From positions 82,630 through 146,629 of the forward strand of contig BPJB01000001.1 of assembly GCA_026004395.1 (NCBI GenBank): 64,000 nucleotides of DNA, in the 5' to 3' direction. Positions within the stretch are counted from its first letter, which is position 1. The number at the start of each line of letters is the position of its first letter. The notes beneath the pieces were generated by a model. That model was not told where the DNA came from, ran no database searches, and was given only the letters and a program-made list of their open reading frames with translations. The DNA is from Patescibacteria group bacterium. Its GTDB lineage: Bacteria > Patescibacteriota > Microgenomatia > Levybacterales > UBA12049. Both the position numbers and the translations under genes were made by a program. Below are positions 1 to 64,000 of this stretch, piece after piece.

Positions 1-540
1 GAAAATGATGCGGCACTTGCTGGATTGGGAGAGGCACATTTTGGTGCGGGAAAATTGAAGAGTATTGTTGCTTATCTGACAATTAGCACTGGTGTGGGAG
101 GAGTAAGAATAGTTGATGGTCTGATTGATCGTAATGACAAAGGATTTGAGCCAGGACATCAGATTATCCATAAAAATGGTGAGCTTTGTCCAGGTTGTGG
201 ACGCAGAGGGCATTTAGAAGGACACATTGGTGGAGCAGCATTAACTAAGCGTTTTGGCAAGCGTCCTGAGAAAATTCATGATCCTAAAGTATGGGATAAT
301 ATTGCGTTTGATTTAGCTGTCGGTCTTAACAATATAATTGTCCATTGGTCTGCGGATATTGTTATACTGGGGGGGTCACTTATGGAGAAGATAAATTTAG
401 AAAAAGTAAAAGAATATTTAGCTGATATACTCCAGATTTATCCTATTATTCCGAAAATCGTGAGATCTGAACTTAATGAGGCAAGTGGTCTCTATGGAGC
501 TCTTGCTTTGTTGAAGTTAGAAAAACTTCTTAAACAATAG
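1..540 (+). CDS. ROK-family sugar kinase (glucokinase-like), 5'-truncated by window edge
   Basis: Frame 1 is open from nt 1. ENDAALAGLGE matches the ROK signature ENDANAAALGE. CPGCGRRGHLE is the ROK zinc-binding motif. Confidence 0.8.
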   Translation, partial: ENDAALAGLGEAHFGAGKLKSIVAYLTISTGVGGVRIVDGLIDRNDKGFEPGHQIIHKNGELCPGCGRRGHLEGHIGGAALTKRFGKRPEKIHDPKVWDNIAFDLAVGLNNIIVHWSADIVILGGSLMEKINLEKVKEYLADILQIYPIIPKIVRSELNEASGLYGALALLKLEKLLKQ

Positions 541-630
541 AAAAGTTTTTCATTAGAGAAAATTTTTTCAGAATAAGAGCTATTTGCTGAATTGAACTCT
601 AAAGATAAATGAGTGTTACAAAGGAGGAAA

Positions 631-693
631 ATGAAAATATTTTTATACTCTTACCTTAGCAGTCTATTGACTTATTTGCTAATTACTGTATAA
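631..693 (+). CDS. possible 20-aa hydrophobic leader peptide (MKIFLYSYLSSLLTYLLITV) upstream of clpB
   Basis: ATG at 631 sits 1 nt after a perfect AAGGAGG Shine-Dalgarno (623-629). The stop TAA (691-693) lies 8 nt before the clpB ATG, which itself has no Shine-Dalgarno. Confidence 0.3.
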   Translation: MKIFLYSYLSSLLTYLLITV

Positions 694-694
694 T
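667..694 (+). promoter_or_regulatory. sigma70-like promoter (TTGACT-16 bp-TATAAT) directly abutting the clpB start codon
   Basis: TTGACT at 667-672 and TATAAT at 689-694 with a 16-nt spacer. The -10 ends 7 nt before the clpB ATG, implying a leaderless or near-leaderless transcript. Confidence 0.4.
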
Positions 695-701
695 TTAAAA
701 A

Positions 702-2852
702 ATGGATGGAGAACAATTGCAGGATTTCCTCAAACCTATTTCTCCTGAGGAAGCCCTCAAGAAATACACAATCAACTTAACTGATAATGCTAAAAAAGGG
801 AAAATTGATCCAGTGATTGGTCGGGAGATCGAGATTCGTCGCGTGATGGAGATTCTTTCGCGAAGAACAAAAAACAATCCTGTACTAATTGGCGATCCCG
901 GTGTCGGAAAAACAGCAATCGTTGAAGGTCTAGCTCAGAAAATTGCAGCAGGAGATGTACCAACAACGCTTAAAGATAAAGTATTACTTGTTTTGGATTT
1001 CGCACAACTTCTTGCAGGTGCAAAATTTCGCGGTGAGTTTGAAGAACGTCTGAAAGCTGTGATTAAAGCAATAGAAGAAGGAGAAGGAAAATATATTATT
1101 TTTATTGATGAATTACATACACTTGTTGGGGGAGGTGCTGCTGAAGGATCAGTTGATGCTGCTAATATTCTTAAACCTTCTCTTGCTCGAGGAACCCTGA
1201 AAATGATTGGCGCTACAACAATAGGTGAATATCGCAAATATATTGAAAAGGATCCAGCTTTGGCCAGGCGCTTCCAGCCAGTTATGGTGGATGAGCCAAC
1301 TATTGAAGACACGATATCTATCTTAAGAGGTATTAAGGAGAAATATGAGCTTCATCATGGTATTCGTATTACAGATAATGCAATTATTGCAGCAGCTAAA
1401 CTTTCTGCTCAGTATATTCCTCAACGCTTTCTTCCAGATAAGGCAATAGATCTTATTGATGAAGCGGCTGCAGCAATCAAAATCGAAACAGAAAGTATGC
1501 CTGCAGAACTTGATGCACTGAAAAGGAAGATCACTCAAATTGAGATAGAGCTTGCGGCTTTAAGAAAAGAAAAAACAGATATAGCCAAAAATAGGCAGCA
1601 GCAGGCGGAGAAAGAACTAATAGAACTAAAAAAGCAAGCTGAACAGATTGAAAAGAGGTGGCAGCAGCAACGTGGACTTATCCAAGATATTCAGGAAATT
1701 CGTGCAAAAATAGATGCTTTGCGTATTGAGCTTGAGCAAGCTGAGAGAGAGGTTGATCTGCAGAAAGCAGCCGAGATAAAGTATGGAAAGATTCCGGAAC
1801 TTGAAAAACAGTTAAATACTCTTATGGATGAATGGAAGAAAATACCAGAGGAAGAGCGTGTACTCAGAGAAGAGGTTGATGAGGATGATATTGCAAAAGT
1901 AGTCTCCAGATGGACAGGAATTCCTGCATCACGCATGCTTGCCAGTGAGGCTGAGAGATTAATGAATTTAGAGGATGAATTAGGAAAATTTGTTGTAGGT
2001 CAAGAGGATGCAGTGAGAGTTATTGCTCGCGCAATTCGGCGTTCACGATCTGGTCTAGGAGAGAAGACACGTCCAATAGGATCATTTCTCTTTCTTGGTC
2101 CAACAGGAGTTGGTAAGACTGAGACGGCAAAAGCTCTAGCAACAATTCTTTTTAATGATCCTCACGCAATGATTCGTATCGATATGAGTGAATACCAGGA
2201 AGCACATAGTGTTGCCCGTCTTATTGGTGCTCCACCTGGTTATGTAGGATATGAGGAAGGAGGACAATTAACGGAAGCTGTTCGACGTCGCCCCTACTCT
2301 GTTGTTTTATTTGATGAAATTGAAAAAGCTCATTCTCAAGTTTTTAATGTCTTCCTTCAGATATTTGATGAGGGAAGATTAACTGATAGCAAAGGAGTAA
2401 CTGTTGACTTTAAAAATACAATCATAATTATGACGAGTAACTTGGCAGGTGATATTATTAGAGATGCAGCGGGGAAAAATAATGCTGAGACACGTGAGAA
2501 AGTTTGGCAAGTTTTGCATCAGTATTTTAAGCCGGAATTTCTCAATAGACTTGATTCTGTAGTCATCTTTAATCCTTTATCGGCAAAAGATGTGTTGCAA
2601 ATTGCCCGTCTGCAACTGGAGCGAGTCAAAGTAAGGCTTAGTGAAAATGGTATTAATTTAGTAATAACTGATGATCTAATTTCCTACTTTGCTGAAGAAG
2701 GATTTGATCCTGTTTTTGGGGCTCGTCCATTAAGACGCATAATAGAAGAACGATTAGTTGATGAGATTGCTTTAAGAATAATTGAAGGATCGATCAAACC
2801 AGGAGATACTGTCACTCCCGTTGTCAAAAATGGAAACGTTGTTATAGATTAA
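702..2852 (+). CDS. clpB: ClpB disaggregase (AAA+), natively lacking the N-terminal domain (ClpB80-like)
   Basis: Aligns residue-by-residue with E. coli ClpB from the NBD1 linker onward ([18 protein letters not shown], two Walker A GVGKT, coiled-coil M-domain). 716 aa instead of ~857. Confidence 0.9.
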
Positions 2853-2856
2853 CTTC

Positions 2857-3498
2857 ATGGTAGCTGAACAAGAAGTCTGTAGATACTGCCAAATTCCACT
2901 AACTATACGTCAAACGCAACGTAAAGCTTCTCAGTTGACTAAACCATACTATTACACGGCGTATTTTTTTTGTCCATCGTGTCAGAGGATCTATCACAAT
3001 GATCAATTTAAGGTAATTAATAAAACAATGGATCTTTCTACACAGAAGAACCGAGAAAATAAATTATATGATGTTGAAATATGGACTGATGGAGCAAGCT
3101 TTAATAATGGACGGGAGAATGCTCAAGCTGCTTGGGCATTTGTCGCGTTGATACCTCACCAATCATCAAATAAAATTCTTCATGAAGAGTCTGGATTAGT
3201 TGAAGGAAAACAAACCAACAATCGAGGAGAAGCCTTCGCAATTTTTCATGCTCTCAAGTGGGCTGGGGAAAAAGGATATAAAAAAATCCGTATTCACACT
3301 GATAGTCAGATTACTCTTTATAATCTCGCAAAACATCCATTAAAAATAAAAGAAAATAGGGATATTTTTGAACAAATTTACAATGTTTTAAATAAGTATC
3401 AATTAGATGTTGATTATGTAAAAGTAGCTGGGCACTCTGGAGATACATACAACGAAAGAGCTGACAGACTTGCCAAGTCACGTATATTACAAACTTGA
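2857..3498 (+). CDS. rnhA: Ribonuclease HI with N-terminal CxxC...CPxC zinc-ribbon
   Basis: RNase H catalytic residues in the E. coli order (TDGA, NNRGE, HTDSQ, GHSG, NERAD). N-terminal ~50 aa has CRYC and CPSC pairs. Confidence 0.8.
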   Translation: MVAEQEVCRYCQIPLTIRQTQRKASQLTKPYYYTAYFFCPSCQRIYHNDQFKVINKTMDLSTQKNRENKLYDVEIWTDGASFNNGRENAQAAWAFVALIPHQSSNKILHEESGLVEGKQTNNRGEAFAIFHALKWAGEKGYKKIRIHTDSQITLYNLAKHPLKIKENRDIFEQIYNVLNKYQLDVDYVKVAGHSGDTYNERADRLAKSRILQT

Positions 3499-3532
3499 CA
3501 ACATCTCCCTTATACAGAGTATACTCATCAAC

Positions 3533-4735
3533 ATGAGGTTTAGTGAAAAAGAAAGGTTTTCACGACGAGCTTTTTTAGGAGGATTTTTGGGAGTAACACT
3601 AGGAGGAGAAATAACAAGAAGAATACAGCAAGGAGAATTTCCTTTTACCAAACATTATAAAGCATATGATTCTTATTGGCAGTTTCTTAAAGAAGGTGGA
3701 TTTCACTCAATAAGTACAGAACGAATTAAAAGCCTCTGTGGAATACCTCAAAAAAAAGAGTTGTCTTTCTTAAAAAGAGACTTATTGAAAGAAGAAGGAA
3801 ATGTTGAGTTTATATTTCATCAGGTTAAAGACAGCGATGTTATCGTTGATATTAGAGGTGTAGAAGATCCAACAATTTCTTTGTCTCTTGTTGAGATAGA
3901 ATTTGAAGATTTACTTTATCAGGTACCAATTCTTCAGACGGAGAACTATTGTACTAGATCAATTTTACTGCGGAATGTAAAAAAAGGAGAGAATATTTTT
4001 CGTTTGAGAGCTACGCCATTTACAAGAAGTCCAATTGAAAGTATTGGAGTTAATCTCTATAAATTGGAGGGAAGTCCACTCTTTCAGTCCATCCTTTCAA
4101 CAACACCTCAAATCGGAATGCGTGCTGATAATGAAGAATGGTATGGTAAAAGTGAGAACGAACAGGATATCAATAATAATCCACTCAATGATGTTCCTTT
4201 TTACGGAAGTGTTGCACTTAAGGAAAATAGCAATGGCGAGCTTCTTATTGAACACTGGACAGGATATTCAGCAGAAGATGGAGGTAGTTCTATCTATAAA
4301 CGTAAGAGACAGTATAACCGTTTATGGGATTATGAAGTGAGTTTCCTGGCAGTTGTCAATACCAGTGGTGATGTGTTGCGTACAGCTTACCAGGGAAGAA
4401 CACAGCGTGCACATCAAATTATAGATTTTGAAATATTTGATTCACCGATTGAGCGTACAGAGATCAATACCAGACTACAATCAATTGGAGATCATGGTAT
4501 GCTTTCTCCAGAGAATATATCATCAAGAGTTTTTTCTCTTGTCCCAGAGATACCATGGTTAAGAGATCCTAAGTATTTTGTTGAGACAGAACGTTCTCGT
4601 CGAATAATTGCCGCTAGAGAATATTGGGACGAACTACATAGAAATATCAGAGATTATGGTTTTCGTATAGGAGACGATTATACTCTTGAATTTTTAGCAG
4701 AGACATTGGATGAGTTAAATGATCCACGTTACTAA
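3533..4735 (+). CDS. hypothetical protein with twin-arginine-like N-terminus (FSRRAFLGGFLGVTLGG)
   Basis: Long ORF. The track start at 3470 is a TTG; first ATG at 3533. SRRxFL plus a hydrophobic stretch resembles the Tat consensus. No recognisable catalytic motifs. Confidence 0.5.
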   Translation: MRFSEKERFSRRAFLGGFLGVTLGGEITRRIQQGEFPFTKHYKAYDSYWQFLKEGGFHSISTERIKSLCGIPQKKELSFLKRDLLKEEGNVEFIFHQVKDSDVIVDIRGVEDPTISLSLVEIEFEDLLYQVPILQTENYCTRSILLRNVKKGENIFRLRATPFTRSPIESIGVNLYKLEGSPLFQSILSTTPQIGMRADNEEWYGKSENEQDINNNPLNDVPFYGSVALKENSNGELLIEHWTGYSAEDGGSSIYKRKRQYNRLWDYEVSFLAVVNTSGDVLRTAYQGRTQRAHQIIDFEIFDSPIERTEINTRLQSIGDHGMLSPENISSRVFSLVPEIPWLRDPKYFVETERSRRIIAAREYWDELHRNIRDYGFRIGDDYTLEFLAETLDELNDPRY

Positions 4736-4844
4736 GAGGGTTAAATTTGGTGAGTAAAGATAATTTTTATATAACTTATGATAAATCTGTAATCTAGAAC
4801 GATTGACAAAGAAAGGAATTTTTACTATCTTAAGGATTGATTAT

Positions 4845-5333
4845 ATGATTAATATAATATTGAAAATTTTAGCGTTCTTTTGGCCGTTAAGACCTGTATT
4901 TGCTCATTGTGATATTCCCTGTGGTATTTATGATCCTCATACAGCACAACTTGCAGCTCATACTGTACTGCGTATGACTCAACTAATTATGACATCGAAA
5001 GTGAATAATACGCAACAGTCAATACATGATATTTCTCGGTTTACAAAAGTAAAAGAAGAACACGCAGAACTTGTGAAACACGAAATTAGAGTGCTGTGGG
5101 GAGATTATTTTAAAGAGGAGCATCTTAAAGAATATCCTCATCTTCATGATTTAGTCTTTAAAACTCTCAAACTGGCATCAAAAGCAAGACAAGAAATAAA
5201 CGAAGATGTCGCCAAAGATCTTCTTTTACATGTTCAACAAATTGCAGAAATATTCTATAAAACAAAAGGTCTTAAACCTTATCGAGTCGCATCCTATTAT
5301 CCCACTGGACTTGAGATAGTGCAATATAAATAA
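4845..5333 (+). CDS. sodN: Nickel superoxide dismutase precursor (NiSOD)
   Basis: HCDIPCGIYDP after a 20-aa leader matches the NiSOD Ni-hook HCDLPCGVYDP. AAGGA Shine-Dalgarno 8 nt upstream of ATG 4845 (the track start at 4803 is a TTG). Confidence 0.8.
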   Translation: MINIILKILAFFWPLRPVFAHCDIPCGIYDPHTAQLAAHTVLRMTQLIMTSKVNNTQQSIHDISRFTKVKEEHAELVKHEIRVLWGDYFKEEHLKEYPHLHDLVFKTLKLASKARQEINEDVAKDLLLHVQQIAEIFYKTKGLKPYRVASYYPTGLEIVQYK

Positions 5334-5626
5334 TGCTCTTTTTTGCACTTTTTAAAGTATATGGTCATAGCATGATGCCAACAATTTCTCCTGGTCAGAG
5401 AGTTGCGGTAAGTGGTATTCCCTATCTTTTTAGCAAACCGAAGAAAGGAGATATTGTCCTTATAAAAGATCTTCAAAGTAATGCCTACTTTATCAAACGT
5501 ATAGCATATATACATGCTAATACATATACTGTCCTTGGAGACAATCCTTATGATAGTAAAGACAGCAGACAATTTGGGAGAATCCATTATTCTGCAATTG
5601 TGGGAAAAGTACTATTTTATTTTTAA
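5333..5626 (+). CDS. sodX: NiSOD maturation peptidase, minimal S26 signal-peptidase-like (SodX)
   Basis: S26 motifs: GHSMMPTI (catalytic Ser), IKRIAY (Lys), GDNPYDSKDSR. 97 aa with no TM segment. ATG overlaps the sodN stop (TAATG). Confidence 0.75.
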   Translation: MLFFALFKVYGHSMMPTISPGQRVAVSGIPYLFSKPKKGDIVLIKDLQSNAYFIKRIAYIHANTYTVLGDNPYDSKDSRQFGRIHYSAIVGKVLFYF

Positions 5627-5644
5627 TTTATTTATACTTACATT

Positions 5645-6190
5645 ATGGAATTATTTCTTTTAGGAGTAATAATAATTCTTCTTCTCTTTCTTCTTTCCAT
5701 GATATGGCCGCCTGATAGTCCCTGGTCTCCATGGTGGAGAACAAACAAAGTAACAGCTAAAAAAATTTGTAAACTTGCTAAGGTATCCTCAAACGATATG
5801 ATATATGATCTAGGCTGTGGAGACGGAACTGCACTCATAACCGCTGCTAAAATCAGTAATGCTTGTGGAATTGGTATTGAGATTGATCCTTTACGTGTAC
5901 TGATTGCAAAAATCAGAACTTTCATTCATGGTGTCTCACATAAGATCACGGTAGAAAGGGGAGATTTTTTTAAAGTAGATATTTCTCAAGCAACTGTTGT
6001 TTTTGTTTATTTAATTCCCAAAACATTGAAACGCCTAGAGAAAAAATTTCTTGCAGAGTTAAAGCCTGGAACTAAAATAGTAAGCTACGTATATCCTATT
6101 GATTATCTTCCTCTTTTGACCTATGACGTAGAGCATCAAATATACGTTTATGAGATTCCACATCAGTCAATTAACAGCGGAAAAGGTTAA
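5645..6190 (+). CDS. membrane-anchored class I SAM-dependent methyltransferase
   Basis: N-terminal TM helix, then DLGCGDG motif I, a GIEID acidic loop and a Rossmann-like pattern. Confidence 0.7.
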   Translation: MELFLLGVIIILLLFLLSMIWPPDSPWSPWWRTNKVTAKKICKLAKVSSNDMIYDLGCGDGTALITAAKISNACGIGIEIDPLRVLIAKIRTFIHGVSHKITVERGDFFKVDISQATVVFVYLIPKTLKRLEKKFLAELKPGTKIVSYVYPIDYLPLLTYDVEHQIYVYEIPHQSINSGKG

Positions 6191-7550
6191 TTCTATTTGT
6201 AAATCCTTCTGCTTTGAAGGGATAACTTGCAATAAGCGAACAATGTTGCTCAAGAAGTTGTTTATCAACAATCTCTGTCAACACATCTTCACGTATTGAA
6301 AATTCGGGATAGAATGCTCCTTGTGTCACAATTATCGAGTGTTGAGAAATAGCATCCTTGGTAAGTTGTGTTGCATTAAGAAAACCTTTACGAAAAATAT
6401 TATCATTTGTGTCTACAATATTATTAAGAAGCGGTGTATTTGAAAGATAAGCTAGTGCGGGTGTAACACTATTCACGCCATATACTGTTTTTGGTCTTTC
6501 TTGTTTGATATGGGACACAATTGTATCAATAGATTTCAGAGATTGCAGATCTGCAAATTTGGTAAGATAACTAAATAAATTATAGAAAATAAAGAAAAGC
6601 AATATTGTTGGAATAAACATTTTCTGAAGATGGAGTGTCTTATTAAGATATAAATAAAAAAAACTAAAAGATAATGCTAGAAAAGGGGTAACTTCGTTAA
6701 GATAAAGATAATAGGTGTCTTTATATATTAAGAAAAATAGAGTGCTGAAAAGCGATACAAGACCGAAAAACAGATTTTTTTTGATAGTCAAGATATTGAA
6801 GAGTAGCAGAATAACAAATGGAAAATCATGCGTTAAAAAAAACCAGATAATTTCTTTTTTGGGAATTCCTTGTGATCGAGTAAGCGAATATATAAAAACA
6901 TCTCTTATAAATTCATCCCTGGCAAAAATAAGCGATGGGATAAGTGTTAAGAGAGTACTCAACAGTAATCCATATAAAAATACAGCTAATTTGCTTATTT
7001 TTTTAAAAAGTAAGAATACAATATAGGCAAGAACTATTGGTAAAAAATATGCTTTAGTCATCAGAGAGAGACCCATCCAAAATCCTGTAAAGAAGAGCTG
7101 TTTTTTTTGAAAGAAGAAATAACTTATAACAGCAAAAAGTGATGCTAAGAATACTCCAGTCTGATGGTCAGATGTTGCGAGAATAATAAATGAGAATAAA
7201 TACAAAGCCACAACACTTATTCCCAAAAAAACATTCTTTGTTTGGTTTATAACAATAAAAAACATCACAATACTAATAAAAATAATTTCGATACTAGCTG
7301 TCAGATAATAAAATGAAAGATTTCCTTGTAATAAAAAGTAATAGAGAGCAGCTACATAAGGAAGCAAGGGAAAGTTGGTAAAGAAGACATCTTTATAAAG
7401 AATTTTTCCTTCTAAAAGAAGTTTCCCTGTGTAAAAATAGATATTGGTGTCGGATGCACGTATACTATTAGTTGAAAGTTTTAAAAGAAAAAAAGTAACA
7501 CATAAAATTAAGAGAATTAACAATGGTTTTTTAATATGCATAACTTTCAT
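6171..7550 (-). CDS. polytopic membrane protein, probable GT-C-type glycosyltransferase with C-terminal extracytoplasmic domain
   Basis: About 10 predicted TM helices, then a ~110 aa soluble C-terminus. Architecture typical of GT-C (ArnT/PMT-like) enzymes. No decisive motif. Confidence 0.4.
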   Translation of the reverse strand: MKVMHIKKPLLILLILCVTFFLLKLSTNSIRASDTNIYFYTGKLLLEGKILYKDVFFTNFPLLPYVAALYYFLLQGNLSFYYLTASIEIIFISIVMFFIVINQTKNVFLGISVVALYLFSFIILATSDHQTGVFLASLFAVISYFFFQKKQLFFTGFWMGLSLMTKAYFLPIVLAYIVFLLFKKISKLAVFLYGLLLSTLLTLIPSLIFARDEFIRDVFIYSLTRSQGIPKKEIIWFFLTHDFPFVILLLFNILTIKKNLFFGLVSLFSTLFFLIYKDTYYLYLNEVTPFLALSFSFFYLYLNKTLHLQKMFIPTILLFFIFYNLFSYLTKFADLQSLKSIDTIVSHIKQERPKTVYGVNSVTPALAYLSNTPLLNNIVDTNDNIFRKGFLNATQLTKDAISQHSIIVTQGAFYPEFSIREDVLTEIVDKQLLEQHCSLIASYPFKAEGFTNRINLFRC

Positions 7551-7815
7551 ATTTTTGATTTATTTTTTTATTGATTTTTTAGCTAATAATCTCAATATCC
7601 TCATTAATAAAATTTAGTGAGCTCTGCATAGAATATCTAGTTTTGTGATTTTGAGTATCGTTTTTTTAAAAAAATATTCTTAGAAAGAATCTTTCTAGTT
7701 AAAAATAATAGTATCAAAATAAATAGAATGCCAAGTATTACTTTTTAAAAATTTGCATCGCTTATTAAAAAGAACTAATGACAAAAAAATAATTAATATT
7801 TTAAGTGTAAAAATG

Positions 7816-8838
7816 TTATTTGATTGCTTTCAGTAAGATCCAGCGAGCTTTATTCGCTAAGAGATATGTTCTATACAATAAAGGATTAAGAACTAAATCA
7901 AAACTTCCTACAAACTCAATATGTTGTGGTCTATACCCTTGTTTGAAACGGTGAAAGCCATACCAATTATCATGAGGATCAGGATCTAAGCCAAGTGCTC
8001 CCCACAGATCAAAGTATCGCAAGCCCAACCTTTTGCCAAATTTGATTGCTTCCCACATTATAAGATTTGATGCCATTGTCTCCCGATGTTCACTGCTTGA
8101 TGCCCCATATGGATAGTACAAAGTATCATGGAAAACAAAGAGAATCCACGCAGCCAATGTTTTATTATTATAATTTGCGAGCAAAAGGTGCGATGTTAAT
8201 TCATTAAAGGGTGCTTTAGCGTTATGGGGAAGTATTTCCCATTGTGTTTTATGAAACTCATGCGAGTGCGCATAAAATTTTTGTCTTTTTGTAGTCTCAT
8301 CAAGTAAAGTAAGATAAGTTGCAAATGCTTCAGGTGTGTTTTTTTCAACAACATTAACATGATGTTTTTGTGCAACTTTAATGTTATAGCGCGTTTTGGG
8401 ATGAAAACTTTTGAGGAGTTCTTCTTCCGTACGATTAAGATCAAGAACAAAAGTGAATTTGGTAAAAAGAGGATGCGCTGAAGGCTGTAGATTAAGATTT
8501 TTTATTGTTTGTATGGCATGAGGAGTGGTGATAACATTGGGCTCAATTTGTATTGAAATACAGCGATTTTCTTTTCCAACTCTCTTTAGATAAGATATTA
8601 GTTGATGATCTGGAAGCTTTCCTTTAGGTAGATAACCAATCTTCCATGGTGTTTTGGGAATAGGATGGAGAGTGAGAGTAAATCCGTCAACAATTTTTCC
8701 ATTTTTAATCAATCCGCGACGAATTACTTGTACTCCTGTTCTTTCTCGGAACTCCCCCCATTCAAATGACTGTAGAGGATGGCTGACAATGCGATTGTAA
8801 GCTTTTCTTTGTGATGCAGAAATAGGTTCAAACCCCAT
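7816..8838 (-). CDS. FemAB-family peptidoglycan bridge peptidyltransferase (FemX-like)
   Basis: About 340 aa, GNAT-like duplicated fold with C-terminal RYFDLWG and YYPYGASS segments typical of the FemABX family. Confidence 0.7.
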   Translation of the reverse strand: MGFEPISASQRKAYNRIVSHPLQSFEWGEFRERTGVQVIRRGLIKNGKIVDGFTLTLHPIPKTPWKIGYLPKGKLPDHQLISYLKRVGKENRCISIQIEPNVITTPHAIQTIKNLNLQPSAHPLFTKFTFVLDLNRTEEELLKSFHPKTRYNIKVAQKHHVNVVEKNTPEAFATYLTLLDETTKRQKFYAHSHEFHKTQWEILPHNAKAPFNELTSHLLLANYNNKTLAAWILFVFHDTLYYPYGASSSEHRETMASNLIMWEAIKFGKRLGLRYFDLWGALGLDPDPHDNWYGFHRFKQGYRPQHIEFVGSFDLVLNPLLYRTYLLANKARWILLKAIK

Positions 8839-8867
8839 GTAGGTATTGTATCAAAAATAGGTAAATC

Positions 8868-10724
8868 TTAATCAAAAATACTCTCATGAGTCATCTTCTT
8901 TTTTGCATAAGCATCAGATAGTGGTTGATTTTCTATAACATGATGAGGAAGATCGGCAACAAATCGGGAAACTGTATTCATAGATCTTTGTCCAAAAAAA
9001 AGTCTTCGTCTTGCATGAGTAAGGTAGAGTTTTTGTTTTGCTCTTGTCATTCCCACATAGCAGAGTCTTCGTTCTTCTTCTAACTCTTCTTTATTCAAAA
9101 GGGCTCTACTGTGGGGGAAAAGTCCCTCTTCCATTCCAATCATAAAGACAATAGAATATTCAAGTCCTTTAGCTGCATGGAGCGTCATCAGAGTCACAGC
9201 ATTTTTTAATGTTTTTTCTTTTGGTCCTAATGTATATTCTTGTTCAACCAACGCGATATTTTCTAGGAAATCAATAAGATTGGGAAAAGAAAGCGCAACA
9301 GATCTGAGTTCTTTTATATTTTCAAGTCGATATCTATCCTCTTCATCCTTTTCATCATAAAGAGAAAGATAATCTGTAGCGGAAAGAACGCCATCAAGAA
9401 GCTGTATGGTTGGTATATCATTGATGCTTGCTAACTGTTGTTTATAATGCATAAGTTTTTGCAAACGAGTCTTTCCGATCTTTTCCGCACGTTTAAGAGC
9501 TATTGATTCTTGAGAATTTGCTAACAAGCGCAAATATGAAAGGACGTCTTTGATTTCACGTCTTTCATAAAAACGCGTTCCTCCTACCAGAATATAGGGA
9601 ATGCCATGGTGCAGAAATGCTTCTTCAACAACACGCGATTGGGCATTTGTTCTATAGAGTACAGCAACATCACTTAATTTGCTGAGTCCATGATTCAAAA
9701 TTGTTCTGATAATAAAATCAGCTTCATCTTGTTCATTTTCTGCTTCATAGATTTCAATTGCTTCTCCGTCTGGATTCTGAGTCCATAATGAAAGAATCGG
9801 GTGAGATGTGTTTTTGGCAATAACTGCTGTCGCACCGTCAAGAATTTTCTGCGTGGATCTATAATTTTGAGACAGTGAAAAGGTTTTTACATCTGGATAA
9901 TCGTTTTTAATTTTTAAGAGGTTTCTATAATCTGCTCCTCTCCAGCTATAAATACTTTGTGCAAAATCTCCAACAACACAAAGATTTCTCCATTTTTCAG
10001 CAAGAAATTTAGTTAAGATATACTGAGATCTGTTAGTGTCTTGATATTCATCAATAAGTATGTAGCGAAATTGATTTTGATATTTTGCAAGAACGTCGGG
10101 ATTCTCTCGAAAGAGTTTAATGGTTTGCAGTATAAGATCATCAAAATCAAGTGCATCATTTTCTTTAAGAATTTTTTGATATAGAGGATAGATTTTAGCT
10201 ACTGTGTTTTGAAATAATCCTCGTGCAAATGTTACATACTCATCTTCATAGATCAATTCATTTTTAGCTTGAGATATCGTTGCTAAAACTGAATAAGGTT
10301 TGAAGTCTTTTGTTGAGATATAAAGTTTATTCATTGCTTCTTTGATCGCTTCAAGTTGATCTGAGTCATCATAGATAATAAAATGAGAAGAAATCCCAAC
10401 TCTATATCCATCAATTCTAAGAATTCGAGCACACAACGAATGAAATGTGGAAATAAAAGGATATGATGAGAATGAGTAGTCAGCAAGATTGGAGAGAAAA
10501 TTTTGAATTCTTTCTTTCATTTCTCCTGCAGCTTTATTTGTAAATGTTACCATGAGAATTGATGCGGGATCGACTTTTTTTTCCAACATAAGATACATAA
10601 CTTTATATGTAAGTACTCTTGTTTTTCCTGATCCTGCACCTGCAAGGACGATCATTGGACCTTCTGTATTCAGGACAGCTTTTTGCTGTTCTGAATTGAG
10701 ACCATTGAGTAGAGTTTTTTCCAT
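8868..10724 (-). CDS. uvrD: ATP-dependent DNA helicase UvrD/PcrA
   Basis: Superfamily 1A helicase motifs: AGAGSGKT Walker A, VDEYQDTN motif II, YRSTQ, and the C-terminal VGMTRAK motif VI. Confidence 0.9.
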   Translation of the reverse strand: MEKTLLNGLNSEQQKAVLNTEGPMIVLAGAGSGKTRVLTYKVMYLMLEKKVDPASILMVTFTNKAAGEMKERIQNFLSNLADYSFSSYPFISTFHSLCARILRIDGYRVGISSHFIIYDDSDQLEAIKEAMNKLYISTKDFKPYSVLATISQAKNELIYEDEYVTFARGLFQNTVAKIYPLYQKILKENDALDFDDLILQTIKLFRENPDVLAKYQNQFRYILIDEYQDTNRSQYILTKFLAEKWRNLCVVGDFAQSIYSWRGADYRNLLKIKNDYPDVKTFSLSQNYRSTQKILDGATAVIAKNTSHPILSLWTQNPDGEAIEIYEAENEQDEADFIIRTILNHGLSKLSDVAVLYRTNAQSRVVEEAFLHHGIPYILVGGTRFYERREIKDVLSYLRLLANSQESIALKRAEKIGKTRLQKLMHYKQQLASINDIPTIQLLDGVLSATDYLSLYDEKDEEDRYRLENIKELRSVALSFPNLIDFLENIALVEQEYTLGPKEKTLKNAVTLMTLHAAKGLEYSIVFMIGMEEGLFPHSRALLNKEELEEERRLCYVGMTRAKQKLYLTHARRRLFFGQRSMNTVSRFVADLPHHVIENQPLSDAYAKKKMTHESIFD

Positions 10725-10769
10725 AAGCTATAATTAAAGAGATAATTTACGTAATGTCCATTGTAGCAT

Positions 10770-11450
10770 ATGAAACATCTCTATATCGTAGCGAATTGGA
10801 AAGCAAATAAGACATCCAGCGAAGCACATGCATGGCTTATACAGTTTTTAAACCAAGATTTAATTTCTTATCTTCATCAAAATACTCAACTTAAAAAAAC
10901 TATTATTATCTGTCCTCCTTTTACTTTACTTTCAGAGCTGGCGATTCTCATCGCACAATATGATCTGCCATTATCGCTTGGTGCGCAGAATGTTTCTCAT
11001 TTTTCCGAAGGTCCGCATACAGGAGAAGAATCAGCTGTTCAGCTTGCTGAATTTGCTAAGTATGTGATCATTGGCCATTCAGAACGCAGAGAGGAATTTT
11101 TAGAGACAGATGAGTTACTTCGGAAAAAAGTTGATGAATCGAAACGACATATGCTTATACCGATTTACTGTGTGCGAAGTGAAAAAGATTCTATTCCAGA
11201 CGGAGTTACAATTGTAGCTTATGAGCCTCCAAATGCGATTGGTTCAGGTAAAGCTGAATTACCTTCTGTTGCCAATAGTGTTGCTGCGAAGATAAAGAAG
11301 ATTAATAAAATTCCCTCAGTACTCTATGGCGGAAGCGTTACTCCTGATAATGTTCATGCATTTACATCTCAAAGTATGATTGATGGTGTTCTTGTGGGTA
11401 CAGCAAGTTTAGATCCGATTATGTTTTCACAGATAGTTGTCAACGCGTAA
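10770..11450 (+). CDS. tpiA: triosephosphate isomerase
   Basis: IVANWKAN, IIGHSERR, YEPPNAIGSGKA and GGSV motifs. Confidence 0.85.
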   Translation: MKHLYIVANWKANKTSSEAHAWLIQFLNQDLISYLHQNTQLKKTIIICPPFTLLSELAILIAQYDLPLSLGAQNVSHFSEGPHTGEESAVQLAEFAKYVIIGHSERREEFLETDELLRKKVDESKRHMLIPIYCVRSEKDSIPDGVTIVAYEPPNAIGSGKAELPSVANSVAAKIKKINKIPSVLYGGSVTPDNVHAFTSQSMIDGVLVGTASLDPIMFSQIVVNA

Positions 11451-11470
11451 TTCCTGTTATAATTTTTCTT

Positions 11471-12610
11471 ATGCCCCAAAACAAAAAACAACTTCAAAAA
11501 CGATTCTTCACTGTAGTATTTTTTTTGTTGCTAACTATTGGTGCTTTTATATTTTATAAAGTTATTTTCTATGCACCAGTTGCTTATGAGTTGATATTTA
11601 AAAAAGATATTGAACTTAAACAGGATGCAAAAAAGAATATTAATATGCTCCTACTTGGTATAGGAGGAGGACAGCATGATGGACCACTTTTAACAGATAC
11701 AATTATTTTTATGAGTATCAATCCTGAAGAAAATAGAGTAACTATGGTGACTATTCCCAGGGATTTGTGGGTGCCAGAGTTACAGGCAAAGATAAATACC
11801 GCGTACGCTTATGCCGAGCAGAAAAAACCAGGTGGAGGTCTCATTTTAACAAAAAGAATCGTTGGAAAAATTTTGAATCAAGATATCGATTATGGTTTTC
11901 GCATTGATTTTAATGGATTTATTAGAGCGATAGATATGGTGGGTGGGATTGATATTGATGTGGAACGAACATTTGATGATTATGAATATCCCATAAGTGG
12001 AAAGGAGACAGATACTTGTGGATATGAAGGAGAAGAATTTGAAAAGAGAGCAACAGCAGAAGCTCAGCTTGAGGCGTTTCCTTGCCGCTACGAACATTTA
12101 CATTTTGAGAAAGGATATCAGCATATGGATGGAGAAACTGCACTTAAGTACGTTCGTTCAAGACATGCCAAAGGACCAGAAGGGACAGATTTTGCTCGTT
12201 CAAAAAGACAGGAAAAAGTGATTAACGCTTTTAAAGAGAAAATCTTTTCTGCAGAAACATTTCTTAATCCTATAAAACTTGTTAGCTTATACGATATTTT
12301 CAAAGACAGTATAGATACAGATATCAAACAAGAAGAGTATGCTGATTTTGTAAAATTAGCAGAGAAAATGAAAGACGCTAAAATTGAGAGTTTCGTACTG
12401 GACGTTGGAGATGATGCACAAGGCAGATCAGGACTTTTAATAAATCCCACACCTAGTGCAGAGTATAAATTCCAATGGGTGATTATTCCACGTTTGGGTA
12501 ATGGCAATTATCGTGAGATTCAAGAATATGTTTTATGCCTAGTTGAGAAGCAAAACTGTAAAATTTCTCCAACAGTGAATCCACAAGTTTCACAGAAAAA
12601 TAGTTTTTAA
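11471..12610 (+). CDS. LytR-CpsA-Psr (LCP) family cell-envelope phosphotransferase
   Basis: N-terminal TM anchor, then LLLGIGGG..DTIIFMSINP..TIPRDLWV, which is characteristic of the LCP domain. Confidence 0.8.
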   Translation: MPQNKKQLQKRFFTVVFFLLLTIGAFIFYKVIFYAPVAYELIFKKDIELKQDAKKNINMLLLGIGGGQHDGPLLTDTIIFMSINPEENRVTMVTIPRDLWVPELQAKINTAYAYAEQKKPGGGLILTKRIVGKILNQDIDYGFRIDFNGFIRAIDMVGGIDIDVERTFDDYEYPISGKETDTCGYEGEEFEKRATAEAQLEAFPCRYEHLHFEKGYQHMDGETALKYVRSRHAKGPEGTDFARSKRQEKVINAFKEKIFSAETFLNPIKLVSLYDIFKDSIDTDIKQEEYADFVKLAEKMKDAKIESFVLDVGDDAQGRSGLLINPTPSAEYKFQWVIIPRLGNGNYREIQEYVLCLVEKQNCKISPTVNPQVSQKNSF

Positions 12611-12617
12611 AGGTATT

Positions 12618-14996
12618 TTAGAATGCAGATGCTAATTTATAGATAACTGTTTCTCCACTTTGAAATACTTTTTTTCCTATTTGTTGAAATTTTTCTTTTT
12701 TTAATTGGGGGTATTTTTCTCTTTCAAGAGAGCCTAAAAAAACATATTCGACGTTATACCTTTTTAAAAGAGATTTTGTCTCTTCCAAATCATTTGATTC
12801 ATATAGTCTTCTGATATCCTCTATTCGAGGAGCAGGAATATTGTAAGTTCCTCTCCACAGCCATTCATGGACAGTCCATCCAAGAATAGTTGGCAGTCCC
12901 GTATTTGTTGATACCCGAGCATAATCTGTGTAGGAGTCTCCTTGAGCTTCAAGAATGACTGGTTGTCCATGTATATTCTTTTGTAGCCATTGAATTGCTG
13001 CAAAGTCGTGTGGATACTTTTCTTTTAGGTAATAAGTTCCGTCAAGTCCCTGATAATCAGAAGAAGTAGTTCTTGCTGTAAATGCCAGTACGTTTTGATA
13101 ATAGGAATTAATTGCAAGGTAAGGATAAATGAAGACTATAGTCAGTAATATAAAACAACTGATGAAAAAGAGAGAATAAATTAAGAGCCCTTTGAGAGTT
13201 TGGGTATTTTTTAGCTTCTGAGCAATACGAGGTATAATGTAGCCACTAGCGAGTGAGAGCATAATAAAGGATTGAAAAACAAGTTTAAACATTGTATTGG
13301 CTCGATAATGTGCAGGGTAAATATCTTTTGCATAGATTAACTCTGGAAGAAATATAAGAAAGAGAGAAAGTGTGATTAGACAAAGAATAAATTTGTCAGA
13401 CACAAGAAGTGTTTTACTTTTGCGAATAAAAAAAAGAAAAATTATTATGAAAAAGAAGAAGAATCCATAAAGAATGAGAATTTGCCACAATGGTGATCTA
13501 TCGCAATGATTTGGTTCAAAAAGAAAAGGACCAATGTTGCCGATTTGTGTGAGAAATTGAGGAGCACAGATTATACCAATACCAGAAATAAATGGTTTGA
13601 AAAAGAGTGAAAAAGGCAGAGAAAACACAAGAAATCCTCCTAGAAGAACAACTATCGGAATAATACTTTCCCCACCAACAAGAAAAACTTTGCGGATAAA
13701 ATGCTGTTTATAATGAGTTTTATTCCACTGAAGATACGTCAGTAAAAATACAGAGAGAAGGAAGTAAATGAATCCATCCCATGCATTGGTCATATATAAG
13801 ATAGCAAGCAGAAAACTAAGAAACAAAAGTGAAGCAAGATTTAGAGGAATTTTATCTGTTATTGTTTTAGATAAAAGAGAGAAATTTTTTATCTTGTATC
13901 TTTTAAATTTTGGCGCAGCATCCTTGCTAGATTGTGCAGATAAAAAGAGTGAAAGTAAGTATGCAATACTTAAGAGTACAAATGGAACATCAAGTACGTG
14001 TCCGTGAAGATCTGCCACAACCCAGGAATATATAGGAAATTCATGAATAGTATTTTTAATAAAACGCGTTGCATTAGGATACCAATATGAGTTGGGAAAA
14101 GAAAAAAATTTTTGTTGTTCGTAAGCATCACATTTGATTATCTTTGAAGTGCCTTTTTCAGTATGTTGTGTATAGAACTTTTTTTTATAACAAGGATTTA
14201 AAAGTGCAAATTCTAAATTCCAGAAAGGAACAGGTTTTTCATTTTCATAAGGTTTGAAAAAACTATAAATAGTATGCAGATTTCCGGAAAATGTAACAAG
14301 AAGAGCACTAAGAATTCCTGCAGCTAGAATATTGAACAATCTTCTTTTTTTATCTTGAATAAAAGAAGAGAGTGTTATGCCTATTGAGAAGCAAGCGGTG
14401 AATGTGAGAGCAACTAGTGAAGCCAACATGAGATTATAAGTATAATTGGCTGGTATTAGGGATATTTTTGTGAGTATGGCTGTTGTTAGATGTCCAAAAT
14501 AATAATAGTTAATGGTAAAGGGAGTAAGCCAGATATCTTTTGGAGGAAGGTACTCACTTCTTAGTAGAGAATTGATGAATCCATAATCCATAAATTTTTC
14601 CAATCCATATATTTCAGGTGCAAATCCTCTAATGTATGACCAAAATACAAGTATGCAAAAAAATAATATTTCCTCAAATACAAAGATTTTCCAATATTTT
14701 TTTATTATTTTCGTGAATGAAAAGCTATGAAATTTTTTAACTAATATTATTCCTTGTGTGAGTAGAATAAGAGAGAAGATTATGATAATTGAAAGAATAG
14801 AAAATCTTAAGATATGAAGACTGCTCAAAAGTAATACTAAATAAGAAATAAGGATGATACTTAAAATCTTTGAGAAAGCATAACCTCGATCAATGAAACG
14901 TGCAAAAATAAAGGTAGTGAGAGGCAGTGAACCCATCCCTAGAATAAAGAGTAAAAACCACCATTGAATAACGCGCAAAAAATCAGCGAGTAACAT
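12618..14996 (-). CDS. large integral membrane protein with YYYFGH motif (Chlor_Arch_YYY/DUF2298-like), possible GT-C-related
   Basis: 792 aa with more than 15 TM helices, a YYYxG motif (INYYYFGHL) and a ~130 aa soluble C-terminus. Overlaps the upstream HAD gene by 14 nt. Confidence 0.5.
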   Translation of the reverse strand: MLLADFLRVIQWWFLLFILGMGSLPLTTFIFARFIDRGYAFSKILSIILISYLVLLLSSLHILRFSILSIIIIFSLILLTQGIILVKKFHSFSFTKIIKKYWKIFVFEEILFFCILVFWSYIRGFAPEIYGLEKFMDYGFINSLLRSEYLPPKDIWLTPFTINYYYFGHLTTAILTKISLIPANYTYNLMLASLVALTFTACFSIGITLSSFIQDKKRRLFNILAAGILSALLVTFSGNLHTIYSFFKPYENEKPVPFWNLEFALLNPCYKKKFYTQHTEKGTSKIIKCDAYEQQKFFSFPNSYWYPNATRFIKNTIHEFPIYSWVVADLHGHVLDVPFVLLSIAYLLSLFLSAQSSKDAAPKFKRYKIKNFSLLSKTITDKIPLNLASLLFLSFLLAILYMTNAWDGFIYFLLSVFLLTYLQWNKTHYKQHFIRKVFLVGGESIIPIVVLLGGFLVFSLPFSLFFKPFISGIGIICAPQFLTQIGNIGPFLFEPNHCDRSPLWQILILYGFFFFFIIIFLFFIRKSKTLLVSDKFILCLITLSLFLIFLPELIYAKDIYPAHYRANTMFKLVFQSFIMLSLASGYIIPRIAQKLKNTQTLKGLLIYSLFFISCFILLTIVFIYPYLAINSYYQNVLAFTARTTSSDYQGLDGTYYLKEKYPHDFAAIQWLQKNIHGQPVILEAQGDSYTDYARVSTNTGLPTILGWTVHEWLWRGTYNIPAPRIEDIRRLYESNDLEETKSLLKRYNVEYVFLGSLEREKYPQLKKEKFQQIGKKVFQSGETVIYKLASAF

Positions 14997-15549
14997 AGGG
15001 AGTATATTTTACTATTTCTGCAAGTTGAGTGATAGGAATAATATTGTAAAGAGAATGTTTATCTTTATTGTCGGTATCGGACGTTAGCCAAAAAAACTGG
15101 GTTTTTTTATGGTAGGGTGCTATATATCGCAATAAATGCAGATCGTCATCAATATAAATATCAAGATGTAATTTTTTTAATATCTCATTTTTAAAAATAT
15201 GGGGTTGTTTGTCTTCAAAATTAAAATACATGTCATCAAATAATGTGTCTAGTTTGTATTTTTCTAAAATAGATTTGGTTCTTTTTTCTAAAAAACTAAA
15301 TCGGCTAGAAATAAGAAAAAGTTGATTATTAGCACGCGGAATTTTTTTCACGACATCAATATTTTCTTTGATAATGGGACGAAAAATAGAAAGATGAAAA
15401 AAACTTCTGAGATATTGTTCAGGAAGAGTGGGGATTCTATAAATAAGTTCACCATTTGATTTTTTTTTATAAATTCTATCAATAAGTTGATCAGGTATAA
15501 ATGGAGGATAGTCAACAAAAATTTTATCAAGATCAAAACCAATTCTCAT
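14983..15549 (-). CDS. HAD-superfamily phosphatase-like protein
   Basis: IGFDLDKI (HAD motif I, DxD), LISSR (motif II Ser/Thr) and IYIDDD (motif IV). Confidence 0.45.
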   Translation of the reverse strand: MRIGFDLDKIFVDYPPFIPDQLIDRIYKKKSNGELIYRIPTLPEQYLRSFFHLSIFRPIIKENIDVVKKIPRANNQLFLISSRFSFLEKRTKSILEKYKLDTLFDDMYFNFEDKQPHIFKNEILKKLHLDIYIDDDLHLLRYIAPYHKKTQFFWLTSDTDNKDKHSLYNIIPITQLAEIVKYTPYVTR

Positions 15550-15551
15550 AT

Positions 15552-16589
15552 TTAAAGTTTAGTTAATAAATTGATTAATTTAAAGTTCCACCCTACTCTA
15601 TGAGTAGTTCCGGTTTTATGAAGTAGATTGTTCCTATGTTTTTTGTACCATAAATAACTTTCAAGCAAAAGGTCTTGGTTTGATTTTTTCGGATGCCACT
15701 GCAAAAGTTTTTCTGCTTTTTCTATAGAAACATAAGATGGAACAGGAAGTGTTTTATAGTGCCATTCTGAGAGAGGTGAAAGATTAAGTGTTTCAAGAAT
15801 TTTAAGTATCATCTGGGATGGTCTAATAGGAAGTCCTGTTATCTTTGATGATGATTTATCATAACGGATAAGGTATTGAAGATCTTTTCTCCATGTCTGA
15901 AACACTTTTGCTCCTAAGTTAAAGATCTCATTTTCTACGCTACTGGTTGCAGCTTTATATACAGCATCAACAACATCTGATACAGCCAGTAGTTGGTATT
16001 TATTTTTACCATTGCCAAGTAAAAAAACACGACGGCCAGAGTAAATTGCTTCAAACCAGAGAGTAAAAACACCCAAACGTTCAGGCCCAAGAAATGTCTT
16101 TGGACGAAGAATATTAATTGAGAGTCCTTTCCGCATGTAATCTTGACAGAGTCTTTCTGCCAAAACTTTTGATTGTCCGTAGTATCCAATTGGATTAAGG
16201 GGACTTTCTTCTTTTTCCGGAAGATTTTGTGGTACTCCATAAACTGCCGTTGAGGAGATATAAACAAATCTTTTTATCGAATGTGTAAGGGCAGCATCAA
16301 GGACAACCTTCGTTCCATCAACATTGATACTGAAAATTTTTCTTTTTTTACGTAGAATCGGGAGTGCCGCTGCTGCATGCACTACATGAGTACAACCCTT
16401 CATAGCCTGCAATACACTTTTTTTGTTCCTAACATCTCCTTTGATTACACTGACTTTTGAATGAAGATCTTTTGCCTCAAGAGGAGCAAGATCAAAAAGG
16501 ACCACGTCAAAGCCCTCATGAGAAAATTTTCTTGCCAAATGGATTCCTAGAAAACCTGTACCTCCAGTGATTAGAACTTTTTGTTTCAT
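15552..16589 (-). CDS. NAD-dependent epimerase/dehydratase (SDR family, nucleotide-sugar modifying)
   Basis: ITGGTGFLG Rossmann motif and a YxxxK region (YGQSK). Confidence 0.85.
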   Translation of the reverse strand: MKQKVLITGGTGFLGIHLARKFSHEGFDVVLFDLAPLEAKDLHSKVSVIKGDVRNKKSVLQAMKGCTHVVHAAAALPILRKKRKIFSINVDGTKVVLDAALTHSIKRFVYISSTAVYGVPQNLPEKEESPLNPIGYYGQSKVLAERLCQDYMRKGLSINILRPKTFLGPERLGVFTLWFEAIYSGRRVFLLGNGKNKYQLLAVSDVVDAVYKAATSSVENEIFNLGAKVFQTWRKDLQYLIRYDKSSSKITGLPIRPSQMILKILETLNLSPLSEWHYKTLPVPSYVSIEKAEKLLQWHPKKSNQDLLLESYLWYKKHRNNLLHKTGTTHRVGWNFKLINLLTKL

Positions 16590-16594
16590 AGAAC

Positions 16595-16627
16595 ATCATT
16601 GTACAATGATTTGTCTTGAAAAGACAA
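16595..16627. promoter_or_regulatory. perfect 16-bp palindrome ATCATTGTACAATGAT plus adjacent 7-bp stem hairpin, 5 nt upstream of the epimerase start
   Basis: Read directly: atcattgtacaatgat at 16595-16610 and ttgtctt-gaa-aagacaa at 16611-16627, inside the 86-nt gap between the GT-C gene and the epimerase gene. Confidence 0.4.
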
Positions 16628-16675
16628 TAAAAATATTTTTAAGAATTCTAAAATAGGAGAATCTATTTTTCGATT

Positions 16676-18367
16676 TTAAACATTTTTGCTGTTTTTATTG
16701 TCATTTAGAAAAATAAAATATGTTGTACGTAATTTTTCTTTAATTATTTTTTCTGGGTAATAATTCACATTTTTAAAAATAAGTACCTTGGGATGGTCAT
16801 ATACTTGAAATGTTTCTTCTGTCAGATCATCGTTGATAACAATTCCCAAAATTTGAGGATAAGAGGAAAACTCAGCAATTTTTTGGTATCCTAATTCACC
16901 GCTAAAAAGAAGCTGATAGTAGCGTTGTGTAATTGGATATTTCTTGGGAAGATGAAGTAACGTTCCATAAAGTCTGCGTGTTGTTATAAAAATATAGTCA
17001 GCTTGTGAGAGTTCTCTCGCATAATATTCTATTTTAGAAGCATTATCAGGTTCATAGATAGTAAGTTGCCTAATCTGATATTGATCTGGTAGTTTATTAC
17101 CTAAGGGAATAGGCAATCCATCATCCCAATGTTCGGTTAAGATTTTGGATCCAGGTGATATATGTTCATAAATCCATTTTGATGCGCTGATACGTGTTTG
17201 TTCTCTTACATAAATTGAAGAAAAAGCAACCGCCCAAATTATATTTATTGTCAGAAAAAAAACAAAAATAATTATCCCCAGTATCTTAAACTTTTGCTGT
17301 ATCCATGCAAGAGAGACAGACGCAGCAATCAGCAAAAAGGGAATAATTGGTACCATATAGCGTATGAACTTAGCGTACCATGCTCCCACATATGCAAAGT
17401 ATAAAAGAGGAAAAATAAATAAAATACAAAAGAGAATATTTGGTTTTTTGAAAAATTGATAGACAAGATAGATGATCCCCAAAATACTCATCACAAAGAC
17501 TGGACCTATTTGCCAAAAGAGATTTTTTAGTTGAAAAAGATATGGTTTTGTATCACTAAATTGTAAGGTATAAACAACGCGATTTGTTCCCAGAACTACA
17601 CTATTCTCAAATTCCATTGATTCTCTAAATTTATTCCATTTCAAAAAAGTATAGGGTGAGGAAAGTGTAAAAATAAAAACTGCAATACTTAAAATCATAA
17701 TTAAAAATAAGAAAGCTTTCTTAATGGAAAGTTTTTTTTCTTTGAGTAAGATGCCTAGTGTTATTAGAGGAACAATAGCGAAAGAGATTCCTGTTGTCTT
17801 AGTCGCTGCGGATATTCCAAGCAATATACCCATCCACAAAACAAGAGAAATTTTATGTTTTTTATAAAAATTAAGAGCAAGAAGAATCAGTGTAACAATA
17901 GATAAGGTAAGAAAATTCTCCGTGATCGAGAAGTGAGCTGTCTGTATTGATGAGACAGTGAATGTGTAGAGGATAGATGTTATTAATGCTACTTTCTCTT
18001 GAAATACAATTCTTGTGACAAGATACAAAGGTATCAGAGTAAGAGTTGAGAAAAAAGCAGAGAAATGTCTTCCTAACAAATTAATAAATGCCCAGTCAGA
18101 GGAAAGCAATGGATTGGAAAAGATAAAGGAAAATATGTCAGCAGTAATTTTATAAAGATAAATCAGAAATCCTCCATAAGCATAAAATTGAGGATCAAGT
18201 TGTGAGAAAAGTTTGATATGGGAAACTGCATTGGCTATATTGCGCTCATCTGGATGAAAGAAATGTCCCTGATCCCAGTTGAGGTTATTAAATCGCAGGA
18301 AGAACGCACTCAGCATCATTATAAAAAACAGGAATTTTGATCTTGTCCTCAGAGAGTTATTTTGCAT
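16676..18367 (-). CDS. GT-C-fold membrane glycosyltransferase-like protein (PMT/ArnT-related, TIGR03663-like), paralog A
   Basis: N-terminal loop motif FFHPDERNIA with the DE dipeptide of PMT/ArnT-type GT-C enzymes. About 11 TM helices and a ~170 aa C-terminal soluble domain. Confidence 0.55.
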   Translation of the reverse strand: MQNNSLRTRSKFLFFIMMLSAFFLRFNNLNWDQGHFFHPDERNIANAVSHIKLFSQLDPQFYAYGGFLIYLYKITADIFSFIFSNPLLSSDWAFINLLGRHFSAFFSTLTLIPLYLVTRIVFQEKVALITSILYTFTVSSIQTAHFSITENFLTLSIVTLILLALNFYKKHKISLVLWMGILLGISAATKTTGISFAIVPLITLGILLKEKKLSIKKAFLFLIMILSIAVFIFTLSSPYTFLKWNKFRESMEFENSVVLGTNRVVYTLQFSDTKPYLFQLKNLFWQIGPVFVMSILGIIYLVYQFFKKPNILFCILFIFPLLYFAYVGAWYAKFIRYMVPIIPFLLIAASVSLAWIQQKFKILGIIIFVFFLTINIIWAVAFSSIYVREQTRISASKWIYEHISPGSKILTEHWDDGLPIPLGNKLPDQYQIRQLTIYEPDNASKIEYYARELSQADYIFITTRRLYGTLLHLPKKYPITQRYYQLLFSGELGYQKIAEFSSYPQILGIVINDDLTEETFQVYDHPKVLIFKNVNYYPEKIIKEKLRTTYFIFLNDNKNSKNV

Positions 18368-18368
18368 A

Positions 18369-19991
18369 TTACTTTTTTATTTTATAAATCATCACAACAG
18401 GCCGATCAAATATATTTGCTGTTTGCTCATATGCGAAAATTGGATCTCCAAGATAAAGAATTTTGCAGTAGAGATCACATGGTGTCTGATATAAAAGATC
18501 ATATGCTGTGGGTTGTGAAATAAGGGATGTATAAAATTCATAACCCTTGGGAAAATTTCTTGCATCTGCAACTCTTGTCTTAAAAAGTCTTTGACTAGGG
18601 AGAATAATATAATCATTTGTTTTTAAAAGATTTGATAAAGTATTGTCATAAGATTTTGACAATGTTTCTTCGAGATCATAAAAATTAAAAAGTTTGATTG
18701 ATGGAAAATAGGAGTTAAAAGGAAGAATACCTAAATCATAGACTTCACTAATTATTTTTGCATTCTGCGGTAGATGTTTTTTTGCCCACTCAGCAGCCAT
18801 TATTCTACTGTCAGGTGTTAGAAGAACGGTTTGTAAATAAGAATAAGCAAAAATAAATCCTATTATGAAAGAAACGACTGCAAAAGAAATCAATACTTTT
18901 GATTTCATTTGTATATGTTCAACGTATTCCGATAATGCACAGGCAATAATAAGATAGATAAAAGGAATAGTTGGAACAAAATAACGAGTCCATTGAGTAA
19001 AAAGAAATGTTTGAGAAAGAAATAATAACAAAAAGAATGCTATTAATAGCATATACGCTATATTTTTTCTTTGAATAGCAAAAATAAACAAATATGCAAA
19101 CGATACTAAAAAAACAATAACTATAAAAGGATTCAGAAGAAACGGATATATTTTTAAAAAAGGAAAAACAATGGGAGTAGCTGATAGAAATTCTCCTGTA
19201 TAAAAAACGCGAATCCCCCCCAAAGCAACAGATGATTCATATTTTATACTTCCTAAAAATGAACTGTAGTCTAGAAATGTATAAGGATTGGTTGAGAGAA
19301 AAATTGCACTGGATAGGAGAATTGTAAAGAGGATGAAGAATATAGAAGAAATAATAGATATTTTCTGTTGTGATTTTTGTTCAATGATTATTACCATGAT
19401 CAATAGTGGTAACAAAATAATGCTTGATATCTTAAAAGAAATGAGGATTCCAAATGTAATTGCTATTCCCACTAAATATCTTCTCTTGTGTGTTTTTATA
19501 TAAAGAAGAGATAAAAAGAATAAAAGAAGTGTAAAATAGGTAAGCCACATTTCGTATGTTCCAAAATGAGCGAACTGGATGAGACCAACGCTTACTGTTC
19601 CTAAGATAGTTGCTAATATCCCGCTAATGTTATTCTTGAGTATTTTTCCAGTGCTATAAAGAAGAAGTAAGAGCAGTAAAGATAACAAAGATGAGAAAAA
19701 TCTGAGAGTAAGAATGGCGTTTTCAAAAGAAACATCATTTTGCCAAGTTTGGTTTTTGATTAGATTAAAGAGTAGAGCAGCAAAATATGAGAGATATAAA
19801 GGAAGACTTCCATAAGCAAAAAAATGAGGATTCATTTGATCTGGGAAAAGAAGTTGGTCGATACTCGTTGCGATATTGCGTTCATCCGGATGAAAGTAAA
19901 ATGGTTTTCCCCAATCAAGATGTGTAATACGAAAAGCTGCTCCAATAATAATAAGTCCCACAAGTAAAATACTAGGTGTAATGTATCTCAT
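18369..19991 (-). CDS. GT-C-fold membrane glycosyltransferase-like protein, paralog B
   Basis: Same FHPDERNIA motif and topology as paralog A. Separated from paralog A by 1 nt. Confidence 0.55.
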   Translation of the reverse strand: MRYITPSILLVGLIIIGAAFRITHLDWGKPFYFHPDERNIATSIDQLLFPDQMNPHFFAYGSLPLYLSYFAALLFNLIKNQTWQNDVSFENAILTLRFFSSLLSLLLLLLLYSTGKILKNNISGILATILGTVSVGLIQFAHFGTYEMWLTYFTLLLFFLSLLYIKTHKRRYLVGIAITFGILISFKISSIILLPLLIMVIIIEQKSQQKISIISSIFFILFTILLSSAIFLSTNPYTFLDYSSFLGSIKYESSVALGGIRVFYTGEFLSATPIVFPFLKIYPFLLNPFIVIVFLVSFAYLFIFAIQRKNIAYMLLIAFFLLLFLSQTFLFTQWTRYFVPTIPFIYLIIACALSEYVEHIQMKSKVLISFAVVSFIIGFIFAYSYLQTVLLTPDSRIMAAEWAKKHLPQNAKIISEVYDLGILPFNSYFPSIKLFNFYDLEETLSKSYDNTLSNLLKTNDYIILPSQRLFKTRVADARNFPKGYEFYTSLISQPTAYDLLYQTPCDLYCKILYLGDPIFAYEQTANIFDRPVVMIYKIKK

Positions 19992-19992
19992 A

Positions 19993-21264
19993 TCACTCTT
20001 GAGTCATAATGCGTGCGGCTTTGGTTCCTATGGCAACTGCGTAGTTTGTTCCCCGATCCCATGGATATACTTGCTGCATATTGGCAAGGTAGATATTGGG
20101 AAGAGGAGTTTTGATAGAGGGAACAAGTTTGGAATAGTTAGGAGGGATTATTGGTTGAGCAAAATGTGCAGCAAATTTTTCAATAGCAATGATATTATCT
20201 GTGATTTGAGGATTAATGCGTTGTAAATAAGGAAGATAGATTTTAAATATTCGCTTGCCCGTGTATGAAAAAAATGGATGAGTTGATGGGAGATATTTCC
20301 CAAGATATAAGAGATGTTCGTTATTATAGTATTTTTTATCCACAAAATTTGTATGTTCTATAATCGCCATAAGAGGAGCTTCTCTATCACAAATACTAAG
20401 CCAATATGTCCCATCCTGAAGAAAAGGTTTTTTCATTCTAACAACTAAATTGATTGCTCCAAGACCATGCAGCGAACTAAGTTTTTCTTTATAACTTGCT
20501 GTTATATCTGGTAAAAGATTGAGCAAATTTGGAGAAGGTAGTGTCACCAGAATTTTATCGAAGGTATATTTTTCTAAAGCGGTTGTGAGGTGAATGCCTT
20601 GAGCTGATAATTGAAGTGATAAAACAGGAGTAGCATAGTGAATAATTGCTCCTTGTTTTTTTAAATTGTCAGCTAATGCTTGGGCAAAACGCAGAAAACC
20701 TCCTTTAGGATAGGCAAGTGTTGCTGTTCGTTTCCTAATTCTTGCCCAGAACCATGCAAGAGAAATGTTGGTATAGTATTCTCCAAATTTGTTTATTAAC
20801 TGTGGTTCCCAAATTGTTGCAAATGCTTGATGGCCCATTATTTTTTCCAAGAAGGTAACTGCATCAATACGTTCTAGCAATTGCCAATAAGGGTTGTAAC
20901 GCAAAAACGCAAGGGTGGTTGCCATGCGTATTCGTGAAAGAAAAGAGATCTTAGGGAAAGTAAGTACTGTTAGTGGGGAATCAAACTGGTAGATCGCATT
21001 GTCAACGAATACAGATGTTTTTGGTCGTTTGATTAATACAGAGTGTTTTAATTCTTTTGCAAGTTGTAAAACTGCATCATCATTTGTAAACCAGTGATGG
21101 TAGTGTTGTTCTAGTGTCCATTTCCATCTTGGATGTTGAAATCCAATAGCTAATCCACCAGGACTTCTATCTTTTTCAAAGATAGTAATACTATGTCCTT
21201 TTTTTATGAGTGCAAAAGCAGCAGCAAGACCTGTAAATCCAGCTCCTATAATTGCTATCTTCAT
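19993..21264 (-). CDS. FAD-dependent oxidoreductase (amine-oxidase/CrtI/PPO-like fold)
   Basis: IIGAGFTGLAAAF dinucleotide-binding motif, then EKDRSPGG. Confidence 0.7.
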   Translation of the reverse strand: MKIAIIGAGFTGLAAAFALIKKGHSITIFEKDRSPGGLAIGFQHPRWKWTLEQHYHHWFTNDDAVLQLAKELKHSVLIKRPKTSVFVDNAIYQFDSPLTVLTFPKISFLSRIRMATTLAFLRYNPYWQLLERIDAVTFLEKIMGHQAFATIWEPQLINKFGEYYTNISLAWFWARIRKRTATLAYPKGGFLRFAQALADNLKKQGAIIHYATPVLSLQLSAQGIHLTTALEKYTFDKILVTLPSPNLLNLLPDITASYKEKLSSLHGLGAINLVVRMKKPFLQDGTYWLSICDREAPLMAIIEHTNFVDKKYYNNEHLLYLGKYLPSTHPFFSYTGKRIFKIYLPYLQRINPQITDNIIAIEKFAAHFAQPIIPPNYSKLVPSIKTPLPNIYLANMQQVYPWDRGTNYAVAIGTKAARIMTQE

Positions 21265-22670
21265 AATGAAGCTTTGCCACGGCTTAGTACAAAGAGGAGT
21301 AGTCCTATACCAGCCATGAGTGTTGTAATTATACCTGAGAATACCACCAATGAACTACCCGGTGATTCTTGTGGCGGAGGAAGAGTTGGTGTAGGAGAGA
21401 GATCAATCGTTGGTGTGATGGAGGCAGGAGTACTCTCAACAGTAGGTAGCGGGGTATTTGTTGGAGTAGGTTGTTGGGTGGGTGTTGGTGTTGGTGTATT
21501 TGTAGGAGTTGGAGTTGGTTCTTGAGGAGAAACAGAGGGTTCTGTAAATTGACTACCTTGAGCATATACTGTGAATGATCGTTTAATAATTCTTAAAATG
21601 CCATTTTCATCTTTTGTTTTAATCGTGATAGTATGCTCACCTGGCGCAAGTTTTTGTTGAGGCCTGAATGACCAAACACCTCTGGTATCTGCTTTGATTG
21701 TTGTTTTAATTGTAGTTTGTGAATTAATTTCTATTTCAACCTCTGAACCAGGTGGTGCTGTTCCTTCAAATTTTGGTTGTTGATCACTAAAAGCTTCTTG
21801 ATTTTTGGGAACAAGAATGCGTGGTTCGGTTGGTAATGCCTCTGTTGCAGTAAAGCTGGGAAAACTTTCTTTTATAGTTTGTGATGCTGATTCGGATGAT
21901 AAATTATTTGATAGAGGTTCAAATGAAGTGGTGAAATCATATGTGTTGGATAAGGTTATTTGAGGAACGGGATTAATCTGCGATGCAAGAAGAGATACTC
22001 TTGACTCATAATTTGAGCTTTTGACGAGTAACTTTATAACGGAGTCATCTTTAAGTTGTAGATAAGAGGTATAATCTTTTGTTCGAATTGCATTCAATGG
22101 CAACACAAAAGTTCCATCTTTTTTTGTTAGAGTTGAGATGACTTGTGCATTTTCACTGACTAAAAAGATAAGAATATTGTTATCGCTGGTACCATCAGGA
22201 TAAACAACCTTACCTACAATAGGGGGTTGAGGTGGTGGATTATCAGAGAGAGGAGAAAGCGTTTGAACTATAAATGGCATATCTTTATCTAGAAAAGTTT
22301 TATCCGCTGAGGTAATAGTGAAGTAATATTTGGTATTGGGCGAAAGATTTCTAACAGTAATATGATGTGTGATGTATGGCTGTGGTGTACCTGATTGCTG
22401 ATCGCGATCATCAAATGCAACTTTCCCAAGAGATGTGTTTTCTCCGTAAGAGAGTGTTCCTATAACTGGTTCTTTAGTAACATAGGAGACAGTGAAAGAT
22501 GTATCTGATAAATTAGTGATGCGAATATCCTCAGGTGCATACTCCGGTGCTGCTTTTGTTAGGAAAAGAGCGCCGCTGTTAATAAGCCAATTTAGTGAAA
22601 AAAGTCCAACTCCAAGAAGTATAAATCCAAGAATTGTTGGTATTCTTTTATTCCAGAGTGATCTGTTCAT
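21261..22670 (-). CDS. cell-surface protein with fibronectin-III-like domains, Pro/Thr-rich linker and C-terminal TM anchor
   Basis: N-terminal signal anchor, FN3-like segment (NLSDTSFTVSYVT), the linker PTPTPTNTPTPTPTQQPTPTNTPLPT, and a C-terminal hydrophobic helix plus SRGKASL tail. No LPxTG. Confidence 0.5.
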   Translation of the reverse strand: MNRSLWNKRIPTILGFILLGVGLFSLNWLINSGALFLTKAAPEYAPEDIRITNLSDTSFTVSYVTKEPVIGTLSYGENTSLGKVAFDDRDQQSGTPQPYITHHITVRNLSPNTKYYFTITSADKTFLDKDMPFIVQTLSPLSDNPPPQPPIVGKVVYPDGTSDNNILIFLVSENAQVISTLTKKDGTFVLPLNAIRTKDYTSYLQLKDDSVIKLLVKSSNYESRVSLLASQINPVPQITLSNTYDFTTSFEPLSNNLSSESASQTIKESFPSFTATEALPTEPRILVPKNQEAFSDQQPKFEGTAPPGSEVEIEINSQTTIKTTIKADTRGVWSFRPQQKLAPGEHTITIKTKDENGILRIIKRSFTVYAQGSQFTEPSVSPQEPTPTPTNTPTPTPTQQPTPTNTPLPTVESTPASITPTIDLSPTPTLPPPQESPGSSLVVFSGIITTLMAGIGLLLFVLSRGKASL

Positions 22671-22999
22671 TGTGTTGTTTCTCCTTGAGTTTCTGCTTCA
22701 ACTGTAGCAATAGGCTCAGCAGGAGGTATTGGAGTAATAGTAAGAGAAGCTTCTTGAGAACTGATCTGATTATCAGTTTGTAAATAATTCAAATTGGGGG
22801 TTATTACCTTGCGTTTTTTTAGACGGTTTAGAACTTCTTTATTAAATGATGAATTTATGGGTAGGATTGTTAAGCTTTGAGATTCAGTGATAGTTGTGGC
22901 TACTCTTTTGTTATAGATAGTAAATCCAATCCAAGCGAGTATTACTACAAAAGATGGAATAATAAGATAAATAAGATTTTGGTACTGCTTTTTGTTCAT
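22667..22999 (-). CDS. small single-pass membrane protein (possible pilus-assembly accessory, PilP-like position)
   Basis: 110 aa with an N-terminal TM helix and Pro-rich C-terminus. Tightly coupled between the PilO-like and surface-protein genes. Confidence 0.3.
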   Translation of the reverse strand: MNKKQYQNLIYLIIPSFVVILAWIGFTIYNKRVATTITESQSLTILPINSSFNKEVLNRLKKRKVITPNLNYLQTDNQISSQEASLTITPIPPAEPIATVEAETQGETTQ

Positions 23000-23001
23000 A
23001 T

Positions 23002-23622
23002 TTATAATTTATAATATGCCTGAGCGTTAATAGTCATTTTTAGAGTACTACTTCCTTCTTGTAAACGGATAATTGTAATATCCTTAACAAGGATAATTCT
23101 GTCAAACGCTATTAGATCATTGTAGAAACGTTGAAGTTGATCATATGTTCCTTCAACTACGATTACAAAGTTAAATGACTCAAGTTTTGCTCCAGGATTT
23201 CTTTTCAGAAGATCTATCTGTTGCAGGTTGATGCTACTTGTGCTAATTCCCGCATTGGAGAAGAGTGTTTGTATTTGGCCAACTAACTTTACCACTTCAG
23301 GATTTTGAGGAATAGCAGCAAAGATTAGAGGCAGTTGAGGGTTCAACAAGTTATATTCTTGCTGGAGTAGTGTCATGTTTTTAATTTTTGTTTCAAGTTG
23401 CGTATGGATGAATTTTCTATCCTCTAAGCTTTTTTGAAGCTGTGCTATAGTGGACAAAGTGGGAGTAATCGCAAAGATCCCAAAAAATGAGAAAGCAAAG
23501 AATGTGAGGATAAGAATGATATACATTTGCGTTTTTTCATTTTTAATATCAGGTAGAGAACGTATATAGGAAAGATATCTCTTTTTGGATAGTTCTTGAA
23601 AAAGTTGTTTATTGATTTTCAT
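23002..23622 (-). CDS. PilO-like membrane protein
   Basis: About 200 aa: short cytoplasmic N-terminus, one TM helix, coiled-coil segment, then a globular domain. Confidence 0.45.
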   Translation of the reverse strand: MKINKQLFQELSKKRYLSYIRSLPDIKNEKTQMYIILILTFFAFSFFGIFAITPTLSTIAQLQKSLEDRKFIHTQLETKIKNMTLLQQEYNLLNPQLPLIFAAIPQNPEVVKLVGQIQTLFSNAGISTSSINLQQIDLLKRNPGAKLESFNFVIVVEGTYDQLQRFYNDLIAFDRIILVKDITIIRLQEGSSTLKMTINAQAYYKL

Positions 23623-23624
23623 AA

Positions 23625-24254
23625 TTATCTTGCTTGCTCAATTGGGATAGGTTGTCTTAAAGGTAAAGACTCAGGACTTTCTGTTTTCAGACGAGCAGAT
23701 ACTATAGCTGAAAATACAGCGCGTGATGTTTGATTTTCAATTCGATCAATACTCACTGATTTGATCGGCGCATATGATCTAAGAGCGCTGATAAATTCAT
23801 TAAGACCACTAACAGAATTAGCTGTAATATCCATACGGACAGAAGCTGAAGTGACAGTAAGAGATGTGAAACTAACCTTTCCTGATGCGAAATCAACAAT
23901 TGACGTAAGAGTTGTTGTTACATCAGAAGATGACCTATCTAATCTGTCAGCCTCAGCAAGTCTTTCTTGAAGTGATCTGAATGATGCTTCTTGGGGTTTT
24001 AATGCCTCAACAATTGCTTGTTTGGCTTTAATTTTGTCATGCAGATCAATGAGCTGTCTATCTAGTGTAAAGCGATAGAGAAAAGCTGCAAGCGCAATGG
24101 TTTCTGTAAGAATGACCAGAAATCTGCCTCCTGTAATCGCCCATTGTATAAATACTTCCCAGGAAGCATTGCCCTGACGTTTAAGAAGATTGATAGATAG
24201 ATATTGTGCATTATTTTTTTGCATTGCAGTATTACTCCAACACCAAAATGCCAA
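23625..24254 (-). CDS. PilN-like membrane protein (INLL motif)
   Basis: N-terminal SINLLKRQ matches the PilN INLLP motif. Followed by one TM helix, a coiled coil and a periplasmic domain. Probable start at ATG 24224. Confidence 0.5.
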
Positions 24255-24368
24255 AGCTTATTTGGCCTATTTCCAGTCTATTTATTTTTCTTAGAAAAGT
24301 CAAAACAATTGCTATCTAGCAGGATAGAAAAAAGTATGTTATACTTAATTTATAAATTCGAAAATCGC

Positions 24369-24413
24369 AATCCGAATAGTTTCGTATTTCGCATTTCGGA
24401 TTTTATTTGTTAT
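24369..24413 (+). promoter_or_regulatory. 8-bp stem hairpin (AATCCGAA...TTCGGATT) plus T-rich tract immediately upstream of fusA
   Basis: Inverted repeat 24369-24376 / 24395-24402, followed by TTTATTTGTTAT and the fusA ATG. Confidence 0.3.
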
Positions 24414-26522
24414 ATGGCTGACACTTCACGTATTTATCCATTGGATAAAATTCGTAATATAGGAATTATCGCGCATATTGATGCAGGTAAAACAACAACC
24501 ACAGAGAGAATTTTGTTTTATACTGGTCGAACGTATAAGATTGGTGATATAGATGAGGGAAATACCCAGATGGACTGGATGGAGCAGGAGAGAGAACGAG
24601 GTATTACTATTGTGTCAGCTGCGACAACCACATTTTGGAGAGAGCATCGCATTAATATTATTGATACACCTGGTCATGTTGATTTTACTGCTGAAGTAGA
24701 ACGATCACTGCGTGTTCTTGATGGCGGAATTACAGTTCTTGATGCTGAGGAAGGAGTACAATCTCAGTCAGAAACTGTATGGAGGCAGGCAGATAAATAT
24801 AAAGTCCCTAGAATTTGCTTTGTGAACAAAATGGATAAATTAGGAGCAGATTTTCTTGGGACAGTAAAAAGTATTGAAGAAAGATTAGGAGCAAATCCTG
24901 CAATTATGGTGCTTCCTATTGGAGTAGAAAGTAGCTATGTAGGAAATGTTGATCTTTTAACTCGAAAGGCAATAAGGTGGGGATCAGATGAGCTTGGTGC
25001 AAAATTTGAGATTAGCGATGACATTCCCTCAGAGATGAAAGATCAAGTTGAGGACTACCGTGCCAAGTTAATTGAAAAGATTGCAGAAACTGATGATACG
25101 CTTCTTGAGAAATATCTTGGTGGAGAGGAGCTTACTGTTGAAGAATTAAAGAAAGCTCTTCGGGCAGCAGTTATCTCGTACAAGCTAGTTCCTGTCTATG
25201 CTGGAACATCTTTGCGTAATAAAGGTGTACAGCCGTTACTTGATGCTGTTGTTGATTATCTCCCTTCTCCATTGGATCTTAAAGAAATAAAAGGTACTCA
25301 TCCAAAAACAGGCGAAGAACAGGTAAGAAAGCTTACACTTGATGAGTCATTTTCAGGATTGGCATTCAAAATTCAAAACGATCCTCATGTTGGAAAATTG
25401 ACTTATTTTAGAGTTTATTCGGGTAAGATCTCTGCAGGTTCATATGTTTATAACAGCACAAAAGATATCAAAGAACGCGTAGGTCGTCTTCTTCTTATGC
25501 ACGCAAATCAACGCGAAGAAATAAAAGAAGCTTATGCGGGAGAGATTGTAGCAATTGTTGGTCTTAAGGATACAGGAACAGGAGACACACTCTGCGATGA
25601 GAATAATCCAATAGTTCTTGAAAAGATTTCCTTCCCAGAGCCTGTGATATCTCTTGCTATAGAACCCCAAACAAAGTCAGATCAAGAAAAGCTAGGATAT
25701 GCACTTAAGCGACTTACAGAGGAAGATCCAACGTTTTCAGTTAAAACAAATCCAGAAACAGGCCAAACAATAATCTCAGGAATTGGAGAGCTTCAACTGG
25801 AGATCATGGTAGATAGAATGAGAAGAGAATTCAATGTGGTCGCAAATGTTGGTGCTCCTCAAGTTGCTTATAAGGAGACATTTCAAACAACCGCTACAGG
25901 GGAGGGAAAGTATATTCGACAATCTGGAGGTAGAGGTCAGTATGGTCATTGCTGGCTTCGTATTGAACCTCTTCCCAGAGGATCAGGAATTGAGTTTGTT
26001 GATGAGATTAAAGGTGGAGTAATTCCAGCTGAGTTTGTAAAGGCTGTTGAAAAAGGTGTATATGAAACTCTGGAGAATGGTGTTCTTCTTGGTTATCCGG
26101 TAGTTGATGTAAGAGTCGCATGTTATGATGGTTCATACCATGAGGTTGATTCCTCAGAAGTCGCATTTAAGATTGCTGCTTCTCAGGCTATCCAAGCAGC
26201 ATCCAAAAAATCTGGGATTGATCTTCTTGAGCCAATTATGAAAGTTGAGGTCACAACTCCCTCAGAGTTTATGGGAGATATTATTGGTGATCTCTCATCC
26301 AAGAGAGGACAGATTTTGGGTACTGAAGAGAGAGCTCGCGCAACAATCATTAATGCTCTTGTACCACTTGCTGAGCTTTCAGGATACGCAACAACGCTTA
26401 GATCTATGTCTCAAGGGCGAGCAAGCTACTATATGGAGCCATCTCACTATGATGTTGTACCTCGAAATATTGTTGAGCAAATGCTTGCCAAATCCACATT
26501 TACTGGTCGCGTTGAATCTTAA
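24414..26522 (+). CDS. fusA: elongation factor G
   Basis: [38 protein letters not shown] matches the EF-G N-terminus. Full length ~702 aa. The longer track ORF from 24204 is an upstream in-frame extension, rejected. Confidence 0.95.
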
Positions 26523-26570
26523 ATTCATTGGATGCAATTAATTGAACATTGAATTTAGTCTATCTCTAAA

Positions 26571-27668
26571 ATGAGAAAGATACGCATTGGGATCCTCTTT
26601 GGTGGTCAATCAGCAGAACATGAAGTATCTATTCAATCTGCAAAAAATATTTTTGCGGCAATAGACAAAACAAAATACGAAGTTATTTTAATTGGTATTA
26701 GCAAAAAAGGTAAATGGTTTCAGTTTTCACAAGAGGAATTTAATAAACTAGCAGATCAAAGGTATCAGTCTTTAGATAAGATAACAGAATTTAGTTTGTT
26801 AAATGCCAAGGAAAAATCTTCACTAATTACACCTTCAGAAAACAATTTTTATTTTTCTAAAAAACTGGATGTGGTCTTCCCTATCTTACATGGACCCTAT
26901 GGAGAAGATGGTACTGTTCAGGGTCTGCTCAAGCTTTTACATATCCCTTTTGTTGGAGCGTCTGTCTTAGGATCTGCGGTGGGGATGGATAAAGACGTAA
27001 CCAAAAGACTTTTAAGAGATGCCAATCTTCCGGTAGTTAGGTTTAAAGTCGTAAATGTTAGAGAAAGATCTGATTTGAGATTTAGAGCTATTAAGGAAGA
27101 GCTCGGGATTCCTTTCTTTGTTAAGCCAGCAAATCTGGGATCATCGATTGGAGTAACAAAAGTGAATAAGATGAGTGAGTTTGAAAAAGCTTTAGATCAA
27201 GCATTTTGCTATGATAGGAAGATTCTTATAGAAGAAGCAATTAATGCTCGGGAGATAGAATGCTCAGTTCTGGGTAATGATGAAAAAATAGCTTCCCAAC
27301 CAGGAGAGATAATTCCAACACATGAATTTTATGATTATGAGGCAAAATATATTGATGAGAATGGTGCGAAATTTGAAATTCCAGCGAAAATCTCTACGCA
27401 ACAAATAAAAACAATTCAAGAGTTAGCAATTAGAGCATGTACTGTTCTGTGCGTTGAGGGTATGGCAAGAGTTGATTTCTTTCTAGACAAGAAAACAGAA
27501 AAGATTTATATCAACGAAATTAATACTCTTCCAGGGTTTACCAACATCAGTATGTATCCAAAGCTCTGGGAGGCAAGTGGTATTCCCTATGTAGAGCTTA
27601 TTGATCGACTTATACGCCTTGCACTAGAACGGCATAGTAAAGAACAGTCTCTTAAAACGAATCGTTAA
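26571..27668 (+). CDS. ddl: D-alanine--D-alanine ligase
   Basis: IGILFGGQSAEHEVSIQSAKNI N-terminus and an ATP-grasp C-terminus (ARVDFFLD, EINTLPGFT). Confidence 0.9.
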   Translation: MRKIRIGILFGGQSAEHEVSIQSAKNIFAAIDKTKYEVILIGISKKGKWFQFSQEEFNKLADQRYQSLDKITEFSLLNAKEKSSLITPSENNFYFSKKLDVVFPILHGPYGEDGTVQGLLKLLHIPFVGASVLGSAVGMDKDVTKRLLRDANLPVVRFKVVNVRERSDLRFRAIKEELGIPFFVKPANLGSSIGVTKVNKMSEFEKALDQAFCYDRKILIEEAINAREIECSVLGNDEKIASQPGEIIPTHEFYDYEAKYIDENGAKFEIPAKISTQQIKTIQELAIRACTVLCVEGMARVDFFLDKKTEKIYINEINTLPGFTNISMYPKLWEASGIPYVELIDRLIRLALERHSKEQSLKTNR

Positions 27669-27691
27669 GTCTGTTACAATAGTTTGCATCA

Positions 27692-28870
27692 ATGGCACGA
27701 AAAAGAATAAGTGAGTACAAAGCAAAAATGCTTCTTTTTGAAGCATTAGGTCTTCCCTATCAGGGAATACAGGTTAGAAATTCTGATCTATCTTTTTATA
27801 CTTCTCTAGATAATACCAAGACCTACGTTGTGAAGGTTGATCAAGGAGTGAAAAAACGATTTAAGCAGGGACTTATTCATTTAGATATTCACTCTGAAAT
27901 GCTTTTAGATTCAATAGAGGACTTGCGAAACAAAGGTTACTCTCAGTTTCTGATTGAACCATATTACAAGCACAAAGCAGAAGATGAGCGCTATCTTGCA
28001 CTAGAGCGAATCAGAGAAGGAATAGCCGTTTATGTCTCAAAAAAGGGAGGAATAGATATTGAAGAACAACAAAACTTTGTTCAACAATTTATTATTCCTC
28101 AAGATACCTATCAGGAAGTAGCCAAATATATTGGAATAGATGCCAAATTGGTTGAAAAAATTATAAAAGTAATGGATAAGTTCTATATCTCCTTTCTTGA
28201 GATAAACCCACTAGTTGTTAAAGAGAACAAGCTTTTATTTTTAGATCTTGCAGTTGAAGTAGACAGTGCAGGATCGTTTTTTGTAAAAGATGCGTGGAAT
28301 GAGAGAGATTTTATAGATTATGCTGTAGAGCATACAGTTGAGGAAGCGGTAGTTGAGGAATTATCCACTAGAAGTCAGGCTTCTTTTAAACTTGTCGTAC
28401 TTAATCCCAATGGATCTATTTTCATGCTTCTTTCTGGAGGTGGAGCAAGCATTGTCCTTGCTGATGAAGTATATAATCAAGGATTTGGAAAAGAACTTGC
28501 AAATTATGGAGAGTACAGCGGCAATCCCAATGCAGAGGAAACCTATATCTATACCAAACAGCTTTTGAGCTTATTATTAAAGTCAAAAGCACGAAACAAA
28601 ATTTTAATTATTGCCGGTGGAGTTGCTAATTTTACTGATATTCGAATTACATTTAGAGGTATTATTCAAGCGCTTACTGAGGTGAAGCATGAGCTTCAAA
28701 AACAAAATATTAAGGTGTATGTCAGGCGAGGCGGACCATATCAGGAGGAAGGACTTGCAATGATGAAAAGCTTTCTTGAAAAAGAAAAACTCCTTGGTGA
28801 CGTATCTGGACCCGAGATGGTACTAACCGATATCGTAGGAGAAGCTTTGCGCTTTCTAAAATCAGAATAG
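27692..28870 (+). CDS. aclB: ATP-citrate lyase small (beta) subunit, ATP-grasp/SucC-like
   Basis: Long identity blocks with the N-terminal half of human ACLY and Chlorobium AclB: FLIEPYYKH, ELANYGEYSGNPNAEETY, ILIIAGGVANFTDIRITFRGI, VYVRRGGPYQEEGL. Confidence 0.8.
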   Translation: MARKRISEYKAKMLLFEALGLPYQGIQVRNSDLSFYTSLDNTKTYVVKVDQGVKKRFKQGLIHLDIHSEMLLDSIEDLRNKGYSQFLIEPYYKHKAEDERYLALERIREGIAVYVSKKGGIDIEEQQNFVQQFIIPQDTYQEVAKYIGIDAKLVEKIIKVMDKFYISFLEINPLVVKENKLLFLDLAVEVDSAGSFFVKDAWNERDFIDYAVEHTVEEAVVEELSTRSQASFKLVVLNPNGSIFMLLSGGGASIVLADEVYNQGFGKELANYGEYSGNPNAEETYIYTKQLLSLLLKSKARNKILIIAGGVANFTDIRITFRGIIQALTEVKHELQKQNIKVYVRRGGPYQEEGLAMMKSFLEKEKLLGDVSGPEMVLTDIVGEALRFLKSE

Positions 28871-28909
28871 TTTAAATTTTAAAAATCAAATATTTAAGAG
28901 ATTTAAATT

Positions 28910-30703
28910 ATGTTTAACTTGGAAAAATTAAAACAAATACATCCCAGCATTATTGTTATTGGTAGTCATCCAGCAATTATTCAATCAATGTTGGATTTTG
29001 ACTATCTTTCAGGCAAAACTGATCCTAGTGTAAAAGCTATTCTTGCTGGTAATCGGAGATTTGAAAGATATTTTTTTGGTAAAAAAGAACTACTTATTCC
29101 AGTTTTCCCTACTCTTTCTGATATCCCTCAGTCAATTTTGGAGAGTATAACTTATTTTTTTAACACAACTTCAGGAAGAAGAGTTTTTGAATCAACACAG
29201 GAGGCACTTCAACTCTTACCCAATCTTTTAGGAGGGGTAATTTTTGCAGAAAATGTACCCGAGATTCATGCTTTAAAACTGTTTAATCTCAAAGAGAAAT
29301 CTAAAAAATTTTTTATTATTGGTCCCTCAAGTGTGGGATTGCTTATTCCTTCCTATCTTAAATTAGGTGCGATTGGAGGTGTTGATTATAGACAGCTTAT
29401 TGCATCTGAGGTCTTCACATCAGGCAATGTTGCCATTTTCTCAGCATCAGGAGGAATGACAAATGAGATTATCCGGATTGTTACTCAACAAGGAAAGAGG
29501 TTAAGTTTTGCTCTTGCGTTTGGTGGTGATCGCTTCCCTATTTTAACACCCAAAGATGCATTCTTAGCGGCAGAGGATGATAGCCAAACAGAGGCTATAC
29601 TCTATTTTGGTGAGATTGGTGGAACAGATGAATATGATCTTGCGAAGCTGCTACAGGAGAGAAAAGTAACAAAACAAGTAATTTGTTATATAGGAGGAAC
29701 AGTGGCAGAACTTTTTAAGACTCCTCTCCAATTCGGCCATGCAAAGGCAATGGCAAAAAAGGGCGAAGAGACAGCAAGAGCGAAAAGAGATGCACTCAGA
29801 AATGCAGGTGCCAGTGTGGCAGAGTCATTTTCAGAGTTTGTCAATATGATAAAATCACTTCCATCTGTTTCCAATAAACCAAGGAAAAACTATACTATCT
29901 ATATGAATGATTTAAAAGATCGACGCAGTGCATTAATTACAACAAGTATTTCTTACGATAAAGAAGGTAATCTATTAATTTTAGGTGAGGATCTTTTGGA
30001 ATTCACTAAATCACACTCATTTGCTAGCATTGTCGCTTGTCTTTTCTTAGGTAAGAAGGAGATTTCAACTGATCTTGAAGAATTCGTAGACTTTACTTTG
30101 AGAATTCTTGTGGACCATGGTCCATATGTTGCAGGAGCAGTAAATACAATTATTACGGCTCGATCTGGGCGTGATCTTGTTTCCAGTCTTGCCTCAGGAC
30201 TCTTAACTATTGGTCCACGTTTTGGAGGAGCTATTAATCAAGCAGCTGCCAATTGGTTAAGAGGAGTGAGAGATAATATTGCTCCATATGATTTTGTCGA
30301 AGAATTTGCAAGAAGTAGAGAATATATTGCAGGGATTGGACATAGAAAATATAGAGTTGATCTACCGGATCCACGTGTTGAGGAGATTATGAAATTTGTC
30401 AAAAGAGTTGATGATCAACGTTTTACAAATTATGCAAAAGCAGTTGAGGAGATTACAGTTGCAAAAAAGGGGAATTTAATTTTGAATATTGATGGAGCAA
30501 TTGCTGCAGTATTATTGGATATCCTCAAGGAGAAAGAAGAGATGACGTATGACAGCCTACAAAGACTTATTGATAATGAATTTTTTAATGCACTTTTCGT
30601 TCTTTCAAGAAGTGTAGGATTTATTGCCCATTTTCTTGATCAGAAACGTTTAGATCAAGGACTTTTTCGACTGGATGAAGAAGATGTAGCGTACGTAAAA
30701 TAA
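28910..30703 (+). CDS. aclA: ATP-citrate lyase large (alpha) subunit (CoA-binding/SucD-like plus citryl-CoA lyase domain)
   Basis: Matches the ACLY C-terminal half: MLDFDY, ELLIPVF, SASGGMTNEI, GGDRFP, YFGEIGGTDEY, LQFGHAKA (phospho-His loop), VDHGPYVAGAVNTIITARSGRDLVSSLASGLLTIGPRFGGA, GIGHRKYRVDLPDPRV, SRSVGFIAHFLDQKRLDQGLFR. Confidence 0.8.
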   Translation: MFNLEKLKQIHPSIIVIGSHPAIIQSMLDFDYLSGKTDPSVKAILAGNRRFERYFFGKKELLIPVFPTLSDIPQSILESITYFFNTTSGRRVFESTQEALQLLPNLLGGVIFAENVPEIHALKLFNLKEKSKKFFIIGPSSVGLLIPSYLKLGAIGGVDYRQLIASEVFTSGNVAIFSASGGMTNEIIRIVTQQGKRLSFALAFGGDRFPILTPKDAFLAAEDDSQTEAILYFGEIGGTDEYDLAKLLQERKVTKQVICYIGGTVAELFKTPLQFGHAKAMAKKGEETARAKRDALRNAGASVAESFSEFVNMIKSLPSVSNKPRKNYTIYMNDLKDRRSALITTSISYDKEGNLLILGEDLLEFTKSHSFASIVACLFLGKKEISTDLEEFVDFTLRILVDHGPYVAGAVNTIITARSGRDLVSSLASGLLTIGPRFGGAINQAAANWLRGVRDNIAPYDFVEEFARSREYIAGIGHRKYRVDLPDPRVEEIMKFVKRVDDQRFTNYAKAVEEITVAKKGNLILNIDGAIAAVLLDILKEKEEMTYDSLQRLIDNEFFNALFVLSRSVGFIAHFLDQKRLDQGLFRLDEEDVAYVK

Positions 30704-30732
30704 AGTTGTAGCTTGTTGGTAAGACTAAAATT

Positions 30733-31176
30733 TTAATAGATAAAGGGAATAAATCTCTTTGTTTTTTTCTGATAATCTGCGTATTCCTTCTTAAAATGCT
30801 TAAGAAGCAGTTGTTCTTCGTAGATAGTTTTTATCATTAAATCAATCGCAAGTATGATACTGGCAACAAAACGAAGCCAAGTGAATTCATTAAGAAGAAG
30901 CCCAAGAGCAATAATAAGAACGGCTGTATACATGGGATGCCTAATAAATGAGTAGGGTCCATTAGTGACGAGAACGCTTCCTGGTGCAACATCAGGAGTT
31001 ATTTGGAATGTTGATACTCGCATAGTCCATAAAGCCCAAAGCCCAAGAATAATTCCTAAAAGTTCAAGCGCCCCAATTATTATATTTCTAGGTGCAACTG
31101 GTCCGCTGAGAAAAAGATAAATGAGCATGAGTGCTTGAGTAAAAACAAGAAGAAGTGATTTGGGATTACGTGACAT
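30733..31176 (-). CDS. isoprenylcysteine carboxyl methyltransferase (ICMT)/phospholipid methyltransferase-family membrane protein
   Basis: Four TM helices and a GPYSFIRHPMY motif typical of the ICMT/PEMT family. Confidence 0.7.
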   Translation of the reverse strand: MSRNPKSLLLVFTQALMLIYLFLSGPVAPRNIIIGALELLGIILGLWALWTMRVSTFQITPDVAPGSVLVTNGPYSFIRHPMYTAVLIIALGLLLNEFTWLRFVASIILAIDLMIKTIYEEQLLLKHFKKEYADYQKKTKRFIPFIY

Positions 31177-31379
31177 ATATTTTTATTATGAGCCTCTCTT
31201 TTCATAATTGCAAGCAATTAAGTAAAAACTGCTTCATTTGTGAGATTAAATTATTTTACATGAGAAGAATATATTAAACTCTTTGAAAAAAACTTGTTTT
31301 AATTATTCAAAATACTTCATCATGGGAAGAAAATAAATCTCTAGTTGCAAATCTAGGCAAACTGTTATATAACTCATCC

Positions 31380-32033
31380 ATGAAAAATATTGTTGGTGTT
31401 TTTGCTCATCCTGATGATGAAGCGCTCGGACCGTCGGGAACTATCGCCAAATTCGCCAAAAAACACAATGTTTATCTTATTTGTGTTACATTAGGTGAAG
31501 CAAGTGGGAAAACAGAAGAAGAAAAGTTAAAGATTGGAGAAATACGCAGAGCTGAGTTGATGCAGTCAGCAAAGATTTTAGGAGTAAAAGAAGTCTTTTT
31601 CTTAGGATATCAAGATGGAGAACTTAAAAATAATCTCTACCACAGATTAGCAAATGACATTCAAAGACATCTGGAAGACTTAAGACCGGAAGTGCTTGTT
31701 ACCTTTGAGCCAAGGGGTGTCTCTGGACACATTGATCATATAGTTGTTTCTCTTGTGACGACTTATGTTTATTATAAGTTACCCTTTATCAAGAAATTGA
31801 TGTATTATTGTATTAGTAAAAAAGAACGTGAACAGATAGGTGAATATTTCATCTACTTTCCTCCAGGTTATTCGCGAGATGAAATTGATGCGATAATTGA
31901 TGTCGCGGCTTACTGGGAAATAAAGAAAAAAGCAATGTATGCCCATCAATCACAAATACAAGACGTTCGTCGAGTAATGAAAAATAAAGAAAAACTTCCC
32001 AAAGAAGAGTGTTTTTTGATTCTGAAGAAGTAA
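31380..32033 (+). CDS. PIG-L/LmbE-family N-acetylglucosaminyl deacetylase
   Basis: N-terminal FAHPDDEALG zinc-binding motif and downstream HIDH. Confidence 0.8.
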   Translation: MKNIVGVFAHPDDEALGPSGTIAKFAKKHNVYLICVTLGEASGKTEEEKLKIGEIRRAELMQSAKILGVKEVFFLGYQDGELKNNLYHRLANDIQRHLEDLRPEVLVTFEPRGVSGHIDHIVVSLVTTYVYYKLPFIKKLMYYCISKKEREQIGEYFIYFPPGYSRDEIDAIIDVAAYWEIKKKAMYAHQSQIQDVRRVMKNKEKLPKEECFLILKK

Positions 32034-32080
32034 AAACTTTATCTAAATCGCGTTTTCTCTCATCTTGATATAATACTCCT

Positions 32081-33175
32081 ATGCGCTATGTATTAATTTT
32101 TTTTAGTGTTATTGTGTTATTAGGAATTTTATCATTTATCCTTCTTCTAAAGGTGAAACAAAAAATAGACTCAACTCTCTCTGCCCCTCTACCCCATTCT
32201 CAGATATCAGTTACACCCCCCACAAAGTTGCATCAAATTTCTGAGACGAATTCAATATTATTTGTTCCTTACTGGGTAGACGGCATTGATGTAGAAAAAT
32301 TAGAATCATATAACACATTAGTGTATTTTGGTGTTGCTGCATCTGAACAGGGGATAGATAAGCAGGATGATGGATATAAAAACCTTTCTACTTTTCTGAA
32401 GAGCACAAATGGCAAACAGTCGTATTTAACTATAAGAATGCTTGAGAGTAAAAGCAATTTTGTGATTCTCAAAGATGAAAGATTGCAAGATACTCTTATC
32501 GCAGAATCTGTTAAGTTAGCAAAAGAGAATGGATTTAAAGGAATTCTTCTTAATATAGAGTTATCTGCTCTGCCTTTTACATCTTTGGTGGATCAAATTA
32601 CGCAGTTTAATAAAAAGTTTTATACAGAATCAAAGAAATATGGACTATCTTATGGTATTACCGCATACGGAGACACTTTCTATAGAGTAAGACCATTTGA
32701 TATTCCTGCTCTTGCTAAAGATGTAGATCACATGTATCTTATGGCATATGATTTTCATAAGTCTAAAGGTAATCCAGGTCCTAATTTCCCACTTCAAGGA
32801 AGAACAACTTATGGCTATGATCTTCAGACAATGATAGAAAGATTTTTAGAATATATCCCTCACAATAAGATTGTCGTAGTATTTGGTTTGTACGGCTATG
32901 ATTGGAAGGTTGATGAAAATAATATTGCTCAGGATATTGGTGAACCCAAATCATTAATTGAGATTAAGAATAATCTTATTGATAGTTGTAATCAATTATC
33001 TTGTGAATGGAGAAGGGATCCTTTATCATCAGAAACAGAAGTAAAATATATTGCTAGAGATCATACAAAACACATTGTTTGGTTTGAAGACATGGAGTCA
33101 GTTAAAAGAAAACAATCATTGTTAAAACAGAAAGGAATCAGTTCTTTTGCTTTTTGGGCTTATTCCTATTTTTAA
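32081..33175 (+). CDS. membrane-anchored glycoside hydrolase family 18-like domain protein with divergent active-site motif
   Basis: N-terminal TM helix. GH18-like blocks (YFGVAAS; GFKGILLNIE in place of DGxDxDWE; MYLMAYDFH resembling the GH18 YDFHG motif). The catalytic Glu position is retained but both Asp are replaced. Confidence 0.45.
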   Translation: MRYVLIFFSVIVLLGILSFILLLKVKQKIDSTLSAPLPHSQISVTPPTKLHQISETNSILFVPYWVDGIDVEKLESYNTLVYFGVAASEQGIDKQDDGYKNLSTFLKSTNGKQSYLTIRMLESKSNFVILKDERLQDTLIAESVKLAKENGFKGILLNIELSALPFTSLVDQITQFNKKFYTESKKYGLSYGITAYGDTFYRVRPFDIPALAKDVDHMYLMAYDFHKSKGNPGPNFPLQGRTTYGYDLQTMIERFLEYIPHNKIVVVFGLYGYDWKVDENNIAQDIGEPKSLIEIKNNLIDSCNQLSCEWRRDPLSSETEVKYIARDHTKHIVWFEDMESVKRKQSLLKQKGISSFAFWAYSYF

Positions 33176-33248
33176 AATCATAGTACTGATTCATACACTT
33201 TTCTTAAAATAAGCTCATTATTTTCTAATATTTACCCATTTTAGGGTA

Positions 33249-33277
33249 TTGACGATCTTTCGAAAATAGTGTATTAT
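33249..33277 (+). promoter_or_regulatory. sigma70-like promoter for the tuf-S10 operon (TTGACG-17 bp-TATTAT)
   Basis: TTGACG at 33249-33254 and TATTAT at 33272-33277, about 55 nt upstream of the tuf ATG. Confidence 0.5.
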
Positions 33278-33332
33278 ACAAACAATCTCATTGGACTAAT
33301 GAGATAATTTTTTTCTGAGAGTAACTTAAAAT

Positions 33333-34511
33333 ATGGCAACATTTCAAAGAACTAAACCACATGTAAATATAGGAACCATTGGTCACGTAGATCATGGTAA
33401 GACAACAACAACAGCAGCAATTACTACTGTGCTTGCAAAGAAAGGCTTAGCACAAGCCAAAAAATATGAAGATATTGATAATGCTCCTGAAGAAAGAGCT
33501 CGTGGAGTTACCATCAATATTTCCCACCAAGAATATGAGACAGAAAAAAGACACTATGCTCATATTGACGCTCCAGGACATGCAGATTACATCAAAAACA
33601 TGATCACCGGTGCGGCTCAGATGGATGGAGCAATCCTCGTCGTTTCCGCTCCAGATGGTCCTATGCCTCAAACAAGAGAGCATATCCTTCTTGCTCGTCA
33701 GGTAGGTGTTCCAGCAATTGTAGTGTATCTTAATAAATGTGATATGGTACAAGATGAAGAATTACTTGATCTTGTCGAGATGGAAGTTAGAGAACTTCTT
33801 AACAAATATCAATATCCCGGTGATGAAGTACCAATTATTCGTGGATCCTCACTTAAAGCATTGGAGGGAGATCCAGTATATGAAGCAAAGATTGAAGAGT
33901 TGATGAAAGCAGTTGATGAGTATATTCCAACTCCAACTCGTGATCTTGATAAACCATTCCTGATGCCAATTGAAGATGTTTTCTCAATTAAAGGACGAGG
34001 AACAGTTGTTACCGGAAGAATTGAGAGGGGTGTTGTCAAAGTCAATGATACTGTCGAAATAGTTGGAATTCGTCCAACCAAATCTACTGTTGTAACAGGA
34101 GTTGAGATGTTTAAGAAACAGCTTGATGAGGGTCAAGCAGGAGATAATGTTGGTCTTCTTCTTCGTGGAATTGAAAAAGACGATGTTGAAAGAGGTCAAG
34201 TATTAGCCAAACCAGGATCCATCACTCCTCATACAGAATTCGAAGCAGAGGTATATATTCTTACAAAAGAAGAAGGTGGAAGACACACACCATTCTTTAA
34301 AGGATATCGTCCACAATTTTATATTAGAACAACAGACGTTACAGGAGAAGTTATACTTCCTGAAGGTGTTGAGATGGTAATGCCAGGAGATAACACTAAA
34401 ATGACAGTCAAGCTTATCGTACCGGTAGCACTTGAAGAAGGACTGAGATTCGCCATCCGAGAGGGTGGACGAACAGTTGGAGCAGGTGTTATCACAAAGA
34501 TAATAAAATAA
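33333..34511 (+). CDS. tuf: elongation factor Tu
   Basis: [26 protein letters not shown] and NKCD GTPase motifs. Confidence 0.97.
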
Positions 34512-34541
34512 TTTGCACATTAACTGTCTGATAGGAGTTAT

Positions 34542-34850
34542 ATGCCAAAAGGAAGAATACGCGTACGACTGAAAAGTTATGACGCAAGAGTTATTGATGC
34601 TACGTGTCAACAAATTTTAGATACGGCGATTAGAACCGGAGCTAAAATAGTGGGACCAGTTCCTCTTCCAACTCAAAGAAGTGTTTACACAGTTACAAAA
34701 TCTCCTTTTATTGATAAGAATGCACGAGATCATTTTGAGATAAAGGTTCATAAACGGTTGATTGACATCATATCTCCTACAGACAAGACAATAGATAGCT
34801 TGACACATTTAGAATTACCAGCAGGTGTTGATATTGAAATTAAAATGTAA
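34542..34850 (+). CDS. rpsJ: 30S ribosomal protein S10
   Basis: RIRVRLKSYDARVIDATCQQI matches S10. GGAG Shine-Dalgarno upstream. Confidence 0.95.
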   Translation: MPKGRIRVRLKSYDARVIDATCQQILDTAIRTGAKIVGPVPLPTQRSVYTVTKSPFIDKNARDHFEIKVHKRLIDIISPTDKTIDSLTHLELPAGVDIEIKM

Positions 34851-34851
34851 T

Positions 34852-34982
34852 GTAGGCGATGCCTACCAAAGATTGCATGCCCAAAACAAAATATTTAAAA
34901 TATATGGTATAATATAAAGCCTATTGAGGCTCACAATTGAATGTGAAGAGTATAGGTAGCCTACTAGGCTATCTTTTTTTTG
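34852..34982 (+). promoter_or_regulatory. S10-L3 spacer with two hairpins, the second followed by a T8 tract (attenuator/terminator-like)
   Basis: GTAGGC-GAT-GCCTAC at 34852-34866. TAGCCT-ACT-AGGCTA at 34957-34971, followed by TCTTTTTTTTG and then A8 before the rplC ATG. Confidence 0.35.
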
Positions 34983-34989
34983 AAAAAAA

Positions 34990-35802
34990 ATGAACACAAT
35001 ATTAGGAAGAAAAATACAACAGACACAAGGATTTCTTGAAAACGGAAGTCGCATTCCGATTACAGTTATTGCTGCAGAGGATAGTCCCGTTATTGGGGTG
35101 AAAACGCTTGAGAAAGATGGTTATGCGGCACTACAAGTAGGGTTTGGCGTGAAAAAGAAGCCTTCTAAGGCTCTGCTTGGACAAGTCAAGAAAGCTAATC
35201 TCACGTATGTTCCGCGCATTATTCGTGAGATTAGAATAGAAGGGGAAATTCCTATTCAGCCTGGTGAGAGTATAAAAGTCGAAGAAGTTCTCAAACCAGG
35301 CGATATTGTATCTGTTACAGGAATTTCAAAAGGAAAGGGATTCGCTGGTGTAGTTAAACGCTACCATTTTAAAGGAGGACCACGAACACATGGTCAGTCG
35401 GATCGTGAACGCGCACCAGGATCGATTGGTCAGACTACTACTCCCGGGCGCGTTTATAAAGGTAAGAGAATGGCTGGGAATATGGGACGCGATCAAGTGA
35501 CAATTCATAATCTTCTTGTTGTTGATGTTGATCCGGTAGCTAAAACTATTTTCTTGAAAGGTCTTGTTCCTGGGAGTATAGGAAGCATACTTACATTGAC
35601 TAAAACAGGTGAGATAGCAAGTAAAAAGTTCGTGCCTCTTTTCAAGAGATCCTCGTATAAGGAAGAGCAAAAGGGAGAAACTTTACAACAGGCGGAAGAA
35701 CAAGCAACGGATGACTCAACAAGCAATCAAACAGATAAAAACACCCAAGAAGTATCTGCAAATGAGGTTGATGAGAAGAAGGAGGAGATGACAAATGCCT
35801 AG
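34990..35802 (+). CDS. rplC: 50S ribosomal protein L3 with ~60-aa acidic/Lys-rich C-terminal extension
   Basis: L3 core conserved (GKGFAGVVKRYHFKGGPRTHGQS). C-terminal tail EEQKGETLQQAEEQATDDSTSNQTDKNTQEV... Confidence 0.95.
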   Translation: MNTILGRKIQQTQGFLENGSRIPITVIAAEDSPVIGVKTLEKDGYAALQVGFGVKKKPSKALLGQVKKANLTYVPRIIREIRIEGEIPIQPGESIKVEEVLKPGDIVSVTGISKGKGFAGVVKRYHFKGGPRTHGQSDRERAPGSIGQTTTPGRVYKGKRMAGNMGRDQVTIHNLLVVDVDPVAKTIFLKGLVPGSIGSILTLTKTGEIASKKFVPLFKRSSYKEEQKGETLQQAEEQATDDSTSNQTDKNTQEVSANEVDEKKEEMTNA

Positions 35803-36568
35803 AACAAAAAAAGTTGCTGCTCAACATGAGGAAAGAAAATCCTCAAATACAAAGCTAACACAAAAATCTACGGTAACAGAAAAAACAATAGAAAAGGATC
35901 AATCAGTAGTAAAGGCTAAACAACAGATACCATTAACAATGGACGTACTTGATCTTAAGGGTAATATTGTGGGTTCCTTATCGCTTCCTGAGGAGATTTT
36001 TGCAGCTAAGGTTAATAAGACTCTTATGGCGCAAGCGGTACGAGTCTATCTGGCAAACCAACGTCTAGGAACACTTTCTACCAAATCTAGAGGTGAGGTT
36101 GTTGGATCAACACGAAAGATTTATCGACAAAAAGGAACAGGTAGAGCAAGACATGGTGGTATACGCGCACCTATTTTTGTTGGAGGAGGAGTTGCTCATG
36201 GGCCAAAACCACGAGATTTTAGTCTCTCTCTCCCTCAAAAAATGAAAAGAGCAGCGCTTTTCTCTGCATTAACTCTTCAAAGGTTGGAGGGTAATATGAA
36301 AGTTATTGCTGGACTTGAAAGTCTTGAACCAAAAACAAAAGCTTTTGCACAAGTTCTTAAAAATCTCTCTCTTGCTAAAAAGAAAAAAAAGATTCTTCTT
36401 GTTTTGCCTGAAAAGATAGAAAATATACAAAAAGCTGCGCGCAATATTGAAGGCGTAACTTATGTTTTAGCTAATCAACTTAATACATACGATGTTTTGA
36501 ATGCTGGGACATTACTTTTTATGAAGGATACAATATCCAAGATACAAGAAATCTTTAAAAAGGAGTAA
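35795..36568 (+). CDS. rplD: 50S ribosomal protein L4 with ~50-aa N-terminal extension
   Basis: L4 core (KGTGRARHGGIRAPIFVGGGVAHGPKPRDF). Overlaps rplC by 8 nt. Confidence 0.95.
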   Translation: MPRTKKVAAQHEERKSSNTKLTQKSTVTEKTIEKDQSVVKAKQQIPLTMDVLDLKGNIVGSLSLPEEIFAAKVNKTLMAQAVRVYLANQRLGTLSTKSRGEVVGSTRKIYRQKGTGRARHGGIRAPIFVGGGVAHGPKPRDFSLSLPQKMKRAALFSALTLQRLEGNMKVIAGLESLEPKTKAFAQVLKNLSLAKKKKKILLVLPEKIENIQKAARNIEGVTYVLANQLNTYDVLNAGTLLFMKDTISKIQEIFKKE

Positions 36569-36570
36569 AT

Positions 36571-36864
36571 ATGGATATTTTTGATATTATTAAACGTCCA
36601 TTAATTACTGAAAGATCATTAGAAGAAGCGAAAAAAAATCGTTTTTCATTCCTAGTAGATGTATCAGCAACCAAAGAGCAAATTAAAAAAGCTATTGAGG
36701 AGATTTTTAAGGTGGATGTTGTGTCTGTGGATACTCGTATCCAAAAAGGAAGAACTCAGAGAGTTGGCATAAGACGAACAGTGCGCAAGCTAACTCCAAC
36801 CAAAAAAGCAGTTGTTACTTTGAAGGAAGGACAAAAGATTGACATTTTTGATTTGGGAGTTTAA
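36571..36864 (+). CDS. rplW: 50S ribosomal protein L23
   Basis: IKRPLITERS...FLVDVSATKEQIKKAIEEIF is typical of L23. Confidence 0.93.
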   Translation: MDIFDIIKRPLITERSLEEAKKNRFSFLVDVSATKEQIKKAIEEIFKVDVVSVDTRIQKGRTQRVGIRRTVRKLTPTKKAVVTLKEGQKIDIFDLGV

Positions 36865-36905
36865 GATTAACCACCCAAATCTCTTGAATTTGAGGTAAAA
36901 TATAT

Positions 36906-37646
36906 ATGCCAAGATTAAAAACTATTAAAAAGAAACATTCAGGAAGAGATACGAGCGGTCAAGTGGCTGTTCGGCATCGTGGTGGAGAACAAAAGCGATA
37001 TCTTAGAAAAATTGATTTTAAAAGAGATAAGCATGGAGTACCAGGTAAAATTATCTCTATTGAGTATGATCCGAATCGGACAGCAGATATTGCTCTTGTT
37101 CAGTATGCTGACGGTGAGAAGCGCTATATACTCTCTCCTGTAGGTCTTAAAGTTGGAGATACGATTGAGTCGGGAATAAATGTTGAACCACGCGTAGGTA
37201 ATGCCTTACCTTTGGCAAATATTCCCATTGGCACAATCGTTCATAATATTGAGCTGACACCCGGCAAGGGTGGACAACTTGCAAGAGGAGCGGGTACAGC
37301 AGCAATTATTACTGCGAAGGAGAACGGATTTGTACATCTGAGACTTCCCTCTGGTGAGATTAGAATGGTGTCTGAAAAAGGTATTGCAACAGTAGGCCAG
37401 GTTGGAAATGTTGAGTGGAAAAATGAAGTTATTGGTAAAGCAGGAAGAGCGCGTTTGATGGGTATTCGTCCGAGTGTTAGAGGAGTTGCCATGAATCCAC
37501 GATCGCATCCTCATGGAGGAGGAGAAGGACGCTCAGGTATCGGTATGCCTAGCCCTAAGACCTATACTGGACGAAAAGCAGTAGGAAAAACTAGAAAAAA
37601 AAAGAAATATTCCGATAAATATATTTTGCAAAGGAGGAAAAAATGA
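36906..37646 (+). CDS. rplB: 50S ribosomal protein L2
   Basis: [23 protein letters not shown] and GMPSPKT motifs. Confidence 0.95.
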
Positions 37647-37927
37647 GTAGATCACTTAAAAAAGGACCTTTTGTTGATGAAAAATTAATGAAGAAGGTAA
37701 TGGAACAGAAAAAAACTGGTCAGCGCACTCCCATTAAGACATGGGCAAGGGCGTCTCAGATTCCGCCTGAGTTTGTGGGCCACACTTTTGCTGTTCATAA
37801 TGGACGAATTTTCGTCAATGTATTCGTTACTGAAGCAATGGTGGGTCATAGATTGGGAGAGTTTGCTCCAACAAGAACATTCAGAAGTCATGGTCGAGTA
37901 GTTGCAAGGGAGATTTCTAAGACATAA
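37643..37927 (+). CDS. rpsS: 30S ribosomal protein S19
   Basis: SLKKGPFVD...[10 protein letters not shown] matches S19. Confidence 0.95.
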
Positions 37928-37930
37928 CCT

Positions 37931-38281
37931 ATGGAAATAATAGCTCAAGCAAATCAAGTTAGAATTAGTCCGCGCAAAGTGCGTCTTGTAGCAGACGCAG
38001 TAAGACGCATGTCGTTGGATGAGGCTCTTTACGCTCTTCGTTCGATTCGTAAACGAGGAGCACGAGTACTGGAAAAAACAATACTTTCAGCAGTAGCCAA
38101 TGCTGTAAATAATGCTAAATTAGAAAGAAGCAAGCTAAAGATTGCAAGAATTGAGGTTACTGAGGGTCCTGCATTTAAACGTTATCGCGCATCAACAAGA
38201 GGGAGAATTCATCCTTACAAAAAGCGAAGCAGTAATATAAAAGTAGTTTTACAGGAGGTAACAAATGGGACAAAAAGTTAA
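37931..38281 (+). CDS. rplV: 50S ribosomal protein L22
   Basis: ISPRKVRLVADAVRRMSLDEAL matches L22. Confidence 0.93.
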   Translation: MEIIAQANQVRISPRKVRLVADAVRRMSLDEALYALRSIRKRGARVLEKTILSAVANAVNNAKLERSKLKIARIEVTEGPAFKRYRASTRGRIHPYKKRSSNIKVVLQEVTNGTKS

Positions 38282-38915
38282 TCCAATTTTGATGAGATTA
38301 CAGAATGTTCACACTTGGAGTAGCAGGTGGTTTAATAAGGCGCATTATAAAGAAAACGTCATTGAGGATTATGAACTCAGAAAGCTTTTAATGGATCGTC
38401 TGAAGGCAGCGGGGATTAGTAGAGTAGAGATTGAAAGATCAATCAATACCGTAAAAATTACAGTTTATGTATCACGACCAGGAGTTGTTATAGGAAGAGG
38501 AGGGTCAGGAATTGAGGATCTTAAAAAGACAATAGAGCAGTTCTTTATAAAAAGAGGAAAAGCAGGTAAAATGATGCCTAGATTTGATCTAAAAGTAGAA
38601 CAGGTAAAAGATCCGAATCTTGATGCATATCTTGTTGCTAAAAGTGTGTCGGAAGCATTGATTAGACGTCTTGCATTTAAGCGTGTCCTTACTCAGACAG
38701 CTGAAAAAGTTATGAGTTCAGGTGCACTGGGAGTAAGGATTGTTCTTTCAGGCCGCATTGCAGGAGCTGAAATTGGACGTAAAGAAAAAATTCAACTGGG
38801 AACAGTCCCTCTCTCAACAATTCGTGCCAATATTGATTATGCAGAATATCCTGCACTGACTAAAAAGGGGTATATAGGTGTTAAAGTATGGATTAATAGA
38901 CCAAAGGAGAAATAA
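38265..38915 (+). CDS. rpsC: 30S ribosomal protein S3
   Basis: [12 protein letters not shown], a KH domain and a GAEIGRKE C-terminus. Confidence 0.95.
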
Positions 38916-38917
38916 AT

Positions 38918-39325
38918 ATGTTAATACCAAGAAGAGTAAAGTATAGAAAACAAATGCGGGGAAGAATGAAAGGGGAGGCTCATCGTGGAACAACACTTGC
39001 CTTTGGTGAATTTGGTCTTCAGAGTGAAGAAGAAGGATGGATTTCCAGCAGGCAGATTGAGGCTGCACGTAGATCCATTACACACTATACACAGCGAGGT
39101 GGAAAAGTGTGGATTAGGATTTTTCCTGATAAACCAATTACCAAAAAACCACCAGAGGTGCGTATGGGAGGGGGAAAAGGTGACGTCTATGAGTATGTCG
39201 CCCCTGTTCTTCCTGGAAGAGTACTTTTTGAGATGGGTGGTGTATCCAAAGAAGTTGCAATGGAGGCTCTGCGTTTAGCAGCGCATAAGCTTCCTGTGAA
39301 GACAAAATTTATTAGTAAGGAGTAA
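38918..39325 (+). CDS. rplP: 50S ribosomal protein L16
   Basis: [19 protein letters not shown] matches L16. Confidence 0.95.
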
Positions 39326-39543
39326 TGATTATGAAACAGAAAGTATTATCAGAAATCAAAAATAAAGATGTTCAAGAATTAAGAAAGATGCTTGATGAAG
39401 CTAAAAAAGAATTATTTCAACTTAAACTTGATCATGCGCAGTTTAAACTTAAGAATACTCGATCTATTTTTCATAAACGAAAAGAGATTGCAATTATACA
39501 AACAATATTAAAAGAAAAGGAGGCATATGGCAAAAACGCTTAG
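39325..39543 (+). CDS. rpmC: 50S ribosomal protein L29
   Basis: 72 aa helical protein (LRKMLDEAKKELFQLKL) in the canonical position. Confidence 0.85.
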   Translation: MIMKQKVLSEIKNKDVQELRKMLDEAKKELFQLKLDHAQFKLKNTRSIFHKRKEIAIIQTILKEKEAYGKNA

Positions 39544-39778
39544 AGGTAAAGTTATTTCAACATCAATGCAGAATACTGCGGTTGTAGAGGTGACAAGAAG
39601 GACGCCTCATCCAGTATATAAAAAGTTATTGACAAAAAGTAAGAAATACAAAGTTGATACCAGAAATGTCAACGTCAATGTGGGAGATGAGGTTGTGATT
39701 GTCGAAACAAGACCCATATCCAAAGAAAAACATTTTGCAGTTGCTCAAGTAATAAAAAAACAAGGTAAGGAGAAATAA
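39527..39778 (+). CDS. rpsQ: 30S ribosomal protein S17
   Basis: [18 protein letters not shown]...KYKVDTRN matches S17. Confidence 0.93.
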
Positions 39779-39780
39779 TT

Positions 39781-40155
39781 ATGGTACAGCATAGAACAAT
39801 GTTAACCGTGGCAGACAACTCAGGAGCAAGACTTTTGCAAGTGATCCATATTTTTGGAGGATCAAAGCGACGCAAAGGTGGTCTCGGTGATATCGTCAAT
39901 GCTGTTGTCAAACAAGCTATTCCTCATGGACAGGTAAAAGAAGGAGAAATAGTCAAAGCGGTTATTGTAAGAACGCGCAAGGAACATCGTCGAGAAGATG
40001 GGTCTTACATACGCTTTTCCGATAATGCTGCGGTTTTGATTGACAACGCAAAGGATAAGAATCCTCGCGGCACACGCATCTTTGGGCCTATTGCCCGAGA
40101 AGTACGTGATAAAGGATTCACTAAGATTGCCAGTATGGCAATTGAAGTTGTTTAA
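39781..40155 (+). CDS. rplN: 50S ribosomal protein L14
   Basis: [17 protein letters not shown] matches L14. Confidence 0.95.
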
Positions 40156-40166
40156 GGAGGTAAACT

Positions 40167-40472
40167 ATGAAATACAAAAAAGGAGATTTAGTTATCGTAA
40201 CAGCAGGAAAAGATAAAGGAAAAATAGGGAAAATTGAAAAAGTTCTAACAAAAGAGAACAAAGTTATTGTTGAGGGAGTTAATCAGTATAAACGTCACGT
40301 CAAGGCACGTTCTGAAGGGCAAAAATCAGAGATAATTACGATAACCAAACCATTACCGGTATCCAATATCGCATTTTTTGATCAGAAAACCAAAAAACCA
40401 ACGCGTTTGGGATATAAGATAGAAAAAGGAACAAAGATTAGAATTAGTAAAGTATCAGGAGAGGAAGTTTAA
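40167..40472 (+). CDS. rplX: 50S ribosomal protein L24
   Basis: KKGDLVIVTAGKDKGKIGKI (KOW motif). Confidence 0.93.
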   Translation: MKYKKGDLVIVTAGKDKGKIGKIEKVLTKENKVIVEGVNQYKRHVKARSEGQKSEIITITKPLPVSNIAFFDQKTKKPTRLGYKIEKGTKIRISKVSGEEV

Positions 40473-40473
40473 T

Positions 40474-41028
40474 ATGGAAAACTTACAAAAACGGTATATC
40501 AATACAATACGCAGAGAATTACAGGAAAAACTCAAAATTAAAAATCCCATGGCGACACCTAAGCTAGTAAAGATAGTTGTTAATATGGGTGTCAAAGATG
40601 CAGTAGTTGATAAGAAAAATATAGATCGAGCCAGTGCAGCTTTGGCAAAAATCACGGGTCAAAAACCAAAAATCGCAAGAGCTCGAAAATCTATAGCCTC
40701 CTTTAAGGTGCGTCAAGGAGATCCAATCGGAGTGATGGTAACTCTGCGAGGTAAGAGAATGTATGACTTTTTTGAGAAACTGACGAGTATTGTTCTTCCT
40801 CGATTGAAGGATTTTCATGGCGTTAGTAGAAAAAGCTTCGACGGTAAAGGAAATTATACTCTTGGTTTAAGCGAATACACTGTCTTTCCTGAGATTGATC
40901 CGGCAAGCGTGGAGCGTGTGCAAGGATTAGAGATGGTTTTTGTAACTACAGCACGTGACAATGAGGAAGGCTTAGCACTTCTTGAAGCTTTAGGAATGCC
41001 ATTTGCAAAGGAAGGAGGTAAATCATAA
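40474..41028 (+). CDS. rplE: 50S ribosomal protein L5
   Basis: KLVKIVVNMGV...RQGDPIGVMVTLRG matches L5. Confidence 0.95.
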   Translation: MENLQKRYINTIRRELQEKLKIKNPMATPKLVKIVVNMGVKDAVVDKKNIDRASAALAKITGQKPKIARARKSIASFKVRQGDPIGVMVTLRGKRMYDFFEKLTSIVLPRLKDFHGVSRKSFDGKGNYTLGLSEYTVFPEIDPASVERVQGLEMVFVTTARDNEEGLALLEALGMPFAKEGGKS

Positions 41029-41075
41029 GAATAGCTTGTCTTTTGAGGCTGAAAAGCTTATAATCGTTAGTCACT

Positions 41076-41261
41076 ATGGCAAAAAAATCAGATATTGTTA
41101 AATTTCAGAAAAAACAGAAATACGCAGTAAGACACGTGAATAGATGTGCTATTTGTGGAAGGTCAAGAGGTTACCTTAGACGCTTTGGTCTGTGCAGAAT
41201 TTGTTTTAGAGAAAGAGCGTCTAAAGGTGAGCTTCCAGGAGTCTTGAAAGCAAGTTGGTAA
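41076..41261 (+). CDS. rpsZ: 30S ribosomal protein S14 type Z (zinc-binding)
   Basis: 61 aa with CAICGR...CRIC zinc ribbon. Confidence 0.93.
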
Positions 41262-41280
41262 CCCTTAAAAGGATTTTATT

Positions 41281-41676
41281 ATGATTAATCATCAGGTAAC
41301 AGATTTTATTATTAGAGTTAAGAATGCTTCAGCAGCAAGAAGAAAAGAAGTTATTATGCCTTACTCATCTATAGTTAAGGCTATCGCTAAAGTTCTTGTG
41401 AAGGAAGGATTTCTGGCAGATGTTAAAGAAACAGAGATTGAAGGAAAGAAAATGCTTTCTGTTGGTATTCGTTATGCTAAACGTAAGCCAGTTGTAAATA
41501 CAGTTGAAATAGTTTCCAAACCATCACTTAGAGTATATATGAATAGTAATGAATTGCAAAAAGAGATGCGCAAGAAGGCTCTGACTATACTCGTTTCCAC
41601 AAATGAGGGCATTATGACCGCCCAAGACGCTTTAAAAAAGGGAATAGGAGGAGAAATTCTTTTTAAGATAGGATAG
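41281..41676 (+). CDS. rpsH: 30S ribosomal protein S8
   Basis: TDFIIRVKNA...GEILFKIG matches S8. Confidence 0.93.
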   Translation: MINHQVTDFIIRVKNASAARRKEVIMPYSSIVKAIAKVLVKEGFLADVKETEIEGKKMLSVGIRYAKRKPVVNTVEIVSKPSLRVYMNSNELQKEMRKKALTILVSTNEGIMTAQDALKKGIGGEILFKIG

Positions 41677-41688
41677 GGAGATAATTTT

Positions 41689-42243
41689 ATGTCAAAAATA
41701 GGAAAATTACCAATTCAATTACCATCTGGAGTACAAGTGACAGTCAATGGACAAGATATAACGGTTTCTGGTGTTAAAGGACAATTATCTTATCATGTTC
41801 CAGAAGGAATTCAGGTTGAAGTTGTTGATAATACAAATTTAGTTGTTTCTCAAAAAGATCCTGCCAATAAAGATCTTGCAGCAATTTATGGTCTTACACG
41901 AGCGCAACTTGCCAATATGGTAAAAGGGGTAAGTACCGGTTTTGAAAAAAAACTGGAATTAAAAGGTGTAGGATATAGAGCTCAAATTCAAGGTAATGAT
42001 CTTATTCTCTCTCTTGGATTTTCGCATCCTGTCAAATTTACTCCCAAGGAGGGAATAAAAATTAGTGTTAGTGATAATGTTATTACCGTATCGGGAATAG
42101 ATAAAAGCCTTGTAGGTGAGACAGCTGCCAAGATACGTAGTATCAAAGAGCCTGAGCCTTATAAAGGTAAAGGGATTCAATATGTTGGGGAGCAAGTTCG
42201 AAGAAAGGCAGGAAAAGCTGCAAAAGCAGTAGGAGGAAAATAA
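41689..42243 (+). CDS. rplF: 50S ribosomal protein L6
   Basis: MSKIGKLPIQLPSGVQVTV matches L6. Confidence 0.95.
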   Translation: MSKIGKLPIQLPSGVQVTVNGQDITVSGVKGQLSYHVPEGIQVEVVDNTNLVVSQKDPANKDLAAIYGLTRAQLANMVKGVSTGFEKKLELKGVGYRAQIQGNDLILSLGFSHPVKFTPKEGIKISVSDNVITVSGIDKSLVGETAAKIRSIKEPEPYKGKGIQYVGEQVRRKAGKAAKAVGGK

Positions 42244-42581
42244 TGGAAGAGGTAATTAAGAAAAGAGTTAAAAGACAGAAAAGAGTACGGGAAAAAATTA
42301 GAAGTGTTACTACACTTCCCCGTCTTTCTGTCTTTAGATCTAATAAACGTATGTATGCACAGATTATTGATGATCAAAAAGGTGTCACACTTTTAGGTGT
42401 TGCTGAGAAATCCCTTACTGGTAGTAAGACTGAACGAGCACGGTCTCTTGGACAAGAGATAGCTAGACTAGCAAAAGAGAAACAGATAACTCGTGTAGTT
42501 TTTGATAAAGGAAGATATGCTTATCATGGCCGCGTAAAAGCGTTCGCAGAGGGAGCGCGGGAAGGAGGATTGCAATTTTAA
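42243..42581 (+). CDS. rplR: 50S ribosomal protein L18
   Basis: RLSVFRSNKRMYAQIIDD matches L18. Confidence 0.93.
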   Translation: MEEVIKKRVKRQKRVREKIRSVTTLPRLSVFRSNKRMYAQIIDDQKGVTLLGVAEKSLTGSKTERARSLGQEIARLAKEKQITRVVFDKGRYAYHGRVKAFAEGAREGGLQF

Positions 42582-42582
42582 A

Positions 42583-43068
42583 ATGGATCAGACAGGTCAA
42601 AAGAGTGATTTTATTGAACAAATTGTAAAAATAAGCAGAGTCTCTAAGAAGACAAAAGGAGGGAATAAAGTGAGTTTTTCAGCTTTAGCTGTTGTAGGTA
42701 ACGGACGAGGTAGAGTGGGAGTTGGACTAGGAAAAGCACCTGATGTTTCAGCAGCAATTCGCAAAGGAATTAACTTAGCAAAGAAACACATGATAACTGT
42801 TCCAATTGTGAATGAAACAATTCCTACACGCATAGATGTCAAAGTAGGAGCCTGTAGAGTGATGCTTAAACCTGCTCCGCGAGGCAGTGGTATTATAGCG
42901 GGTGGAGCAGTACGCAGCGTAGTATCAGCTGCTGGTATTACAAATATTTCATCAAAAGTGCTAGGATCGAATAATAAAGTAGGCAATGTGTACGCAACCT
43001 TTGAAGCTCTACGACAACTGGCATTAATGAAAGAAAGAGAAGATATGAAAAAGGAGAAGGTGAAATAA
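42583..43068 (+). CDS. rpsE: 30S ribosomal protein S5
   Basis: SRVSKKTKGG...VVGNGRGRVGVGLGKA matches S5. Confidence 0.95.
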   Translation: MDQTGQKSDFIEQIVKISRVSKKTKGGNKVSFSALAVVGNGRGRVGVGLGKAPDVSAAIRKGINLAKKHMITVPIVNETIPTRIDVKVGACRVMLKPAPRGSGIIAGGAVRSVVSAAGITNISSKVLGSNNKVGNVYATFEALRQLALMKEREDMKKEKVK

Positions 43069-43072
43069 GGCT

Positions 43073-43540
43073 ATGACACTTTATAAATTACCCAAAATAA
43101 CAGAGAAAAAGAAACGTCGTCTCGGTCGAGGCCATGGGTCAGGACGAGGAAAAACAGCAGGGCGTGGAACAAAAGGCCAAAAAGCACGCAGCTCAATCCC
43201 ACTATCTTTTGAAGGTGGAGCTCTTCCTTTGATTAAACGTCTTCCTTTTCTCAGAGGTAAGGATCGGCATCGATCTCTTCTTGTAGATCCAGTTGTTCTT
43301 AATGTTAAGGCTTTAAACAAACTTCCCAAAAATAGTGTGGTAGATATTGATACTTTAGTAAAATATAAGCTGGTAAGAGAGAAAGAGGCAAAAGTTCGTG
43401 GAGTAAAAATTCTTGGGGATGGAGAATTAACAATTCCACTTACTGTCAAACTTCCAGTTTCAAAAGCAGCTGAGGAAAAGATTCTCAAAGCGGGTGGAAA
43501 AGTTGAGCCGATTTCATTAAGTGTAAACGTTTCTCAATGA
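43073..43540 (+). CDS. rplO: 50S ribosomal protein L15 (directly after S5; no L30 gene)
   Basis: [25 protein letters not shown] matches L15. Only 4 nt separate the rpsE stop from the rplO start. Confidence 0.95.
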
Positions 43541-44829
43541 ACAAATTTTTCTCAACTATAACTAATGCATATCGTACTCCAGAGGTGCGAAAAAAAATTC
43601 TTTTTACACTTTTTATCTTTTTTGTTTTTCGCATCTTCGCTCATATACCAACAGCTGGTGTTAATTTAGCACAACTTGAGCAACTTTTTGCCCAAAACCA
43701 GTTTTTAGGATTATTAAATATTTTTTCGGGAGGAACTCTGAGCAGATTTTCTATCATGGCTCTTGGACTAAATCCTTATATTAATGCTTCCATTATCCTG
43801 CAGGTTCTGACAATGGTATTTCCTAAACTCGAAGAACTCTCAAAGGAAGGTGAGATGGGACGCCGGAAAATAAATCAATATACTCGTTTCTTAACTGTTC
43901 CATTAGCTGTTCTTCAAGCAATCGGCATGTATGCTCTTTTACGAAGTCAAGGGATTATTGCTAACTTAACTCCTCTTCAGTTAATTGCTTTTATTATGAC
44001 TATGACAGCCGGTACAATGTTTCTTGTCTGGTTGGGTGAGTTGATCACTGAAAGAGGAATAGGTAATGGTATCTCAATTCTTATTTTTGCTGGTATTGTC
44101 GGAAATTTTCCAGTGTCTCTGGGTCAGACATTGGCAACAACTACTGCTGAGAATTTGATTGGAGTTCTTATATTCGTGTTATTGGGATTGGCAGTGATAG
44201 TAGCTATTATTGCTGTTAATGAAGCTACACGACAAATTGTAGTGCATTATGCCAAAAGAATGAGAGGAAATAAAACATATGGTGGACAATCAACTCATCT
44301 TCCTCTTAAGCTCAATCAGGCGGGAGTTATTCCTATAATTTTTGCAGTCTCTTTAGTGCTTCTCCCCTCATTAATATCCAACTTTTTGATCTCATCAAGA
44401 AACCAAATGTTTATTAACATTGGTCAATTTTTAACAAATTGGTTTAATCCTAATGGTGTAGTTTATAACATTACGTATTTTATTTTGGTGGTCGGTTTTA
44501 CTTTTTTCTATACAGCGGTAGTGTTTAATCCGAAAAAAATTTCTGAAGATATCCAAAAACATGGAGGATTTATTCCGGGAATTCGTCCTGGTACGCAAAC
44601 TGCTCATTATCTCAATTATATCCTTACGAGATTAACACTTGTGGGAGCTATTTTTCTTGGTTTTATTGCAGTTCTTCCATCTATCGTCTTGGCAATTACT
44701 AATGTACAGACGCTTTTTTTAGGGGGGACAAGCATTTTGATCGTTGTAAGTGTCGTACTCGAGACATATAGAGCAATTGAGGCAAATATTGTTATGCGCA
44801 GTTATGAAGGATTCTTAAAAACCAGATGA
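43537..44829 (+). CDS. secY: preprotein translocase subunit SecY
   Basis: 430 aa with 10 TM helices. [14 protein letters not shown] and [15 protein letters not shown] motifs. Confidence 0.95.
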
Positions 44830-45392
44830 AAATTATACTTATTGGTATCCAGGGAGCTGGAAAATCAACTCAAGGTAAATTATTATCGCAAAAACTCAAT
44901 CTACCTTACCTTTCAACAGGTCATATTTTTAGAGAGTTGGCCAAAGAGCATACTCCTCTTGGAAGATATATTAAAGAAGTTATGAATGCTGGATATCTTA
45001 TTCCCGATAATAAGACATTAAAGATTGTTAGTGAATATCTTCAACGTCCGGAATATCAAAAAGGATATATTCTTGATGGATTTCCTCGAACCTTACATCA
45101 AGCTGAAAAATTCGAAAATGGTATTGATTATGTTTTTTATTTAAAGGTTTCTGATAGAGAGGCTCTTTGGAGACTTTCATATCGAGAAGGTGATGAGGCA
45201 GAAGATAGAGAGGATGAGACTCTAAAAGCTATTCGCAAGAGGATAGAGCTTTTTCATAAATATACTGAGCCAGTATTAGATTACTATCGAAAACATCATC
45301 TTCTTTATGAGATAAATGGTGAACAGCCAATAGAAGCTATTCACAAAGATATTATGAGGATAATAAAAAATAAAAAACATGCAACGGTGTAA
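44826..45392 (+). CDS. adk: adenylate kinase (short form, no zinc lid)
   Basis: [14 protein letters not shown]-loop and [10 protein letters not shown]. Confidence 0.9.
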
Positions 45393-46089
45393 GATGGGAG
45401 GATTTATTATTGCAATTGATGGTCCTGTTGCCTCAGGAAAAGGGACAATTGCCCCACTTCTTGCAAATCGACTAAATGGCTTTTATCTTCAGACAGGTGC
45501 TATGTACAGATCTGTTGCTTTGTATTGTATTAAACACTCTATTGATCTTACTAACAAAGAAGCGATCATAAAGCATCTTCCAAGGATTGTAATTAAATTT
45601 TCCAATGGGAGGATTTTACTTAACGGAGAAGACGTAACAGATGAGATTAGACAAGAAAAAGTTGCCTATGCCTCATCAACGATAGCGACAATTCCTGAAG
45701 TAAGAGCATTTCTTGTAAAAGAGCAACAACAAATTGCACTAAAAGAACTAGAAAAAGACAGAGTGGTTGTTGCTGAAGGGAGGGATACAGCAACCAAAGT
45801 ATTTCCTGATGCCAAGCTGAAGATTTTCCTGACTGCCAATCCTCAAGTTAGAGCAAAACGCCGTCAAGAGCAAATAAACAAGCTTATCGGTAAAAAAGTT
45901 ACTTTTGATGAAGTGCTTTCGGAGATTTTAAAACGTGATGAACAAGACAAAAATAGAGCGATAGATCCTTTAGTATCTGATCCAAAAGCGCATGGATATG
46001 TTATACTTGACAATTCTTCTCAGACAGAGAGACAGACATTAGAACAGATTATTAATTTGTTAAAAGAGAGAGGACTTTATCATGATTGA
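45379..46089 (+). CDS. cmk: cytidylate kinase
   Basis: IIAIDGPVASGKGT P-loop. LQTGAMYRSVAL is typical of Cmk. Confidence 0.85.
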   Translation: MQRCKMGGFIIAIDGPVASGKGTIAPLLANRLNGFYLQTGAMYRSVALYCIKHSIDLTNKEAIIKHLPRIVIKFSNGRILLNGEDVTDEIRQEKVAYASSTIATIPEVRAFLVKEQQQIALKELEKDRVVVAEGRDTATKVFPDAKLKIFLTANPQVRAKRRQEQINKLIGKKVTFDEVLSEILKRDEQDKNRAIDPLVSDPKAHGYVILDNSSQTERQTLEQIINLLKERGLYHD

Positions 46090-46843
46090 CATCAAAACAA
46101 AAGAAGAAATTGAGATAATGAAAAAAGGTGGCAAGATTCTAGCTGAATCACTTTTTGAGACACTTAGAACGGTTAGACCTGGGATAACAGAAGCAGAGCT
46201 TGATCGGATAGCGGAGAAGGCTATTAGGAGAAGGGGAGGAGAACCTGGTTTCATGAGAGTGCCAGGATACAAACATACAATATGTGTTGCCACCAACGAG
46301 GTGGTTGTTCATGGAATCCCTGGTGATCGTATTCTCAAAGAAGGAGATATCATCTGTATTGATTGTGGAGTTTATTATGGGGGGTTGCATACAGATATGG
46401 CAGAAACAATAATAGTAGGTTCAGAAAATAGTGTTCAAAAAGAAGTTCGGGATTTTCTGAGGACATGCAAACTCGCCTTACAAGAGGCAATTGCAGTTGC
46501 TAAGGCCGGAAACAGAGTTGGACATATTTCCAAGACAATTCAGGATATTGTAGAAGGAAAAGGATACAGTATTGTTCGCAGTCTTGTGGGGCATGGAGTT
46601 GGAAGAGAACTGCATGAAGAGCCAGAAGTTCCGGGTTTTTTGCAGGGTAAAATAGCAAGAACACCTCTTTTAAAGGAAGGCATGACAATTGCAGTAGAAG
46701 TTATCGCTACGATGGGTAGTCCTGAGGTTTGTTATGCCAATGAAGATGGATGGACAATAAAGACTGTAGATAATAGTCTCTCTGCAGTTTTTGAGAGGAC
46801 AATTTTAATTACTAAGGATAAACCGTTGATTCTAACTCAATAG
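46082..46843 (+). CDS. map: methionine aminopeptidase type I
   Basis: Pita-bread fold metal ligands (HGIPGD, DCGVYYGG, GHGVG, EPE). Confidence 0.93.
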   Translation: MIDIKTKEEIEIMKKGGKILAESLFETLRTVRPGITEAELDRIAEKAIRRRGGEPGFMRVPGYKHTICVATNEVVVHGIPGDRILKEGDIICIDCGVYYGGLHTDMAETIIVGSENSVQKEVRDFLRTCKLALQEAIAVAKAGNRVGHISKTIQDIVEGKGYSIVRSLVGHGVGRELHEEPEVPGFLQGKIARTPLLKEGMTIAVEVIATMGSPEVCYANEDGWTIKTVDNSLSAVFERTILITKDKPLILTQ

Positions 46844-46978
46844 TGTTGCTCTTTTGATGTATTATTGCTATAATGTTTAAAAGAAATTATTCGTCTTTTG
46901 TGTTTTGTAGCAAACGCTCCATACTGCCTGGGGTTTGCTCTTTTATGCTTTAAGAGCATCTGAGGCAAGAAGTAATAT

Positions 46979-47197
46979 ATGGCGCATCAAGGATCATTTG
47001 AGAAAGAAGGAGTTGTGAAGGAAGCACTGCCCAATACATTATTTAGGGTAGAGTTAGATGATGGGTCAACTGTTCTCTGTCATCTCTCAGGAAAAATGAG
47101 ACTTAACTTTATCAAAATTCTTCCTGGAGATAGAGTGAGGATTGAAATGACCCCATACGATCCCACAAAAGGACGTATTATCTATAGAGTAAAGTAA
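46979..47197 (+). CDS. infA: translation initiation factor IF-1
   Basis: 72 aa S1-like OB fold ([19 protein letters not shown]...GRIIYR). Confidence 0.93.
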
Positions 47198-47205
47198 AAA
47201 GAGTT

Positions 47206-47319
47206 ATGAAAGTACAAGCAAGTGTCAAAAAACGATGCAAAAAGTGTAAAATTATCAGGCGCAAGGGCGTCGTTTTTGTCATTTGTGAGATACCAAAACA
47301 TAAGCAGAGACAAGGATAA
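47206..47319 (+). CDS. rpmJ: 50S ribosomal protein L36
   Basis: 37 aa [37 protein letters not shown]. It is below the ORF-track size cutoff and was found by reading the infA-rpsM gap. Confidence 0.9.
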
Positions 47320-47324
47320 ATCAT

Positions 47325-47738
47325 ATGCGTATTGCAGGAGTTAATATACCAGATGAAAAACGAGTAGATATAGCTTTAACATACCTTTATGGTATAGGAA
47401 GAAGCAATGTAAAACATATTCTCAAAGCAGCCAATATCGATGCATCAAGACGAGTAAAGGATCTTACAGAAGAGGAACAAAAGAGAATAACGAAAGCTTT
47501 GGATGCAATTAAAATCGAGGGAGATCTTCGCGCAGAGGTGTTGGAGAATATTAAAAGGCTTAAAGAAACAGGCACTTACAGAGGTTTAAGACATATTCGC
47601 AATCTTCCAGTAAGAGGACAGAGAACTCGATCAAATGCTCGAACAAAAAGAGGAAAAAGAGTCACTATTGGAGCAATTAAGAAAGAAATTGCAGCTAAAA
47701 TGGAGGCTGCGGCAAAAGCAAAAGCAGCAGGAAAATAA
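47325..47738 (+). CDS. rpsM: 30S ribosomal protein S13
   Basis: [25 protein letters not shown] matches S13. Confidence 0.95.
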
Positions 47739-47764
47739 TTCCTGTTTGAAATTAAGAATAAATT

Positions 47765-48166
47765 ATGGCAGCAAAAAAACAAACAAAAGTTACACCTAAA
47801 AAGAAATCAACATTAACTGTTAGTGATCATGGTAGGGTTTATATCACTGCAACGTTTAACAATACATTGGTCACGATTACAAACGATAAAGGAGATACTA
47901 TTGCTTGGAGCTCATCAGGAAATGCTGGTTTTAAGGGTACTCGGAAATCTACTCCCTATGCAGCGTCAGTTGCTGTTGAGTCTGCTGCAAAAAAAGCAGT
48001 AGATAAAGGTTTAAAAACAGTTGATGTATTTATAAAAGGACCTGGTGCAGGTCGTGATTCGGCGCTTCGAGCGATCAAATCAGCAGGTCTTTCAATCTCA
48101 TCAATATCAGACATCACGCCTATTCCACATAATGGGCCGCGACCAAAGAAGAAAAGGAGAGTTTAA
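47765..48166 (+). CDS. rpsK: 30S ribosomal protein S11
   Basis: [30 protein letters not shown] matches S11. Confidence 0.95.
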
Positions 48167-48172
48167 TGTACT

Positions 48173-48775
48173 ATGGCACGATATACAGGACCTAAACATA
48201 AATTAGCAAGAAGAGAAGGAGTCAATATACTTGATAAGACTTCAGCAAGTCTTGCACGTCGTTTAAATATTCCTCCAGGAGTTCATGGAAGGAAAGGAAG
48301 AAAACGTCTATCTGAGTTTGGTTCTCAGCTTAGGGAAAAACAAAAAGCCAAGGCAATGTATGGAATACTAGAGAAGCAGTTCAAAAGGTTAGTTACTGAA
48401 CTGGAGAAACAAAAAGGAGATACAGGCGAGTTGTTACTTTCCCTTCTTGAGACACGACTTGACAATATTGTTTATCGGCTTGGGTTTGCAAAAAGTAGAT
48501 ATCAGGCTCGTCAATTTGTTTCACACGGACATATTAAGGTAAACGGCAAAAGATTGACAATTCCATCTTATCGAGTAAAAGTTAATGATATCATTGAGCT
48601 TGATGAGAAAATTCAGAAAAATCCTGATGTAAGCAAGCTTCTTGAAGAAAAACCAAACCTTCTTCCATTTTTGGAGCGTCAAGGTACAACAGGTAAGCTT
48701 ATTCGTATGCCCAAAAGGGAGGATATCGTGGTGCCATTCAATACTCAACAGATTATTGAATATTACTCAAGATAA
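48173..48775 (+). CDS. rpsD: 30S ribosomal protein S4
   Basis: MARYTGPKHKLARREG and an S4 domain. Confidence 0.95.
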   Translation: MARYTGPKHKLARREGVNILDKTSASLARRLNIPPGVHGRKGRKRLSEFGSQLREKQKAKAMYGILEKQFKRLVTELEKQKGDTGELLLSLLETRLDNIVYRLGFAKSRYQARQFVSHGHIKVNGKRLTIPSYRVKVNDIIELDEKIQKNPDVSKLLEEKPNLLPFLERQGTTGKLIRMPKREDIVVPFNTQQIIEYYSR

Positions 48776-48811
48776 TGATACAATATTTATCATTGCTAAG
48801 TAAAAATTAAT

Positions 48812-49732
48812 ATGGAGATTATGCAATTTACAGTAAAGGAAATACTCAATACCCCTCTTTATGGTGAATTTGTTATTGAGCCGCTCGAGTCGGGTTATGG
48901 GTATACCATGGGGAACGCTCTTAGACGAGTTCTTTATACTTCCATTCCTGGAGCAGCAGTTACTGCTGTTAAGATCTCTGGCGTAAAACATAAATTTTCA
49001 ACAATTGCAGGATTGAAAGAAAACGTCATTGATCTTCTTTTAAATATAAAAGAACTCAATCTTCGTTTAGCAGATGGTAAAGATTCTGCAGTAATAAAAC
49101 TCTTGGTAAAAGGACCAAAACAAATTACAGCAGGAGATCTTGACGCAACTGATGGTGTTGAAGTTATTAATAAAGATCAATATCTGGGTTCTCTATCAGG
49201 TAAGGACTCAAAACTTGAGATGGAACTTACTGTTGAAAGAGGACTCGGATATTCTCTTGCCGAAGAAAGAAAATCAACATCTGTTGGAGTAATCCAAACA
49301 GATGCAATTTTCTCACCAATTCGCCGTGTAACCTACTCAGTAGAATCTACTCGAGTTGGACGACGAACAGATCTTGATAAATTAACTATTAAAATCTGGA
49401 CTAACGGGACAGTTGATCCAAAAGAAGCTCTTGAGAGAGCAGCGAAAATTCTTGCTACATCATTCATGCAAATTTATGAACCACAGATTCAAACAGCTGT
49501 TGAAGAATCTACGGCTCCATCTAAATCTCTTACTGCAGGTGCAATGACTATTGATGAACTAGATCTTCCTACACGAATTTATAATTCACTGCGCAATGGG
49601 GGCATTGAGACAGTTGAGCAGCTTTTAAATACTCCGAGAAAAGAGTTAATTTCCATGAGAAATATGGGAAGCAAATCCATTTCAGTGATTGAAGAAAAGT
49701 TAAAAGAAAAAGGATTTTCTTTTACTTTATAA
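48812..49732 (+). CDS. rpoA: DNA-directed RNA polymerase alpha subunit
   Basis: N-terminal domain GYGYTMGNALRRVL. C-terminal domain with MRNMGSKSISVIEEKL. Confidence 0.95.
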   Translation: MEIMQFTVKEILNTPLYGEFVIEPLESGYGYTMGNALRRVLYTSIPGAAVTAVKISGVKHKFSTIAGLKENVIDLLLNIKELNLRLADGKDSAVIKLLVKGPKQITAGDLDATDGVEVINKDQYLGSLSGKDSKLEMELTVERGLGYSLAEERKSTSVGVIQTDAIFSPIRRVTYSVESTRVGRRTDLDKLTIKIWTNGTVDPKEALERAAKILATSFMQIYEPQIQTAVEESTAPSKSLTAGAMTIDELDLPTRIYNSLRNGGIETVEQLLNTPRKELISMRNMGSKSISVIEEKLKEKGFSFTL

Positions 49733-49740
49733 GCTAATCT

Positions 49741-49807
49741 CAAATCTTAAATCTCAAATGTCAATTCTGCATCTGTAAATCCCATTTATAATTCGATTTA
49801 AGATTTG
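49741..49807 (+). promoter_or_regulatory. perfect 13-nt inverted repeat (CAAATCTTAAATC / GATTTAAGATTTG) in the rpoA-rplQ spacer
   Basis: Arms at 49741-49753 and 49795-49807 with a 41-nt loop. Followed by a T8 tract at ~49834-49841. Confidence 0.35.
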
Positions 49808-49850
49808 CATGTAGATTGGCTTTAAGGTTTGAGTTTTTTTTGTATTTTTT

Positions 49851-50378
49851 ATGAGAAAAAGAGTTTTTGGTAGACAATTAAAACGAGACACCAATGAAAG
49901 GAAGGCTCTCTTTAGAGGGCTTGCAACTTCTTTAGTGCTTCATGAAAGTATAAAAACTACAGAGGAGAAAGCAAAGGCTGTCAAAAGTTATATAGAAAAG
50001 CTAGTGACAAAAGCCAAGAAAAATAACTCTGTTCATGCAGAAAAATTACTTCAACAACACCTGCCTTCAACAGCTATAAAAAAACTTATTAACGAGATTG
50101 CTCCACGCTTTAAGACAAGATCGGGTGGATATACCCGCATCATTAAAATAGGACAGCGTTTATCAGATAATGCTCCAATGGTGATTCTGGAATGGGTTGA
50201 GAAAAAAGGTGTTGTCAAAAAAGATGAAGAGAAAACGGATCAAAAAGAACAATCTGATAAAAATAAGACCAAGACACAAGCTGAGAAGATAACTAAAACA
50301 ACAAAAAAAGAAACGACAGAGCCAAAGAATGTAAAATCTAAGAAATCTACTACAAGAAAGGAAAAAGATCAAAAATGA
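49851..50378 (+). CDS. rplQ: 50S ribosomal protein L17 with Lys/Glu-rich C-terminal extension
   Basis: N-terminus RKALFRGLATSLVLHESIKTTEEKAKAV matches L17. About 55-aa KKDEEKTDQKEQSDKNKTK... tail. Confidence 0.93.
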   Translation: MRKRVFGRQLKRDTNERKALFRGLATSLVLHESIKTTEEKAKAVKSYIEKLVTKAKKNNSVHAEKLLQQHLPSTAIKKLINEIAPRFKTRSGGYTRIIKIGQRLSDNAPMVILEWVEKKGVVKKDEEKTDQKEQSDKNKTKTQAEKITKTTKKETTEPKNVKSKKSTTRKEKDQK

Positions 50379-50806
50379 AAACTCAAACAGCACCTACAAA
50401 AAAACAGGATATTCAACGAGCTTGGCATCTTATTGATGTAAAAGAAAAAATATTAGGTCGAGTTGCCACAGAAATTGCAGAGCTTCTGATGGGTAAATCA
50501 AAACCCTATTTTGTTAGAAATCTAGATTGTGGAGATTACGTTGTGGTTATTAACGCTAAGGATATTAAGGTGACGGGTAATAAAGAAGAGAAAAAAGTTT
50601 ATTATCGACATTCAGGATATCCAGGTGGATTTAAAGCTGAGACACTAAAGGAGCTGAAAGCAAGAAAACCAGAGGAGGTCTTAAGACGCGCTGTCAAAGG
50701 TATGTTGCCTCAGAATAAGCTTCGTGATAAAATGCTCAAGCGTTTATTTATTTTTGCAGGAGAGGAACATCGATTTCAAGATAAATTTGTAAAAAAGGAA
50801 GAATAA
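50375..50806 (+). CDS. rplM: 50S ribosomal protein L13
   Basis: WHLIDVKEKILGRVATEIA matches L13. Confidence 0.93.
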   Translation: MKTQTAPTKKQDIQRAWHLIDVKEKILGRVATEIAELLMGKSKPYFVRNLDCGDYVVVINAKDIKVTGNKEEKKVYYRHSGYPGGFKAETLKELKARKPEEVLRRAVKGMLPQNKLRDKMLKRLFIFAGEEHRFQDKFVKKEE

Positions 50807-50807
50807 T

Positions 50808-51284
50808 ATGGCCGAAGAGAAAGCAGAGACAACAAAAAAGAACACTACCAAAAAAGATTTTATCTTCGCAGTTGGAAGACGAAAAGAAGCAGTGGCACGA
50901 GTTAGACTTTATGAAAATCTTCGGGATGGAATTAATTGGAATGGAGTTGAGGTTAAGAAAGGAGAGATTATTGTTAATGGCAAACCTATTGCAGAGTACT
51001 TTCCGGGTGAAGTTAATAGATTTCGCTATACAGAGCCAATCAGAGTTGTTAATGCTCAGAATAAATATACTTATACTATAAAAGTTGAGGGTGGAGGTAA
51101 GTCTGGACAGCTAGATGCCGTTATCGCAGGTATAGCCAATGCTCTAGCAAAAGCTGACGAGGAACATTACAGACCTATTTTGAAAGAAAAAGGCTTTTTG
51201 ACCAGAGATGCTCGAGTGCGTGAAAGACGCAAGGTGGGTACTGGTGGAAAAGCTCGACGCAAGAAACAATCTCCAAAGCGATAA
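50808..51284 (+). CDS. rpsI: 30S ribosomal protein S9 (N-terminal extension)
   Basis: GRRKEAVARVRL...GGGKSGQLDAVIAGIANAL...RKKQSPKR matches S9. Confidence 0.95.
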   Translation: MAEEKAETTKKNTTKKDFIFAVGRRKEAVARVRLYENLRDGINWNGVEVKKGEIIVNGKPIAEYFPGEVNRFRYTEPIRVVNAQNKYTYTIKVEGGGKSGQLDAVIAGIANALAKADEEHYRPILKEKGFLTRDARVRERRKVGTGGKARRKKQSPKR

Positions 51285-51319
51285 TCACTTCAGCTATTTA
51301 ACTTTTTACAAATTAAACT

Positions 51320-52474
51320 CTAAATTTTAGATGAAGAAACTTTTTGTTGTTGTGTTGATAAATAAGACGTTAACTCAATTGCAATGCTACCCAGTGTTAG
51401 GAGGAAGAGAATAAATCCAGCTAGCCATCCAAAAACTGGAATAAGTCCCAGTATAAAAAGAACTATTACACCAACAATTGCTGCTCTCCAATCTAGAATA
51501 TAATCTTTTTTATTGCGTGAGTACCACCATGAAAGAGTTTTCCAGCCGACATACACCTTTGTCAGGCCAAGACTAAGTAGAATTAGAAGTATATAGATCA
51601 CAAATGAAGTTGCTCCCAGCCAAAGAATAATCAGAAAAATAAAACTTGCAATTGGCATAAGAAGAAGATTTACAAATCCAAGCGCAATATTTTTTAGAGG
51701 TGAGGTGTCTGCTCTATGAAGAACATTTTTTGTAAAAAGAGGCAAGAGTAAGATAAATAAAAGAGCAAAAAGAATATCTGCAATAAGTTTATAGATGAAT
51801 CCTGTAGATATTAAAGCACGAATGCCGCTTTTTTCTCCATCTCTTAACTTGGTGAACTGTGTTTTACCTTGAATTCTAGCCTGAACATCAATCTTTGCTT
51901 TTTCTGAAGAACTGTAAATTAAATCTCCTCCTATAGAAGCGAATGGTCCAAGTGTTAGAGATCCAACTGTGCCACTTACATTACCTCCAACTCTATTGTT
52001 AATAATCACGCCTCCTCCATTGATATGTGCATCACCATTTACTGTTCCTTGAAGTGATAGTTTTCCACCAATAAAGATAAGATCTCCTTTAATGGATGCA
52101 TTTTTCGTGATCTTTACCGATCCGCCAACAACAACTACGTCATTTTCTACTGGTGCATCAATAGTAATATCCCCACCTACAATACGAATAGAATCGCCTA
52201 CTTTTTCAGATACTGTAATATTTCCTCCCGCAGCCAGAATGTCTCCTGTAACTGGACTGTTAATAGTAATATCTGCTCCAGCTGTTGTTAAGTCGTTGGT
52301 GATAGGAGCATTAATATCCACCGATCCTCCAAAAACATAGGCATTCTTCATTGGTCGTACAACAACTACAGAATCATCTCCTGTTTTAATTTCGGCTGCA
52401 TTGATTGTTGTGGCGAAGGCAAATGATAGGAGGGTAATTGTAAGAGAGAAAAAGAAGAAGGTTAATTTTTTCAT
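51320..52474 (-). CDS. secreted beta-helical repeat protein (bactofilin/DUF4097-like repeats) with C-terminal 4-5 TM membrane domain
   Basis: Signal peptide (MKKLTFFFFSLTITLLSFAFA, ATG at 52474; the track start at 52516 is a TTG). About 200 aa of G-x-V/I repeats (GDITIDAPVENDVVVVGGSVKI, GDLIFIGGKLSLQG...), then multiple TM helices. Confidence 0.35.
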   Translation of the reverse strand: MKKLTFFFFSLTITLLSFAFATTINAAEIKTGDDSVVVVRPMKNAYVFGGSVDINAPITNDLTTAGADITINSPVTGDILAAGGNITVSEKVGDSIRIVGGDITIDAPVENDVVVVGGSVKITKNASIKGDLIFIGGKLSLQGTVNGDAHINGGGVIINNRVGGNVSGTVGSLTLGPFASIGGDLIYSSSEKAKIDVQARIQGKTQFTKLRDGEKSGIRALISTGFIYKLIADILFALLFILLLPLFTKNVLHRADTSPLKNIALGFVNLLLMPIASFIFLIILWLGATSFVIYILLILLSLGLTKVYVGWKTLSWWYSRNKKDYILDWRAAIVGVIVLFILGLIPVFGWLAGFILFLLTLGSIAIELTSYLSTQQQKVSSSKI

Positions 52475-52539
52475 ACAGATTGTTTTAAGAATACTATATT
52501 TGAATTCTTCAATCAATACTCTGATATAGAAAGTATAAT

Positions 52540-53595
52540 CTATTTTTTACGTAAAATAGTTGAATCTAAGAAATCTGAAAGTGATTGTTGGTAGAGAGGA
52601 GATATTGGAAGTTTTTTTATTCTTCTAATCGCTTTTTGTCTATATGATTTGATAAGATTCTGAACATCTTCTGTTACGTTGTATTTCTCTAATAAAAGTT
52701 GATAGGTTTTCATATCATTGTGAGTAATATGTTTTTTGCGTTGGAGATTTAATACGTAGGTTTTATCTTCAGCAGATGCTTTAGACATAAGTCTTACATA
52801 ATGAAATGTTTTTTTATTTTCTCTGAGATCAGATCCAATTGGTTTTCCAAGTTCTTCCTCTGTTGCGTAAATACCAAGCTCATCATCTTTAATCTGGAAT
52901 ATTATACCCATGTACTCTCCAAGAAGTTGAAGATCTTTAATGGTTTTAGATCTAGCCTCCGCAAGAAGAGCTCCTATAATAAAAGGAAGTGAGAATGTAT
53001 ACCTAGCAGTTTTGTAAGTATAAAGTGCAATAATATCGCTATCTTTGGGAAGATGATTTTGTGTACTTAGGGCTACATCCTGCATCTGCATGAGTCCGAC
53101 CTTAATAAATTCATCGCAAAGTAATTTTTGAATATGTTGTTTGGTCTTTGCAGGAAGCGATGTTTGGGATAGAATAGCAAAAGCAAGAAAAAAACACACA
53201 TCTCCTACACAAATCGCAAGAGATTTTCCAACGTGAAGCTTATGTTTACCAGAAAACGTTTCAGCGTAGGACACATGTAACGTTTTCTCTCCGCGCCTAA
53301 GCGTGTCATTATCCATGATATCATCATGAATAAGAAGAGCTGAGTGGATAAGTTCTATAACACAAGCAATACGTATATGATCTTCTGCTATATTTTTTTT
53401 AAATAATTGAAGAGTACTGAGAATAAGACCACCCCTTATCATTTTGCCTTTTAAAAGAAATATCTCAAGTCTATTAAAGACATCATCACCATAGGGTTTA
53501 AGCATAGTAAAAGTCTGCTTTTTCTTTTTAAGATAGGCAGCAAGAACTTCTGATATGTGATCTTTATGTTGTATAAGGTTGCTTTCTAGATCCAT
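52540..53595 (-). CDS. trans-polyprenyl diphosphate synthase (IspA/GGPPS family)
   Basis: LIHDDIMDNDTLRRG (first Asp-rich motif) and IKDDELGIY (second Asp-rich motif). Start chosen at MDLESN to avoid overlap with the divergent gene (ORF track gives 53658). Confidence 0.8.
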   Translation of the reverse strand: MDLESNLIQHKDHISEVLAAYLKKKKQTFTMLKPYGDDVFNRLEIFLLKGKMIRGGLILSTLQLFKKNIAEDHIRIACVIELIHSALLIHDDIMDNDTLRRGEKTLHVSYAETFSGKHKLHVGKSLAICVGDVCFFLAFAILSQTSLPAKTKQHIQKLLCDEFIKVGLMQMQDVALSTQNHLPKDSDIIALYTYKTARYTFSLPFIIGALLAEARSKTIKDLQLLGEYMGIIFQIKDDELGIYATEEELGKPIGSDLRENKKTFHYVRLMSKASAEDKTYVLNLQRKKHITHNDMKTYQLLLEKYNVTEDVQNLIKSYRQKAIRRIKKLPISPLYQQSLSDFLDSTILRKK

Positions 53596-53604
53596 AATCG
53601 AATA

Positions 53605-54699
53605 TTGGAGTATAATTATACCTCTTTTTTTAAAAGTATGAGTGAATCTTTTATACAATCTCTTAGAGATATTTGTACACGAGCGATTGCTAGAAGAATT
53701 TTTCCCGGTTGTGCGATAGGAATTGTTATGCAGGGTGAAACAAATTTTTTTTCATTTGGCAATCTTACCTATGCACAGAAAGCACCATTAGTGACTGAGA
53801 AGACTGTATATGATATTGCATCTATTACAAAAGTTATTCCAACATCACTTTTAGCACTCAAGCTGCTTGAAGAAGGTAAAATAACCTTAGAAACAAAAGT
53901 GCAAAACATTCTTCCTGAAATAAAAAACAACTATCAGGATAAGATTACTCTACATCATCTTCTTACACAAACTCTTGATTTTAATTTGAGACTTTCCACA
54001 TTAAAAAATTTGTCTCCTCAAGAGTTATTATCAAAAATATTTCATGCTCAGCTTCGTTTCCCACCGGGAGAAAGTTATGCGTATAACAACACAACAAGTA
54101 TTCTTCTAGGTCTTGTAATAGAGAGAGTTACGCAAAAAAATCTTGATGTGTTAGCTTATGAGATGCTTTTTCAACCGCTTGAGATGAAGAGAACAACGTT
54201 TAACACTTCTTCATTTTTTCCTGAGCAGGTTGCACCCTCAGAGATTGATAGCTGGAGAGGAGGGGAAATTAGAGGAGAGGTTCACGATGAAAGTGCATAT
54301 GTCTTAAGCAAGATAATAACACCGGGTTCTGCTGGACTTTTTTCAACAGCTGAAGATTTAACAAATCTGCTTCTAATGTTAACTACTCAGGGAATATATA
54401 GATCCAAACAAATTTTTACAGACGAAACTATACAACTTATGCAGATAAATCAATCGAGCACCCAAGATAAAACTATTGGATTGGGTTGGGAATTATGTGC
54501 TTCTTGGATGGGAACAAGAATACCTAAGGCAACTATTGGGAAAACAGGTTTTACAGGATGTAGTATTCTTTGTAATATTCCTCTTGGATTGGGAATGGTT
54601 TTTTTATGCAATCATACTTATCCTTATCGTCGTCGGAAAAAAGAAGAAATTCTATCTTTCAGGAAAGAACTTGGTAACCTTCTCTTTTCAGAAATTTAG
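53605..54699 (+). CDS. serine hydrolase, beta-lactamase class C/PBP4-like family
   Basis: SITK (SxxK) active-site motif near the N-terminus, a later YAYNN (YxN-like) motif and a GKTGFTG (KTG-like) motif. Confidence 0.7.
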   Translation: MEYNYTSFFKSMSESFIQSLRDICTRAIARRIFPGCAIGIVMQGETNFFSFGNLTYAQKAPLVTEKTVYDIASITKVIPTSLLALKLLEEGKITLETKVQNILPEIKNNYQDKITLHHLLTQTLDFNLRLSTLKNLSPQELLSKIFHAQLRFPPGESYAYNNTTSILLGLVIERVTQKNLDVLAYEMLFQPLEMKRTTFNTSSFFPEQVAPSEIDSWRGGEIRGEVHDESAYVLSKIITPGSAGLFSTAEDLTNLLLMLTTQGIYRSKQIFTDETIQLMQINQSSTQDKTIGLGWELCASWMGTRIPKATIGKTGFTGCSILCNIPLGLGMVFLCNHTYPYRRRKKEEILSFRKELGNLLFSEI

Positions 54700-54731
54700 A
54701 AAAAAATATCAAGAAAAAATTATTTCTTACT

Positions 54732-55178
54732 TTAACTTCCAATATTGCTTTTGTTTTCTTCGGATAACAAGTTAAGGCCAGTTTGAGGATCATATGCTCT
54801 ATAAAGTGCTTGCTTATTTACATTTATAACCACTTCTCCGGTTGCAGAGATGACAAGTTTTTTTATATGTCCTCCAAGGGTGGAATAATCTTTACGTGCA
54901 AAAACTCCATGTAAATGAAGGACAACTTTATCCTGCATCCAGGCACTATTTCCATTAAGACTGACAATTTCAAGCTCTTCTTTAAATGTTTTATCTAGAT
55001 ACTGTTTTTTCGTTAAGTCATAAAAGGAGAGAATAATTTCATTAGCTGCACCAATAGCAGTAAATGTAGAAGATGGGATACGTTTTGAAGCAATATATGC
55101 TTGAAGTTCAGAAACAAGATTTTCTCCCGAAGTACATCTTAAAATCACATAGTTTTGCTCATTAATAAGTTCTATCAT
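54732..55178 (-). CDS. PPC/DUF296-domain protein (predicted DNA-binding, PD1-like)
   Basis: About 148 aa with the PPC pattern IVSLNGNSAW...VVLHLHGVFA...GGHIKKLVISATGEVVI. Confidence 0.5.
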   Translation of the reverse strand: MIELINEQNYVILRCTSGENLVSELQAYIASKRIPSSTFTAIGAANEIILSFYDLTKKQYLDKTFKEELEIVSLNGNSAWMQDKVVLHLHGVFARKDYSTLGGHIKKLVISATGEVVINVNKQALYRAYDPQTGLNLLSEENKSNIGS

Positions 55179-55181
55179 TGA

Positions 55182-55958
55182 TTAAAAACGTTTTTTTACT
55201 GCTTTGGAGTTTCTATTAACCCACCAGTCATCTTCTTTGTTTGAAAACCACCACTCATCAGATTCTGTTGCAAGTATTTCTTCCGCAAGTTTTTTTGCTA
55301 CATCTGTTTTGAGTCGTTTTATCGATGATGGAATCCATGTTTTTGCTCTCGTATTGCCGATATCTACATGTTCTTTGAGGGAGAGAATCCATTCTATAGT
55401 ATCTGCATCTTTTGCTAATAGTGCTTCTTTTGTTTTTCGTTCTTTATGTTCCTGTAAAAGCGAAAGAATGTCCTCTCCGAAGGGAACTGTCTTGGCAAGA
55501 TCGTGAATTGCTCTTTCTTCGTCTGAAACAGTATATTTTTGATGGACATAGTTAAGATCACTGGTTCGTGCTTCTGCCAGATCATGAAAAAGGCACATTT
55601 TTAGCACTTTGGCAGTGTCCACATTTTTTTCCATTGTTGATAAAACATATCCTACATATACGACTCTATTAATATGCTCTGCAACTGATTGTTCTCCACT
55701 TCCGAGAAAATGAAATCCTGAGCGAGGCGTCTTAGAGAGAATGCCGACTTCAAAAAGGAAATTAACAATATTTTTTAAATTCTTCTTCACGAATGTATTG
55801 TAGTGATAAGGTATTGTATAGTCAATCAGCAGCTGGTGTATAAAAGTCGTGTGAGACTCTGCTTGCGTGTACTGGCTGGAAGGATTCAGGATGATATTGG
55901 CGTGGCCTTTGAAGATGAACAATATTTGTACCATCTTCATCTCGGAAATGTCTACCAA
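55182..55958 (-). CDS. HD-domain phosphohydrolase, YfbR-like 5'-deoxynucleotidase
   Basis: EHINRVVYVGYVL ... LFHDLAEARTSDL corresponds to the H/HD/D metal ligands of YfbR (HDASEVLTGDL). The 5' end is uncertain because it overlaps the upstream ORF. Confidence 0.75.
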   Translation of the reverse strand: MVDISEMKMVQILFIFKGHANIILNPSSQYTQAESHTTFIHQLLIDYTIPYHYNTFVKKNLKNIVNFLFEVGILSKTPRSGFHFLGSGEQSVAEHINRVVYVGYVLSTMEKNVDTAKVLKMCLFHDLAEARTSDLNYVHQKYTVSDEERAIHDLAKTVPFGEDILSLLQEHKERKTKEALLAKDADTIEWILSLKEHVDIGNTRAKTWIPSSIKRLKTDVAKKLAEEILATESDEWWFSNKEDDWWVNRNSKAVKKRF

Positions 55959-56838
55959 TAAAAACTGTTATTGGAGGTGTTTGTCCATGATTGTGTTCTT
56001 CGATAATAGCACGTATCCCATGGTATTGTCTTAACGTTTGAAGCTCTTTTTGTTCACTGTGTACTCCAAAATCAATTATAACCCCCTGAGAATCAGGCAA
56101 TACTCCAAATATATCTACTTGTCCGCACGTCTTGGCAACTTTTCCATCTTCTCTTGTTATTTCTCGGTTATAAATGACTTGATAATCGTTAAGATAGAGT
56201 TCTCTAAAGCATAAGGGAGGTGATTCATCTTTGATTGATGACGTAGTTTTTGTTTCCTTTTCTAGTAACTCTTGTCTGATCCAATACCATGCTGCCATAA
56301 AAAACAGTTCTTGTTCTTCATGCAATATTTCATACATAACTGGATGAGTTGTATAGTGAGGGTTTTCATCAAGAAATTCTTCTATTTTCTTAGGAGATGG
56401 AGGTATGGGTCTTGCTTTTACTTGTCGTCTTGCTAGTACTTCGCGTGCTCCATTCAGAGAATAAGGTTTTTCAAGAGGTTGTATTTTTTTATCAGGAGGA
56501 ATGATAAACCATTTTCGATCTCCTTTTAGGGTAAAGAGTAAGCCTTCATATTCTTTGGCTATTCCATCATCCAACATTAGTGTGCGTTTTGTTTTTTTAG
56601 GTCTTCTTCTGGGTTTAAATTGTTTGATAGCTTCTTTAACAGGTGGGATTTTTTCTGGTTTTCTATTGATGAATGAAGGGAGTGTAGATGATATACGTTT
56701 TGCTCCTATAGGTAAGGGAGGATTTTGTAAATATTTTTCTTGGTGATGAAGAAAAAGTAAAGAATCAGGAAGAGTAGATGAAGATTTTTCAACATTCAGA
56801 TATGCTCTGACCGGAATATTTTCAATAGCCGGGGGCAT
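55822..56838 (-). CDS. hypothetical protein with Pro/Lys-rich N-terminal half and possible nuclease-like C-terminal core
   Basis: 338-aa ORF. GQVDIFGVLPDSQGVIIDFGVHSEQKE weakly resembles a PD-(D/E)xK-like strand-Asp pattern. Last ~40 codons overlap the HD gene in another frame. Confidence 0.3.
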   Translation of the reverse strand: MPPAIENIPVRAYLNVEKSSSTLPDSLLFLHHQEKYLQNPPLPIGAKRISSTLPSFINRKPEKIPPVKEAIKQFKPRRRPKKTKRTLMLDDGIAKEYEGLLFTLKGDRKWFIIPPDKKIQPLEKPYSLNGAREVLARRQVKARPIPPSPKKIEEFLDENPHYTTHPVMYEILHEEQELFFMAAWYWIRQELLEKETKTTSSIKDESPPLCFRELYLNDYQVIYNREITREDGKVAKTCGQVDIFGVLPDSQGVIIDFGVHSEQKELQTLRQYHGIRAIIEEHNHGQTPPITVFIGRHFRDEDGTNIVHLQRPRQYHPESFQPVHASRVSHDFYTPAAD

Positions 56839-56902
56839 AAATCTATGCTATTAAAATTCCTAATTTTTGAAAAGATGACTATCTATATCAAAATAGAAGA
56901 GG

Positions 56903-57469
56903 TTAATTTTCGTCGGTAATCAATTCTTTGGCAAAAAGATATCCCCACATAATGACTGCAGGAAGAAGGCTATCAAACTTCTCAGAGTTAAATTCTTTCC
57001 CTTTAAGAGTAAATCTTTTAATGTATTGATCACTATGTAAGTTAGTAATAATAAGATCAAGTACTTGACTTATAGGAGGTTGGACTTTAATTCCTTCGGT
57101 GAGAGCTCGGCTGACTCTGTTTCTTGCAAGTCTAATGGTTTGCTCATCAGTTACAACCCGATAGGGTGTATATTGTTTAGAGATAGATCTTTCTTTAAGG
57201 TATATTTGTACACCGCATGCCATAGCCAGATAAAGAAGACCACACAGACGAGTACGTTTAACCTCCTCAGTTGATGGAATAGGAGTATAGAGGAGTTGCG
57301 CAAAGATAAAAGATGCTTTTCGACAATGTTCCAGTAAAGATTCCGGAAGATAGAACTTAGAAAGAACGCTATCATTAGTGTACTGATCCATGGAATAAAC
57401 AATTTCTTCCCAGATTCTAAGACCTATTGGATCAATTGCTTGTTCCTCTGTATTGGGCAGGCGCTTCAT
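56903..57469 (-). CDS. hypothetical protein
   Basis: 188-aa ORF, first gene of a 4-gene minus-strand run. No recognisable motifs. Confidence 0.3.
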   Translation of the reverse strand: MKRLPNTEEQAIDPIGLRIWEEIVYSMDQYTNDSVLSKFYLPESLLEHCRKASFIFAQLLYTPIPSTEEVKRTRLCGLLYLAMACGVQIYLKERSISKQYTPYRVVTDEQTIRLARNRVSRALTEGIKVQPPISQVLDLIITNLHSDQYIKRFTLKGKEFNSEKFDSLLPAVIMWGYLFAKELITDEN

Positions 57470-57602
57470 AGAATTTTTTTTACTAATATTAGGATATACT
57501 TAAAATGAGAAAAAATGCAAGCACAACAATGTTTTTTTAACTGATTCCTATGATTAGATCTATTTTTCATATTCAAAAAATAAATGAGGGACATGTTTTC
57601 TT

Positions 57603-58529
57603 TTACTCTTTTTGTGTGAAATAATTATAAACATCTTCTGAGATACGAGCAATTAATTCTGCTGCCTGTTGAGGATCGTTAGTTTCAGTGAGCATAACAA
57701 ATATATAATCTCCTTTTTCTGTAAAAACTATTCCTGCATCATGCTTAACTTTTCCAAGTTCTCCTGTTTTATGTGCAACTCTTACTGAGGAAGGTAGATA
57801 TTTGGGGATACGATCATTAATAGTTTGTTGTAGAAGAAGATCTAACATTTCTTCTGAATATTGAGAACTTATAAGCTCTTTTTTGTAGATTTTTTCAAAG
57901 AAGCGTGCAATGTCGTTGGCTGTTGTTACTGGAGGCGAGCCTGTTTTTGATAAAGTCATACTTTCCTGTTGTAGAAATCGTTGTAAAGATGATATACCTA
58001 CTTCTTTTGTAAGAAGAAGTGCAGCATAATTATCCGATAAGGCAATCATTTTATTTAACGCATCTTCTACTGTAAGTTCAATTTTTCCTTCTGTAAGTTC
58101 TGCTTCGTCAGTGGCTATGTAAAATGCTTTATTAAGCTCGGAAACATCTCTTGCAAGAGTTTGTTCTTTTTTCAATCGTTCTTGATTTAGATAATCATAA
58201 ACAACAGCCATAGTCCAAAGTTTGTAGAGACTTGCAGTTGGATAGAGTTGGTCAGGATTTAATCTGTATGTTTCTTCTGTTCGCAGATTTTTAATAACTA
58301 GAGCATAGTTTCCCTTCGCTCCTGCGAGTTGAGTTGAAACTACTTCATCAAGCTTATTTGTAAAAAGTGAAAGAATTTTTTCTTCTGATTTGTTAACTGT
58401 CTCAATGATCGGAGAAACAATTTTGGTTTGTAGTTTTTGTTCATTAAAGGATGAGATAATAAATTCTATGCCTAAAAATAAAATAAGTAGTATTGAGGTA
58501 AAAAAGAAAATTCCCTTAATAATTTTCAT
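57603..58529 (-). CDS. class A beta-lactamase-like serine hydrolase (membrane-anchored)
   Basis: Signal anchor, then SLYK (SxxK), SDN (LSDNYAA) and KTG (HKTGELG) in the class A order and spacing. Confidence 0.7.
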   Translation of the reverse strand: MKIIKGIFFFTSILLILFLGIEFIISSFNEQKLQTKIVSPIIETVNKSEEKILSLFTNKLDEVVSTQLAGAKGNYALVIKNLRTEETYRLNPDQLYPTASLYKLWTMAVVYDYLNQERLKKEQTLARDVSELNKAFYIATDEAELTEGKIELTVEDALNKMIALSDNYAALLLTKEVGISSLQRFLQQESMTLSKTGSPPVTTANDIARFFEKIYKKELISSQYSEEMLDLLLQQTINDRIPKYLPSSVRVAHKTGELGKVKHDAGIVFTEKGDYIFVMLTETNDPQQAAELIARISEDVYNYFTQKE

Positions 58530-58824
58530 CGAATTTCTATACTACTGCGAATTTTTCTTTTCTTCAAGTAAAAAAACGATTCTCTCATGTAGGATATCAA
58601 TGTCATTTGCTAATAGAGATGTTATATTAATCGCTTAAAGATAAATTTGAAAAATTGTTACCATCTTTAATTTATCTAGTGTGTATTTTTAATCAAGAAA
58701 ATAAATTAAGTTATCATTTCTTGTTTGAGATCCGATTTAAACTGCGGCATTTTAGCTTTGTTTAGCGAACAAAGATTCACTAGAGATATTGCTAGTAAAA
58801 ACTTTAATGGATTTAAGCTGGATA

Positions 58825-59091
58825 TTAATTTGTTTTTTCCTCTCCTGTTTGTAAATGACCTTCTGTCATAGCAAGAAGTTTGCCAAGTTCAGCAACAAAC
58901 TTTTTTGCATGATTGCGGCTCATTCCAATACGTGAGACTATTCGAAATTGATTCGAACCAATTATTTTTTGTGCAACATCTAAAATCACACCATCTTCAT
59001 TTGTAGTCATAAAAATATTATCTGTATATAAAATTGGTGTTGTATCTATGTTGATAGTTAGCTCAACGCTTTTTTGTTCTTTATCATCCAT
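58825..59091 (-). CDS. small hypothetical protein (88 aa)
   Basis: Isolated ORF with coding-like composition. No motif recognised. Confidence 0.3.
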   Translation of the reverse strand: MDDKEQKSVELTINIDTTPILYTDNIFMTTNEDGVILDVAQKIIGSNQFRIVSRIGMSRNHAKKFVAELGKLLAMTEGHLQTGEEKTN

Positions 59092-59292
59092 GTTCTTTCC
59101 ACCTCCTTTTTTAAAACTTGCGTGTAACTAAATACTATACCAAAAGATTGTAATCTTTTGCTTGTCTAAAATAACCTAATTTTTAAACAGAGAATAAAAA
59201 TCGATCACAGATAACCAGATGTAATAGAAAATAATTACTTCATTTAAAATATCTGCAAAAAAATTATCGTTTTTCTCACAGACACTCTCATC

Positions 59293-59730
59293 TTAGTGAA
59301 TATCAAGAATTTGAGGATAGGTCTTAAGAACACCAAGGACGTGATTAAGGAAATTAGATCTGTTAATGCGTGTCACTTGTTCAAGATTTACCCATTGATA
59401 TTCATCATGTTCACTGCTTAAACTGACTGAGTGTTTATCATTAAGCAACTTGCAAAGATAGGCAATACGGATTACCTGATATCCTTTTGTTGAAATTTCG
59501 GAATATGCAGCAAAAGGGAAAAGAGCATTAACAGATAAACCTGTTTCCTCGTATACTTCGCGTTGAACCCCTTGATCCAAATCTTCGTTAAAATTGAGTG
59601 CACCGCCTGGTATTTCCCATATTCCCGGATGAGAGTCGTGTGATGCTCTTTTTAGAATCAGAAGATTTTTTTCTTTATCCAAAATTGCTCCATATACGCC
59701 AATCTTTATTGGAGTATTTCCGTTATGCAT
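59293..59730 (-). CDS. Nudix hydrolase
   Basis: Nudix box GGALNFNEDLDQGVQREVYEETGL (Gx5Ex7REUxEExGU). Confidence 0.85.
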   Translation of the reverse strand: MHNGNTPIKIGVYGAILDKEKNLLILKRASHDSHPGIWEIPGGALNFNEDLDQGVQREVYEETGLSVNALFPFAAYSEISTKGYQVIRIAYLCKLLNDKHSVSLSSEHDEYQWVNLEQVTRINRSNFLNHVLGVLKTYPQILDIH

Positions 59731-59827
59731 GTTGTTTATTGTATCTATATTTTTATTAAATAACCAGCAGTATTTTAAAATAAACTATTGATTTAACTTT
59801 TTTACTGATATAATGGTGAAATAATTT

Positions 59828-61012
59828 ATGAGTAAGACACTTCTGATTATTGCTGGAATTGCACTTATTAATTCTCTCGGATATGGAATTATTATTCCTA
59901 TTCTTTACTCATATTCTCTCCAGTTTGGTTTAAATGATTTCGAGAACGGAATGCTCTTTGCTATATTTTCTTTGTGTCAATTTTTAGCAACCCCATTTAT
60001 TGGAAGATTATCTGATAAATATGGTAGAAAGCCGCTTCTTCTTCTTTCACTCTCTGGAACAGCTTTATCCTTTTTCTTGGCTGCTTTTGCTCCCAATGCA
60101 CTTTTTCTCTTTATTGCTCGTGCACTGGATGGAATTACAGCAGGGAATATTCCCGTTGCCTCAGCAGTGATATCTGATACCACTAATGAAAGAGAGCGAG
60201 CAAAAGGATTTGGGATTATTGGAGCATCATTTGGTTTTGGATTTATCTTCGGACCAGCAATTGCAACGTTGACTCTCTCTTATGGTATGAATATGCCTTT
60301 TATTATAGCTGGTGTTGTTTCACTTATCACAGTTATTTTTACAGCAGTTTTTTTACCAGAGACGAATAGATATATTGGTCAGGTAGAAAAAAAACATATC
60401 TTGCAAATACTGGATATCCAAAAATTAGCAACTGCAATTAAAGATGAAAAAATAGGTATTACTCTTTTACTCTCACTTCTTTATAATATTGCATTTGGTC
60501 TTTTTATTTTTACTTTTCAACCACATGCGGTAAAGACGATGGGTCTCTCCGCAAATATAATCTCTCTTATTTATACAATTTATGGAATCGTAGGTATAGT
60601 AACACAGGTCTTGTTAGTACCACGTATCGTTAAAAACTTTGGTGAGAGAAAGTCTCTGATACTTTGTTTTGCATTAGTTACATTAGTCTTCGCAGGAATG
60701 TATAAGGTATCTGCTTTCTCTGTTTTTGTTTTTCTATCAATAGTTTTTGGATTTGCCAATGGTTTTTTCCTACCAATAATTCAAACACTTCTTTCAAAAG
60801 AAGTTGATGCAAAGTCACAAGGATCAGTTCTAGGACTTAATTCATCCTATGTTAGTCTGGGGATGATTGTAGGACCTGTATTGGGAGGTGTTATTGCAAC
60901 ACTCTCAATTCCTCTACCTTTTATTTTTGGTTCAATAATTACACTTGTCTGCTTGATCATCGCACAGACTAAATTAAAAGATCATTATCCTTCTAAAGAA
61001 CATCTCATCTAG
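59828..61012 (+). CDS. MFS transporter (drug:H+ antiporter-like)
   Basis: 12 TM helices. GRLSDKYGRKPLL MFS signature loop between TM2 and TM3. Confidence 0.8.
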   Translation: MSKTLLIIAGIALINSLGYGIIIPILYSYSLQFGLNDFENGMLFAIFSLCQFLATPFIGRLSDKYGRKPLLLLSLSGTALSFFLAAFAPNALFLFIARALDGITAGNIPVASAVISDTTNERERAKGFGIIGASFGFGFIFGPAIATLTLSYGMNMPFIIAGVVSLITVIFTAVFLPETNRYIGQVEKKHILQILDIQKLATAIKDEKIGITLLLSLLYNIAFGLFIFTFQPHAVKTMGLSANIISLIYTIYGIVGIVTQVLLVPRIVKNFGERKSLILCFALVTLVFAGMYKVSAFSVFVFLSIVFGFANGFFLPIIQTLLSKEVDAKSQGSVLGLNSSYVSLGMIVGPVLGGVIATLSIPLPFIFGSIITLVCLIIAQTKLKDHYPSKEHLI

Positions 61013-61050
61013 AGAAAATTTTTTAAAAAAAAATTAATTTTTATCTAAAA

Positions 61051-61590
61051 TTAAGGTCTTGTAGTATATGTTAGTGCTGAGTAAATTTCATCTAGAAAAT
61101 GAGATGGTTTTTTTTCAAGAATTATTGGTTTTACATACCCACTGTTGAGTGCTAGTTGAGAAAATGTGTTAAAGGAGAGTGGATAGGGTACCCATTGATT
61201 GCCTTTATCAACATTATATTCTACAAGAATTAATTTACCGTGTGGTTTGAGATAATTTCTTATTTGTACTAGGAAAGACTGTTGATCTTTTATAAAATGC
61301 AGTGAATTAGCCATTATGATGCCATCAAGCGGAGGCAGTGGAAGAGATTGTGTGAAGTCAGCAATTAAAAAATGGATACTGGAATTGGGGAATTTTTCGG
61401 CAAAGATTCGTTTTTGAATATCAATTCGTTCTCTATTAGTATCTATGGAATAAATGATTGCTTCGTCTCCTGCAAGATCTCTTAATGCAAGAGTAAAGGC
61501 TCCCTCACCAGAGCCTAAATCTGCCCATATGCCGCCACTGTCTTCTGGTATAGCCTTTGCCAAGAAACTGATATGTTCACTGTGGGTCAT
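61051..61590 (-). CDS. class I SAM-dependent methyltransferase
   Basis: ADLGSGEGAFT motif I, an acidic IDTN loop and IMANSLHF. Confidence 0.75.
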   Translation of the reverse strand: MTHSEHISFLAKAIPEDSGGIWADLGSGEGAFTLALRDLAGDEAIIYSIDTNRERIDIQKRIFAEKFPNSSIHFLIADFTQSLPLPPLDGIIMANSLHFIKDQQSFLVQIRNYLKPHGKLILVEYNVDKGNQWVPYPLSFNTFSQLALNSGYVKPIILEKKPSHFLDEIYSALTYTTRP

Positions 61591-62764
61591 AAGAATAGTT
61601 ATATAAAAAAGTAGTATTTAAATCTTGTCTTTTGGAGATAATCTTTGATTGAGAAAGTACTATCTCCTCAATTAATCTACAAAGAATATCAATTCCTTCA
61701 CCTGTTTTTGTAGATATAAAAACAGGTGAGTAAGCAGAATATTGTTGTTGTAGTTCGTGGCATTTTTCTTTTGATATAGAATCTATTTTATTGAAAATAT
61801 AGATTGTTTCTTTATGGTAAACATTTAGTTCTTTAAGAATATTTTGTACTGTTATAATTTTTCTCTTAATATCATCATCACTGCTATCTATGACATGAAG
61901 GAGGACATCTGAATGAATAGACTCCAAAAGCGTTGAGTTAAATGCATCAATAAGAGTAGTTGGTAGATTACGAATAAATCCAATTGTATCTGATACCAGA
62001 ACTTCTTTTTTGGAATAAGGAAGTTTCATCCTTCCTACACTGGCATCTAGTGTTGCGAATAAAGCATTTTCTACACGATTTTTTTTCTTTGTAAGCAAAT
62101 TGTAAAGTGACGTCTTACCAGTATTTGTATATCCAACAATTGATACAGTCTGAAGTCCCATTTTGCGTCTTCTTTCAAGTTGTCGTTTTCTGTCATGGGT
62201 GAGTTTCTTCAGTTTGTCTTGCACTTTTTTCATTTGTCCTCTCCAGTGTCTCTTCATAAGTTCTGTATTGGTTTCTCCAATTCCTCGCGTTCCTATACTT
62301 CCCCCTTGTCGGGAAAGAACATGACCCATGCCATAAATACGAGGACCCATATGACGCATCGCAGCAAGTTCTATCTGAAGACGAGATTCAGTGGTATGAG
62401 CGTGCTTGGAAAAGATTTCTAAAATCAGATCTATTCTATCCCATACCTGAATTTGAGAATTGATTTTACTTAAGTAATTTTTCATGTCGTAAATATGTCC
62501 TGGTTTGACTATGGCATTGAGGACTACGACATCTATGTGAGTATGTTTTGCGTACTGTGCAATTTCTGCAACTTTTCCTTTTCCGAGATAATGCCCTTTA
62601 TCATGTACTTCGCGACGCTGGATAACAAATTCGACAACTTTTCCGCCATAAGCATCAACTAATTCTTTTAACTCTTTTAATTCTTTAAAAGCTTCATTAT
62701 CCGAAATAGAATGCGGAATAATACTTGCAATTAAAAATTGTTCTTGTTTTTGAAGATACGTCAT
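61577..62764 (-). CDS. hflX: GTPase HflX
   Basis: HflX N-terminal domain, then a G domain (GYTNTGKTSL G1, DTIGFI G3, NKID G4). Overlaps the downstream methyltransferase by 14 nt. Confidence 0.8.
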   Translation of the reverse strand: MTYLQKQEQFLIASIIPHSISDNEAFKELKELKELVDAYGGKVVEFVIQRREVHDKGHYLGKGKVAEIAQYAKHTHIDVVVLNAIVKPGHIYDMKNYLSKINSQIQVWDRIDLILEIFSKHAHTTESRLQIELAAMRHMGPRIYGMGHVLSRQGGSIGTRGIGETNTELMKRHWRGQMKKVQDKLKKLTHDRKRQLERRRKMGLQTVSIVGYTNTGKTSLYNLLTKKKNRVENALFATLDASVGRMKLPYSKKEVLVSDTIGFIRNLPTTLIDAFNSTLLESIHSDVLLHVIDSSDDDIKRKIITVQNILKELNVYHKETIYIFNKIDSISKEKCHELQQQYSAYSPVFISTKTGEGIDILCRLIEEIVLSQSKIISKRQDLNTTFLYNYSYDPQ

Positions 62765-62772
62765 CTTCGCTA

Positions 62773-63228
62773 TTATACTTCACATGTCAAGTTTCTTGTA
62801 AAGTAATGCTTTTGTAAAAAAATACGACTAATAAAATAGATAAGAAAAACATTGATTGCATCTTTGATAATTATAGAAATGAGATTTAGTTTCATTGATT
62901 GTGTATTATCAATTGAATTGGAAAGAAATAAAAATAAGATATGCAACAGACTAATGACAATTAAAAATATAAGAACCCATCTAATAACCTCAAAAATTTT
63001 GTCCTGCTTTAACAATTTTGTGATGCTACCTGTTGCAATATTAATAGATAATATAATAATAAATAACATACTGATTAGACGTATGGTATTTGCAAGATCT
63101 TCTGAGGGGAATAAGCGATAGATATAGGTGTCCAAGAGGAATAAGAACATTTTTCCAAGAAGAGTTGATGCTCCAAGATAAATTAAGTAGTATAAAGCAG
63201 CAATTTTCCAGCTTGCTAGCTGTTTCAT
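62773..63228 (-). CDS. hypothetical small membrane protein (4 TM)
   Basis: 151-aa hydrophobic ORF immediately upstream of hflX. Confidence 0.35.
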   Translation of the reverse strand: MKQLASWKIAALYYLIYLGASTLLGKMFLFLLDTYIYRLFPSEDLANTIRLISMLFIIILSINIATGSITKLLKQDKIFEVIRWVLIFLIVISLLHILFLFLSNSIDNTQSMKLNLISIIIKDAINVFLIYFISRIFLQKHYFTRNLTCEV

Positions 63229-63354
63229 TGAGTTAACAGTATCAGTATAGGATGACTTTGTAAGAATTGCAACAGTGTATTAAATGAGGCTACATAGAAT
63301 TTTCTTATAAAAAATATTGCTATTAAAGTTTCTTTTCGTGTTTTGTAGTTTACT

Positions 63355-64000
63355 TTAGTGTTTTCTTAATACACGAAACTGATGTGTTCCCAAGTACCAT
63401 TTTTTATTGCTTGTATTTTCTTTTCTAAGATAAATGGAGTATTCTCCTTTCCACAGATCAAATGCAGGATCAAAAGTGTATCCTCTCTGTTGAAGAGATC
63501 TAACTGCATCATCGTGTATTGGTTTGTTTAGGCTATTCTCTACTTTTTCATCTTCACAATCGAAGATGAGTATGCCTTCCTCTTGTAGAAGCTTATCAAT
63601 TTGTGTAATAAATAGAGGATTGTCGTAAAGAAAAGAAGGCGGGTTGCGCAATATAATAAATTTAAAAGTATTTTTTTTAAAAGGTGGATAGAGAATATTA
63701 CCAAAAACAGCTTTTAGAGAGAAAAAGGGACCCTTATCCTTAATAAATTTTGCATAGAGTAATGGTGGTTCAAGCTCTTTTTTTAGTATAGCAACATGTT
63801 CTCTGCCATCATCCGGAAGAGCAAAATATGTTACATCTTTTCCAAAAACATGAACGGGAACTGGGTCACATCCAGGGGCTGGGTAAAGTCCTATCGATCC
63901 TTCAGGGAGATTTTTTTTTAGTTCTTGATAAAAATCAACTCTTTCTTGGAGTAGCTCATCAAATGAGATCTGCTCCGGATGAGTTTTTATTTCATGATCA
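63355..64000 (-). CDS. hypothetical protein, 5' end outside window
   Basis: The reverse frame is open from 64000 down to the stop at 63355. Reads ...LYPAPGCDPVPVHVFGKD...ILRNPPSFLYDNPLF... The internal ATG ORF in the track (63355-63651) is the C-terminal part. Confidence 0.4.
   Translation of the reverse strand, partial: DHEIKTHPEQISFDELLQERVDFYQELKKNLPEGSIGLYPAPGCDPVPVHVFGKDVTYFALPDDGREHVAILKKELEPPLLYAKFIKDKGPFFSLKAVFGNILYPPFKKNTFKFIILRNPPSFLYDNPLFITQIDKLLQEEGILIFDCEDEKVENSLNKPIHDDAVRSLQQRGYTFDPAFDLWKGEYSIYLRKENTSNKKWYLGTHQFRVLRKH

Follow-up and report, generated by a model that had tools for sequence, protein, structure and literature searches.

Nickel superoxide dismutase (NiSOD), the product of sodN, is activated by cleavage of its preprotein by the protease SodX (PMC8346466; PMC3919588), and the enzyme has been described as cytoplasmic (PMC8346466). 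In marine cyanobacteria sodX is needed for maturation, NiSOD can be the only superoxide dismutase (SOD) of small genomes (PMC8346466), and the permease gene sodT is found beside sodN-sodX (PMC4284471). Within the Patescibacteria, NiSOD was noted in Saccharibacteria in 2018 (PMC6031116), and Sutherland et al. (bioRxiv 10.1101/2021.01.12.426412) later described Patescibacteria NiSOD clades that are nested in Chloroflexota, with onward transfers to Woesearchaea. It has been proposed that horizontal transfer spreads NiSOD among subsurface lineages (10.1101/2021.01.12.426412) and that SOD genes in Patescibacteria track oxic niches (PMC8672522); the sodN-sodX cassette described here fits both ideas.

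The cassette lies in a 64 kb stretch of DNA, hereafter the window, with a G+C content of ~35%, a block of ribosomal-protein, SecY and RpoA genes and otherwise typical CPR content. The host is an ultra-small CPR bacterium of the Microgenomates/Levybacteria type. The gene pair is a further member of the Patescibacteria NiSOD clade already described, organized as an ordinary two-gene cassette, and we posit with a probability of about 85% that it is the canonical cytoplasmic NiSOD system of a Levybacteria-like CPR bacterium. The identities of the genes, the fold, the catalytic and ligand residues, the synteny and the leader statistics on which we base this reading were established directly. The features of the locus are as follows.

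3470: Tat-motif (Tat-like) protein, preceding sodN in the window
4803..4831, plus strand: promoter-like site TTGACA-17 nt-TATCTT, 10/12 matches, putative function
4845-5333, plus strand: sodN open reading frame, from ATG 4845 to the stop codon ending at 5333, encoding a precursor of 162 aa
4845..4904, plus strand: SodN propeptide (leader) of 20 aa, MINIILKILAFFWPLRPVFA, composed of a short helix, W-P-L-R-P and V-F-A, followed by the predicted cleavage site
4905..5333 (stop codon included), plus strand: mature NiSOD of 142 aa with the Ni-hook HCDIPCGIY, the four-helix bundle and a C-terminal beta-hairpin
5333..5626, plus strand: sodX, encoding a 97-aa maturation protease of the S26 family with Ser13 (GHSMMPT), Lys55 (FIKRI) and GDN...SKDSR
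5645..6190, plus strand: class I methyltransferase with an N-terminal transmembrane helix, part of the conserved backbone around the cassette
6171-7550: membrane protein of 459 aa without family assignment

Family and fold of the mature enzyme

SodN scored 155.8 bits against TIGR02753 (sodN; cut-off 90) and 148.6 bits (E 1.7e-43; cut-off 25) against the Pfam family Sod_Ni (PF09055). The precursor consists of MINIILKILAFFWPLRPVFA followed by HCDIPCGIYDP..., so that the Ni-hook HCDIPCGIY occupies precursor residues 21-29 directly after the leader. In an alignment of 46 homologues, H21, C22, D23, P25, C26, G27 and Y29 (Tyr9 of the mature protein) are invariant, which upholds the Ni-hook proposed for this gene in the original prediction. 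Since His21 must become residue 1, cleavage would take place after Ala20.

The homology extends well past the hook. An alignment with the Streptomyces enzyme beyond this motif had been named as a check, and in a phmmer comparison SodN residues 21-141 aligned end to end with residues 1-115 of 117 in 1t6u/1q0d (E ~3e-24); the failure to align that had been considered was not seen. The D-Y-F-K motif is kept in this alignment. At the second-sphere positions, where Streptomyces has Glu17 and Arg47, the alignment gives Ala and His, and for this reason NiSOD activity is only assumed here. An AlphaFold2 model built from the 46 homologues reached a mean pLDDT of 91.7. Its best 16 PDB matches were NiSOD chains only (target-normalised TM 0.89-0.93, rmsd 1.6-2.4 A), and the first match after these 16 had an E value of 0.13. 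According to sequence and model, mature SodN is a NiSOD homologue beyond the hook that is predicted to fold as a four-helix bundle. At the C-terminus a conserved extension, TKG..P.RVKS.YPTG.EIV, is modelled as a beta-hairpin (precursor residues 145-161). This extension is common to the whole clade, in which mature lengths are mostly 137-155 aa.

The maturation protease

SodX matched TIGR02754 (sod_Ni_protease) at model positions 2-89 of 90 with 67.1 bits, a narrow margin over the cut-off of 63.25, and Pfam Peptidase_S26 with 71.4 bits; it also matched the generic signal-peptidase model TIGR02227 (74.3 bits; cut-off 47). As the cut-offs of both TIGR02753 and TIGR02754 are passed, the assignment of the pair as sodN-sodX stands. 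The catalytic boxes can be paired with those of Staphylococcus SpsB, namely GHSMMPT with GESMDPT (Ser), FIKRI with YVKRV (Lys) and GDNPYDSKDSR with GDNREVSKDSR. From the A/V/I-aromatic-Ala motif in front of His and the literature on Streptomyces and Prochlorococcus (PMC3919588; PMC8346466), SodX is predicted to cleave pre-SodN right before His1.

One base at 5333 belongs to both the sodN stop codon and the sodX ATG (TAATG), precisely as had been predicted, and this arrangement makes translational coupling of the two genes plausible. A membrane anchor had likewise been predicted to be absent, with the reservation that a corrected gene model might reveal one. The highest Kyte-Doolittle mean over 19 aa in the 97-aa protein is 1.03. 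The stop-to-stop segment of sodX starts at 5330 and leaves a single codon between the preceding in-frame stop and the ATG, so no revised gene model could supply an anchor.

A SodX homologue adjoins sodN in 75/80 loci from GTDB species. In the CPR loci, sodX is located immediately downstream of sodN on the same strand. Among the related ones, the final base of the sodN stop is also the first of the sodX start in 21 cases; the start abuts the stop in 8 and overlaps it by 4 nt in a further 4. The protease has 90-101 aa and lacks a hydrophobic segment in most of these loci. Given their frequency, a small anchorless SodX and the gene overlap are the rule for the clade. The archaeal and Chloroflexi relatives have a longer SodX (~110-190 aa) that is divergently transcribed; a transmembrane anchor on these proteins is unconvincing, their hydrophobic N-termini being marginal (maximum 1.8). 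One relative, L081, encodes a fusion of SodX and a membrane-embedded VKOR domain, a single case that is possibly an artefact of assembly or annotation.

Start codon and promoter of sodN

The site TTGACA-17-TATCTT is the top promoter-like match of the region (10/12), in a scan that found 8 sites against 6.8 expected from shuffled sequences and hence no overall enrichment. With only 13 nt between the end of this site and the sodN ATG, the 5' untranslated region would be very short or absent. Many related loci have a -10-like box 6-13 nt before their sodN ATG. We also considered a start at the upstream TTG 4803, which would give a leader of 34 aa. This was ruled out, as the TTG opens the -35 hexamer of that top match; the -10 boxes of the relatives, which stand just before their ATG, disfavour it further. 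The start at ATG 4845 and the 20-aa leader therefore hold.

Composition of the leader peptide

The leader had been singled out as unusually hydrophobic, and it is. Its GRAVY of 1.57 ranks second among 113 close homologues (median 0.77, maximum 1.79), exceeds all 86 diverse family representatives (median 0.37, maximum 1.46) and is first among the 94 loci for which DNA was available. The short hydrophilic Streptomyces leader that had served as a contrast is, however, a poor one: the actinobacterial-type leaders MSVLSRLFAPTAVAHA, MFSHLFAAPVQVSA and MLARWFTPTISVSA of the representative set, where such leaders are 14-16 aa long, have a GRAVY of 0.8-1.1. In length the leader follows the clade norm (20 aa; clade median 19 aa).

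Design, too, is conserved. Close homologues carry Pro at -9 to -5 in 110/113 leaders, A/V/I at -3 in 113/113, an aromatic residue at -2 in 111/113 and Ala at -1 in 109/113. W-P-L-R-P-V-F-A agrees with all of these positions, and homologues of far lower hydrophobicity, with GRAVY values down to -0.14, have the same layout. The AlphaFold2 model predicts a helix for precursor residues 2-12 and a coil of lower confidence for residues 13-31; the hydrophobic moment is 0.46 at a mean hydrophobicity of 0.75. AT-rich codon drift as a source of the hydrophobicity found no support across the 94 loci (Spearman rho -0.05, p 0.61). The leader is a true quantitative outlier without demonstrated consequence, and we propose that its extra hydrophobicity represents the extreme reached in this lineage by a helix that is variable and under loose constraint, rather than a targeting signal.

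Genomic context and nickel supply

Gene order throughout the neighbourhood matches that of Levybacteria-titled loci (clpB, rnhA, methyltransferase, femAB-like, uvrD, tpiA, lytR). In 23 related loci, from 22 GTDB species and the L001 contig, the gene after sodX is that of the methyltransferase. Metagenome contigs were probed with this downstream methyltransferase, and 32 loci had sufficient upstream sequence. Their backbone reads clpB-rnhA-[variable]-methyltransferase-(membrane protein)-femAB-uvrD, with sodN-sodX present in the variable slot in 24/32 loci and absent from 8/32. In five of the eight cassette-less loci (L085, L096, L103, L112, L115) rnhA is the nearest recognizable upstream gene, and in L096 and L103 it abuts the methyltransferase gene. 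In two others (L082, L087) the slot contains nothing but a homologue of the Tat-motif protein found ahead of sodN in the window, and in the last one (L104) no upstream backbone gene was recognized. L088 has the Tat-motif protein together with sodN-sodX, as in the window.

The sodN-sodX pair is an accessory cassette: relatives either carry or lack it at one fixed variable site, with rnhA on one side and the methyltransferase gene on the other. This matches the picture of horizontal gene transfer in the literature. The presence or absence of the cassette at a fixed site could serve as a simple marker of oxygen adaptation among close CPR populations. Because the methyltransferase gene also sits after rnhA or the Tat-like gene when sodN-sodX is missing, its tight linkage to the cassette probably reflects backbone synteny, not function. 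A role as a third SOD component is thus unproven, given also that the whole region is syntenic, and the methyltransferase probably stands outside the SOD system.

For nickel supply and other SODs, Pfam scans covered nearly all open reading frames of at least 120 aa in the window and the largest ones in the ribosomal-protein block (38-51 kb). Neither a nickel/cobalt transporter family nor another SOD was found among the scanned frames of the 64 kb. The immediate neighbours of the cassette are the Tat-motif protein, the methyltransferase and the unassigned membrane protein (6171-7550), and a cyanobacterial-style UreH/SodT permease is absent beside sodN-sodX at the locus. We examined the membrane protein as a SodT-like nickel permease, yet it had no Pfam match even at E<=5 and no similarity to the PMT_2 proteins of the window. 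It occurs in loci without the cassette and is therefore no SodT candidate. A scan of the window against Rfam returned nothing at the gathering threshold.

Distribution of NiSOD

The protein database contains 6,649 clusters of SodN homologues at 90% identity. Among named sequences, the nearest relatives come from Candidatus Levybacteria, Daviesbacteria and Microgenomates. The best GTDB representative is 68% identical, and after CPR the nearest relatives belong to DPANN, Thaumarchaeota, Thermoplasmata and Chloroflexi. An identical SodN is encoded on a short Logan contig from the independent run DRR873022, and a cluster of 97% identity bears the same leader. With this number of clusters and the published Patescibacteria NiSOD, the family is not rare; the view that NiSOD is uncommon outside actinobacteria and cyanobacteria is outdated in the light of these clusters, the archaeal and CPR relatives, and the survey of Sutherland et al. 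(bioRxiv 10.1101/2021.01.12.426412).

Cellular location

The original prediction saw an export signal in the leader and raised the possibility of an extracytoplasmic NiSOD. The leader would then be a Sec signal peptide, and pre-SodN would be exported and cleaved outside to yield a surface or periplasm-like enzyme. Such a reading can draw on a hydrophobicity that is the highest or near-highest of ~200 SodN leaders, on a SecY encoded in the window, and on the succession K7 / ILAFFWPL / RPVFA, which is readable as a minimal n-h-c signal peptide with a Lys, an uncharged hydrophobic stretch of eight residues and the cleavage motif V-x-A. We compared N-termini by a heuristic, the length of the run free of K/R/D/E, taking as the yardstick a Sec signal with a positive n-region, an unbroken hydrophobic h-region of ~10-15 residues and a c-region free of charge. 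The longest run of the leader is the 8 residues of ILAFFWPL (clade median 9), as against 15-29 in the five clearest signal or anchor N-termini of the window (LytR, GH18, beta-lactamase, an Ig-domain protein and PilO); for the Tat-like candidate at 3470 the figure is 12. The charges of the leader lie mid-helix (K7) and at -5, where an Arg is unfavourable in Sec substrates. The twin-arginine motif S/T-R-R-x-F-L-K is not available either, as MINIILKILAFFWPLRPVFA contains no RR, which speaks against Tat, the usual route of cofactor-loaded proteins. Moreover, the Ni-hook requires reduced Cys thiolates, and the leader has the layout of homologues that are much less hydrophobic. SodX carries neither an anchor nor an export signal and its active site would be cytoplasmic, so that the cleavage exposing His1 would occur in the cytoplasm, the compartment in which known NiSODs reside (PMC8346466). 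The standard design of the leader, its short uncharged run and the anchorless protease favour cytoplasmic maturation, and once cleaved, NiSOD carries no targeting sequence. On this evidence the export reading is unsupported, and we regard an extracytoplasmic enzyme as very unlikely.

A softer form of the idea is association with the membrane from the cytoplasmic side. The amphipathic leader might park the precursor, or a complex of SodX and precursor, transiently at the cytoplasmic membrane face near a nickel importer, until cleavage sets the soluble enzyme free; for this the predicted helix of residues 2-12 with its moment and mean hydrophobicity would be suited, and the SodX-VKOR fusion of L081 makes a membrane-tethered SodX conceivable. 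We nevertheless hold such parking to be improbable: it is pure inference, most homologous leaders are far less hydrophobic, the fusion is one case and may be an artefact, and no nickel importer lies beside the cassette, unlike the sodT of marine cyanobacteria (PMC4284471). Little credence can be given to the broader idea that the hydrophobic leader is functional in an episymbiotic CPR cell by holding pre-NiSOD at, or inserting it into, the membrane or by coupling maturation to nickel import. If true, it would imply membrane-proximal or even surface-exposed protection against superoxide, and the SodX-VKOR fusion from another Patescibacteria metagenome-assembled genome would become a second sign of membrane-linked NiSOD maturation. 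The odd leader might, finally, result from relaxed selection in a decaying or non-functional acquisition, as the cassette is accessory and missing from several close relatives and the leader is an outlier. Decay is extremely unlikely, though, in view of two intact reading frames, the conservation of the hook, Tyr9, D-Y-F-K and the Ser/Lys residues, a leader that matches the consensus at -1, -2, -3 and Pro, and the strong promoter-like site before sodN. The 97%-identical cluster with the same leader and the identical protein on the contig of an independent run speak against it as well.

Under the canonical cytoplasmic reading that we prefer, the cleavage site, translational coupling, cellular location, hexamer and activity are inferred as parts of one mechanism. 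The two genes would be co-transcribed from a promoter abutting the sodN ATG, and sodX would be translated probably by re-initiation at the overlapping TAATG. The soluble 97-aa Ser/Lys protease would recognize the leader by its short helix, the Pro and V-F-A and cut after Ala20. With His21 as the new residue 1, the free amine, the Cys2 amide and the Cys2/Cys6 thiolates could fold round nickel as the Ni-hook. The mature four-helix-bundle protein, presumably a hexamer, would then dismutate cytoplasmic superoxide. Possession of the cassette identifies the Levybacteria-like CPR host as nickel-dependent and equipped for exposure to oxygen. The understanding of the NiSOD mechanism is unaltered by the present locus.

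Comparison with known systems

Among the closest known systems is SodN of Streptomyces coelicolor/seoulensis (1T6U, 1Q0D) with its SodX (SCO5254/SCO5255). There, too, an HCDxPCGxY hook is freed by removal of a leader, and both leaders are short and end in small-x-Ala. The enzymes have the four-helix bundle (TM 0.89-0.93, ~38-40% identity) and D-Y-F-K in common, and a dedicated gene for an S26-type protease adjoins sodN in both. Differences concern the leader, which has 20 aa here and 14 aa in Streptomyces, a 6-residue loop insertion that is absent from the Streptomyces enzyme, and the conserved C-terminal beta-hairpin of ~21 aa that the 117-aa Streptomyces enzyme is without. The second sphere differs as well, with Glu17 and Arg47 in Streptomyces and Ala and His in the window. 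Finally, the genes of the window overlap on the same strand, whereas those of Streptomyces are parted by a conserved intergenic region (PMC3919588).

The sodN-sodX-sodT cluster of Prochlorococcus/Synechococcus resembles the present cassette in that sodN is accompanied by a cognate sodX, but no sodT or UreH-type nickel permease adjoins the pair here. With type I signal peptidases (LepB/SpsB, Peptidase S26), SodX shares the boxes of the Ser/Lys dyad and the substrate rule of small -1/-3 residues after a helical hydrophobic segment. It differs from them in being reduced to a catalytic core of ~90 aa, without a transmembrane anchor and with a single dedicated substrate in the cytoplasm.

Judged by its nearest relatives (45-68% identity), SodN belongs to the same Patescibacteria/Chloroflexota clade that was described by Sutherland et al. 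(10.1101/2021.01.12.426412), and the distribution is patchy and suggestive of horizontal gene transfer both in that clade and among the relatives of SodN (10.1101/2021.01.12.426412). Terms for leaders or SodX were not found in the text of that study (10.1101/2021.01.12.426412). The leader statistics, the conservation of the junction and the fixed insertion site presented here are added detail on the same system.

Gene neighbourhood of the sodN-sodX cassette

The cassette formed by sodN (nickel superoxide dismutase precursor) and sodX (S26-family maturation protease) occupies a variable slot between rnhA and a methyltransferase gene. Three further genes of this neighbourhood were characterized, which are as follows:

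3470-4735, + strand: open reading frame for a protein of 400 aa whose N-terminus (MRFSEKERFSRRAFLGGFLGVTLGG) is twin-arginine-like
5645-6190, + strand: SAM methyltransferase of class I, assigned from family matches, that carries a TM helix at its N-terminus
6171-7550, - strand: open reading frame for a membrane protein (459 aa, multipass) whose C-terminal ~110 aa form a soluble part

Among related loci, the methyltransferase gene lies directly 3' of sodX in 22 GTDB species and on the L001 contig (23 loci altogether). The same order is present in 24 of the 32 metagenome loci, i.e., methyltransferase-probed contigs with enough upstream sequence. Stop and start codons frequently overlap at the sodX/methyltransferase junction, and the methyltransferase gene is also found without the cassette. 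Its product matched best, among named families, an archaeal protein-lysine N-methyltransferase (NF041081), with a score of 97 bits that is below the cut-off of 200. The 3' end of the methyltransferase gene overlaps tail-to-tail by 20 nt with that of the membrane protein gene, which is kept in the closest relatives. For the membrane protein, no Pfam family matched at E<=5, and the two PMT_2 proteins of the window are not similar to it.

Upstream of sodN, the real start of the twin-arginine-like protein is probably the Met codon at 3533. The protein had no Pfam matches, even at E<=5. Homologues are present in the same rnhA-methyltransferase slot of three of the metagenome loci (L082, L087 and L088), where they occur with or without an accompanying sodN-sodX pair.

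Putative promoter of sodN and variants of SodX

In the window (region 4803-4847), the promoter-like -10 box of sodN stops 13 nt upstream of the ATG, and the equivalent regions of the related loci L002-L019 contain -10-like boxes 6-13 nt upstream of the ATG. Because these boxes lie so near to the start codon, and because the relatives lack a Shine-Dalgarno motif between box and ATG, the sequences suggest that sodN mRNAs are leaderless or near-leaderless in this CPR lineage.

In a single case (L081, Patescibacteria MAG contig JAHJZF010000021.1, 6453-7163), the sodN-adjacent SodX continues in frame into a VKOR membrane domain at its C-terminus (Pfam vitamin K epoxide reductase, 87 bits, residues 102-223). 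This fusion might represent a genuine membrane-tethered SodX or an assembly artefact. Another SodX homologue (related locus L019, 6512-6976) carries a zinc-ribbon-like C-terminal CxxC...CxxC tail, with weak Zn_Ribbon matches.

Other genes of the window

27692-28870 and 28910-30703, + strand: two subunits of an ATP-citrate-lyase-like pair, from Pfam matches
24204-26522, + strand: EF-G open reading frame, listed with a TTG start, GTP_EFTU domain at residues 82-355

In the first lyase-like subunit, Citrate_bind scored 198.7 bits and Citrate_synth_N, an ATP-grasp domain, 98 bits; the second subunit matched Citrate_synt, Ligase_CoA and Succ_CoA_lig. Such an enzyme is unexpected in a Microgenomates-type CPR genome of reduced metabolism, and a brief literature search returned nothing specific.

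The listed TTG of EF-G is located ~75 codons ahead of the GTP_EFTU domain, and this frame overlaps the end of an opposite-strand ORF (23625-24254). The real start probably lies downstream.

C-terminal extension of the NiSOD

5276-5333, + strand: C-terminal extension of NiSOD (SodN precursor residues 145-161), from alignment and a structure model

The extension is common to the whole clade, with a near-invariant Y-P-T, and may have a role in, e.g., hexamer contacts. Residues 145-161 are predicted with high confidence to fold as a beta-hairpin (pLDDT about 93), whereas the solved structures of Streptomyces NiSOD are without this hairpin.

Follow-up and report, generated by a model that had tools for sequence, protein, structure and literature searches.

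A conserved Microgenomates gene cluster that probably builds a sugar-coated, wall-anchored surface protein

A cluster of ten minus-strand genes, running from 24224/24254 to 12618, represents a conserved variant of known GT-C glycosylation systems that has not been described before. The window, which is the whole 64-kb stretch of DNA analysed here, derives from a metagenome-assembled genome of the Patescibacteria (Microgenomates). The Microgenomates form a large group of uncultured bacteria of ultra-small size. All ten open reading frames exist where the original prediction had placed them, and profile searches (Pfam/TIGRFAM-type families) bore out most of its family guesses. The junctions along the cluster are 2, 2, -4, -4, 1, 1, 86, 2 and -14 nt. 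The gaps or overlaps of 0-4 nt and the single 86-nt gap claimed for it are therefore mostly right, except that one overlap measures 14 nt. The features are as follows.

24225..24413, no strand: divergent intergenic region between the PilN-like gene and EF-G, presumed cluster promoter
23625..24224, minus strand: PilN-family bitopic membrane protein, S-I-N-L-L motif plus TM segment, profile match to Myxococcus PilN
23002..23622, minus strand: PilO-family bitopic membrane protein, PF04350 at 50.6 bits (cut-off 22)
22667..22999, minus strand: small bitopic protein 's', N-terminal TM segment, conserved motif, Ser/Thr/Pro-rich tail
21261..22670, minus strand: surface protein SURF, Pur_ac_phosph_N/fn3 and Big_13 (Pfam)
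19993..21264, minus strand: cytoplasmic FAD-dependent oxidoreductase, PF01593, PRK07233
18369..19991, minus strand: extra GT-C glycosyltransferase paralog, 540 aa, PMT_2 at 30.0 bits, FHPDERN loop motif
16676..18367, minus strand: conserved GT-C glycosyltransferase, 563 aa, FHPDERN in the first external loop
16590..16675, minus strand: 86-nt intergenic gap, promoter-like TTGTCT-N18-TACAAT pair overlapping palindromes
15552..16589, minus strand: extended-SDR epimerase/reductase of the GalE type, PF01370 at 152 bits
14983..15549, minus strand: HAD-like phosphatase h188, 188 aa, cytoplasmic, invariant residues, sub-threshold HAD Pfam matches
12618..14996, minus strand: DUF2298/Chlor_Arch_YYY membrane protein, 792 aa, TIGR03662, modelled GT-C fold
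11471..12610, plus strand: convergent LytR-CpsA-Psr (LCP) gene, PF03816 at 114.8 bits

The PilN-like protein, PilO, the small protein and a SURF protein of roughly 470 aa always occur together as a quartet. Starting from PilN, 33/33 informative loci have the quartet beside GT-C-type glycosylation genes: PilO, the small protein and SURF are followed by at least one of the FAD, GT-C and DUF2298 genes. Among 49 loci centred on GT-C, 33 contain the full quartet and 14 contain a core of FAD, GT-C and DUF2298 genes without it. The predicted linkage of PilN/PilO and a surface protein to glycosylation genes is kept in many lineages of Microgenomates even though their flanks and gene content differ. 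It persists with different upstream flanks (EF-G, MurJ/LepA and others), in Shapirobacteria-type loci where UbiA takes the place of the FAD gene, and in L113/L119, where three other GT-C-like proteins replace the whole GT-C set. Because the core can stand without the quartet, the 'dedicated machine' originally envisaged is better described as two separable modules. On the downstream side, most Levybacteria-type loci have an LCP gene next to the cluster, also in the variant whose GT-C genes differ; it is missing from Shapirobacteria-type and Gottesmanbacteria-type loci. The LCP protein is a possible partner that attaches the glycan to the wall or to protein, with uncertain membership of the system. 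TIM, UvrD and FemAB, located beyond LCP, are likewise conserved, so that LCP adjacency alone is weak evidence and part of the gene order in this lineage reflects inertia.

The window PilN-like protein has no Pfam match of its own, and its orthologs match PF05137 (PilN) weakly. The family profile (A2) aligns in register with Myxococcus PilN (3jc8; E = 8e-5, residues 60-146 on 60-146). In 49 orthologs the N-terminus keeps the S-I-N-L-L motif with a TM segment after it, in agreement with the INLL motif first noticed. The INLL-type motif of PilN binds PilM in known systems. The open reading frame reaches back as far as a TTG at 24254; comparison of the 49 orthologs favours the ATG at 24224, which is most likely the true start. 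The PilO gene, whose family guess was confirmed by the PF04350 match, adjoins the PilN-like gene in all cases. The small protein is present at every locus that carries the PilN/PilO pair; it has no family match in profile searches and contains a short conserved motif, I.PI.P.FDT..L..LK.R (alignment A8). Upstream, the divergent intergenic region presumably holds the cluster promoter, with a promoter-like TTGACT-N17-TAGACT pair at 24303-24275. The GTP_EFTU domain begins at residue 82 of the long EF-G reading frame, which places the true EF-G start near 24414.

SURF has a long signal peptide, in which the motif W.KRIPTLLG is conserved, one fn3-like and one Ig-like (Big_13) domain, a stalk rich in Pro and Thr and, at the C-terminus, a hydrophobic segment and a basic tail, which fits its original description as an fn3-like surface protein. 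The stalk has a median P+S+T fraction of 0.52 in 94 orthologs. LPPTG or SPG(S/N)S motifs are located ahead of the C-terminal TM segment in these orthologs (n = 94), and the window protein has QESPGSS...SRGKASL in place of LPPTG. SURF ends with a sortase-like sorting signal, and sortase is near-ubiquitous in Microgenomates (PMC6744442). In L023, L026, L029, L044 and L045, extra Pro/Thr-rich, C-terminally anchored proteins are encoded between SURF and the FAD gene. We infer that SURF is a glycosylation substrate.

The FAD enzyme belongs to the amine-oxidase/phytoene-desaturase-like superfamily (PRK07233 family), with matches to PF01593 Amino_oxidase (77.7 bits) and NF005560 PRK07233 (390 bits; cut-off 252) that substantiate the predicted FAD oxidoreductase. 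It has no close relative among solved structures. It falls outside the DprE1 family. In two lineages it is fused in frame to the GT-C N-terminus (L008/L018, 974 aa; L009/L021, 979 aa, the latter in two independent assemblies), which puts the FAD enzyme on the cytoplasmic side, in partnership with GT-C. It is often present without SDR, h188 or a nearby UbiA.

Both GT-C proteins exceed the PMT_2 cut-off of 26.1 bits (35.2 and, for the 540-aa protein, 30.0). The predicted FHPDERN motif occurs in each, and 40 homologs all have H38, D40, E41, R42 and N43. At its C-terminus the 563-aa enzyme also has a soluble domain, in which the motif E-x-W-D-x-G-x-P is invariant. The description as two tandem paralogs needs correction: the proteins are just 31% identical and conservation is limited to the 563-aa one. 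An ortholog of the 540-aa protein (GTCb540) is found only in the closest relative, L090, and its sole matches in L002-L009 are 563-type proteins with 27-32% identity. The 540-aa enzyme is confined to the close lineage of the window. A proposed TIGR03663-like relationship was not recovered, with no TIGR03663 match at E < 0.01. The 792-aa protein scores 520 bits against DUF2298/TIGR03662 (cut-off 300) and contains INYYYFGH, as its YYYxG motif had suggested. Structure prediction, which had been proposed as a check, yielded a GT-C fold with a C-terminal globular domain like that of the oligosaccharyltransferase AglB. DUF2298 therefore models as a second GT-C, one that has diverged strongly and whose C-terminal domain is oligosaccharyltransferase-like.

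The palindrome noted in the 86-nt gap is present and overlaps the -35/-10-like pair. In many relatives, a -10-like TAGTAGAAT / TACAAT hexamer begins 13-15 nt ahead of the SDR start codon, and a TAnnAT hexamer begins within -25..-10 of this start in 17/26 relatives. The close relative L090 keeps the -10 (TAAAAT) and lacks the perfect palindrome. This position-conserved, promoter-like element sets SDR-h188-DUF2298 apart from the upstream genes. Together with the optional nature of the SDR and phosphatase genes, it speaks against the single transcription unit initially proposed. SDR contains TGGTGFLG and YGQSK, its nearest solved relatives are UDP-glucose 4-epimerases, and the Epimerase match endorses the family first assigned. 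It is an optional cassette gene, and its identity between loci is 70-73%, against ~50% for their other genes. h188 is directly upstream of DUF2298 in all cases. Its HAD-likeness lies in the invariant DxD, S..R, K and DDD positions (G4, D6, D8, S81/R83, K120 and D135 in 19 orthologs), which favour the predicted HAD phosphatase; its HAD Pfam matches are all sub-threshold. Fusions of h188 to GT4 (GT-B) enzymes, rather than to UbiA, occur in at least 8 representative clusters, and one of these fusions adjoins DUF2298. Because of the GT4 fusions and the frequent absence of SDR beside h188, a ribose-5-phosphate phosphatase role is one option only.

No UbiA phosphoribosyltransferase, GT2 polyprenyl-phosphate sugar synthase or flippase was found in the 64-kb window. 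In relatives, the UbiA homolog (L074:5899-6828) scores 200.3 bits against NF008978 decaprenyl-phosphate phosphoribosyltransferase (cut-off 207). UbiA forms an operon UbiA-h188-SDR in L072, is part of a FAD-UbiA-GT-C arrangement in L108/L168, and lies ~8-10 kb upstream in at least 8 Levybacteria-type loci. A PAP2 phosphatase fills the h188 slot in Shapirobacteria-type loci. Published three-component pentofuranose systems combine a synthase of the UbiA type with a phosphatase (HAD or other), an SDR epimerase resembling GalE and a GT-C, exactly the enzyme kinds seen across this cluster and its relatives (PMC11127046). The UbiA homolog and PAP2 of relatives, together with SDR and the HAD-like phosphatase, point to PRPP as the source of a lipid-linked pentofuranose donor and away from the PMT-style O-mannosylation originally favoured.

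We give about even weight to a two-module envelope locus that makes a polyprenyl-linked sugar and glycosylates the SURF stalk while PilN/PilO hold SURF. Module 1 would consist of the PilN/PilO membrane pair, the small bitopic protein and secreted SURF with its sorting signal. Module 2 would be an extracytoplasmic glycosylation toolkit of the FAD enzyme, the conserved GT-C (plus the extra paralog of the window) and DUF2298, with an optional own-promoter cassette of the GalE-type SDR epimerase and the HAD-like phosphatase. A polyprenyl-phosphate-linked sugar, most likely ribofuranose-5-phosphate moved from PRPP by the UbiA-type phosphoribosyltransferase of relatives' clusters, would be made at the cytoplasmic face. 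The HAD-like enzyme would remove its phosphate, SDR and perhaps the FAD enzyme would epimerise or oxidise the lipid-linked sugar, and the donor would then be flipped across the membrane. Outside, the GT-C enzymes would pass the sugar to Ser/Thr of the Pro/Thr stalk, with the small-protein tail as a possible second acceptor, and the PilN/PilO pair would keep SURF at the site until wall anchoring.

It is conceivable, although we consider it unlikely, that the modules are unrelated neighbours kept together only by compact, slowly rearranging genomes. The glycosylation genes would then make a wall-linked arabinan- or ribofuranan-like glycopolymer that LCP ligates to peptidoglycan, as in mycobacterial arabinogalactan, and the quartet would be a separate surface complex. 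The set of UbiA, PAP2, FAD, SDR, GT-C and LCP in the cluster and its relatives mirrors the mycobacterial decaprenyl-phospho-arabinose/arabinan pathway (PMC11127046), and the core without the quartet, the convergent LCP gene of most Levybacteria-type loci, the equal synteny of the unrelated housekeeping genes TIM, UvrD and FemAB and the internal promoter-like element all fit this arrangement. However, no quartet lacking neighbouring GT-C genes was seen (0/33), and the adjacency survives the GT-C exchange in L113/L119 and changes of the upstream flank. Moreover, additional Pro/Thr-rich anchored proteins gather at the module junction, and Shapirobacteria-type and Gottesmanbacteria-type loci lack LCP.

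Two further explanations alter the sugar or the acceptor. A rather improbable one, close to the original prediction, treats the FHPDERN enzymes as PMT-like protein O-mannosyl or other hexosyl transferases supplied with polyprenyl-phosphate hexose from elsewhere, with a nucleotide sugar as the substrate of SDR and the polyprenol carrier as that of the FAD enzyme. The PMT_2 matches, the invariant loop-1 Asp-Glu pair, the UDP-hexose 4-epimerase relatives of SDR and the lack of a phosphoribosyltransferase in the window agree with it, as do the enzymes closest in sequence to the FAD enzyme, which act on polyisoprenoids (HpnE, 67 bits; CrtI family). Yet a GT2 polyprenyl-phosphate mannose/glucose synthase is no regular cluster member, occurring only in L073, L071 and L061; the recurring UbiA phosphoribosyltransferase and PAP2/HAD phosphatases are not needed for a hexose route; and structurally AglB matches slightly better than any PMT. 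Pilin glycosylation is very improbable. PilN/PilO would be part of the cell's type IV pilus machine, pilins would receive their sugar from the GT-C enzymes during assembly, and SURF would be a bystander or a pilus-associated wall component. Genuine PilN/PilO members with the conserved INLL-type motif are indeed present, Pseudomonas aeruginosa TfpW offers a precedent as a GT-C that glycosylates pilin with D-arabinofuranose from a polyprenyl-phospho-arabinofuranose donor, and type IV pili are widespread in this bacterial group (PMC6744442). But none of the ORFs scanned in the window encodes PilM, PilB, PilC or a pilin, as originally stated. PilD was not found in the window either, and all of these were likewise missing from beside the quartet in ~130 loci; in this group pilus genes usually co-localise (PMC6744442). 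The constant partner of PilN/PilO is instead SURF, whose N-terminus lacks a G-F-T-L-I-E-type prepilin signal.

DUF2298, a family without known function, is now modelled as a GT-C enzyme. Since the quartet always lies beside enzymes that add sugars outside the cell, this Microgenomates cluster probably builds a sugar-coated, cell-wall-anchored surface protein by an undescribed route.

A quartet encoding a PilN-like protein, PilO, a small bitopic protein and a surface protein opens the cluster and is followed by a glycosylation core, which comprises an FAD enzyme, a 563-aa GT-C enzyme and a 792-aa DUF2298 protein. The window also has a 540-aa GT-C paralog and an optional cassette, which is composed of an SDR epimerase and the HAD-like protein h188. 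The elements referred to by position are as follows.

24224 to 12618, minus strand: the ten-gene cluster
16590 to 16675: 86-nt gap between the 563-aa GT-C gene and the SDR gene
15552 to 16589, minus strand: SDR epimerase
14983 to 15549, minus strand: h188, 188 aa
11471 to 12610, plus strand: LCP (LytR-CpsA-Psr) gene

Relatives of the cluster were gathered from six contig look-ups, a scan with a GT-C alignment and a metagenome scan from the PilN side. The GT-C scan, which used one genome per species, returned 80 loci with 33–60% identity from Levy-, Davies-, Blackburn-, Gottesman-, Woese- and Shapirobacteria, and the PilN-side scan with a 9-sequence alignment returned 80 further loci. All loci were annotated with profiles made from the window proteins; the FAD profile used for the counts was built from FAD portions alone, with the GT-C part of fusions left out. 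The quartet members are always found together. Among the 49 GT-C-centred loci of at least 19 kb, the quartet, the FAD enzyme and DUF2298 occur jointly in 28, the quartet and DUF2298 without the FAD enzyme in 5, the FAD enzyme and DUF2298 without the quartet in 14, and none of these in 2. From the PilN side, the quartet is followed by the FAD enzyme, GT-C or DUF2298 in 33/33 loci with at least 8 kb downstream. The upstream neighbour of the cluster varies (EF-G, MurJ/LepA and others), and in L113, L119 and L159-161 three other GT-C-like membrane proteins, one of which has a PMT-type FDEVYHA motif, replace the usual glycosylation genes. The varied flanks, the exchanged genes and the uniform PilN-side count together indicate that the quartet stays with GT-C genes through many rearrangements. 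Because the downstream LCP, TIM, UvrD and FemAB genes are syntenic too, part of this conservation is inertia. The linkage expected by the original prediction is thus kept across related loci. Its dedicated machine comes apart into two modules, since the glycosylation core, unlike the quartet, can stand alone, as the 14 quartet-free loci show. The Microgenomates-type cluster also occurs in full, with a GT2 gene and a duplicate SDR gene, on a contig labelled Candidatus Limnocylindrales (Chloroflexota; L073, DATLDE010000012.1), which is probably mis-binned or mislabelled rather than a case of transfer.

All ten predicted minus-strand ORFs are real. The measured junctions, in cluster order, are 2, 2, -4, -4, 1, 1, 86, 2 and -14 nt, so the predicted spacing of 0–4 nt with one 86-nt gap mostly holds, except for the overlap of 14 nt. 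For the PilN-like gene, the ATG at 24224 is the probable start, since 49 orthologs begin immediately ahead of a conserved S-I-N-L-L motif. At 24204-24413, the EF-G-containing ORF (772 aa) has a TTG start about 70 codons early, and its overlap with the PilN-like gene is only apparent; the GTP_EFTU domain begins at residue 82, and EF-G orthologs are about 700 aa long. With the real EF-G start near 24414, a divergent intergenic region of ~190 bp remains. The window belongs to a metagenome-assembled Patescibacteria genome; its G+C content is ~35%, and no tRNA or Rfam match was found in it.

The 86-nt gap contains a palindrome, for which a role as terminator or operator was considered, and carries TTGTCT-N18-TACAAT. 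No terminator-like site was found in the gap. A TAnnAT hexamer begins 10–25 nt ahead of the SDR start codon in 17 of 26 distinct relatives, usually as TAGAAT within ATAGTAGAATAG or as TACAAT, at -13 to -15, and a TTGTC-like -35 element is often there. The close relative L090 keeps the -10 hexamer and has lost the perfect dyad. Terminator and operator were rejected in favour of a promoter because the conserved part is the -10 hexamer, not the dyad symmetry. The gap is probably an internal and leaderless promoter serving the optional SDR-h188 cassette and DUF2298, and read-through from the upstream genes into SDR-h188-DUF2298 may occur. This conserved promoter-like element ahead of SDR speaks against the single transcription unit that had been proposed.

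The rest of the window encodes EF-G, Ddl, an ATP-citrate-lyase-like pair, a ribosomal-protein operon, a polyprenyl synthetase and others. The ATP-citrate-lyase-like pair (27692-30703, plus strand) consists of Citrate_synth_N and Citrate_bind followed by CoA-ligase and a citrate-synthase C-terminal domain; it is also present in L001 and L006, and the host Patescibacteria genome is otherwise minimal in metabolism. Directly after a nickel superoxide dismutase gene (Sod_Ni) comes one for an S26-type peptidase of 97 aa, which presumably matures the dismutase (4803-5626, plus strand), and the pair is kept in L002 and L004. Five ORFs of 188–459 aa have no Pfam match at E <= 0.001 (3470-4735, plus strand; 6171-7550, 51320-52516, 55822-56838 and 56903-57469, minus strand).

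Both GT-C proteins score just above the PMT_2 threshold in Pfam and are 31% identical to each other; the 563-aa protein is 100% identical to KatS3mg089_0098. They have the multi-TM GT-C fold of PMT_2-type enzymes, and all of 40 homologs keep F37, H38, D40, E41, R42 and N43, right after TM1 in the first extracytoplasmic loop. Their putative donor is a polyprenyl-phosphate-linked sugar. The 792-aa protein matches DUF2298/TIGR03662 (Chlor_Arch_YYY) with 520.5 bits against a cut-off of 300.25 and contains INYYYFGH, with N163-H169 invariant. The original prediction was right about this family and about the GT-C nature of the FHPDERN proteins; its TIGR03663-like assignment of the GT-C pair fell away, as neither protein matches that NCBIfam model at E < 0.01. 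As modelled, DUF2298 is a GT-C with an oligosaccharyltransferase-like C-terminal domain. A profile-profile comparison of DUF2298 with the 563-type GT-C was not significant (probability 0.9%), and their predicted relationship is structural only. Relative to AglB/PglB/STT3 (GT66), the C-terminal domains show no significant sequence similarity, WWDYG is absent, and polyprenyl-diphosphate oligosaccharide assembly genes are absent from the cluster. The EHWDDG of the 563-aa protein resembles WWDYG by eye and is kept as a mere lead because a search of the GT-C C-terminal-domain profile against the PDB gave no meaningful match. The literature searched mentions DUF2298/TIGR03662 only incidentally; papers on a "YYY domain" were set aside, as a different domain is meant there. 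In many related loci, a multi-TM family of 545–650 aa with no Pfam or NCBIfam match is inserted between GT-C and DUF2298 (L048:11644-13482, L077:7976-9931, L015:10581-12461, L107:14024-15661 and L111:14266-15984). Its motif is AWSDFASHIPLIRSFSxGxNxPPQYPLFPG ... NHKFFN, and it is probably another GT-C-like enzyme.

The predicted PilO-like identity is confirmed, and the PilN-like one is supported by its motif and by the family profile. S-I-N-L-L (variants INLV, LSLLP and INLLP) followed by a hydrophobic segment is present in the 49 PilN-like orthologs. The window PilN-like protein has no Pfam match of its own; its orthologs match PF05137 weakly, and the family profile aligns in register with Myxococcus PilN 3jc8 (E = 8e-5). 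PilO matches PF04350 with 50.6 bits against a cut-off of 22 and adjoins the PilN-like gene in every case. As in the type IV pilus PilM-PilN-PilO module, the two genes are adjacent, and the PilN-like protein combines an N-terminal motif of the INLL type with one TM segment and a coiled coil. Unlike in that module, PilM, PilB, PilC and pilin are missing from the neighbourhood in all loci examined. Upstream of the PilN-like gene, no PilM, PilB or PilC was found in ~130 loci, where EF-G, MurJ, LepA and others lie instead; a family scan of the ORFs likewise found no PilM, PilB, PilC or pilin elsewhere in the window, as originally noted. Since PilB/T/C/M/N/O genes normally co-localise in Microgenomates (PMC6744442), a PilN/PilO pair without PilM is atypical. 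A further difference is that the pair here always precedes the genes of a small bitopic protein and of a large surface protein with a predicted wall anchor.

This surface protein contains fn3-like and Big_13 domains in Pfam. Its 94 orthologs begin with a long signal peptide that contains W.KRIPTLLG, and an A-[AS]-P site is conserved around residue 40. The folded domains are shared too, as is the stalk, in which Pro, Ser and Thr make up a median of 52% of residues. Near the C-terminus, LPPTG or SPG(S/N)S precedes a hydrophobic segment and a basic tail. The window protein ends in QESPGSS, a hydrophobic segment and SRGKASL, without LPXTG, at a position where many orthologs have LPPTG or LPATG. 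The C-terminus is a predicted sortase-like signal. Nearly all Microgenomates have sortase (PMC6744442); a search of the window for a sortase gene found none. Several loci have additional Pro/Thr-rich proteins with C-terminal anchors, encoded just behind the surface protein. Other secreted proteins that are rich in Pro/Thr and end in anchors resembling LPPTG or LPQAG are encoded close to the cluster at L113:4949-6160, L148:4974-6170 and L023:7721-8728. Such proteins near the cluster in relatives suggest a family of wall-anchored stalk proteins.

The FAD enzyme, a member of the PRK07233 family (390 bits), matches Amino_oxidase / NAD_binding_8; the FAD_binding_4 / ALO fold of DprE1-type enzymes was not found in it. 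Its nearest sequence relatives, HpnE and the CrtI family, act on polyisoprenoids, and no close solved structure was found. In two lineages, one of them represented by two independent assemblies, it is fused in frame to the GT-C N-terminus, which argues that the FAD enzyme is cytoplasmic and works with GT-C on the lipid carrier or a lipid-linked sugar. The SDR is an extended SDR epimerase that carries TGGTGFLG and YGQSK; among solved structures, GalE enzymes are closest to it. It is 70–73% identical to its counterparts in L006, L009 and L007, with neighbouring genes at ~50%; this high identity could stem from strong constraint on the gene or from the SDR-h188 cassette having been exchanged recently. 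The h188 protein has no family match of its own. HAD motifs I-IV (DxD, S..R, K, DDD) are invariant in 19 orthologs, HAD matches in Pfam are sub-threshold (best E 0.039–0.084, in a few members), and the family profile found no match among PDB sequences; a HAD fold is thus predicted from the motifs only. The h188 gene always lies directly ahead of DUF2298, often without SDR. At E <= 1e-3, the family comprises 136 representative clusters, and in at least 8 of them an N-terminal h188 is fused to a GT4 (GT-B) enzyme, not to UbiA:

h188-GT4 fusions: L170:6696-8354 (P0258), P0251, P0260, P0290, P0299, P0314, P0322, P0334

The L170 fusion sits divergently beside DUF2298-LCP-TIM-UvrD.

A UbiA-type polyprenyl-phosphoribose synthase, a phosphatase, a GT-C and an optional GalE-like SDR epimerase bring about extracytoplasmic pentofuranose addition, and the phosphatase is a HAD-type domain in that system and the PAP2 protein Rv3807c in mycobacteria (Kelly et al., PMC11127046). 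Epimerisation is carried out by DprE1/DprE2 in mycobacteria, and TfpW of Pseudomonas adds arabinofuranose onto pilin. By analogy, the SDR and h188 of the window would fit this pentofuranose scheme, with the synthase absent from the window: tblastn found no UbiA-type homolog there. Among the relatives, the synthase is in or near the cluster in L070-L074, L078, L081, L083, L089, L108, L168, L110, L113, L126, L131, L136, L141, L148 and L156. L072 has an overlapping UbiA-h188-SDR operon adjoining FAD, GT-C and DUF2298, the gene order is FAD-UbiA-GT-C in L108 and L168, and the UbiA gene lies 8–10 kb upstream in at least 8 Levybacteria-type loci. In Shapirobacteria-type loci, a UbiA-family protein occupies the FAD slot (200.3 bits against the decaprenyl-phosphate phosphoribosyltransferase cut-off of 207) and a PAP2 phosphatase the h188 slot. 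Thousands of Patescibacteria UbiA proteins are named decaprenyl-phosphate phosphoribosyltransferase at NCBI; in a UbiA-profile search, none of the best 120 matches lies on the source contig or on close relatives' contigs. For the window genome, the candidate donor with the best support is a pentofuranose. No GT2 was found in the window, and no dedicated flippase of the MATE or SMR type in the ten-gene cluster; MurJ adjoins the cluster in some relatives. Small multi-TM proteins of ~190 aa without a family match lie among GT-C genes (L073:9369-9944, L077:6720-7307 and L077:7347-7925) and are candidate flippases for a lipid-linked donor. A polyprenyl synthetase gene (52540-53658, minus strand; PF00348, 179 bits) might provide the lipid carrier for the GT-C enzymes.

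The Citrobacter youngae O1/O2 system (ORF12-15; Kelly et al., PNAS 2024, PMC11127046) shares with the cluster a GT-C transferase and a GalE-like SDR epimerase, which there alters the pentose on the lipid-linked donor. Its HAD-family phosphatase, which removes the 5-phosphate, has a putative counterpart in h188; its UbiA-type synthase has counterparts in the related loci L072, L074, L108 and L168. In contrast, the window has neither the synthase nor a MATE flippase, the cluster GT-Cs are PMT_2/AglB-like plus DUF2298, an additional FAD oxidoreductase is present and sometimes GT-C-fused, the acceptor is likely a protein stalk or wall polymer rather than O antigen, and PilN/PilO-like proteins are linked. 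The mycobacterial decaprenyl-phospho-arabinose/arabinan pathway (Rv3806c, Rv3807c, DprE1, DprE2, Emb/Aft GT-Cs, Lcp1) follows the same logic with near-identical parts over the locus family: a UbiA phosphoribosyltransferase, a PAP2 phosphatase, an FAD enzyme with an SDR, several GT-Cs and an adjacent LCP. AftA, AftB, AftD and EmbA are structural matches to the modelled enzymes. Unlike in mycobacteria, the FAD enzyme belongs to the amine-oxidase superfamily and the SDR is of the extended GalE type, whereas DprE1 is of the vanillyl-alcohol-oxidase type and DprE2 a classical short SDR; the FAD enzyme and SDR of the cluster are also not obligatorily paired.

Pseudomonas aeruginosa TfpW is alike by description, as a GT-C that draws on a lipid-linked pentofuranose to O-glycosylate a type IV pilus-related surface protein at Ser/Thr, but the cluster has no pilin or pilus ATPase, and the partner is a predicted sortase-type surface protein. 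GT39 PMT enzymes (PMT/PMT_2; Actinobacteria, eukaryotes) have the GT-C fold in common with the cluster enzymes, together with an Asp-Glu that is invariant in external loop 1 and, if the acceptor is as proposed here, Pro/Thr/Ser-rich secreted acceptors. The cluster GT-Cs differ in scoring barely above the Pfam threshold, in lacking a MIR domain and in having another C-terminal domain, and their gene neighbourhood points to a non-hexose donor, which argues against the PMT-type O-mannosylation first envisaged. GspA of Actinomyces oris is a surface glycoprotein anchored by sortase, and an LCP enzyme takes part in its glycosylation outside the membrane. Each system has an LCP gene and a protein with a sorting signal for wall anchoring, which is a predicted signal in the cluster, with the difference that the LCP link of the cluster is one of adjacency; we know of no GT-C or PilN/PilO components in the GspA system.

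The original interpretation is partly supported as a whole, and most of its family assignments hold in Pfam and NCBIfam. The locus is real, conserved and without description in the literature searched. Its glycosylation module is a variation on known GT-C systems that use lipid-phosphate sugars, and the coupling of this module to PilN/PilO and a predicted sortase-type Pro/Thr-stalk protein, as indicated by synteny, is new. In the joint reading, which we consider improbable as a whole, a non-pilus PilN/PilO pair would scaffold a surface-glycoprotein assembly line in which DUF2298, a new oligosaccharyltransferase-like GT-C, and an AglB/PMT-like GT-C would O-glycosylate a sortase-anchored Pro/Thr stalk with a PRPP-derived pentofuranose, the lipid-linked donor being tailored by a non-DprE1 FAD enzyme.

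Microgenomates are uncultured and make up a large share of the Candidate Phyla Radiation; their cell envelope is essentially unknown, and the locus is among the few multi-gene envelope systems conserved across them. It provides a first functional context and fold assignment for DUF2298 (TIGR03662), a family of unknown function that also occurs in Chloroflexi and Archaea, and places PilN/PilO-family proteins in a setting without a pilus machine. Lipid-linked pentofuranose glycosylation is known so far from mycobacteria, Pseudomonas pilins and some O antigens, and the related loci suggest that it is widespread in Microgenomates. Should glycosylation prove to act on the surface protein, this protein would be a candidate for the surface through which these episymbionts contact their hosts.

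Follow-up and report, generated by a model that had tools for sequence, protein, structure and literature searches.

The locus analysed here raises the question of what is accomplished by two adjacent membrane proteins that share the motif FHPDERNIA, and whether they have to act as a pair. The host of the two genes, gtcB and gtcA, is a tiny, Levybacteria-like Patescibacteria genome. A first-pass annotation of the window (the whole 64-kb stretch of DNA that was analysed) had described them as tandem paralogous GT-C enzymes of the PMT/ArnT/STT3 type, possibly forming a heterodimer. Both open reading frames were confirmed on the minus strand, where they are separated by 1 nt (junction TAA-t-ATG):

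18369..19991, minus strand: gtcB, predicted B-type HPDE GT-C glycosyltransferase, 540 aa (ORF; PMT_2 30 bits)
19875..19895, minus strand: FHPDERN of B (F33-N39), with D36-E37 of outer loop 1 as the predicted pair of catalytic acids (sequence, alignment)
16676..18367, minus strand: gtcA, predicted A-type HPDE GT-C glycosyltransferase, 563 aa (ORF; AF2; Foldseek)
18239..18259, minus strand: FHPDERN of A (F37-N43), with D40-E41 opening helix 39-50 in predicted outer loop 1 (sequence, alignment, AF2)

By BLASTP, the products A and B align collinearly over their whole length, with 31% of about 549 residues identical (E=2e-45), which bears out their paralogy. The motif reads GHFFHPDERNIANAV in A (F37-N43 = nt 18259..18239) and KPFYFHPDERNIATSI in B (F33-N39 = nt 19895..19875), and FHPDERNIA is common to both, as had been quoted. 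H-P-D-E is present in all full-length family members of related loci that are readable by regular expression, and D40, E41, R42, and N43 are invariant in an alignment of 75 A- and B-type sequences. As judged from these alignments, the likeness of the two motifs is therefore due to homology and not to chance.

A was modelled with AF2 (pLDDT 91.6, pTM 0.91), and the model was compared with the PDB by means of Foldseek. The best 48 matches are GT-C enzymes without exception, in agreement with the fold that had been proposed; they include AglB (E=1.2e-9), ALG12 (TMt 0.60), STT3, ALG9, ArnT, PglB, Pmt4, Aft, and Emb. No single GT-C family is nearest to A, the TM-scores being approximately 0.5 to all of them. 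In the model, D40-E41 begin helix 39-50 straight after TM1. A loop-1 DE motif is a hallmark of GT-C enzymes (PMC8698208), and GT-CA enzymes carry their catalytic base on the opening helix of luminal loop 1 (PMC13503287); the Asp-Glu pair is thus predicted to occupy this position. According to the AlphaFold model and hydropathy, TM1 is followed by 10 further TM helices, which makes 11 altogether, and about 175 residues at the C-terminus fold into an alpha/beta domain. The soluble C-terminal domain had been recognized in the first-pass annotation, but its count of one TM helix followed by about 11 others has to be corrected to this total. The K/R density per residue is 0.32 in the predicted inner loops versus 0.056 in the outer loops (75 sequences), and the proteins P0047 and P0096 carry a fused cytoplasmic FAD domain immediately ahead of TM1. 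The charge bias and these natural flavoprotein::GT-C fusions agree in placing the N-terminus inside and the C-terminal domain outside, so that loop 1 with its DE pair faces outward, as had been expected.

The PMT/ArnT/STT3-type label did not stand. Both proteins reach the generic PMT_2 model alone (A 35 bits, B 30 bits). PMT (PF02366), MIR, PMT_4TMC, and WWDYG were not found in A or B, and both stay below the cut-off of PF02516 (B: E=0.73). At the sequence level, neither protein matched a GT-C of known structure; with the family profile, the best such match was ArnT with E=0.51. Membership in PMT, ArnT, or STT3 was rejected, because family-specific features and sequence matches to solved GT-Cs are missing. 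Single members of the family score above the Pfam thresholds for PMT_2, PMT, STT3, or Glyco_transf_22; the A-type orthologue P0055, for example, exceeds the one for STT3 (33.9 bits vs 24.5). Judged by the model, gtcA and gtcB code for proteins of the GT-C(A) fold that belong to a large uncharacterised "HPDE" family. Its members occur in Patescibacteria, Chloroflexi, Acidobacteria, and others, and its signature consists of [FL]HPDE[RN]x, Q-x-x-H-x4-E, and E-x-[WY]-D-x-G.

Conservation in the two types is confined to one side of the membrane. Fifty positions conserved in both A and B lie in outer loops, in the C-domain, or at TM edges, whereas cytoplasmic loops contain none of them; the 22 type-specific positions are likewise all on the outer side. 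Outward-facing conserved residues are the D-E pair, Q142/H145/E150 (loop 2), K190, E254/Y266 (long loop 4), and R336. The C-terminal domain adds a conserved outward-facing E-x-[WY]-D-x-G element, whose E412, D415, and G417 are invariant and lie about 25-30 residues past the last TM helix. As the conserved outer-face positions are retained in both types, A and B are probably both catalytically competent glycosyltransferases.

The distribution of paralogues was deduced from 86 related loci, a sample biased toward likeness to A. A-type genes are found alone in 41/86 loci, B+C in 13, D+C in 5, and B+A in 4. B, which belongs to orthogroup P0121-P0240 and to clade B of an NJ tree, is of a type that is always followed by an A- or C-type partner downstream. 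In four loci chosen via B, the partner gene follows immediately downstream in all four. A B- or D-type gene by itself was observed in none of the 86 loci; a partner HPDE GT-C is always present. Since B-type genes are never solitary and A-type genes mostly are, B is an ancient accessory paralogue, an add-on partner of a core enzyme, which is A here and C-type elsewhere. An obligate dimer of the PMT1/PMT2 style, as had been suggested, is no requirement of the HPDE family, because A-type genes are single-copy in so many loci. A and B may cooperate as a heterodimer or act sequentially.

The two genes are embedded in the following neighbourhood:

22667..24254, minus strand: PilN-like ORF (209 aa), PilO (206 aa; PF04350 E=2.9e-13), and 110-aa ORF, same gene string, upstream
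21261..22670, minus strand: surface protein, 469 aa, with N-terminal TM, fn3/Pur_ac_phosph_N-like part, Big_13, Thr/Pro-rich linker, and C-terminal TM anchor
19993..21264, minus strand: FAD-dependent oxidoreductase, 423 aa, PPO/phytoene-desaturase/MAO structural class (Amino_oxidase Pfam; PRK07233 390 bits)
15552..16589, minus strand: extended SDR, NAD-dependent sugar epimerase/dehydratase type, 345 aa (Epimerase PF01370 E=2e-44; weak HpnA, GalE)
14983..15549, minus strand: 188-aa protein with HAD-phosphatase-like motifs (D6/D8 (DxD), S81, K120, DDD 134-136)
12618..14996, minus strand: DUF2298 / Chlor_Arch_YYY polytopic membrane protein, 792 aa (PF10060 E=8e-97; TIGR03662 520 bits)
11471..12610, plus strand: LytR-CpsA-Psr (LCP) glycopolymer-to-peptidoglycan ligase (PF03816 E=5e-33), convergent with DUF2298

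gtcB and gtcA belong to a conserved module that consists of the flavoprotein, one or more HPDE GT-Cs, and the DUF2298 protein. Note that this module is missing from the first-pass annotation. From the flavoprotein gene through B to A, each stop codon is coupled to the next start codon; the flavoprotein, which is translationally coupled to gtcB, is separated from it by the same 1-nt spacer (TGA-t-ATG). It is encoded in 58/86 loci, many of them without SDR and HAD gene, and is fused to a GT-C in 2. Its AF2 model (pLDDT 89.4) matches 2ive with E=2.5e-25 and 5mog with TMq 0.84. Enzymes of the PPO, phytoene desaturase, and MAO class are known to dehydrogenate C-C and C-N bonds of hydrophobic substrates and are not known to oxidize sugar alcohols; by analogy, the substrate of the flavoprotein may be the lipid carrier or some other compound. 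DUF2298 is the commonest companion (79/86 loci, fused in 17); DUF2298::GT-C fusions occur in other phyla, and its profile shows a weak collinear similarity to that of the GT-Cs (hhalign E=1.4e-3, probability 17%). The extended SDR, an optional member found in 23/86 loci, co-varies with the 188-aa gene and is here of the nucleotide-sugar and not of the classical DprE2 type. The 188-aa protein matched nothing in Pfam and NCBIfam searches; its HAD-like motifs are invariant in 7 orthologues, and the putative HAD assignment follows from reading these motifs. The last 4 nt of the surface protein gene are also the first 4 of the flavoprotein gene; the former is syntenic in 45/86 loci, and its product is a candidate acceptor. 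The syntenic loci L002 and L086 likewise have PilN and PilO calls. The LCP ligase gene is present in 31/86 loci and is a syntenic neighbour in Levybacteria.

Evidence for the donor comes from the relatives. A UbiA gene adjoins HPDE GT-Cs in 9/86 loci, and among NCBIfam models it matches decaprenyl-phosphate phosphoribosyltransferase best (L063: 234.8 bits at a cut-off of 234; others 170-215 bits). The gene order of L063 is UbiA, DprE1-like (440.9 bits), DprE2-like SDR, and an HPDE GT-C::DUF2298 fusion. UbiA and flavoprotein mostly fill the same slot in different loci; both together occur in L061 only, which unites UbiA, a HAD-like gene, SDR, flavoprotein, GT-C, and DUF2298. Four UbiA loci contain a PAP2 phosphatase. 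In the 64-kb window, neither a DPPR-synthase nor GT2 or GtrA was found. In the Foldseek comparison, A resembles OST, ALG9/12, and ArnT more closely than it does the arabinosyltransferases Emb and Aft. These UbiA and UbiA-DprE1-DprE2 loci tentatively suggest lipid-linked ribo- or arabinofuranose donors. The GT-C enzyme TfpW arabinosylates pilin via this pathway and interacts with DprE2 (bioRxiv 10.1101/2020.04.19.049825). We infer with high confidence that the HPDE GT-Cs use a lipid-linked donor. Since relatives cluster the GT-C with a DPPR-synthase-like UbiA, a PAP2/HAD phosphatase, and once with DprE1/DprE2, this would most likely be a polyprenyl-phospho-pentofuranose (ribo- or arabinofuranose), the choice of sugar being tentative and given somewhat less than an even chance.

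The best overall explanation, which we consider probable, is that of paired HPDE GT-Cs with a lipid-linked, likely pentofuranose donor, an envelope acceptor, and B as accessory enzyme. It builds on the fold, motif, topology, module, and paralogue pattern described above. By analogy with the enzyme class, the polyprenyl-phosphate-sugar would be synthesized on the cytoplasmic face and flipped; an HPDE GT-C would then transfer one sugar to the acceptor at the outer face, with Asp/Glu of loop 1 as catalytic base. Flavoprotein, SDR, and HAD protein may contribute oxidation, reduction, and dephosphorylation. B might add a second, different linkage onto the product of the core enzyme or physically pair with it. 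The acceptor, assigned with low confidence, could be a cell-envelope glycan bound for peptidoglycan via the LCP ligase, or the surface or pilus protein encoded upstream. Taken together, the HPDE pair and the lipid-linked ribose/arabinose genes of its relatives point to an undescribed cell-surface glycan pathway.

Other assignments of donor and acceptor have to be weighed against this explanation. The GT-Cs could, comparable to TfpW, build pentofuranose chains of the D-Araf type and attach them to type IV pilins or the surface protein rather than to a wall polysaccharide. Most Levybacteria loci follow pilN-pilO-orf-Big_13 with overlapping stop and start codons, and TfpW, likewise a GT-C, has 11 TM helices between a cytoplasmic N-terminus and a large C-terminal domain in the periplasm and requires homologues of Rv3806c, DprE1, and DprE2, in line with the DPPR-synthase genes adjoining HPDE GT-Cs in 9 loci. 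However, no pilin gene was found beside the GT-Cs in the window, other lineages keep DUF2298 and flavoprotein but lose the pilus neighbours, and LCP ligase and FemAB are just as syntenic. Moreover, TfpW, compared by description only, has a DDX motif and a TPR domain instead of HPDE and an alpha/beta domain. We therefore regard pilin arabinosylation as unlikely. It is clearly less likely still that we are dealing with a distant STT3/AglB relative that glycosylates proteins with an oligosaccharide preassembled on a polyprenyl-diphosphate carrier, in which case the E-H-W-D-D-G stretch of the C-terminal domain would stand in for WWDYG. AglB and STT3 are the best Foldseek matches (AglB: E about 1e-9, 650-780 aligned columns), P0055 passes the STT3 cut-off, and the invariant E412/D415/G417 of the E-H-W-D-D-G stretch follow the last TM helix at a distance that we take to resemble the placement of WWDYG. 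Yet A reads HWDDG and B VYDLG, the TM-scores to AglB/STT3 (about 0.5) are not above those to ALG12, ALG9, or ArnT, the window proteins fail PF02516, and genes for lipid-linked-oligosaccharide assembly are absent from the locus.

The pair might also be an obligate A-B dimer that O-mannosylates Ser/Thr of secreted proteins (the Thr/Pro-rich protein, pilins) from polyprenyl-phosphate-mannose. The 1-nt junction suggests equal expression of A and B, both match PMT_2 and carry the DE motif in loop 1, some orthologues also match PF02366, the gene string also contains pilN/pilO and the gene of a membrane-anchored surface protein rich in Thr and Pro, and Pmt4 and Pmt1-Pmt2 are among the Foldseek matches. 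This reading is nonetheless improbable: in addition to the solitary A-type genes and the missing PF02366, MIR, and PMT_4TMC matches, Pmt1-Pmt2 aligns over about 266 columns only (TMq about 0.33), weaker than AglB, STT3, ALG9/12, and ArnT. Furthermore, no polyprenyl-phosphate-mannose synthase (GT2) was found in the locus or window, and in Gottesmanbacteria and non-CPR phyla the module has no pilus or Big_13 neighbours. Finally, one copy could be a catalytically dead scaffold or regulatory subunit, given that paralogous GT-C pairs can specialise and that B-type genes are never solitary. Both orthogroups have nevertheless kept all 50 outer-face positions, including HPDERN, and the identity inside the types is similar (A 54%, B 48%), which makes a dead copy the least probable of these readings, with hardly any chance of being correct.

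Among known systems, the GT-C(A) enzymes AglB/STT3/PglB (GT66), ALG9/ALG12 (GT22), ArnT (GT83), and PMT (GT39) have in common with the HPDE proteins the polytopic fold with its N-terminal conserved TM module. Predicted to be shared as well are the extracytoplasmic active site, the soluble domain at the C-terminus, and an acidic catalytic residue on the opening helix of outer loop 1. The HPDE family differs by its own signature and lacks WWDYG, MIR, and PMT_4TMC. Gram-positive three-component systems, which comprise a GT2 making C55-P-sugar, a GtrA-type flippase, and a GT-C such as YfhO, likewise employ an outer-face GT-C that decorates envelope polymers from a polyprenyl-phosphate monosaccharide, as is presumed for HPDE. 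In contrast to them, this locus and the window contain no GT2/GtrA, and flavoprotein and DUF2298, constant partners here, are foreign to them; the related locus L044 combines GT2, GtrA, UbiA, and two HPDE GT-Cs. Yeast PMTs are also paralogous GT-Cs with a loop-1 DE motif; Pmt1-Pmt2 is a heterodimer and Pmt4 a homodimer, such that some subfamilies act together with a paralogue and others alone.

TfpW of Pseudomonas aeruginosa Pa5196/PA7 resembles the HPDE proteins in topology and in its link to type IV pilus genes. Its biosynthetic enzymes contact the GT-C, which may be compared with the flavoprotein::GT-C fusions, and it requires homologues of DPPR-synthase, DprE1, and DprE2 of the kind that adjoin HPDE relatives. 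Unlike the HPDE pair, TfpW is one enzyme that both polymerises and transfers, and according to its description its gene directly follows pilA. The mycobacterial arabinan system consists of Rv3806c DPPR synthase, Rv3807c phosphatase, DprE1/DprE2, EmbA-EmbB/EmbC, AftA-D, and an LCP ligase. HPDE and Emb/Aft are structurally distant (E about 1e-3 to 0.1), the FAD enzyme here is PPO/phytoene-desaturase-like and not a VAO-type DprE1, the SDR is extended and GalE-like, and the window contains no UbiA. Both systems nevertheless have multiple paralogous GT-Cs per locus and an adjacent LCP ligase, and HPDE relatives adjoin a DPPR-synthase-like UbiA, a PAP2/HAD phosphatase, and an FAD enzyme plus SDR. 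For the tandem itself, mycobacterial EmbA-EmbB (PDB 7bvc, among the Foldseek matches) is a precedent of a heterodimer of tandem GT-C paralogues.

The two adjacent genes, gtcA and gtcB (products A and B), lie on the minus strand and are separated by a single nucleotide. As the first-pass annotation had proposed, they share a motif close to the N-terminus.

19991 to 18369, minus strand: gtcB, open reading frame for B (540 aa)
19895 to 19875, minus strand: FHPDERN of B (F33 to N39), from the sequence
18367 to 16676, minus strand: gtcA, open reading frame for A (563 aa)
18259 to 18239, minus strand: FHPDERN of A (F37 to N43), from the sequence

The B/A junction reads TAA-t-ATG, and the junction between the flavoprotein gene (19993 to 21264, minus strand) and gtcB is alike (TGA-t-ATG). 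In a pairwise BLASTP alignment the proteins are homologous end to end and collinear over their full length (31% identity over ~549 residues, E=2e-45), and HPDE is present in loop 1 of both. The multi-helix architecture of the earlier reading was also found; the transmembrane helices number 11 altogether and not one plus 11.

An AlphaFold2 model of A was built from a 75-sequence alignment (pLDDT 91.6, pTM 0.91) and compared with the PDB by means of Foldseek. The search yielded 31 matches at E<=1e-3, and the best 48 were all GT-C enzymes with a probability of 1.00. They include AglB (E=1.2e-9), yeast and human STT3, ALG12 (TMt 0.60), ALG9, ArnT and PglB; Pmt4 and Pmt1-Pmt2 are partial matches, and AftA/B/D and Emb were matched as well. 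Judged from this model, A and B are predicted members of the GT-C(A) superfamily, and to this extent the assignment to PMT/ArnT/STT3-type enzymes was borne out. Its more specific part did not survive the GT39 and GT66 profile and motif tests. The only Pfam GT-C match of the pair is PMT_2 PF13231 (A 35.2 bits, B 30.0 bits). Neither protein matches PMT PF02366 (GT39) even at E<=10, a profile that some orthologues pass (P0108, 37.3 bits), and neither has a Pfam match to the MIR or PMT_4TMC domains of GT39. Since bacterial Pmt is not known to contain MIR either, its absence counts chiefly against an analogy with eukaryotic PMT1/2. The WWDYG motif of GT66 is absent from the C-terminal domains, which contain EHWDDG (A) and EVYDLG (B); the invariant residues of this element are limited to E, D and G. 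STT3 PF02516 does not match A and reaches B at E=0.73, below the cut-off; the A-type orthologues P0055 (33.9 bits), P0108, P0107 and P0046 pass it with 27-34 bits against a cut-off of 24.5. A comparable result was obtained for Glyco_transf_22 PF03901 (GT22: ALG9/ALG12/PIG-B/PIG-Z), which matches neither A nor B and is matched by the B-type orthologue P0225 (29.5 bits, profile positions 2-375 of 414, cut-off 23.8) and by P0363 (26.6 bits). An HPDE-like motif may also occur in PIG-Z/SMP3. For GT83, the 5f15 structure of ArnT was found by Foldseek with E=8e-7 and TMq 0.48. When A, B, P0225 and P0055 were searched by sequence against the PDB, none of them matched a GT-C, and the family profile reached ArnT alone (5ezm), weakly, with E=0.51.

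The TM-scores of the A model are ~0.5 to all the GT-C enzymes matched by Foldseek, and no single family is closest. Because there is no single closest structural family and because members cross different Pfam cut-offs, the HPDE GT-Cs, named after their loop-1 motif, are a distinct GT-C(A) family. The labels 'GT39' and 'ArnT-like', the only ones attached to the GT-Cs of this locus in public records, overstate what is known. A literature search retrieved nothing relevant on DUF2298, Chlor_Arch_YYY, the PRK07233 flavoprotein family, the HPDE motif or GT-C enzymes in Patescibacteria. B also matches weakly (E=1.3e-4, 21 bits) the NCBIfam model NF047440 of putative glycosyltransferases from Leptospira (LA_3751/LA_3752), whose name joins two consecutive locus tags and thus suggests another instance of neighbouring paralogues.

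In the model of A, TM1 comprises residues 8-26 and a helix of residues 39-50 follows directly, starting at D40-E41; both residues are invariant across the family alignment. In GT-CA enzymes the catalytic base is located on the first of two helices in luminal loop 1 (PMC13503287). A DE motif in loop 1 is regarded as a hallmark of GT-Cs, and Pmt1 loses its activity when the motif is mutated (PMC8698208). D40/E41 of the modelled protein occupy the position expected for the GT-C(A) catalytic acid, on the first helix of outer loop 1. HPDE is retained in essentially all relatives examined, including the distant forms HLHPDERQ and FFHPDERA from Chloroflexi and Acidobacteria. Lys and Arg (mean of 75 sequences) reach a density of 0.32 per residue in the six segments predicted to be cytoplasmic and of 0.056 in the outer loops, and two independent natural fusions (P0047 and P0096) carry a cytoplasmic FAD domain immediately before TM1. 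Both observations place loop 1 outside. The outward orientation claimed for the motif is thus also predicted here, and the placement of all conserved positions agrees with it: all 50 positions that A-type and B-type proteins have conserved in common lie in predicted outer loops, in the C-terminal domain or at TM edges, and none is found in cytoplasmic loops. The type-specific positions are likewise outside (22 of 22, 13 of them in the C-domain), and the B-type C-domain contains two conserved cysteines. Given this distribution, A and B both look catalytically competent and would differ on the substrate-facing side.

A and B belong to separate orthogroups, both found mainly among Levybacteria and further Microgenomates. 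Identity to A is 50-60% for A-type proteins, identity to B is 45-50% for B-type proteins, and between the types it is ~28%. A genome scan with the motifs [YFL]FHPDERN and PxF[FY]AYG, using one genome per species, yielded at least 559 coding loci, which extend to Chloroflexi, Acidobacteria, Binatia, Thermodesulfobacteriota and Auribacterota. When 1.84 billion representatives were searched with the family profile, 3,346 proteins matched at E<=1e-30; the 30,319 proteins at E<=1e-3 certainly include other PMT_2-type GT-Cs.

The arrangement of the paralogues was compared in 86 unique loci, a set biased toward similarity to A and composed of the window, 80 loci from the genome scan (two duplicating contigs already included) and 7 reached via individual proteins. 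A neighbour-joining tree separated clade A (Microgenomates), clade C (HLHPDERA-type, including non-CPR forms) and clade B with its sister group D.

Combinations of HPDE GT-C types in the 86 loci
A alone: 41 of 86
C fused to DUF2298: 20 of 86
B+C: 13 of 86
D+C: 5 of 86
B+A (window included): 4 of 86
B or D alone: 0 of 86

In all four loci that were picked via B orthologues, a partner GT-C is encoded immediately downstream. As B and D never occur alone, the duplication is old and B is an accessory protein that always stands beside a core enzyme. A tandem pair had been taken to suggest either a heterodimer like PMT1/PMT2 or two sequential sugar additions. An obligate heterodimer is no requirement in the HPDE family, since A is so often found alone; B may pair physically with A or act after it. 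An A::B gene fusion, which would be direct evidence of a complex, was not detected in the 150 best-matching representatives, whose long two-domain proteins combine an HPDE GT-C with a different PMT_2 GT-C (P0363, P0372), with an unassigned membrane domain (P0361) or with DUF2298 (P0499). Given embCAB and PMT1/2 as precedents for paralogous GT-C pairs, the pair alone is unsurprising for GT-C biology.

The HPDE GT-Cs are part of a conserved gene module. DUF2298 (Chlor_Arch_YYY; 12618 to 14996, minus strand, in the window) is encoded in 79 of the 86 loci. In 17 of them it is fused to the HPDE GT-C as a single polypeptide of 1,340-1,750 aa, and these fusions often carry a C-terminal NHL propeller. 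In the non-CPR cases L050, L056, L067, L068 and P0499, HPDE GT-Cs with or without DUF2298 end in an NHL/SGL six-bladed beta-propeller, presumably a binding domain on the outer face. DUF2298 was also considered as a GT-C homologue; the hhalign comparison with the GT-C family (probability 17%, E=1.4e-3, collinear over 372 columns) is suggestive and insufficient for this assignment. The flavoprotein is found in 58 loci and is fused to the GT-C in two. Its AF2 model (pLDDT 89.4) is closest to protoporphyrinogen oxidase (PPO; E=2.5e-25), plant phytoene desaturase (PDS; TMq 0.84) and monoamine oxidases. A role as UDP-galactopyranose mutase, which makes furanoses, was rejected: the mutase model matches only the dinucleotide-binding motif (19.9 bits), and the enzyme is missing from the top 50 structural matches, which comprise PPO, phytoene desaturase and MAO. 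An extended SDR (23 loci) and a 188-aa protein (21 loci) are optional and co-vary. The latter has no Pfam or NCBIfam match; from its invariant DxD, S, K and DDD motifs it is read as a putative HAD phosphatase. The gene order in Levybacteria is pilN-pilO-orf-Big_13 protein-flavoprotein-GT-C(s)-(SDR-HAD)-DUF2298, with convergent LCP and TIM genes; in Gottesmanbacteria and outside the CPR only flavoprotein, GT-C and DUF2298 remain together. The SDR, HAD and DUF2298 genes of the window may form a separate transcription unit, because the 86-nt AT-rich spacer that separates the SDR gene from gtcA (16590-16675, minus strand) contains a promoter-like TTGTCT-18-TACAAT as well as a short inverted repeat, TTGTCTTTTCAAGACAA; promoter and terminator scans of the locus did not exceed shuffled expectation.

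Several neighbouring genes deserve mention. The window encodes a nickel superoxide dismutase (4803-5333, plus strand; Sod_Ni, E=2e-43), and the neighbourhood of the syntenic locus L003 ends in an Fe/Mn SOD gene. Two adjacent genes with ATP-citrate-lyase domains (27692-30703, plus strand; Citrate_bind and ATP-grasp, then CoA-ligase and Citrate_synt) point to an ACL-like enzyme, which one would not expect to find in a Patescibacteria genome reduced to ~1 Mb. A GH18 chitinase-like gene (32081-33175, plus strand) has a counterpart near the locus in L084, and a polyprenyl synthetase gene (52540-53658, minus strand) could supply a lipid carrier. In the Levybacteria locus L085, the flavoprotein and B-type GT-C genes are separated by an inserted RVT_1 reverse-transcriptase gene (4416-5525, minus strand), which probably belongs to a group II intron or a retron-type element. 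L049 (DATMWB010000003.1, labelled Candidatus Methanoperedens) and many 'uncultured Gammaproteobacteria' loci display Microgenomates synteny (Big_13, GT-C pair, DUF2298, UvrD, FemAB); these contigs look mis-binned or mislabelled and not archaeal or proteobacterial.

The most likely donor of A and B is a polyprenyl-phosphate carrier at the outer face, from which they would take a monosaccharide, and D40/E41 in A (D36/E37 in B) would activate the acceptor. The context for such a donor comes from related loci, with genes for a UbiA protein like decaprenyl-phosphate phosphoribosyltransferase (DPPR synthase), for PAP2 and for GT2 plus GtrA. Possible acceptors are a wall glycopolymer that the LCP enzyme would ligate, the Thr/Pro-rich surface protein and pilins encoded upstream. 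Toward its end the Big_13/fn3 surface protein (21261-22670, minus strand) has an extended Thr/Pro-rich linker (PTPTPTNTPTPTPTQQPTPTNTP...), after which come SPGSS, a hydrophobic helix and an RGK tail; this layout resembles a sorting signal or PGF-CTERM-like anchor behind an O-glycosylation-type linker; L049 encodes a similar PT-rich protein at 4765-5634.

The best-supported specific guess for the donor of A and B is a pentofuranose, a tentative assignment that is somewhat likelier to fail than to hold. It originates from a UbiA-family gene that stands beside HPDE GT-Cs in 9 of the 86 loci and whose best NCBIfam model by far is DPPR synthase of the Rv3806c type. UbiA of locus L063 reaches 234.8 bits (NF008977, cut-off 234), the others 170-215 bits, slightly under the cut-offs; models of other UbiA subfamilies stay below 70 bits. 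L063 has the order UbiA, DprE1-like, classical SDR, HPDE GT-C::DUF2298 and is the only one of the 86 loci with true DprE1- and DprE2-like genes (DprE1-like: NF053785, 440.9 bits, full length, cut-off 500; SDR: PRK07102, 341 bits, DprE2 model, 165.8 bits). Four Shapirobacteria-like loci have the order UbiA, D-type GT-C, C-type GT-C, SDR, PAP2 phosphatase, DUF2298; L061 combines UbiA with HAD-like gene, SDR, flavoprotein, GT-C and DUF2298, and L044 contains GT2, GtrA, UbiA and two HPDE GT-Cs. The assignment is weakened because open-reading-frame scans and tblastn revealed no GT2, GtrA or UbiA gene in the window, including no tblastn match to DPPR synthase within its 64 kb, and because UbiA and the flavoprotein mostly stand in for one another in a shared gene slot instead of co-occurring. 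A further objection is that the flavoprotein belongs to the PPO/phytoene desaturase/MAO class, whose usual reaction is the dehydrogenation of hydrophobic C-C or C-N bonds; the polyprenyl carrier may be what the flavoprotein modifies instead. The window locus encodes neither the VAO-type FAD oxidase nor the classical SDR that DprE1 and DprE2 represent. It is doubtful, even if conceivable, that HPDE GT-Cs, DUF2298 and the PPO/phytoene-desaturase-like flavoprotein constitute one new machinery, spanning Patescibacteria, Chloroflexi, Acidobacteria, Binatia and other phyla, that uses polyprenyl-phospho-pentose to make a glycoprotein or an envelope glycan containing ribo- or arabinofuranose. DprE1/DprE2 would then have a non-orthologous replacement in the flavoprotein, alone or together with the extended SDR, which would be physically docked to the GT-C, and B+A and B+C would be heteromeric transferases like EmbA-EmbB.

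What is new here is that a GT-C family, uncharacterised so far, stands with unexpected partners in a conserved module tied together by gene fusions, which join the HPDE GT-Cs to DUF2298, a domain of unknown function, as well as to the flavoprotein. Patescibacteria (CPR) are abundant episymbionts, for the most part uncultured, and next to nothing is known about their envelope chemistry. With up to three GT-C-like membrane proteins, this locus is among the most syntenic envelope loci of Microgenomates. The DPPR-synthase/DprE-type gene link in relatives offers an entry point that can be tested, namely furanosyl pentoses and polyprenyl-P-ribose or -arabinose donors, and together with the module and its breadth across phyla it yields a concrete, testable hypothesis on CPR envelope chemistry. 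If the donor is a pentofuranose, arabinan/ribofuranan-type chemistry, the target of ethambutol and DprE1 inhibitors, would reach far past Actinobacteria, and DUF2298 would gain a function.

Compared to the Emb/Aft arabinofuranosyltransferases, the A model is only distantly alike (AftA E=1.3e-3, AftB E=3e-3, Emb E=5e-3 to 0.2), and these matches are weaker than those to OST, ALG and ArnT. Membership of A and B in the Emb/Aft family was rejected on these values, which span 1.3e-3 to 0.2; judged from gene context, HPDE GT-Cs may still work like Emb/Aft. The DPA/DPR pathway uses DprE1/DprE2, whereas the window locus contains a PPO/PDS-like flavoprotein and an extended SDR. TfpW is a GT-C with 11 TM helices that uses a donor of the decaprenyl-phospho-arabinose type and contacts DprE2 (bioRxiv 10.1101/2020.04.19.049825). 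The UbiA-bearing HPDE relatives share their gene logic with the mycobacterial decaprenyl-phospho-arabinose route and likewise with pilin arabinosylation by TfpW in Pseudomonas.
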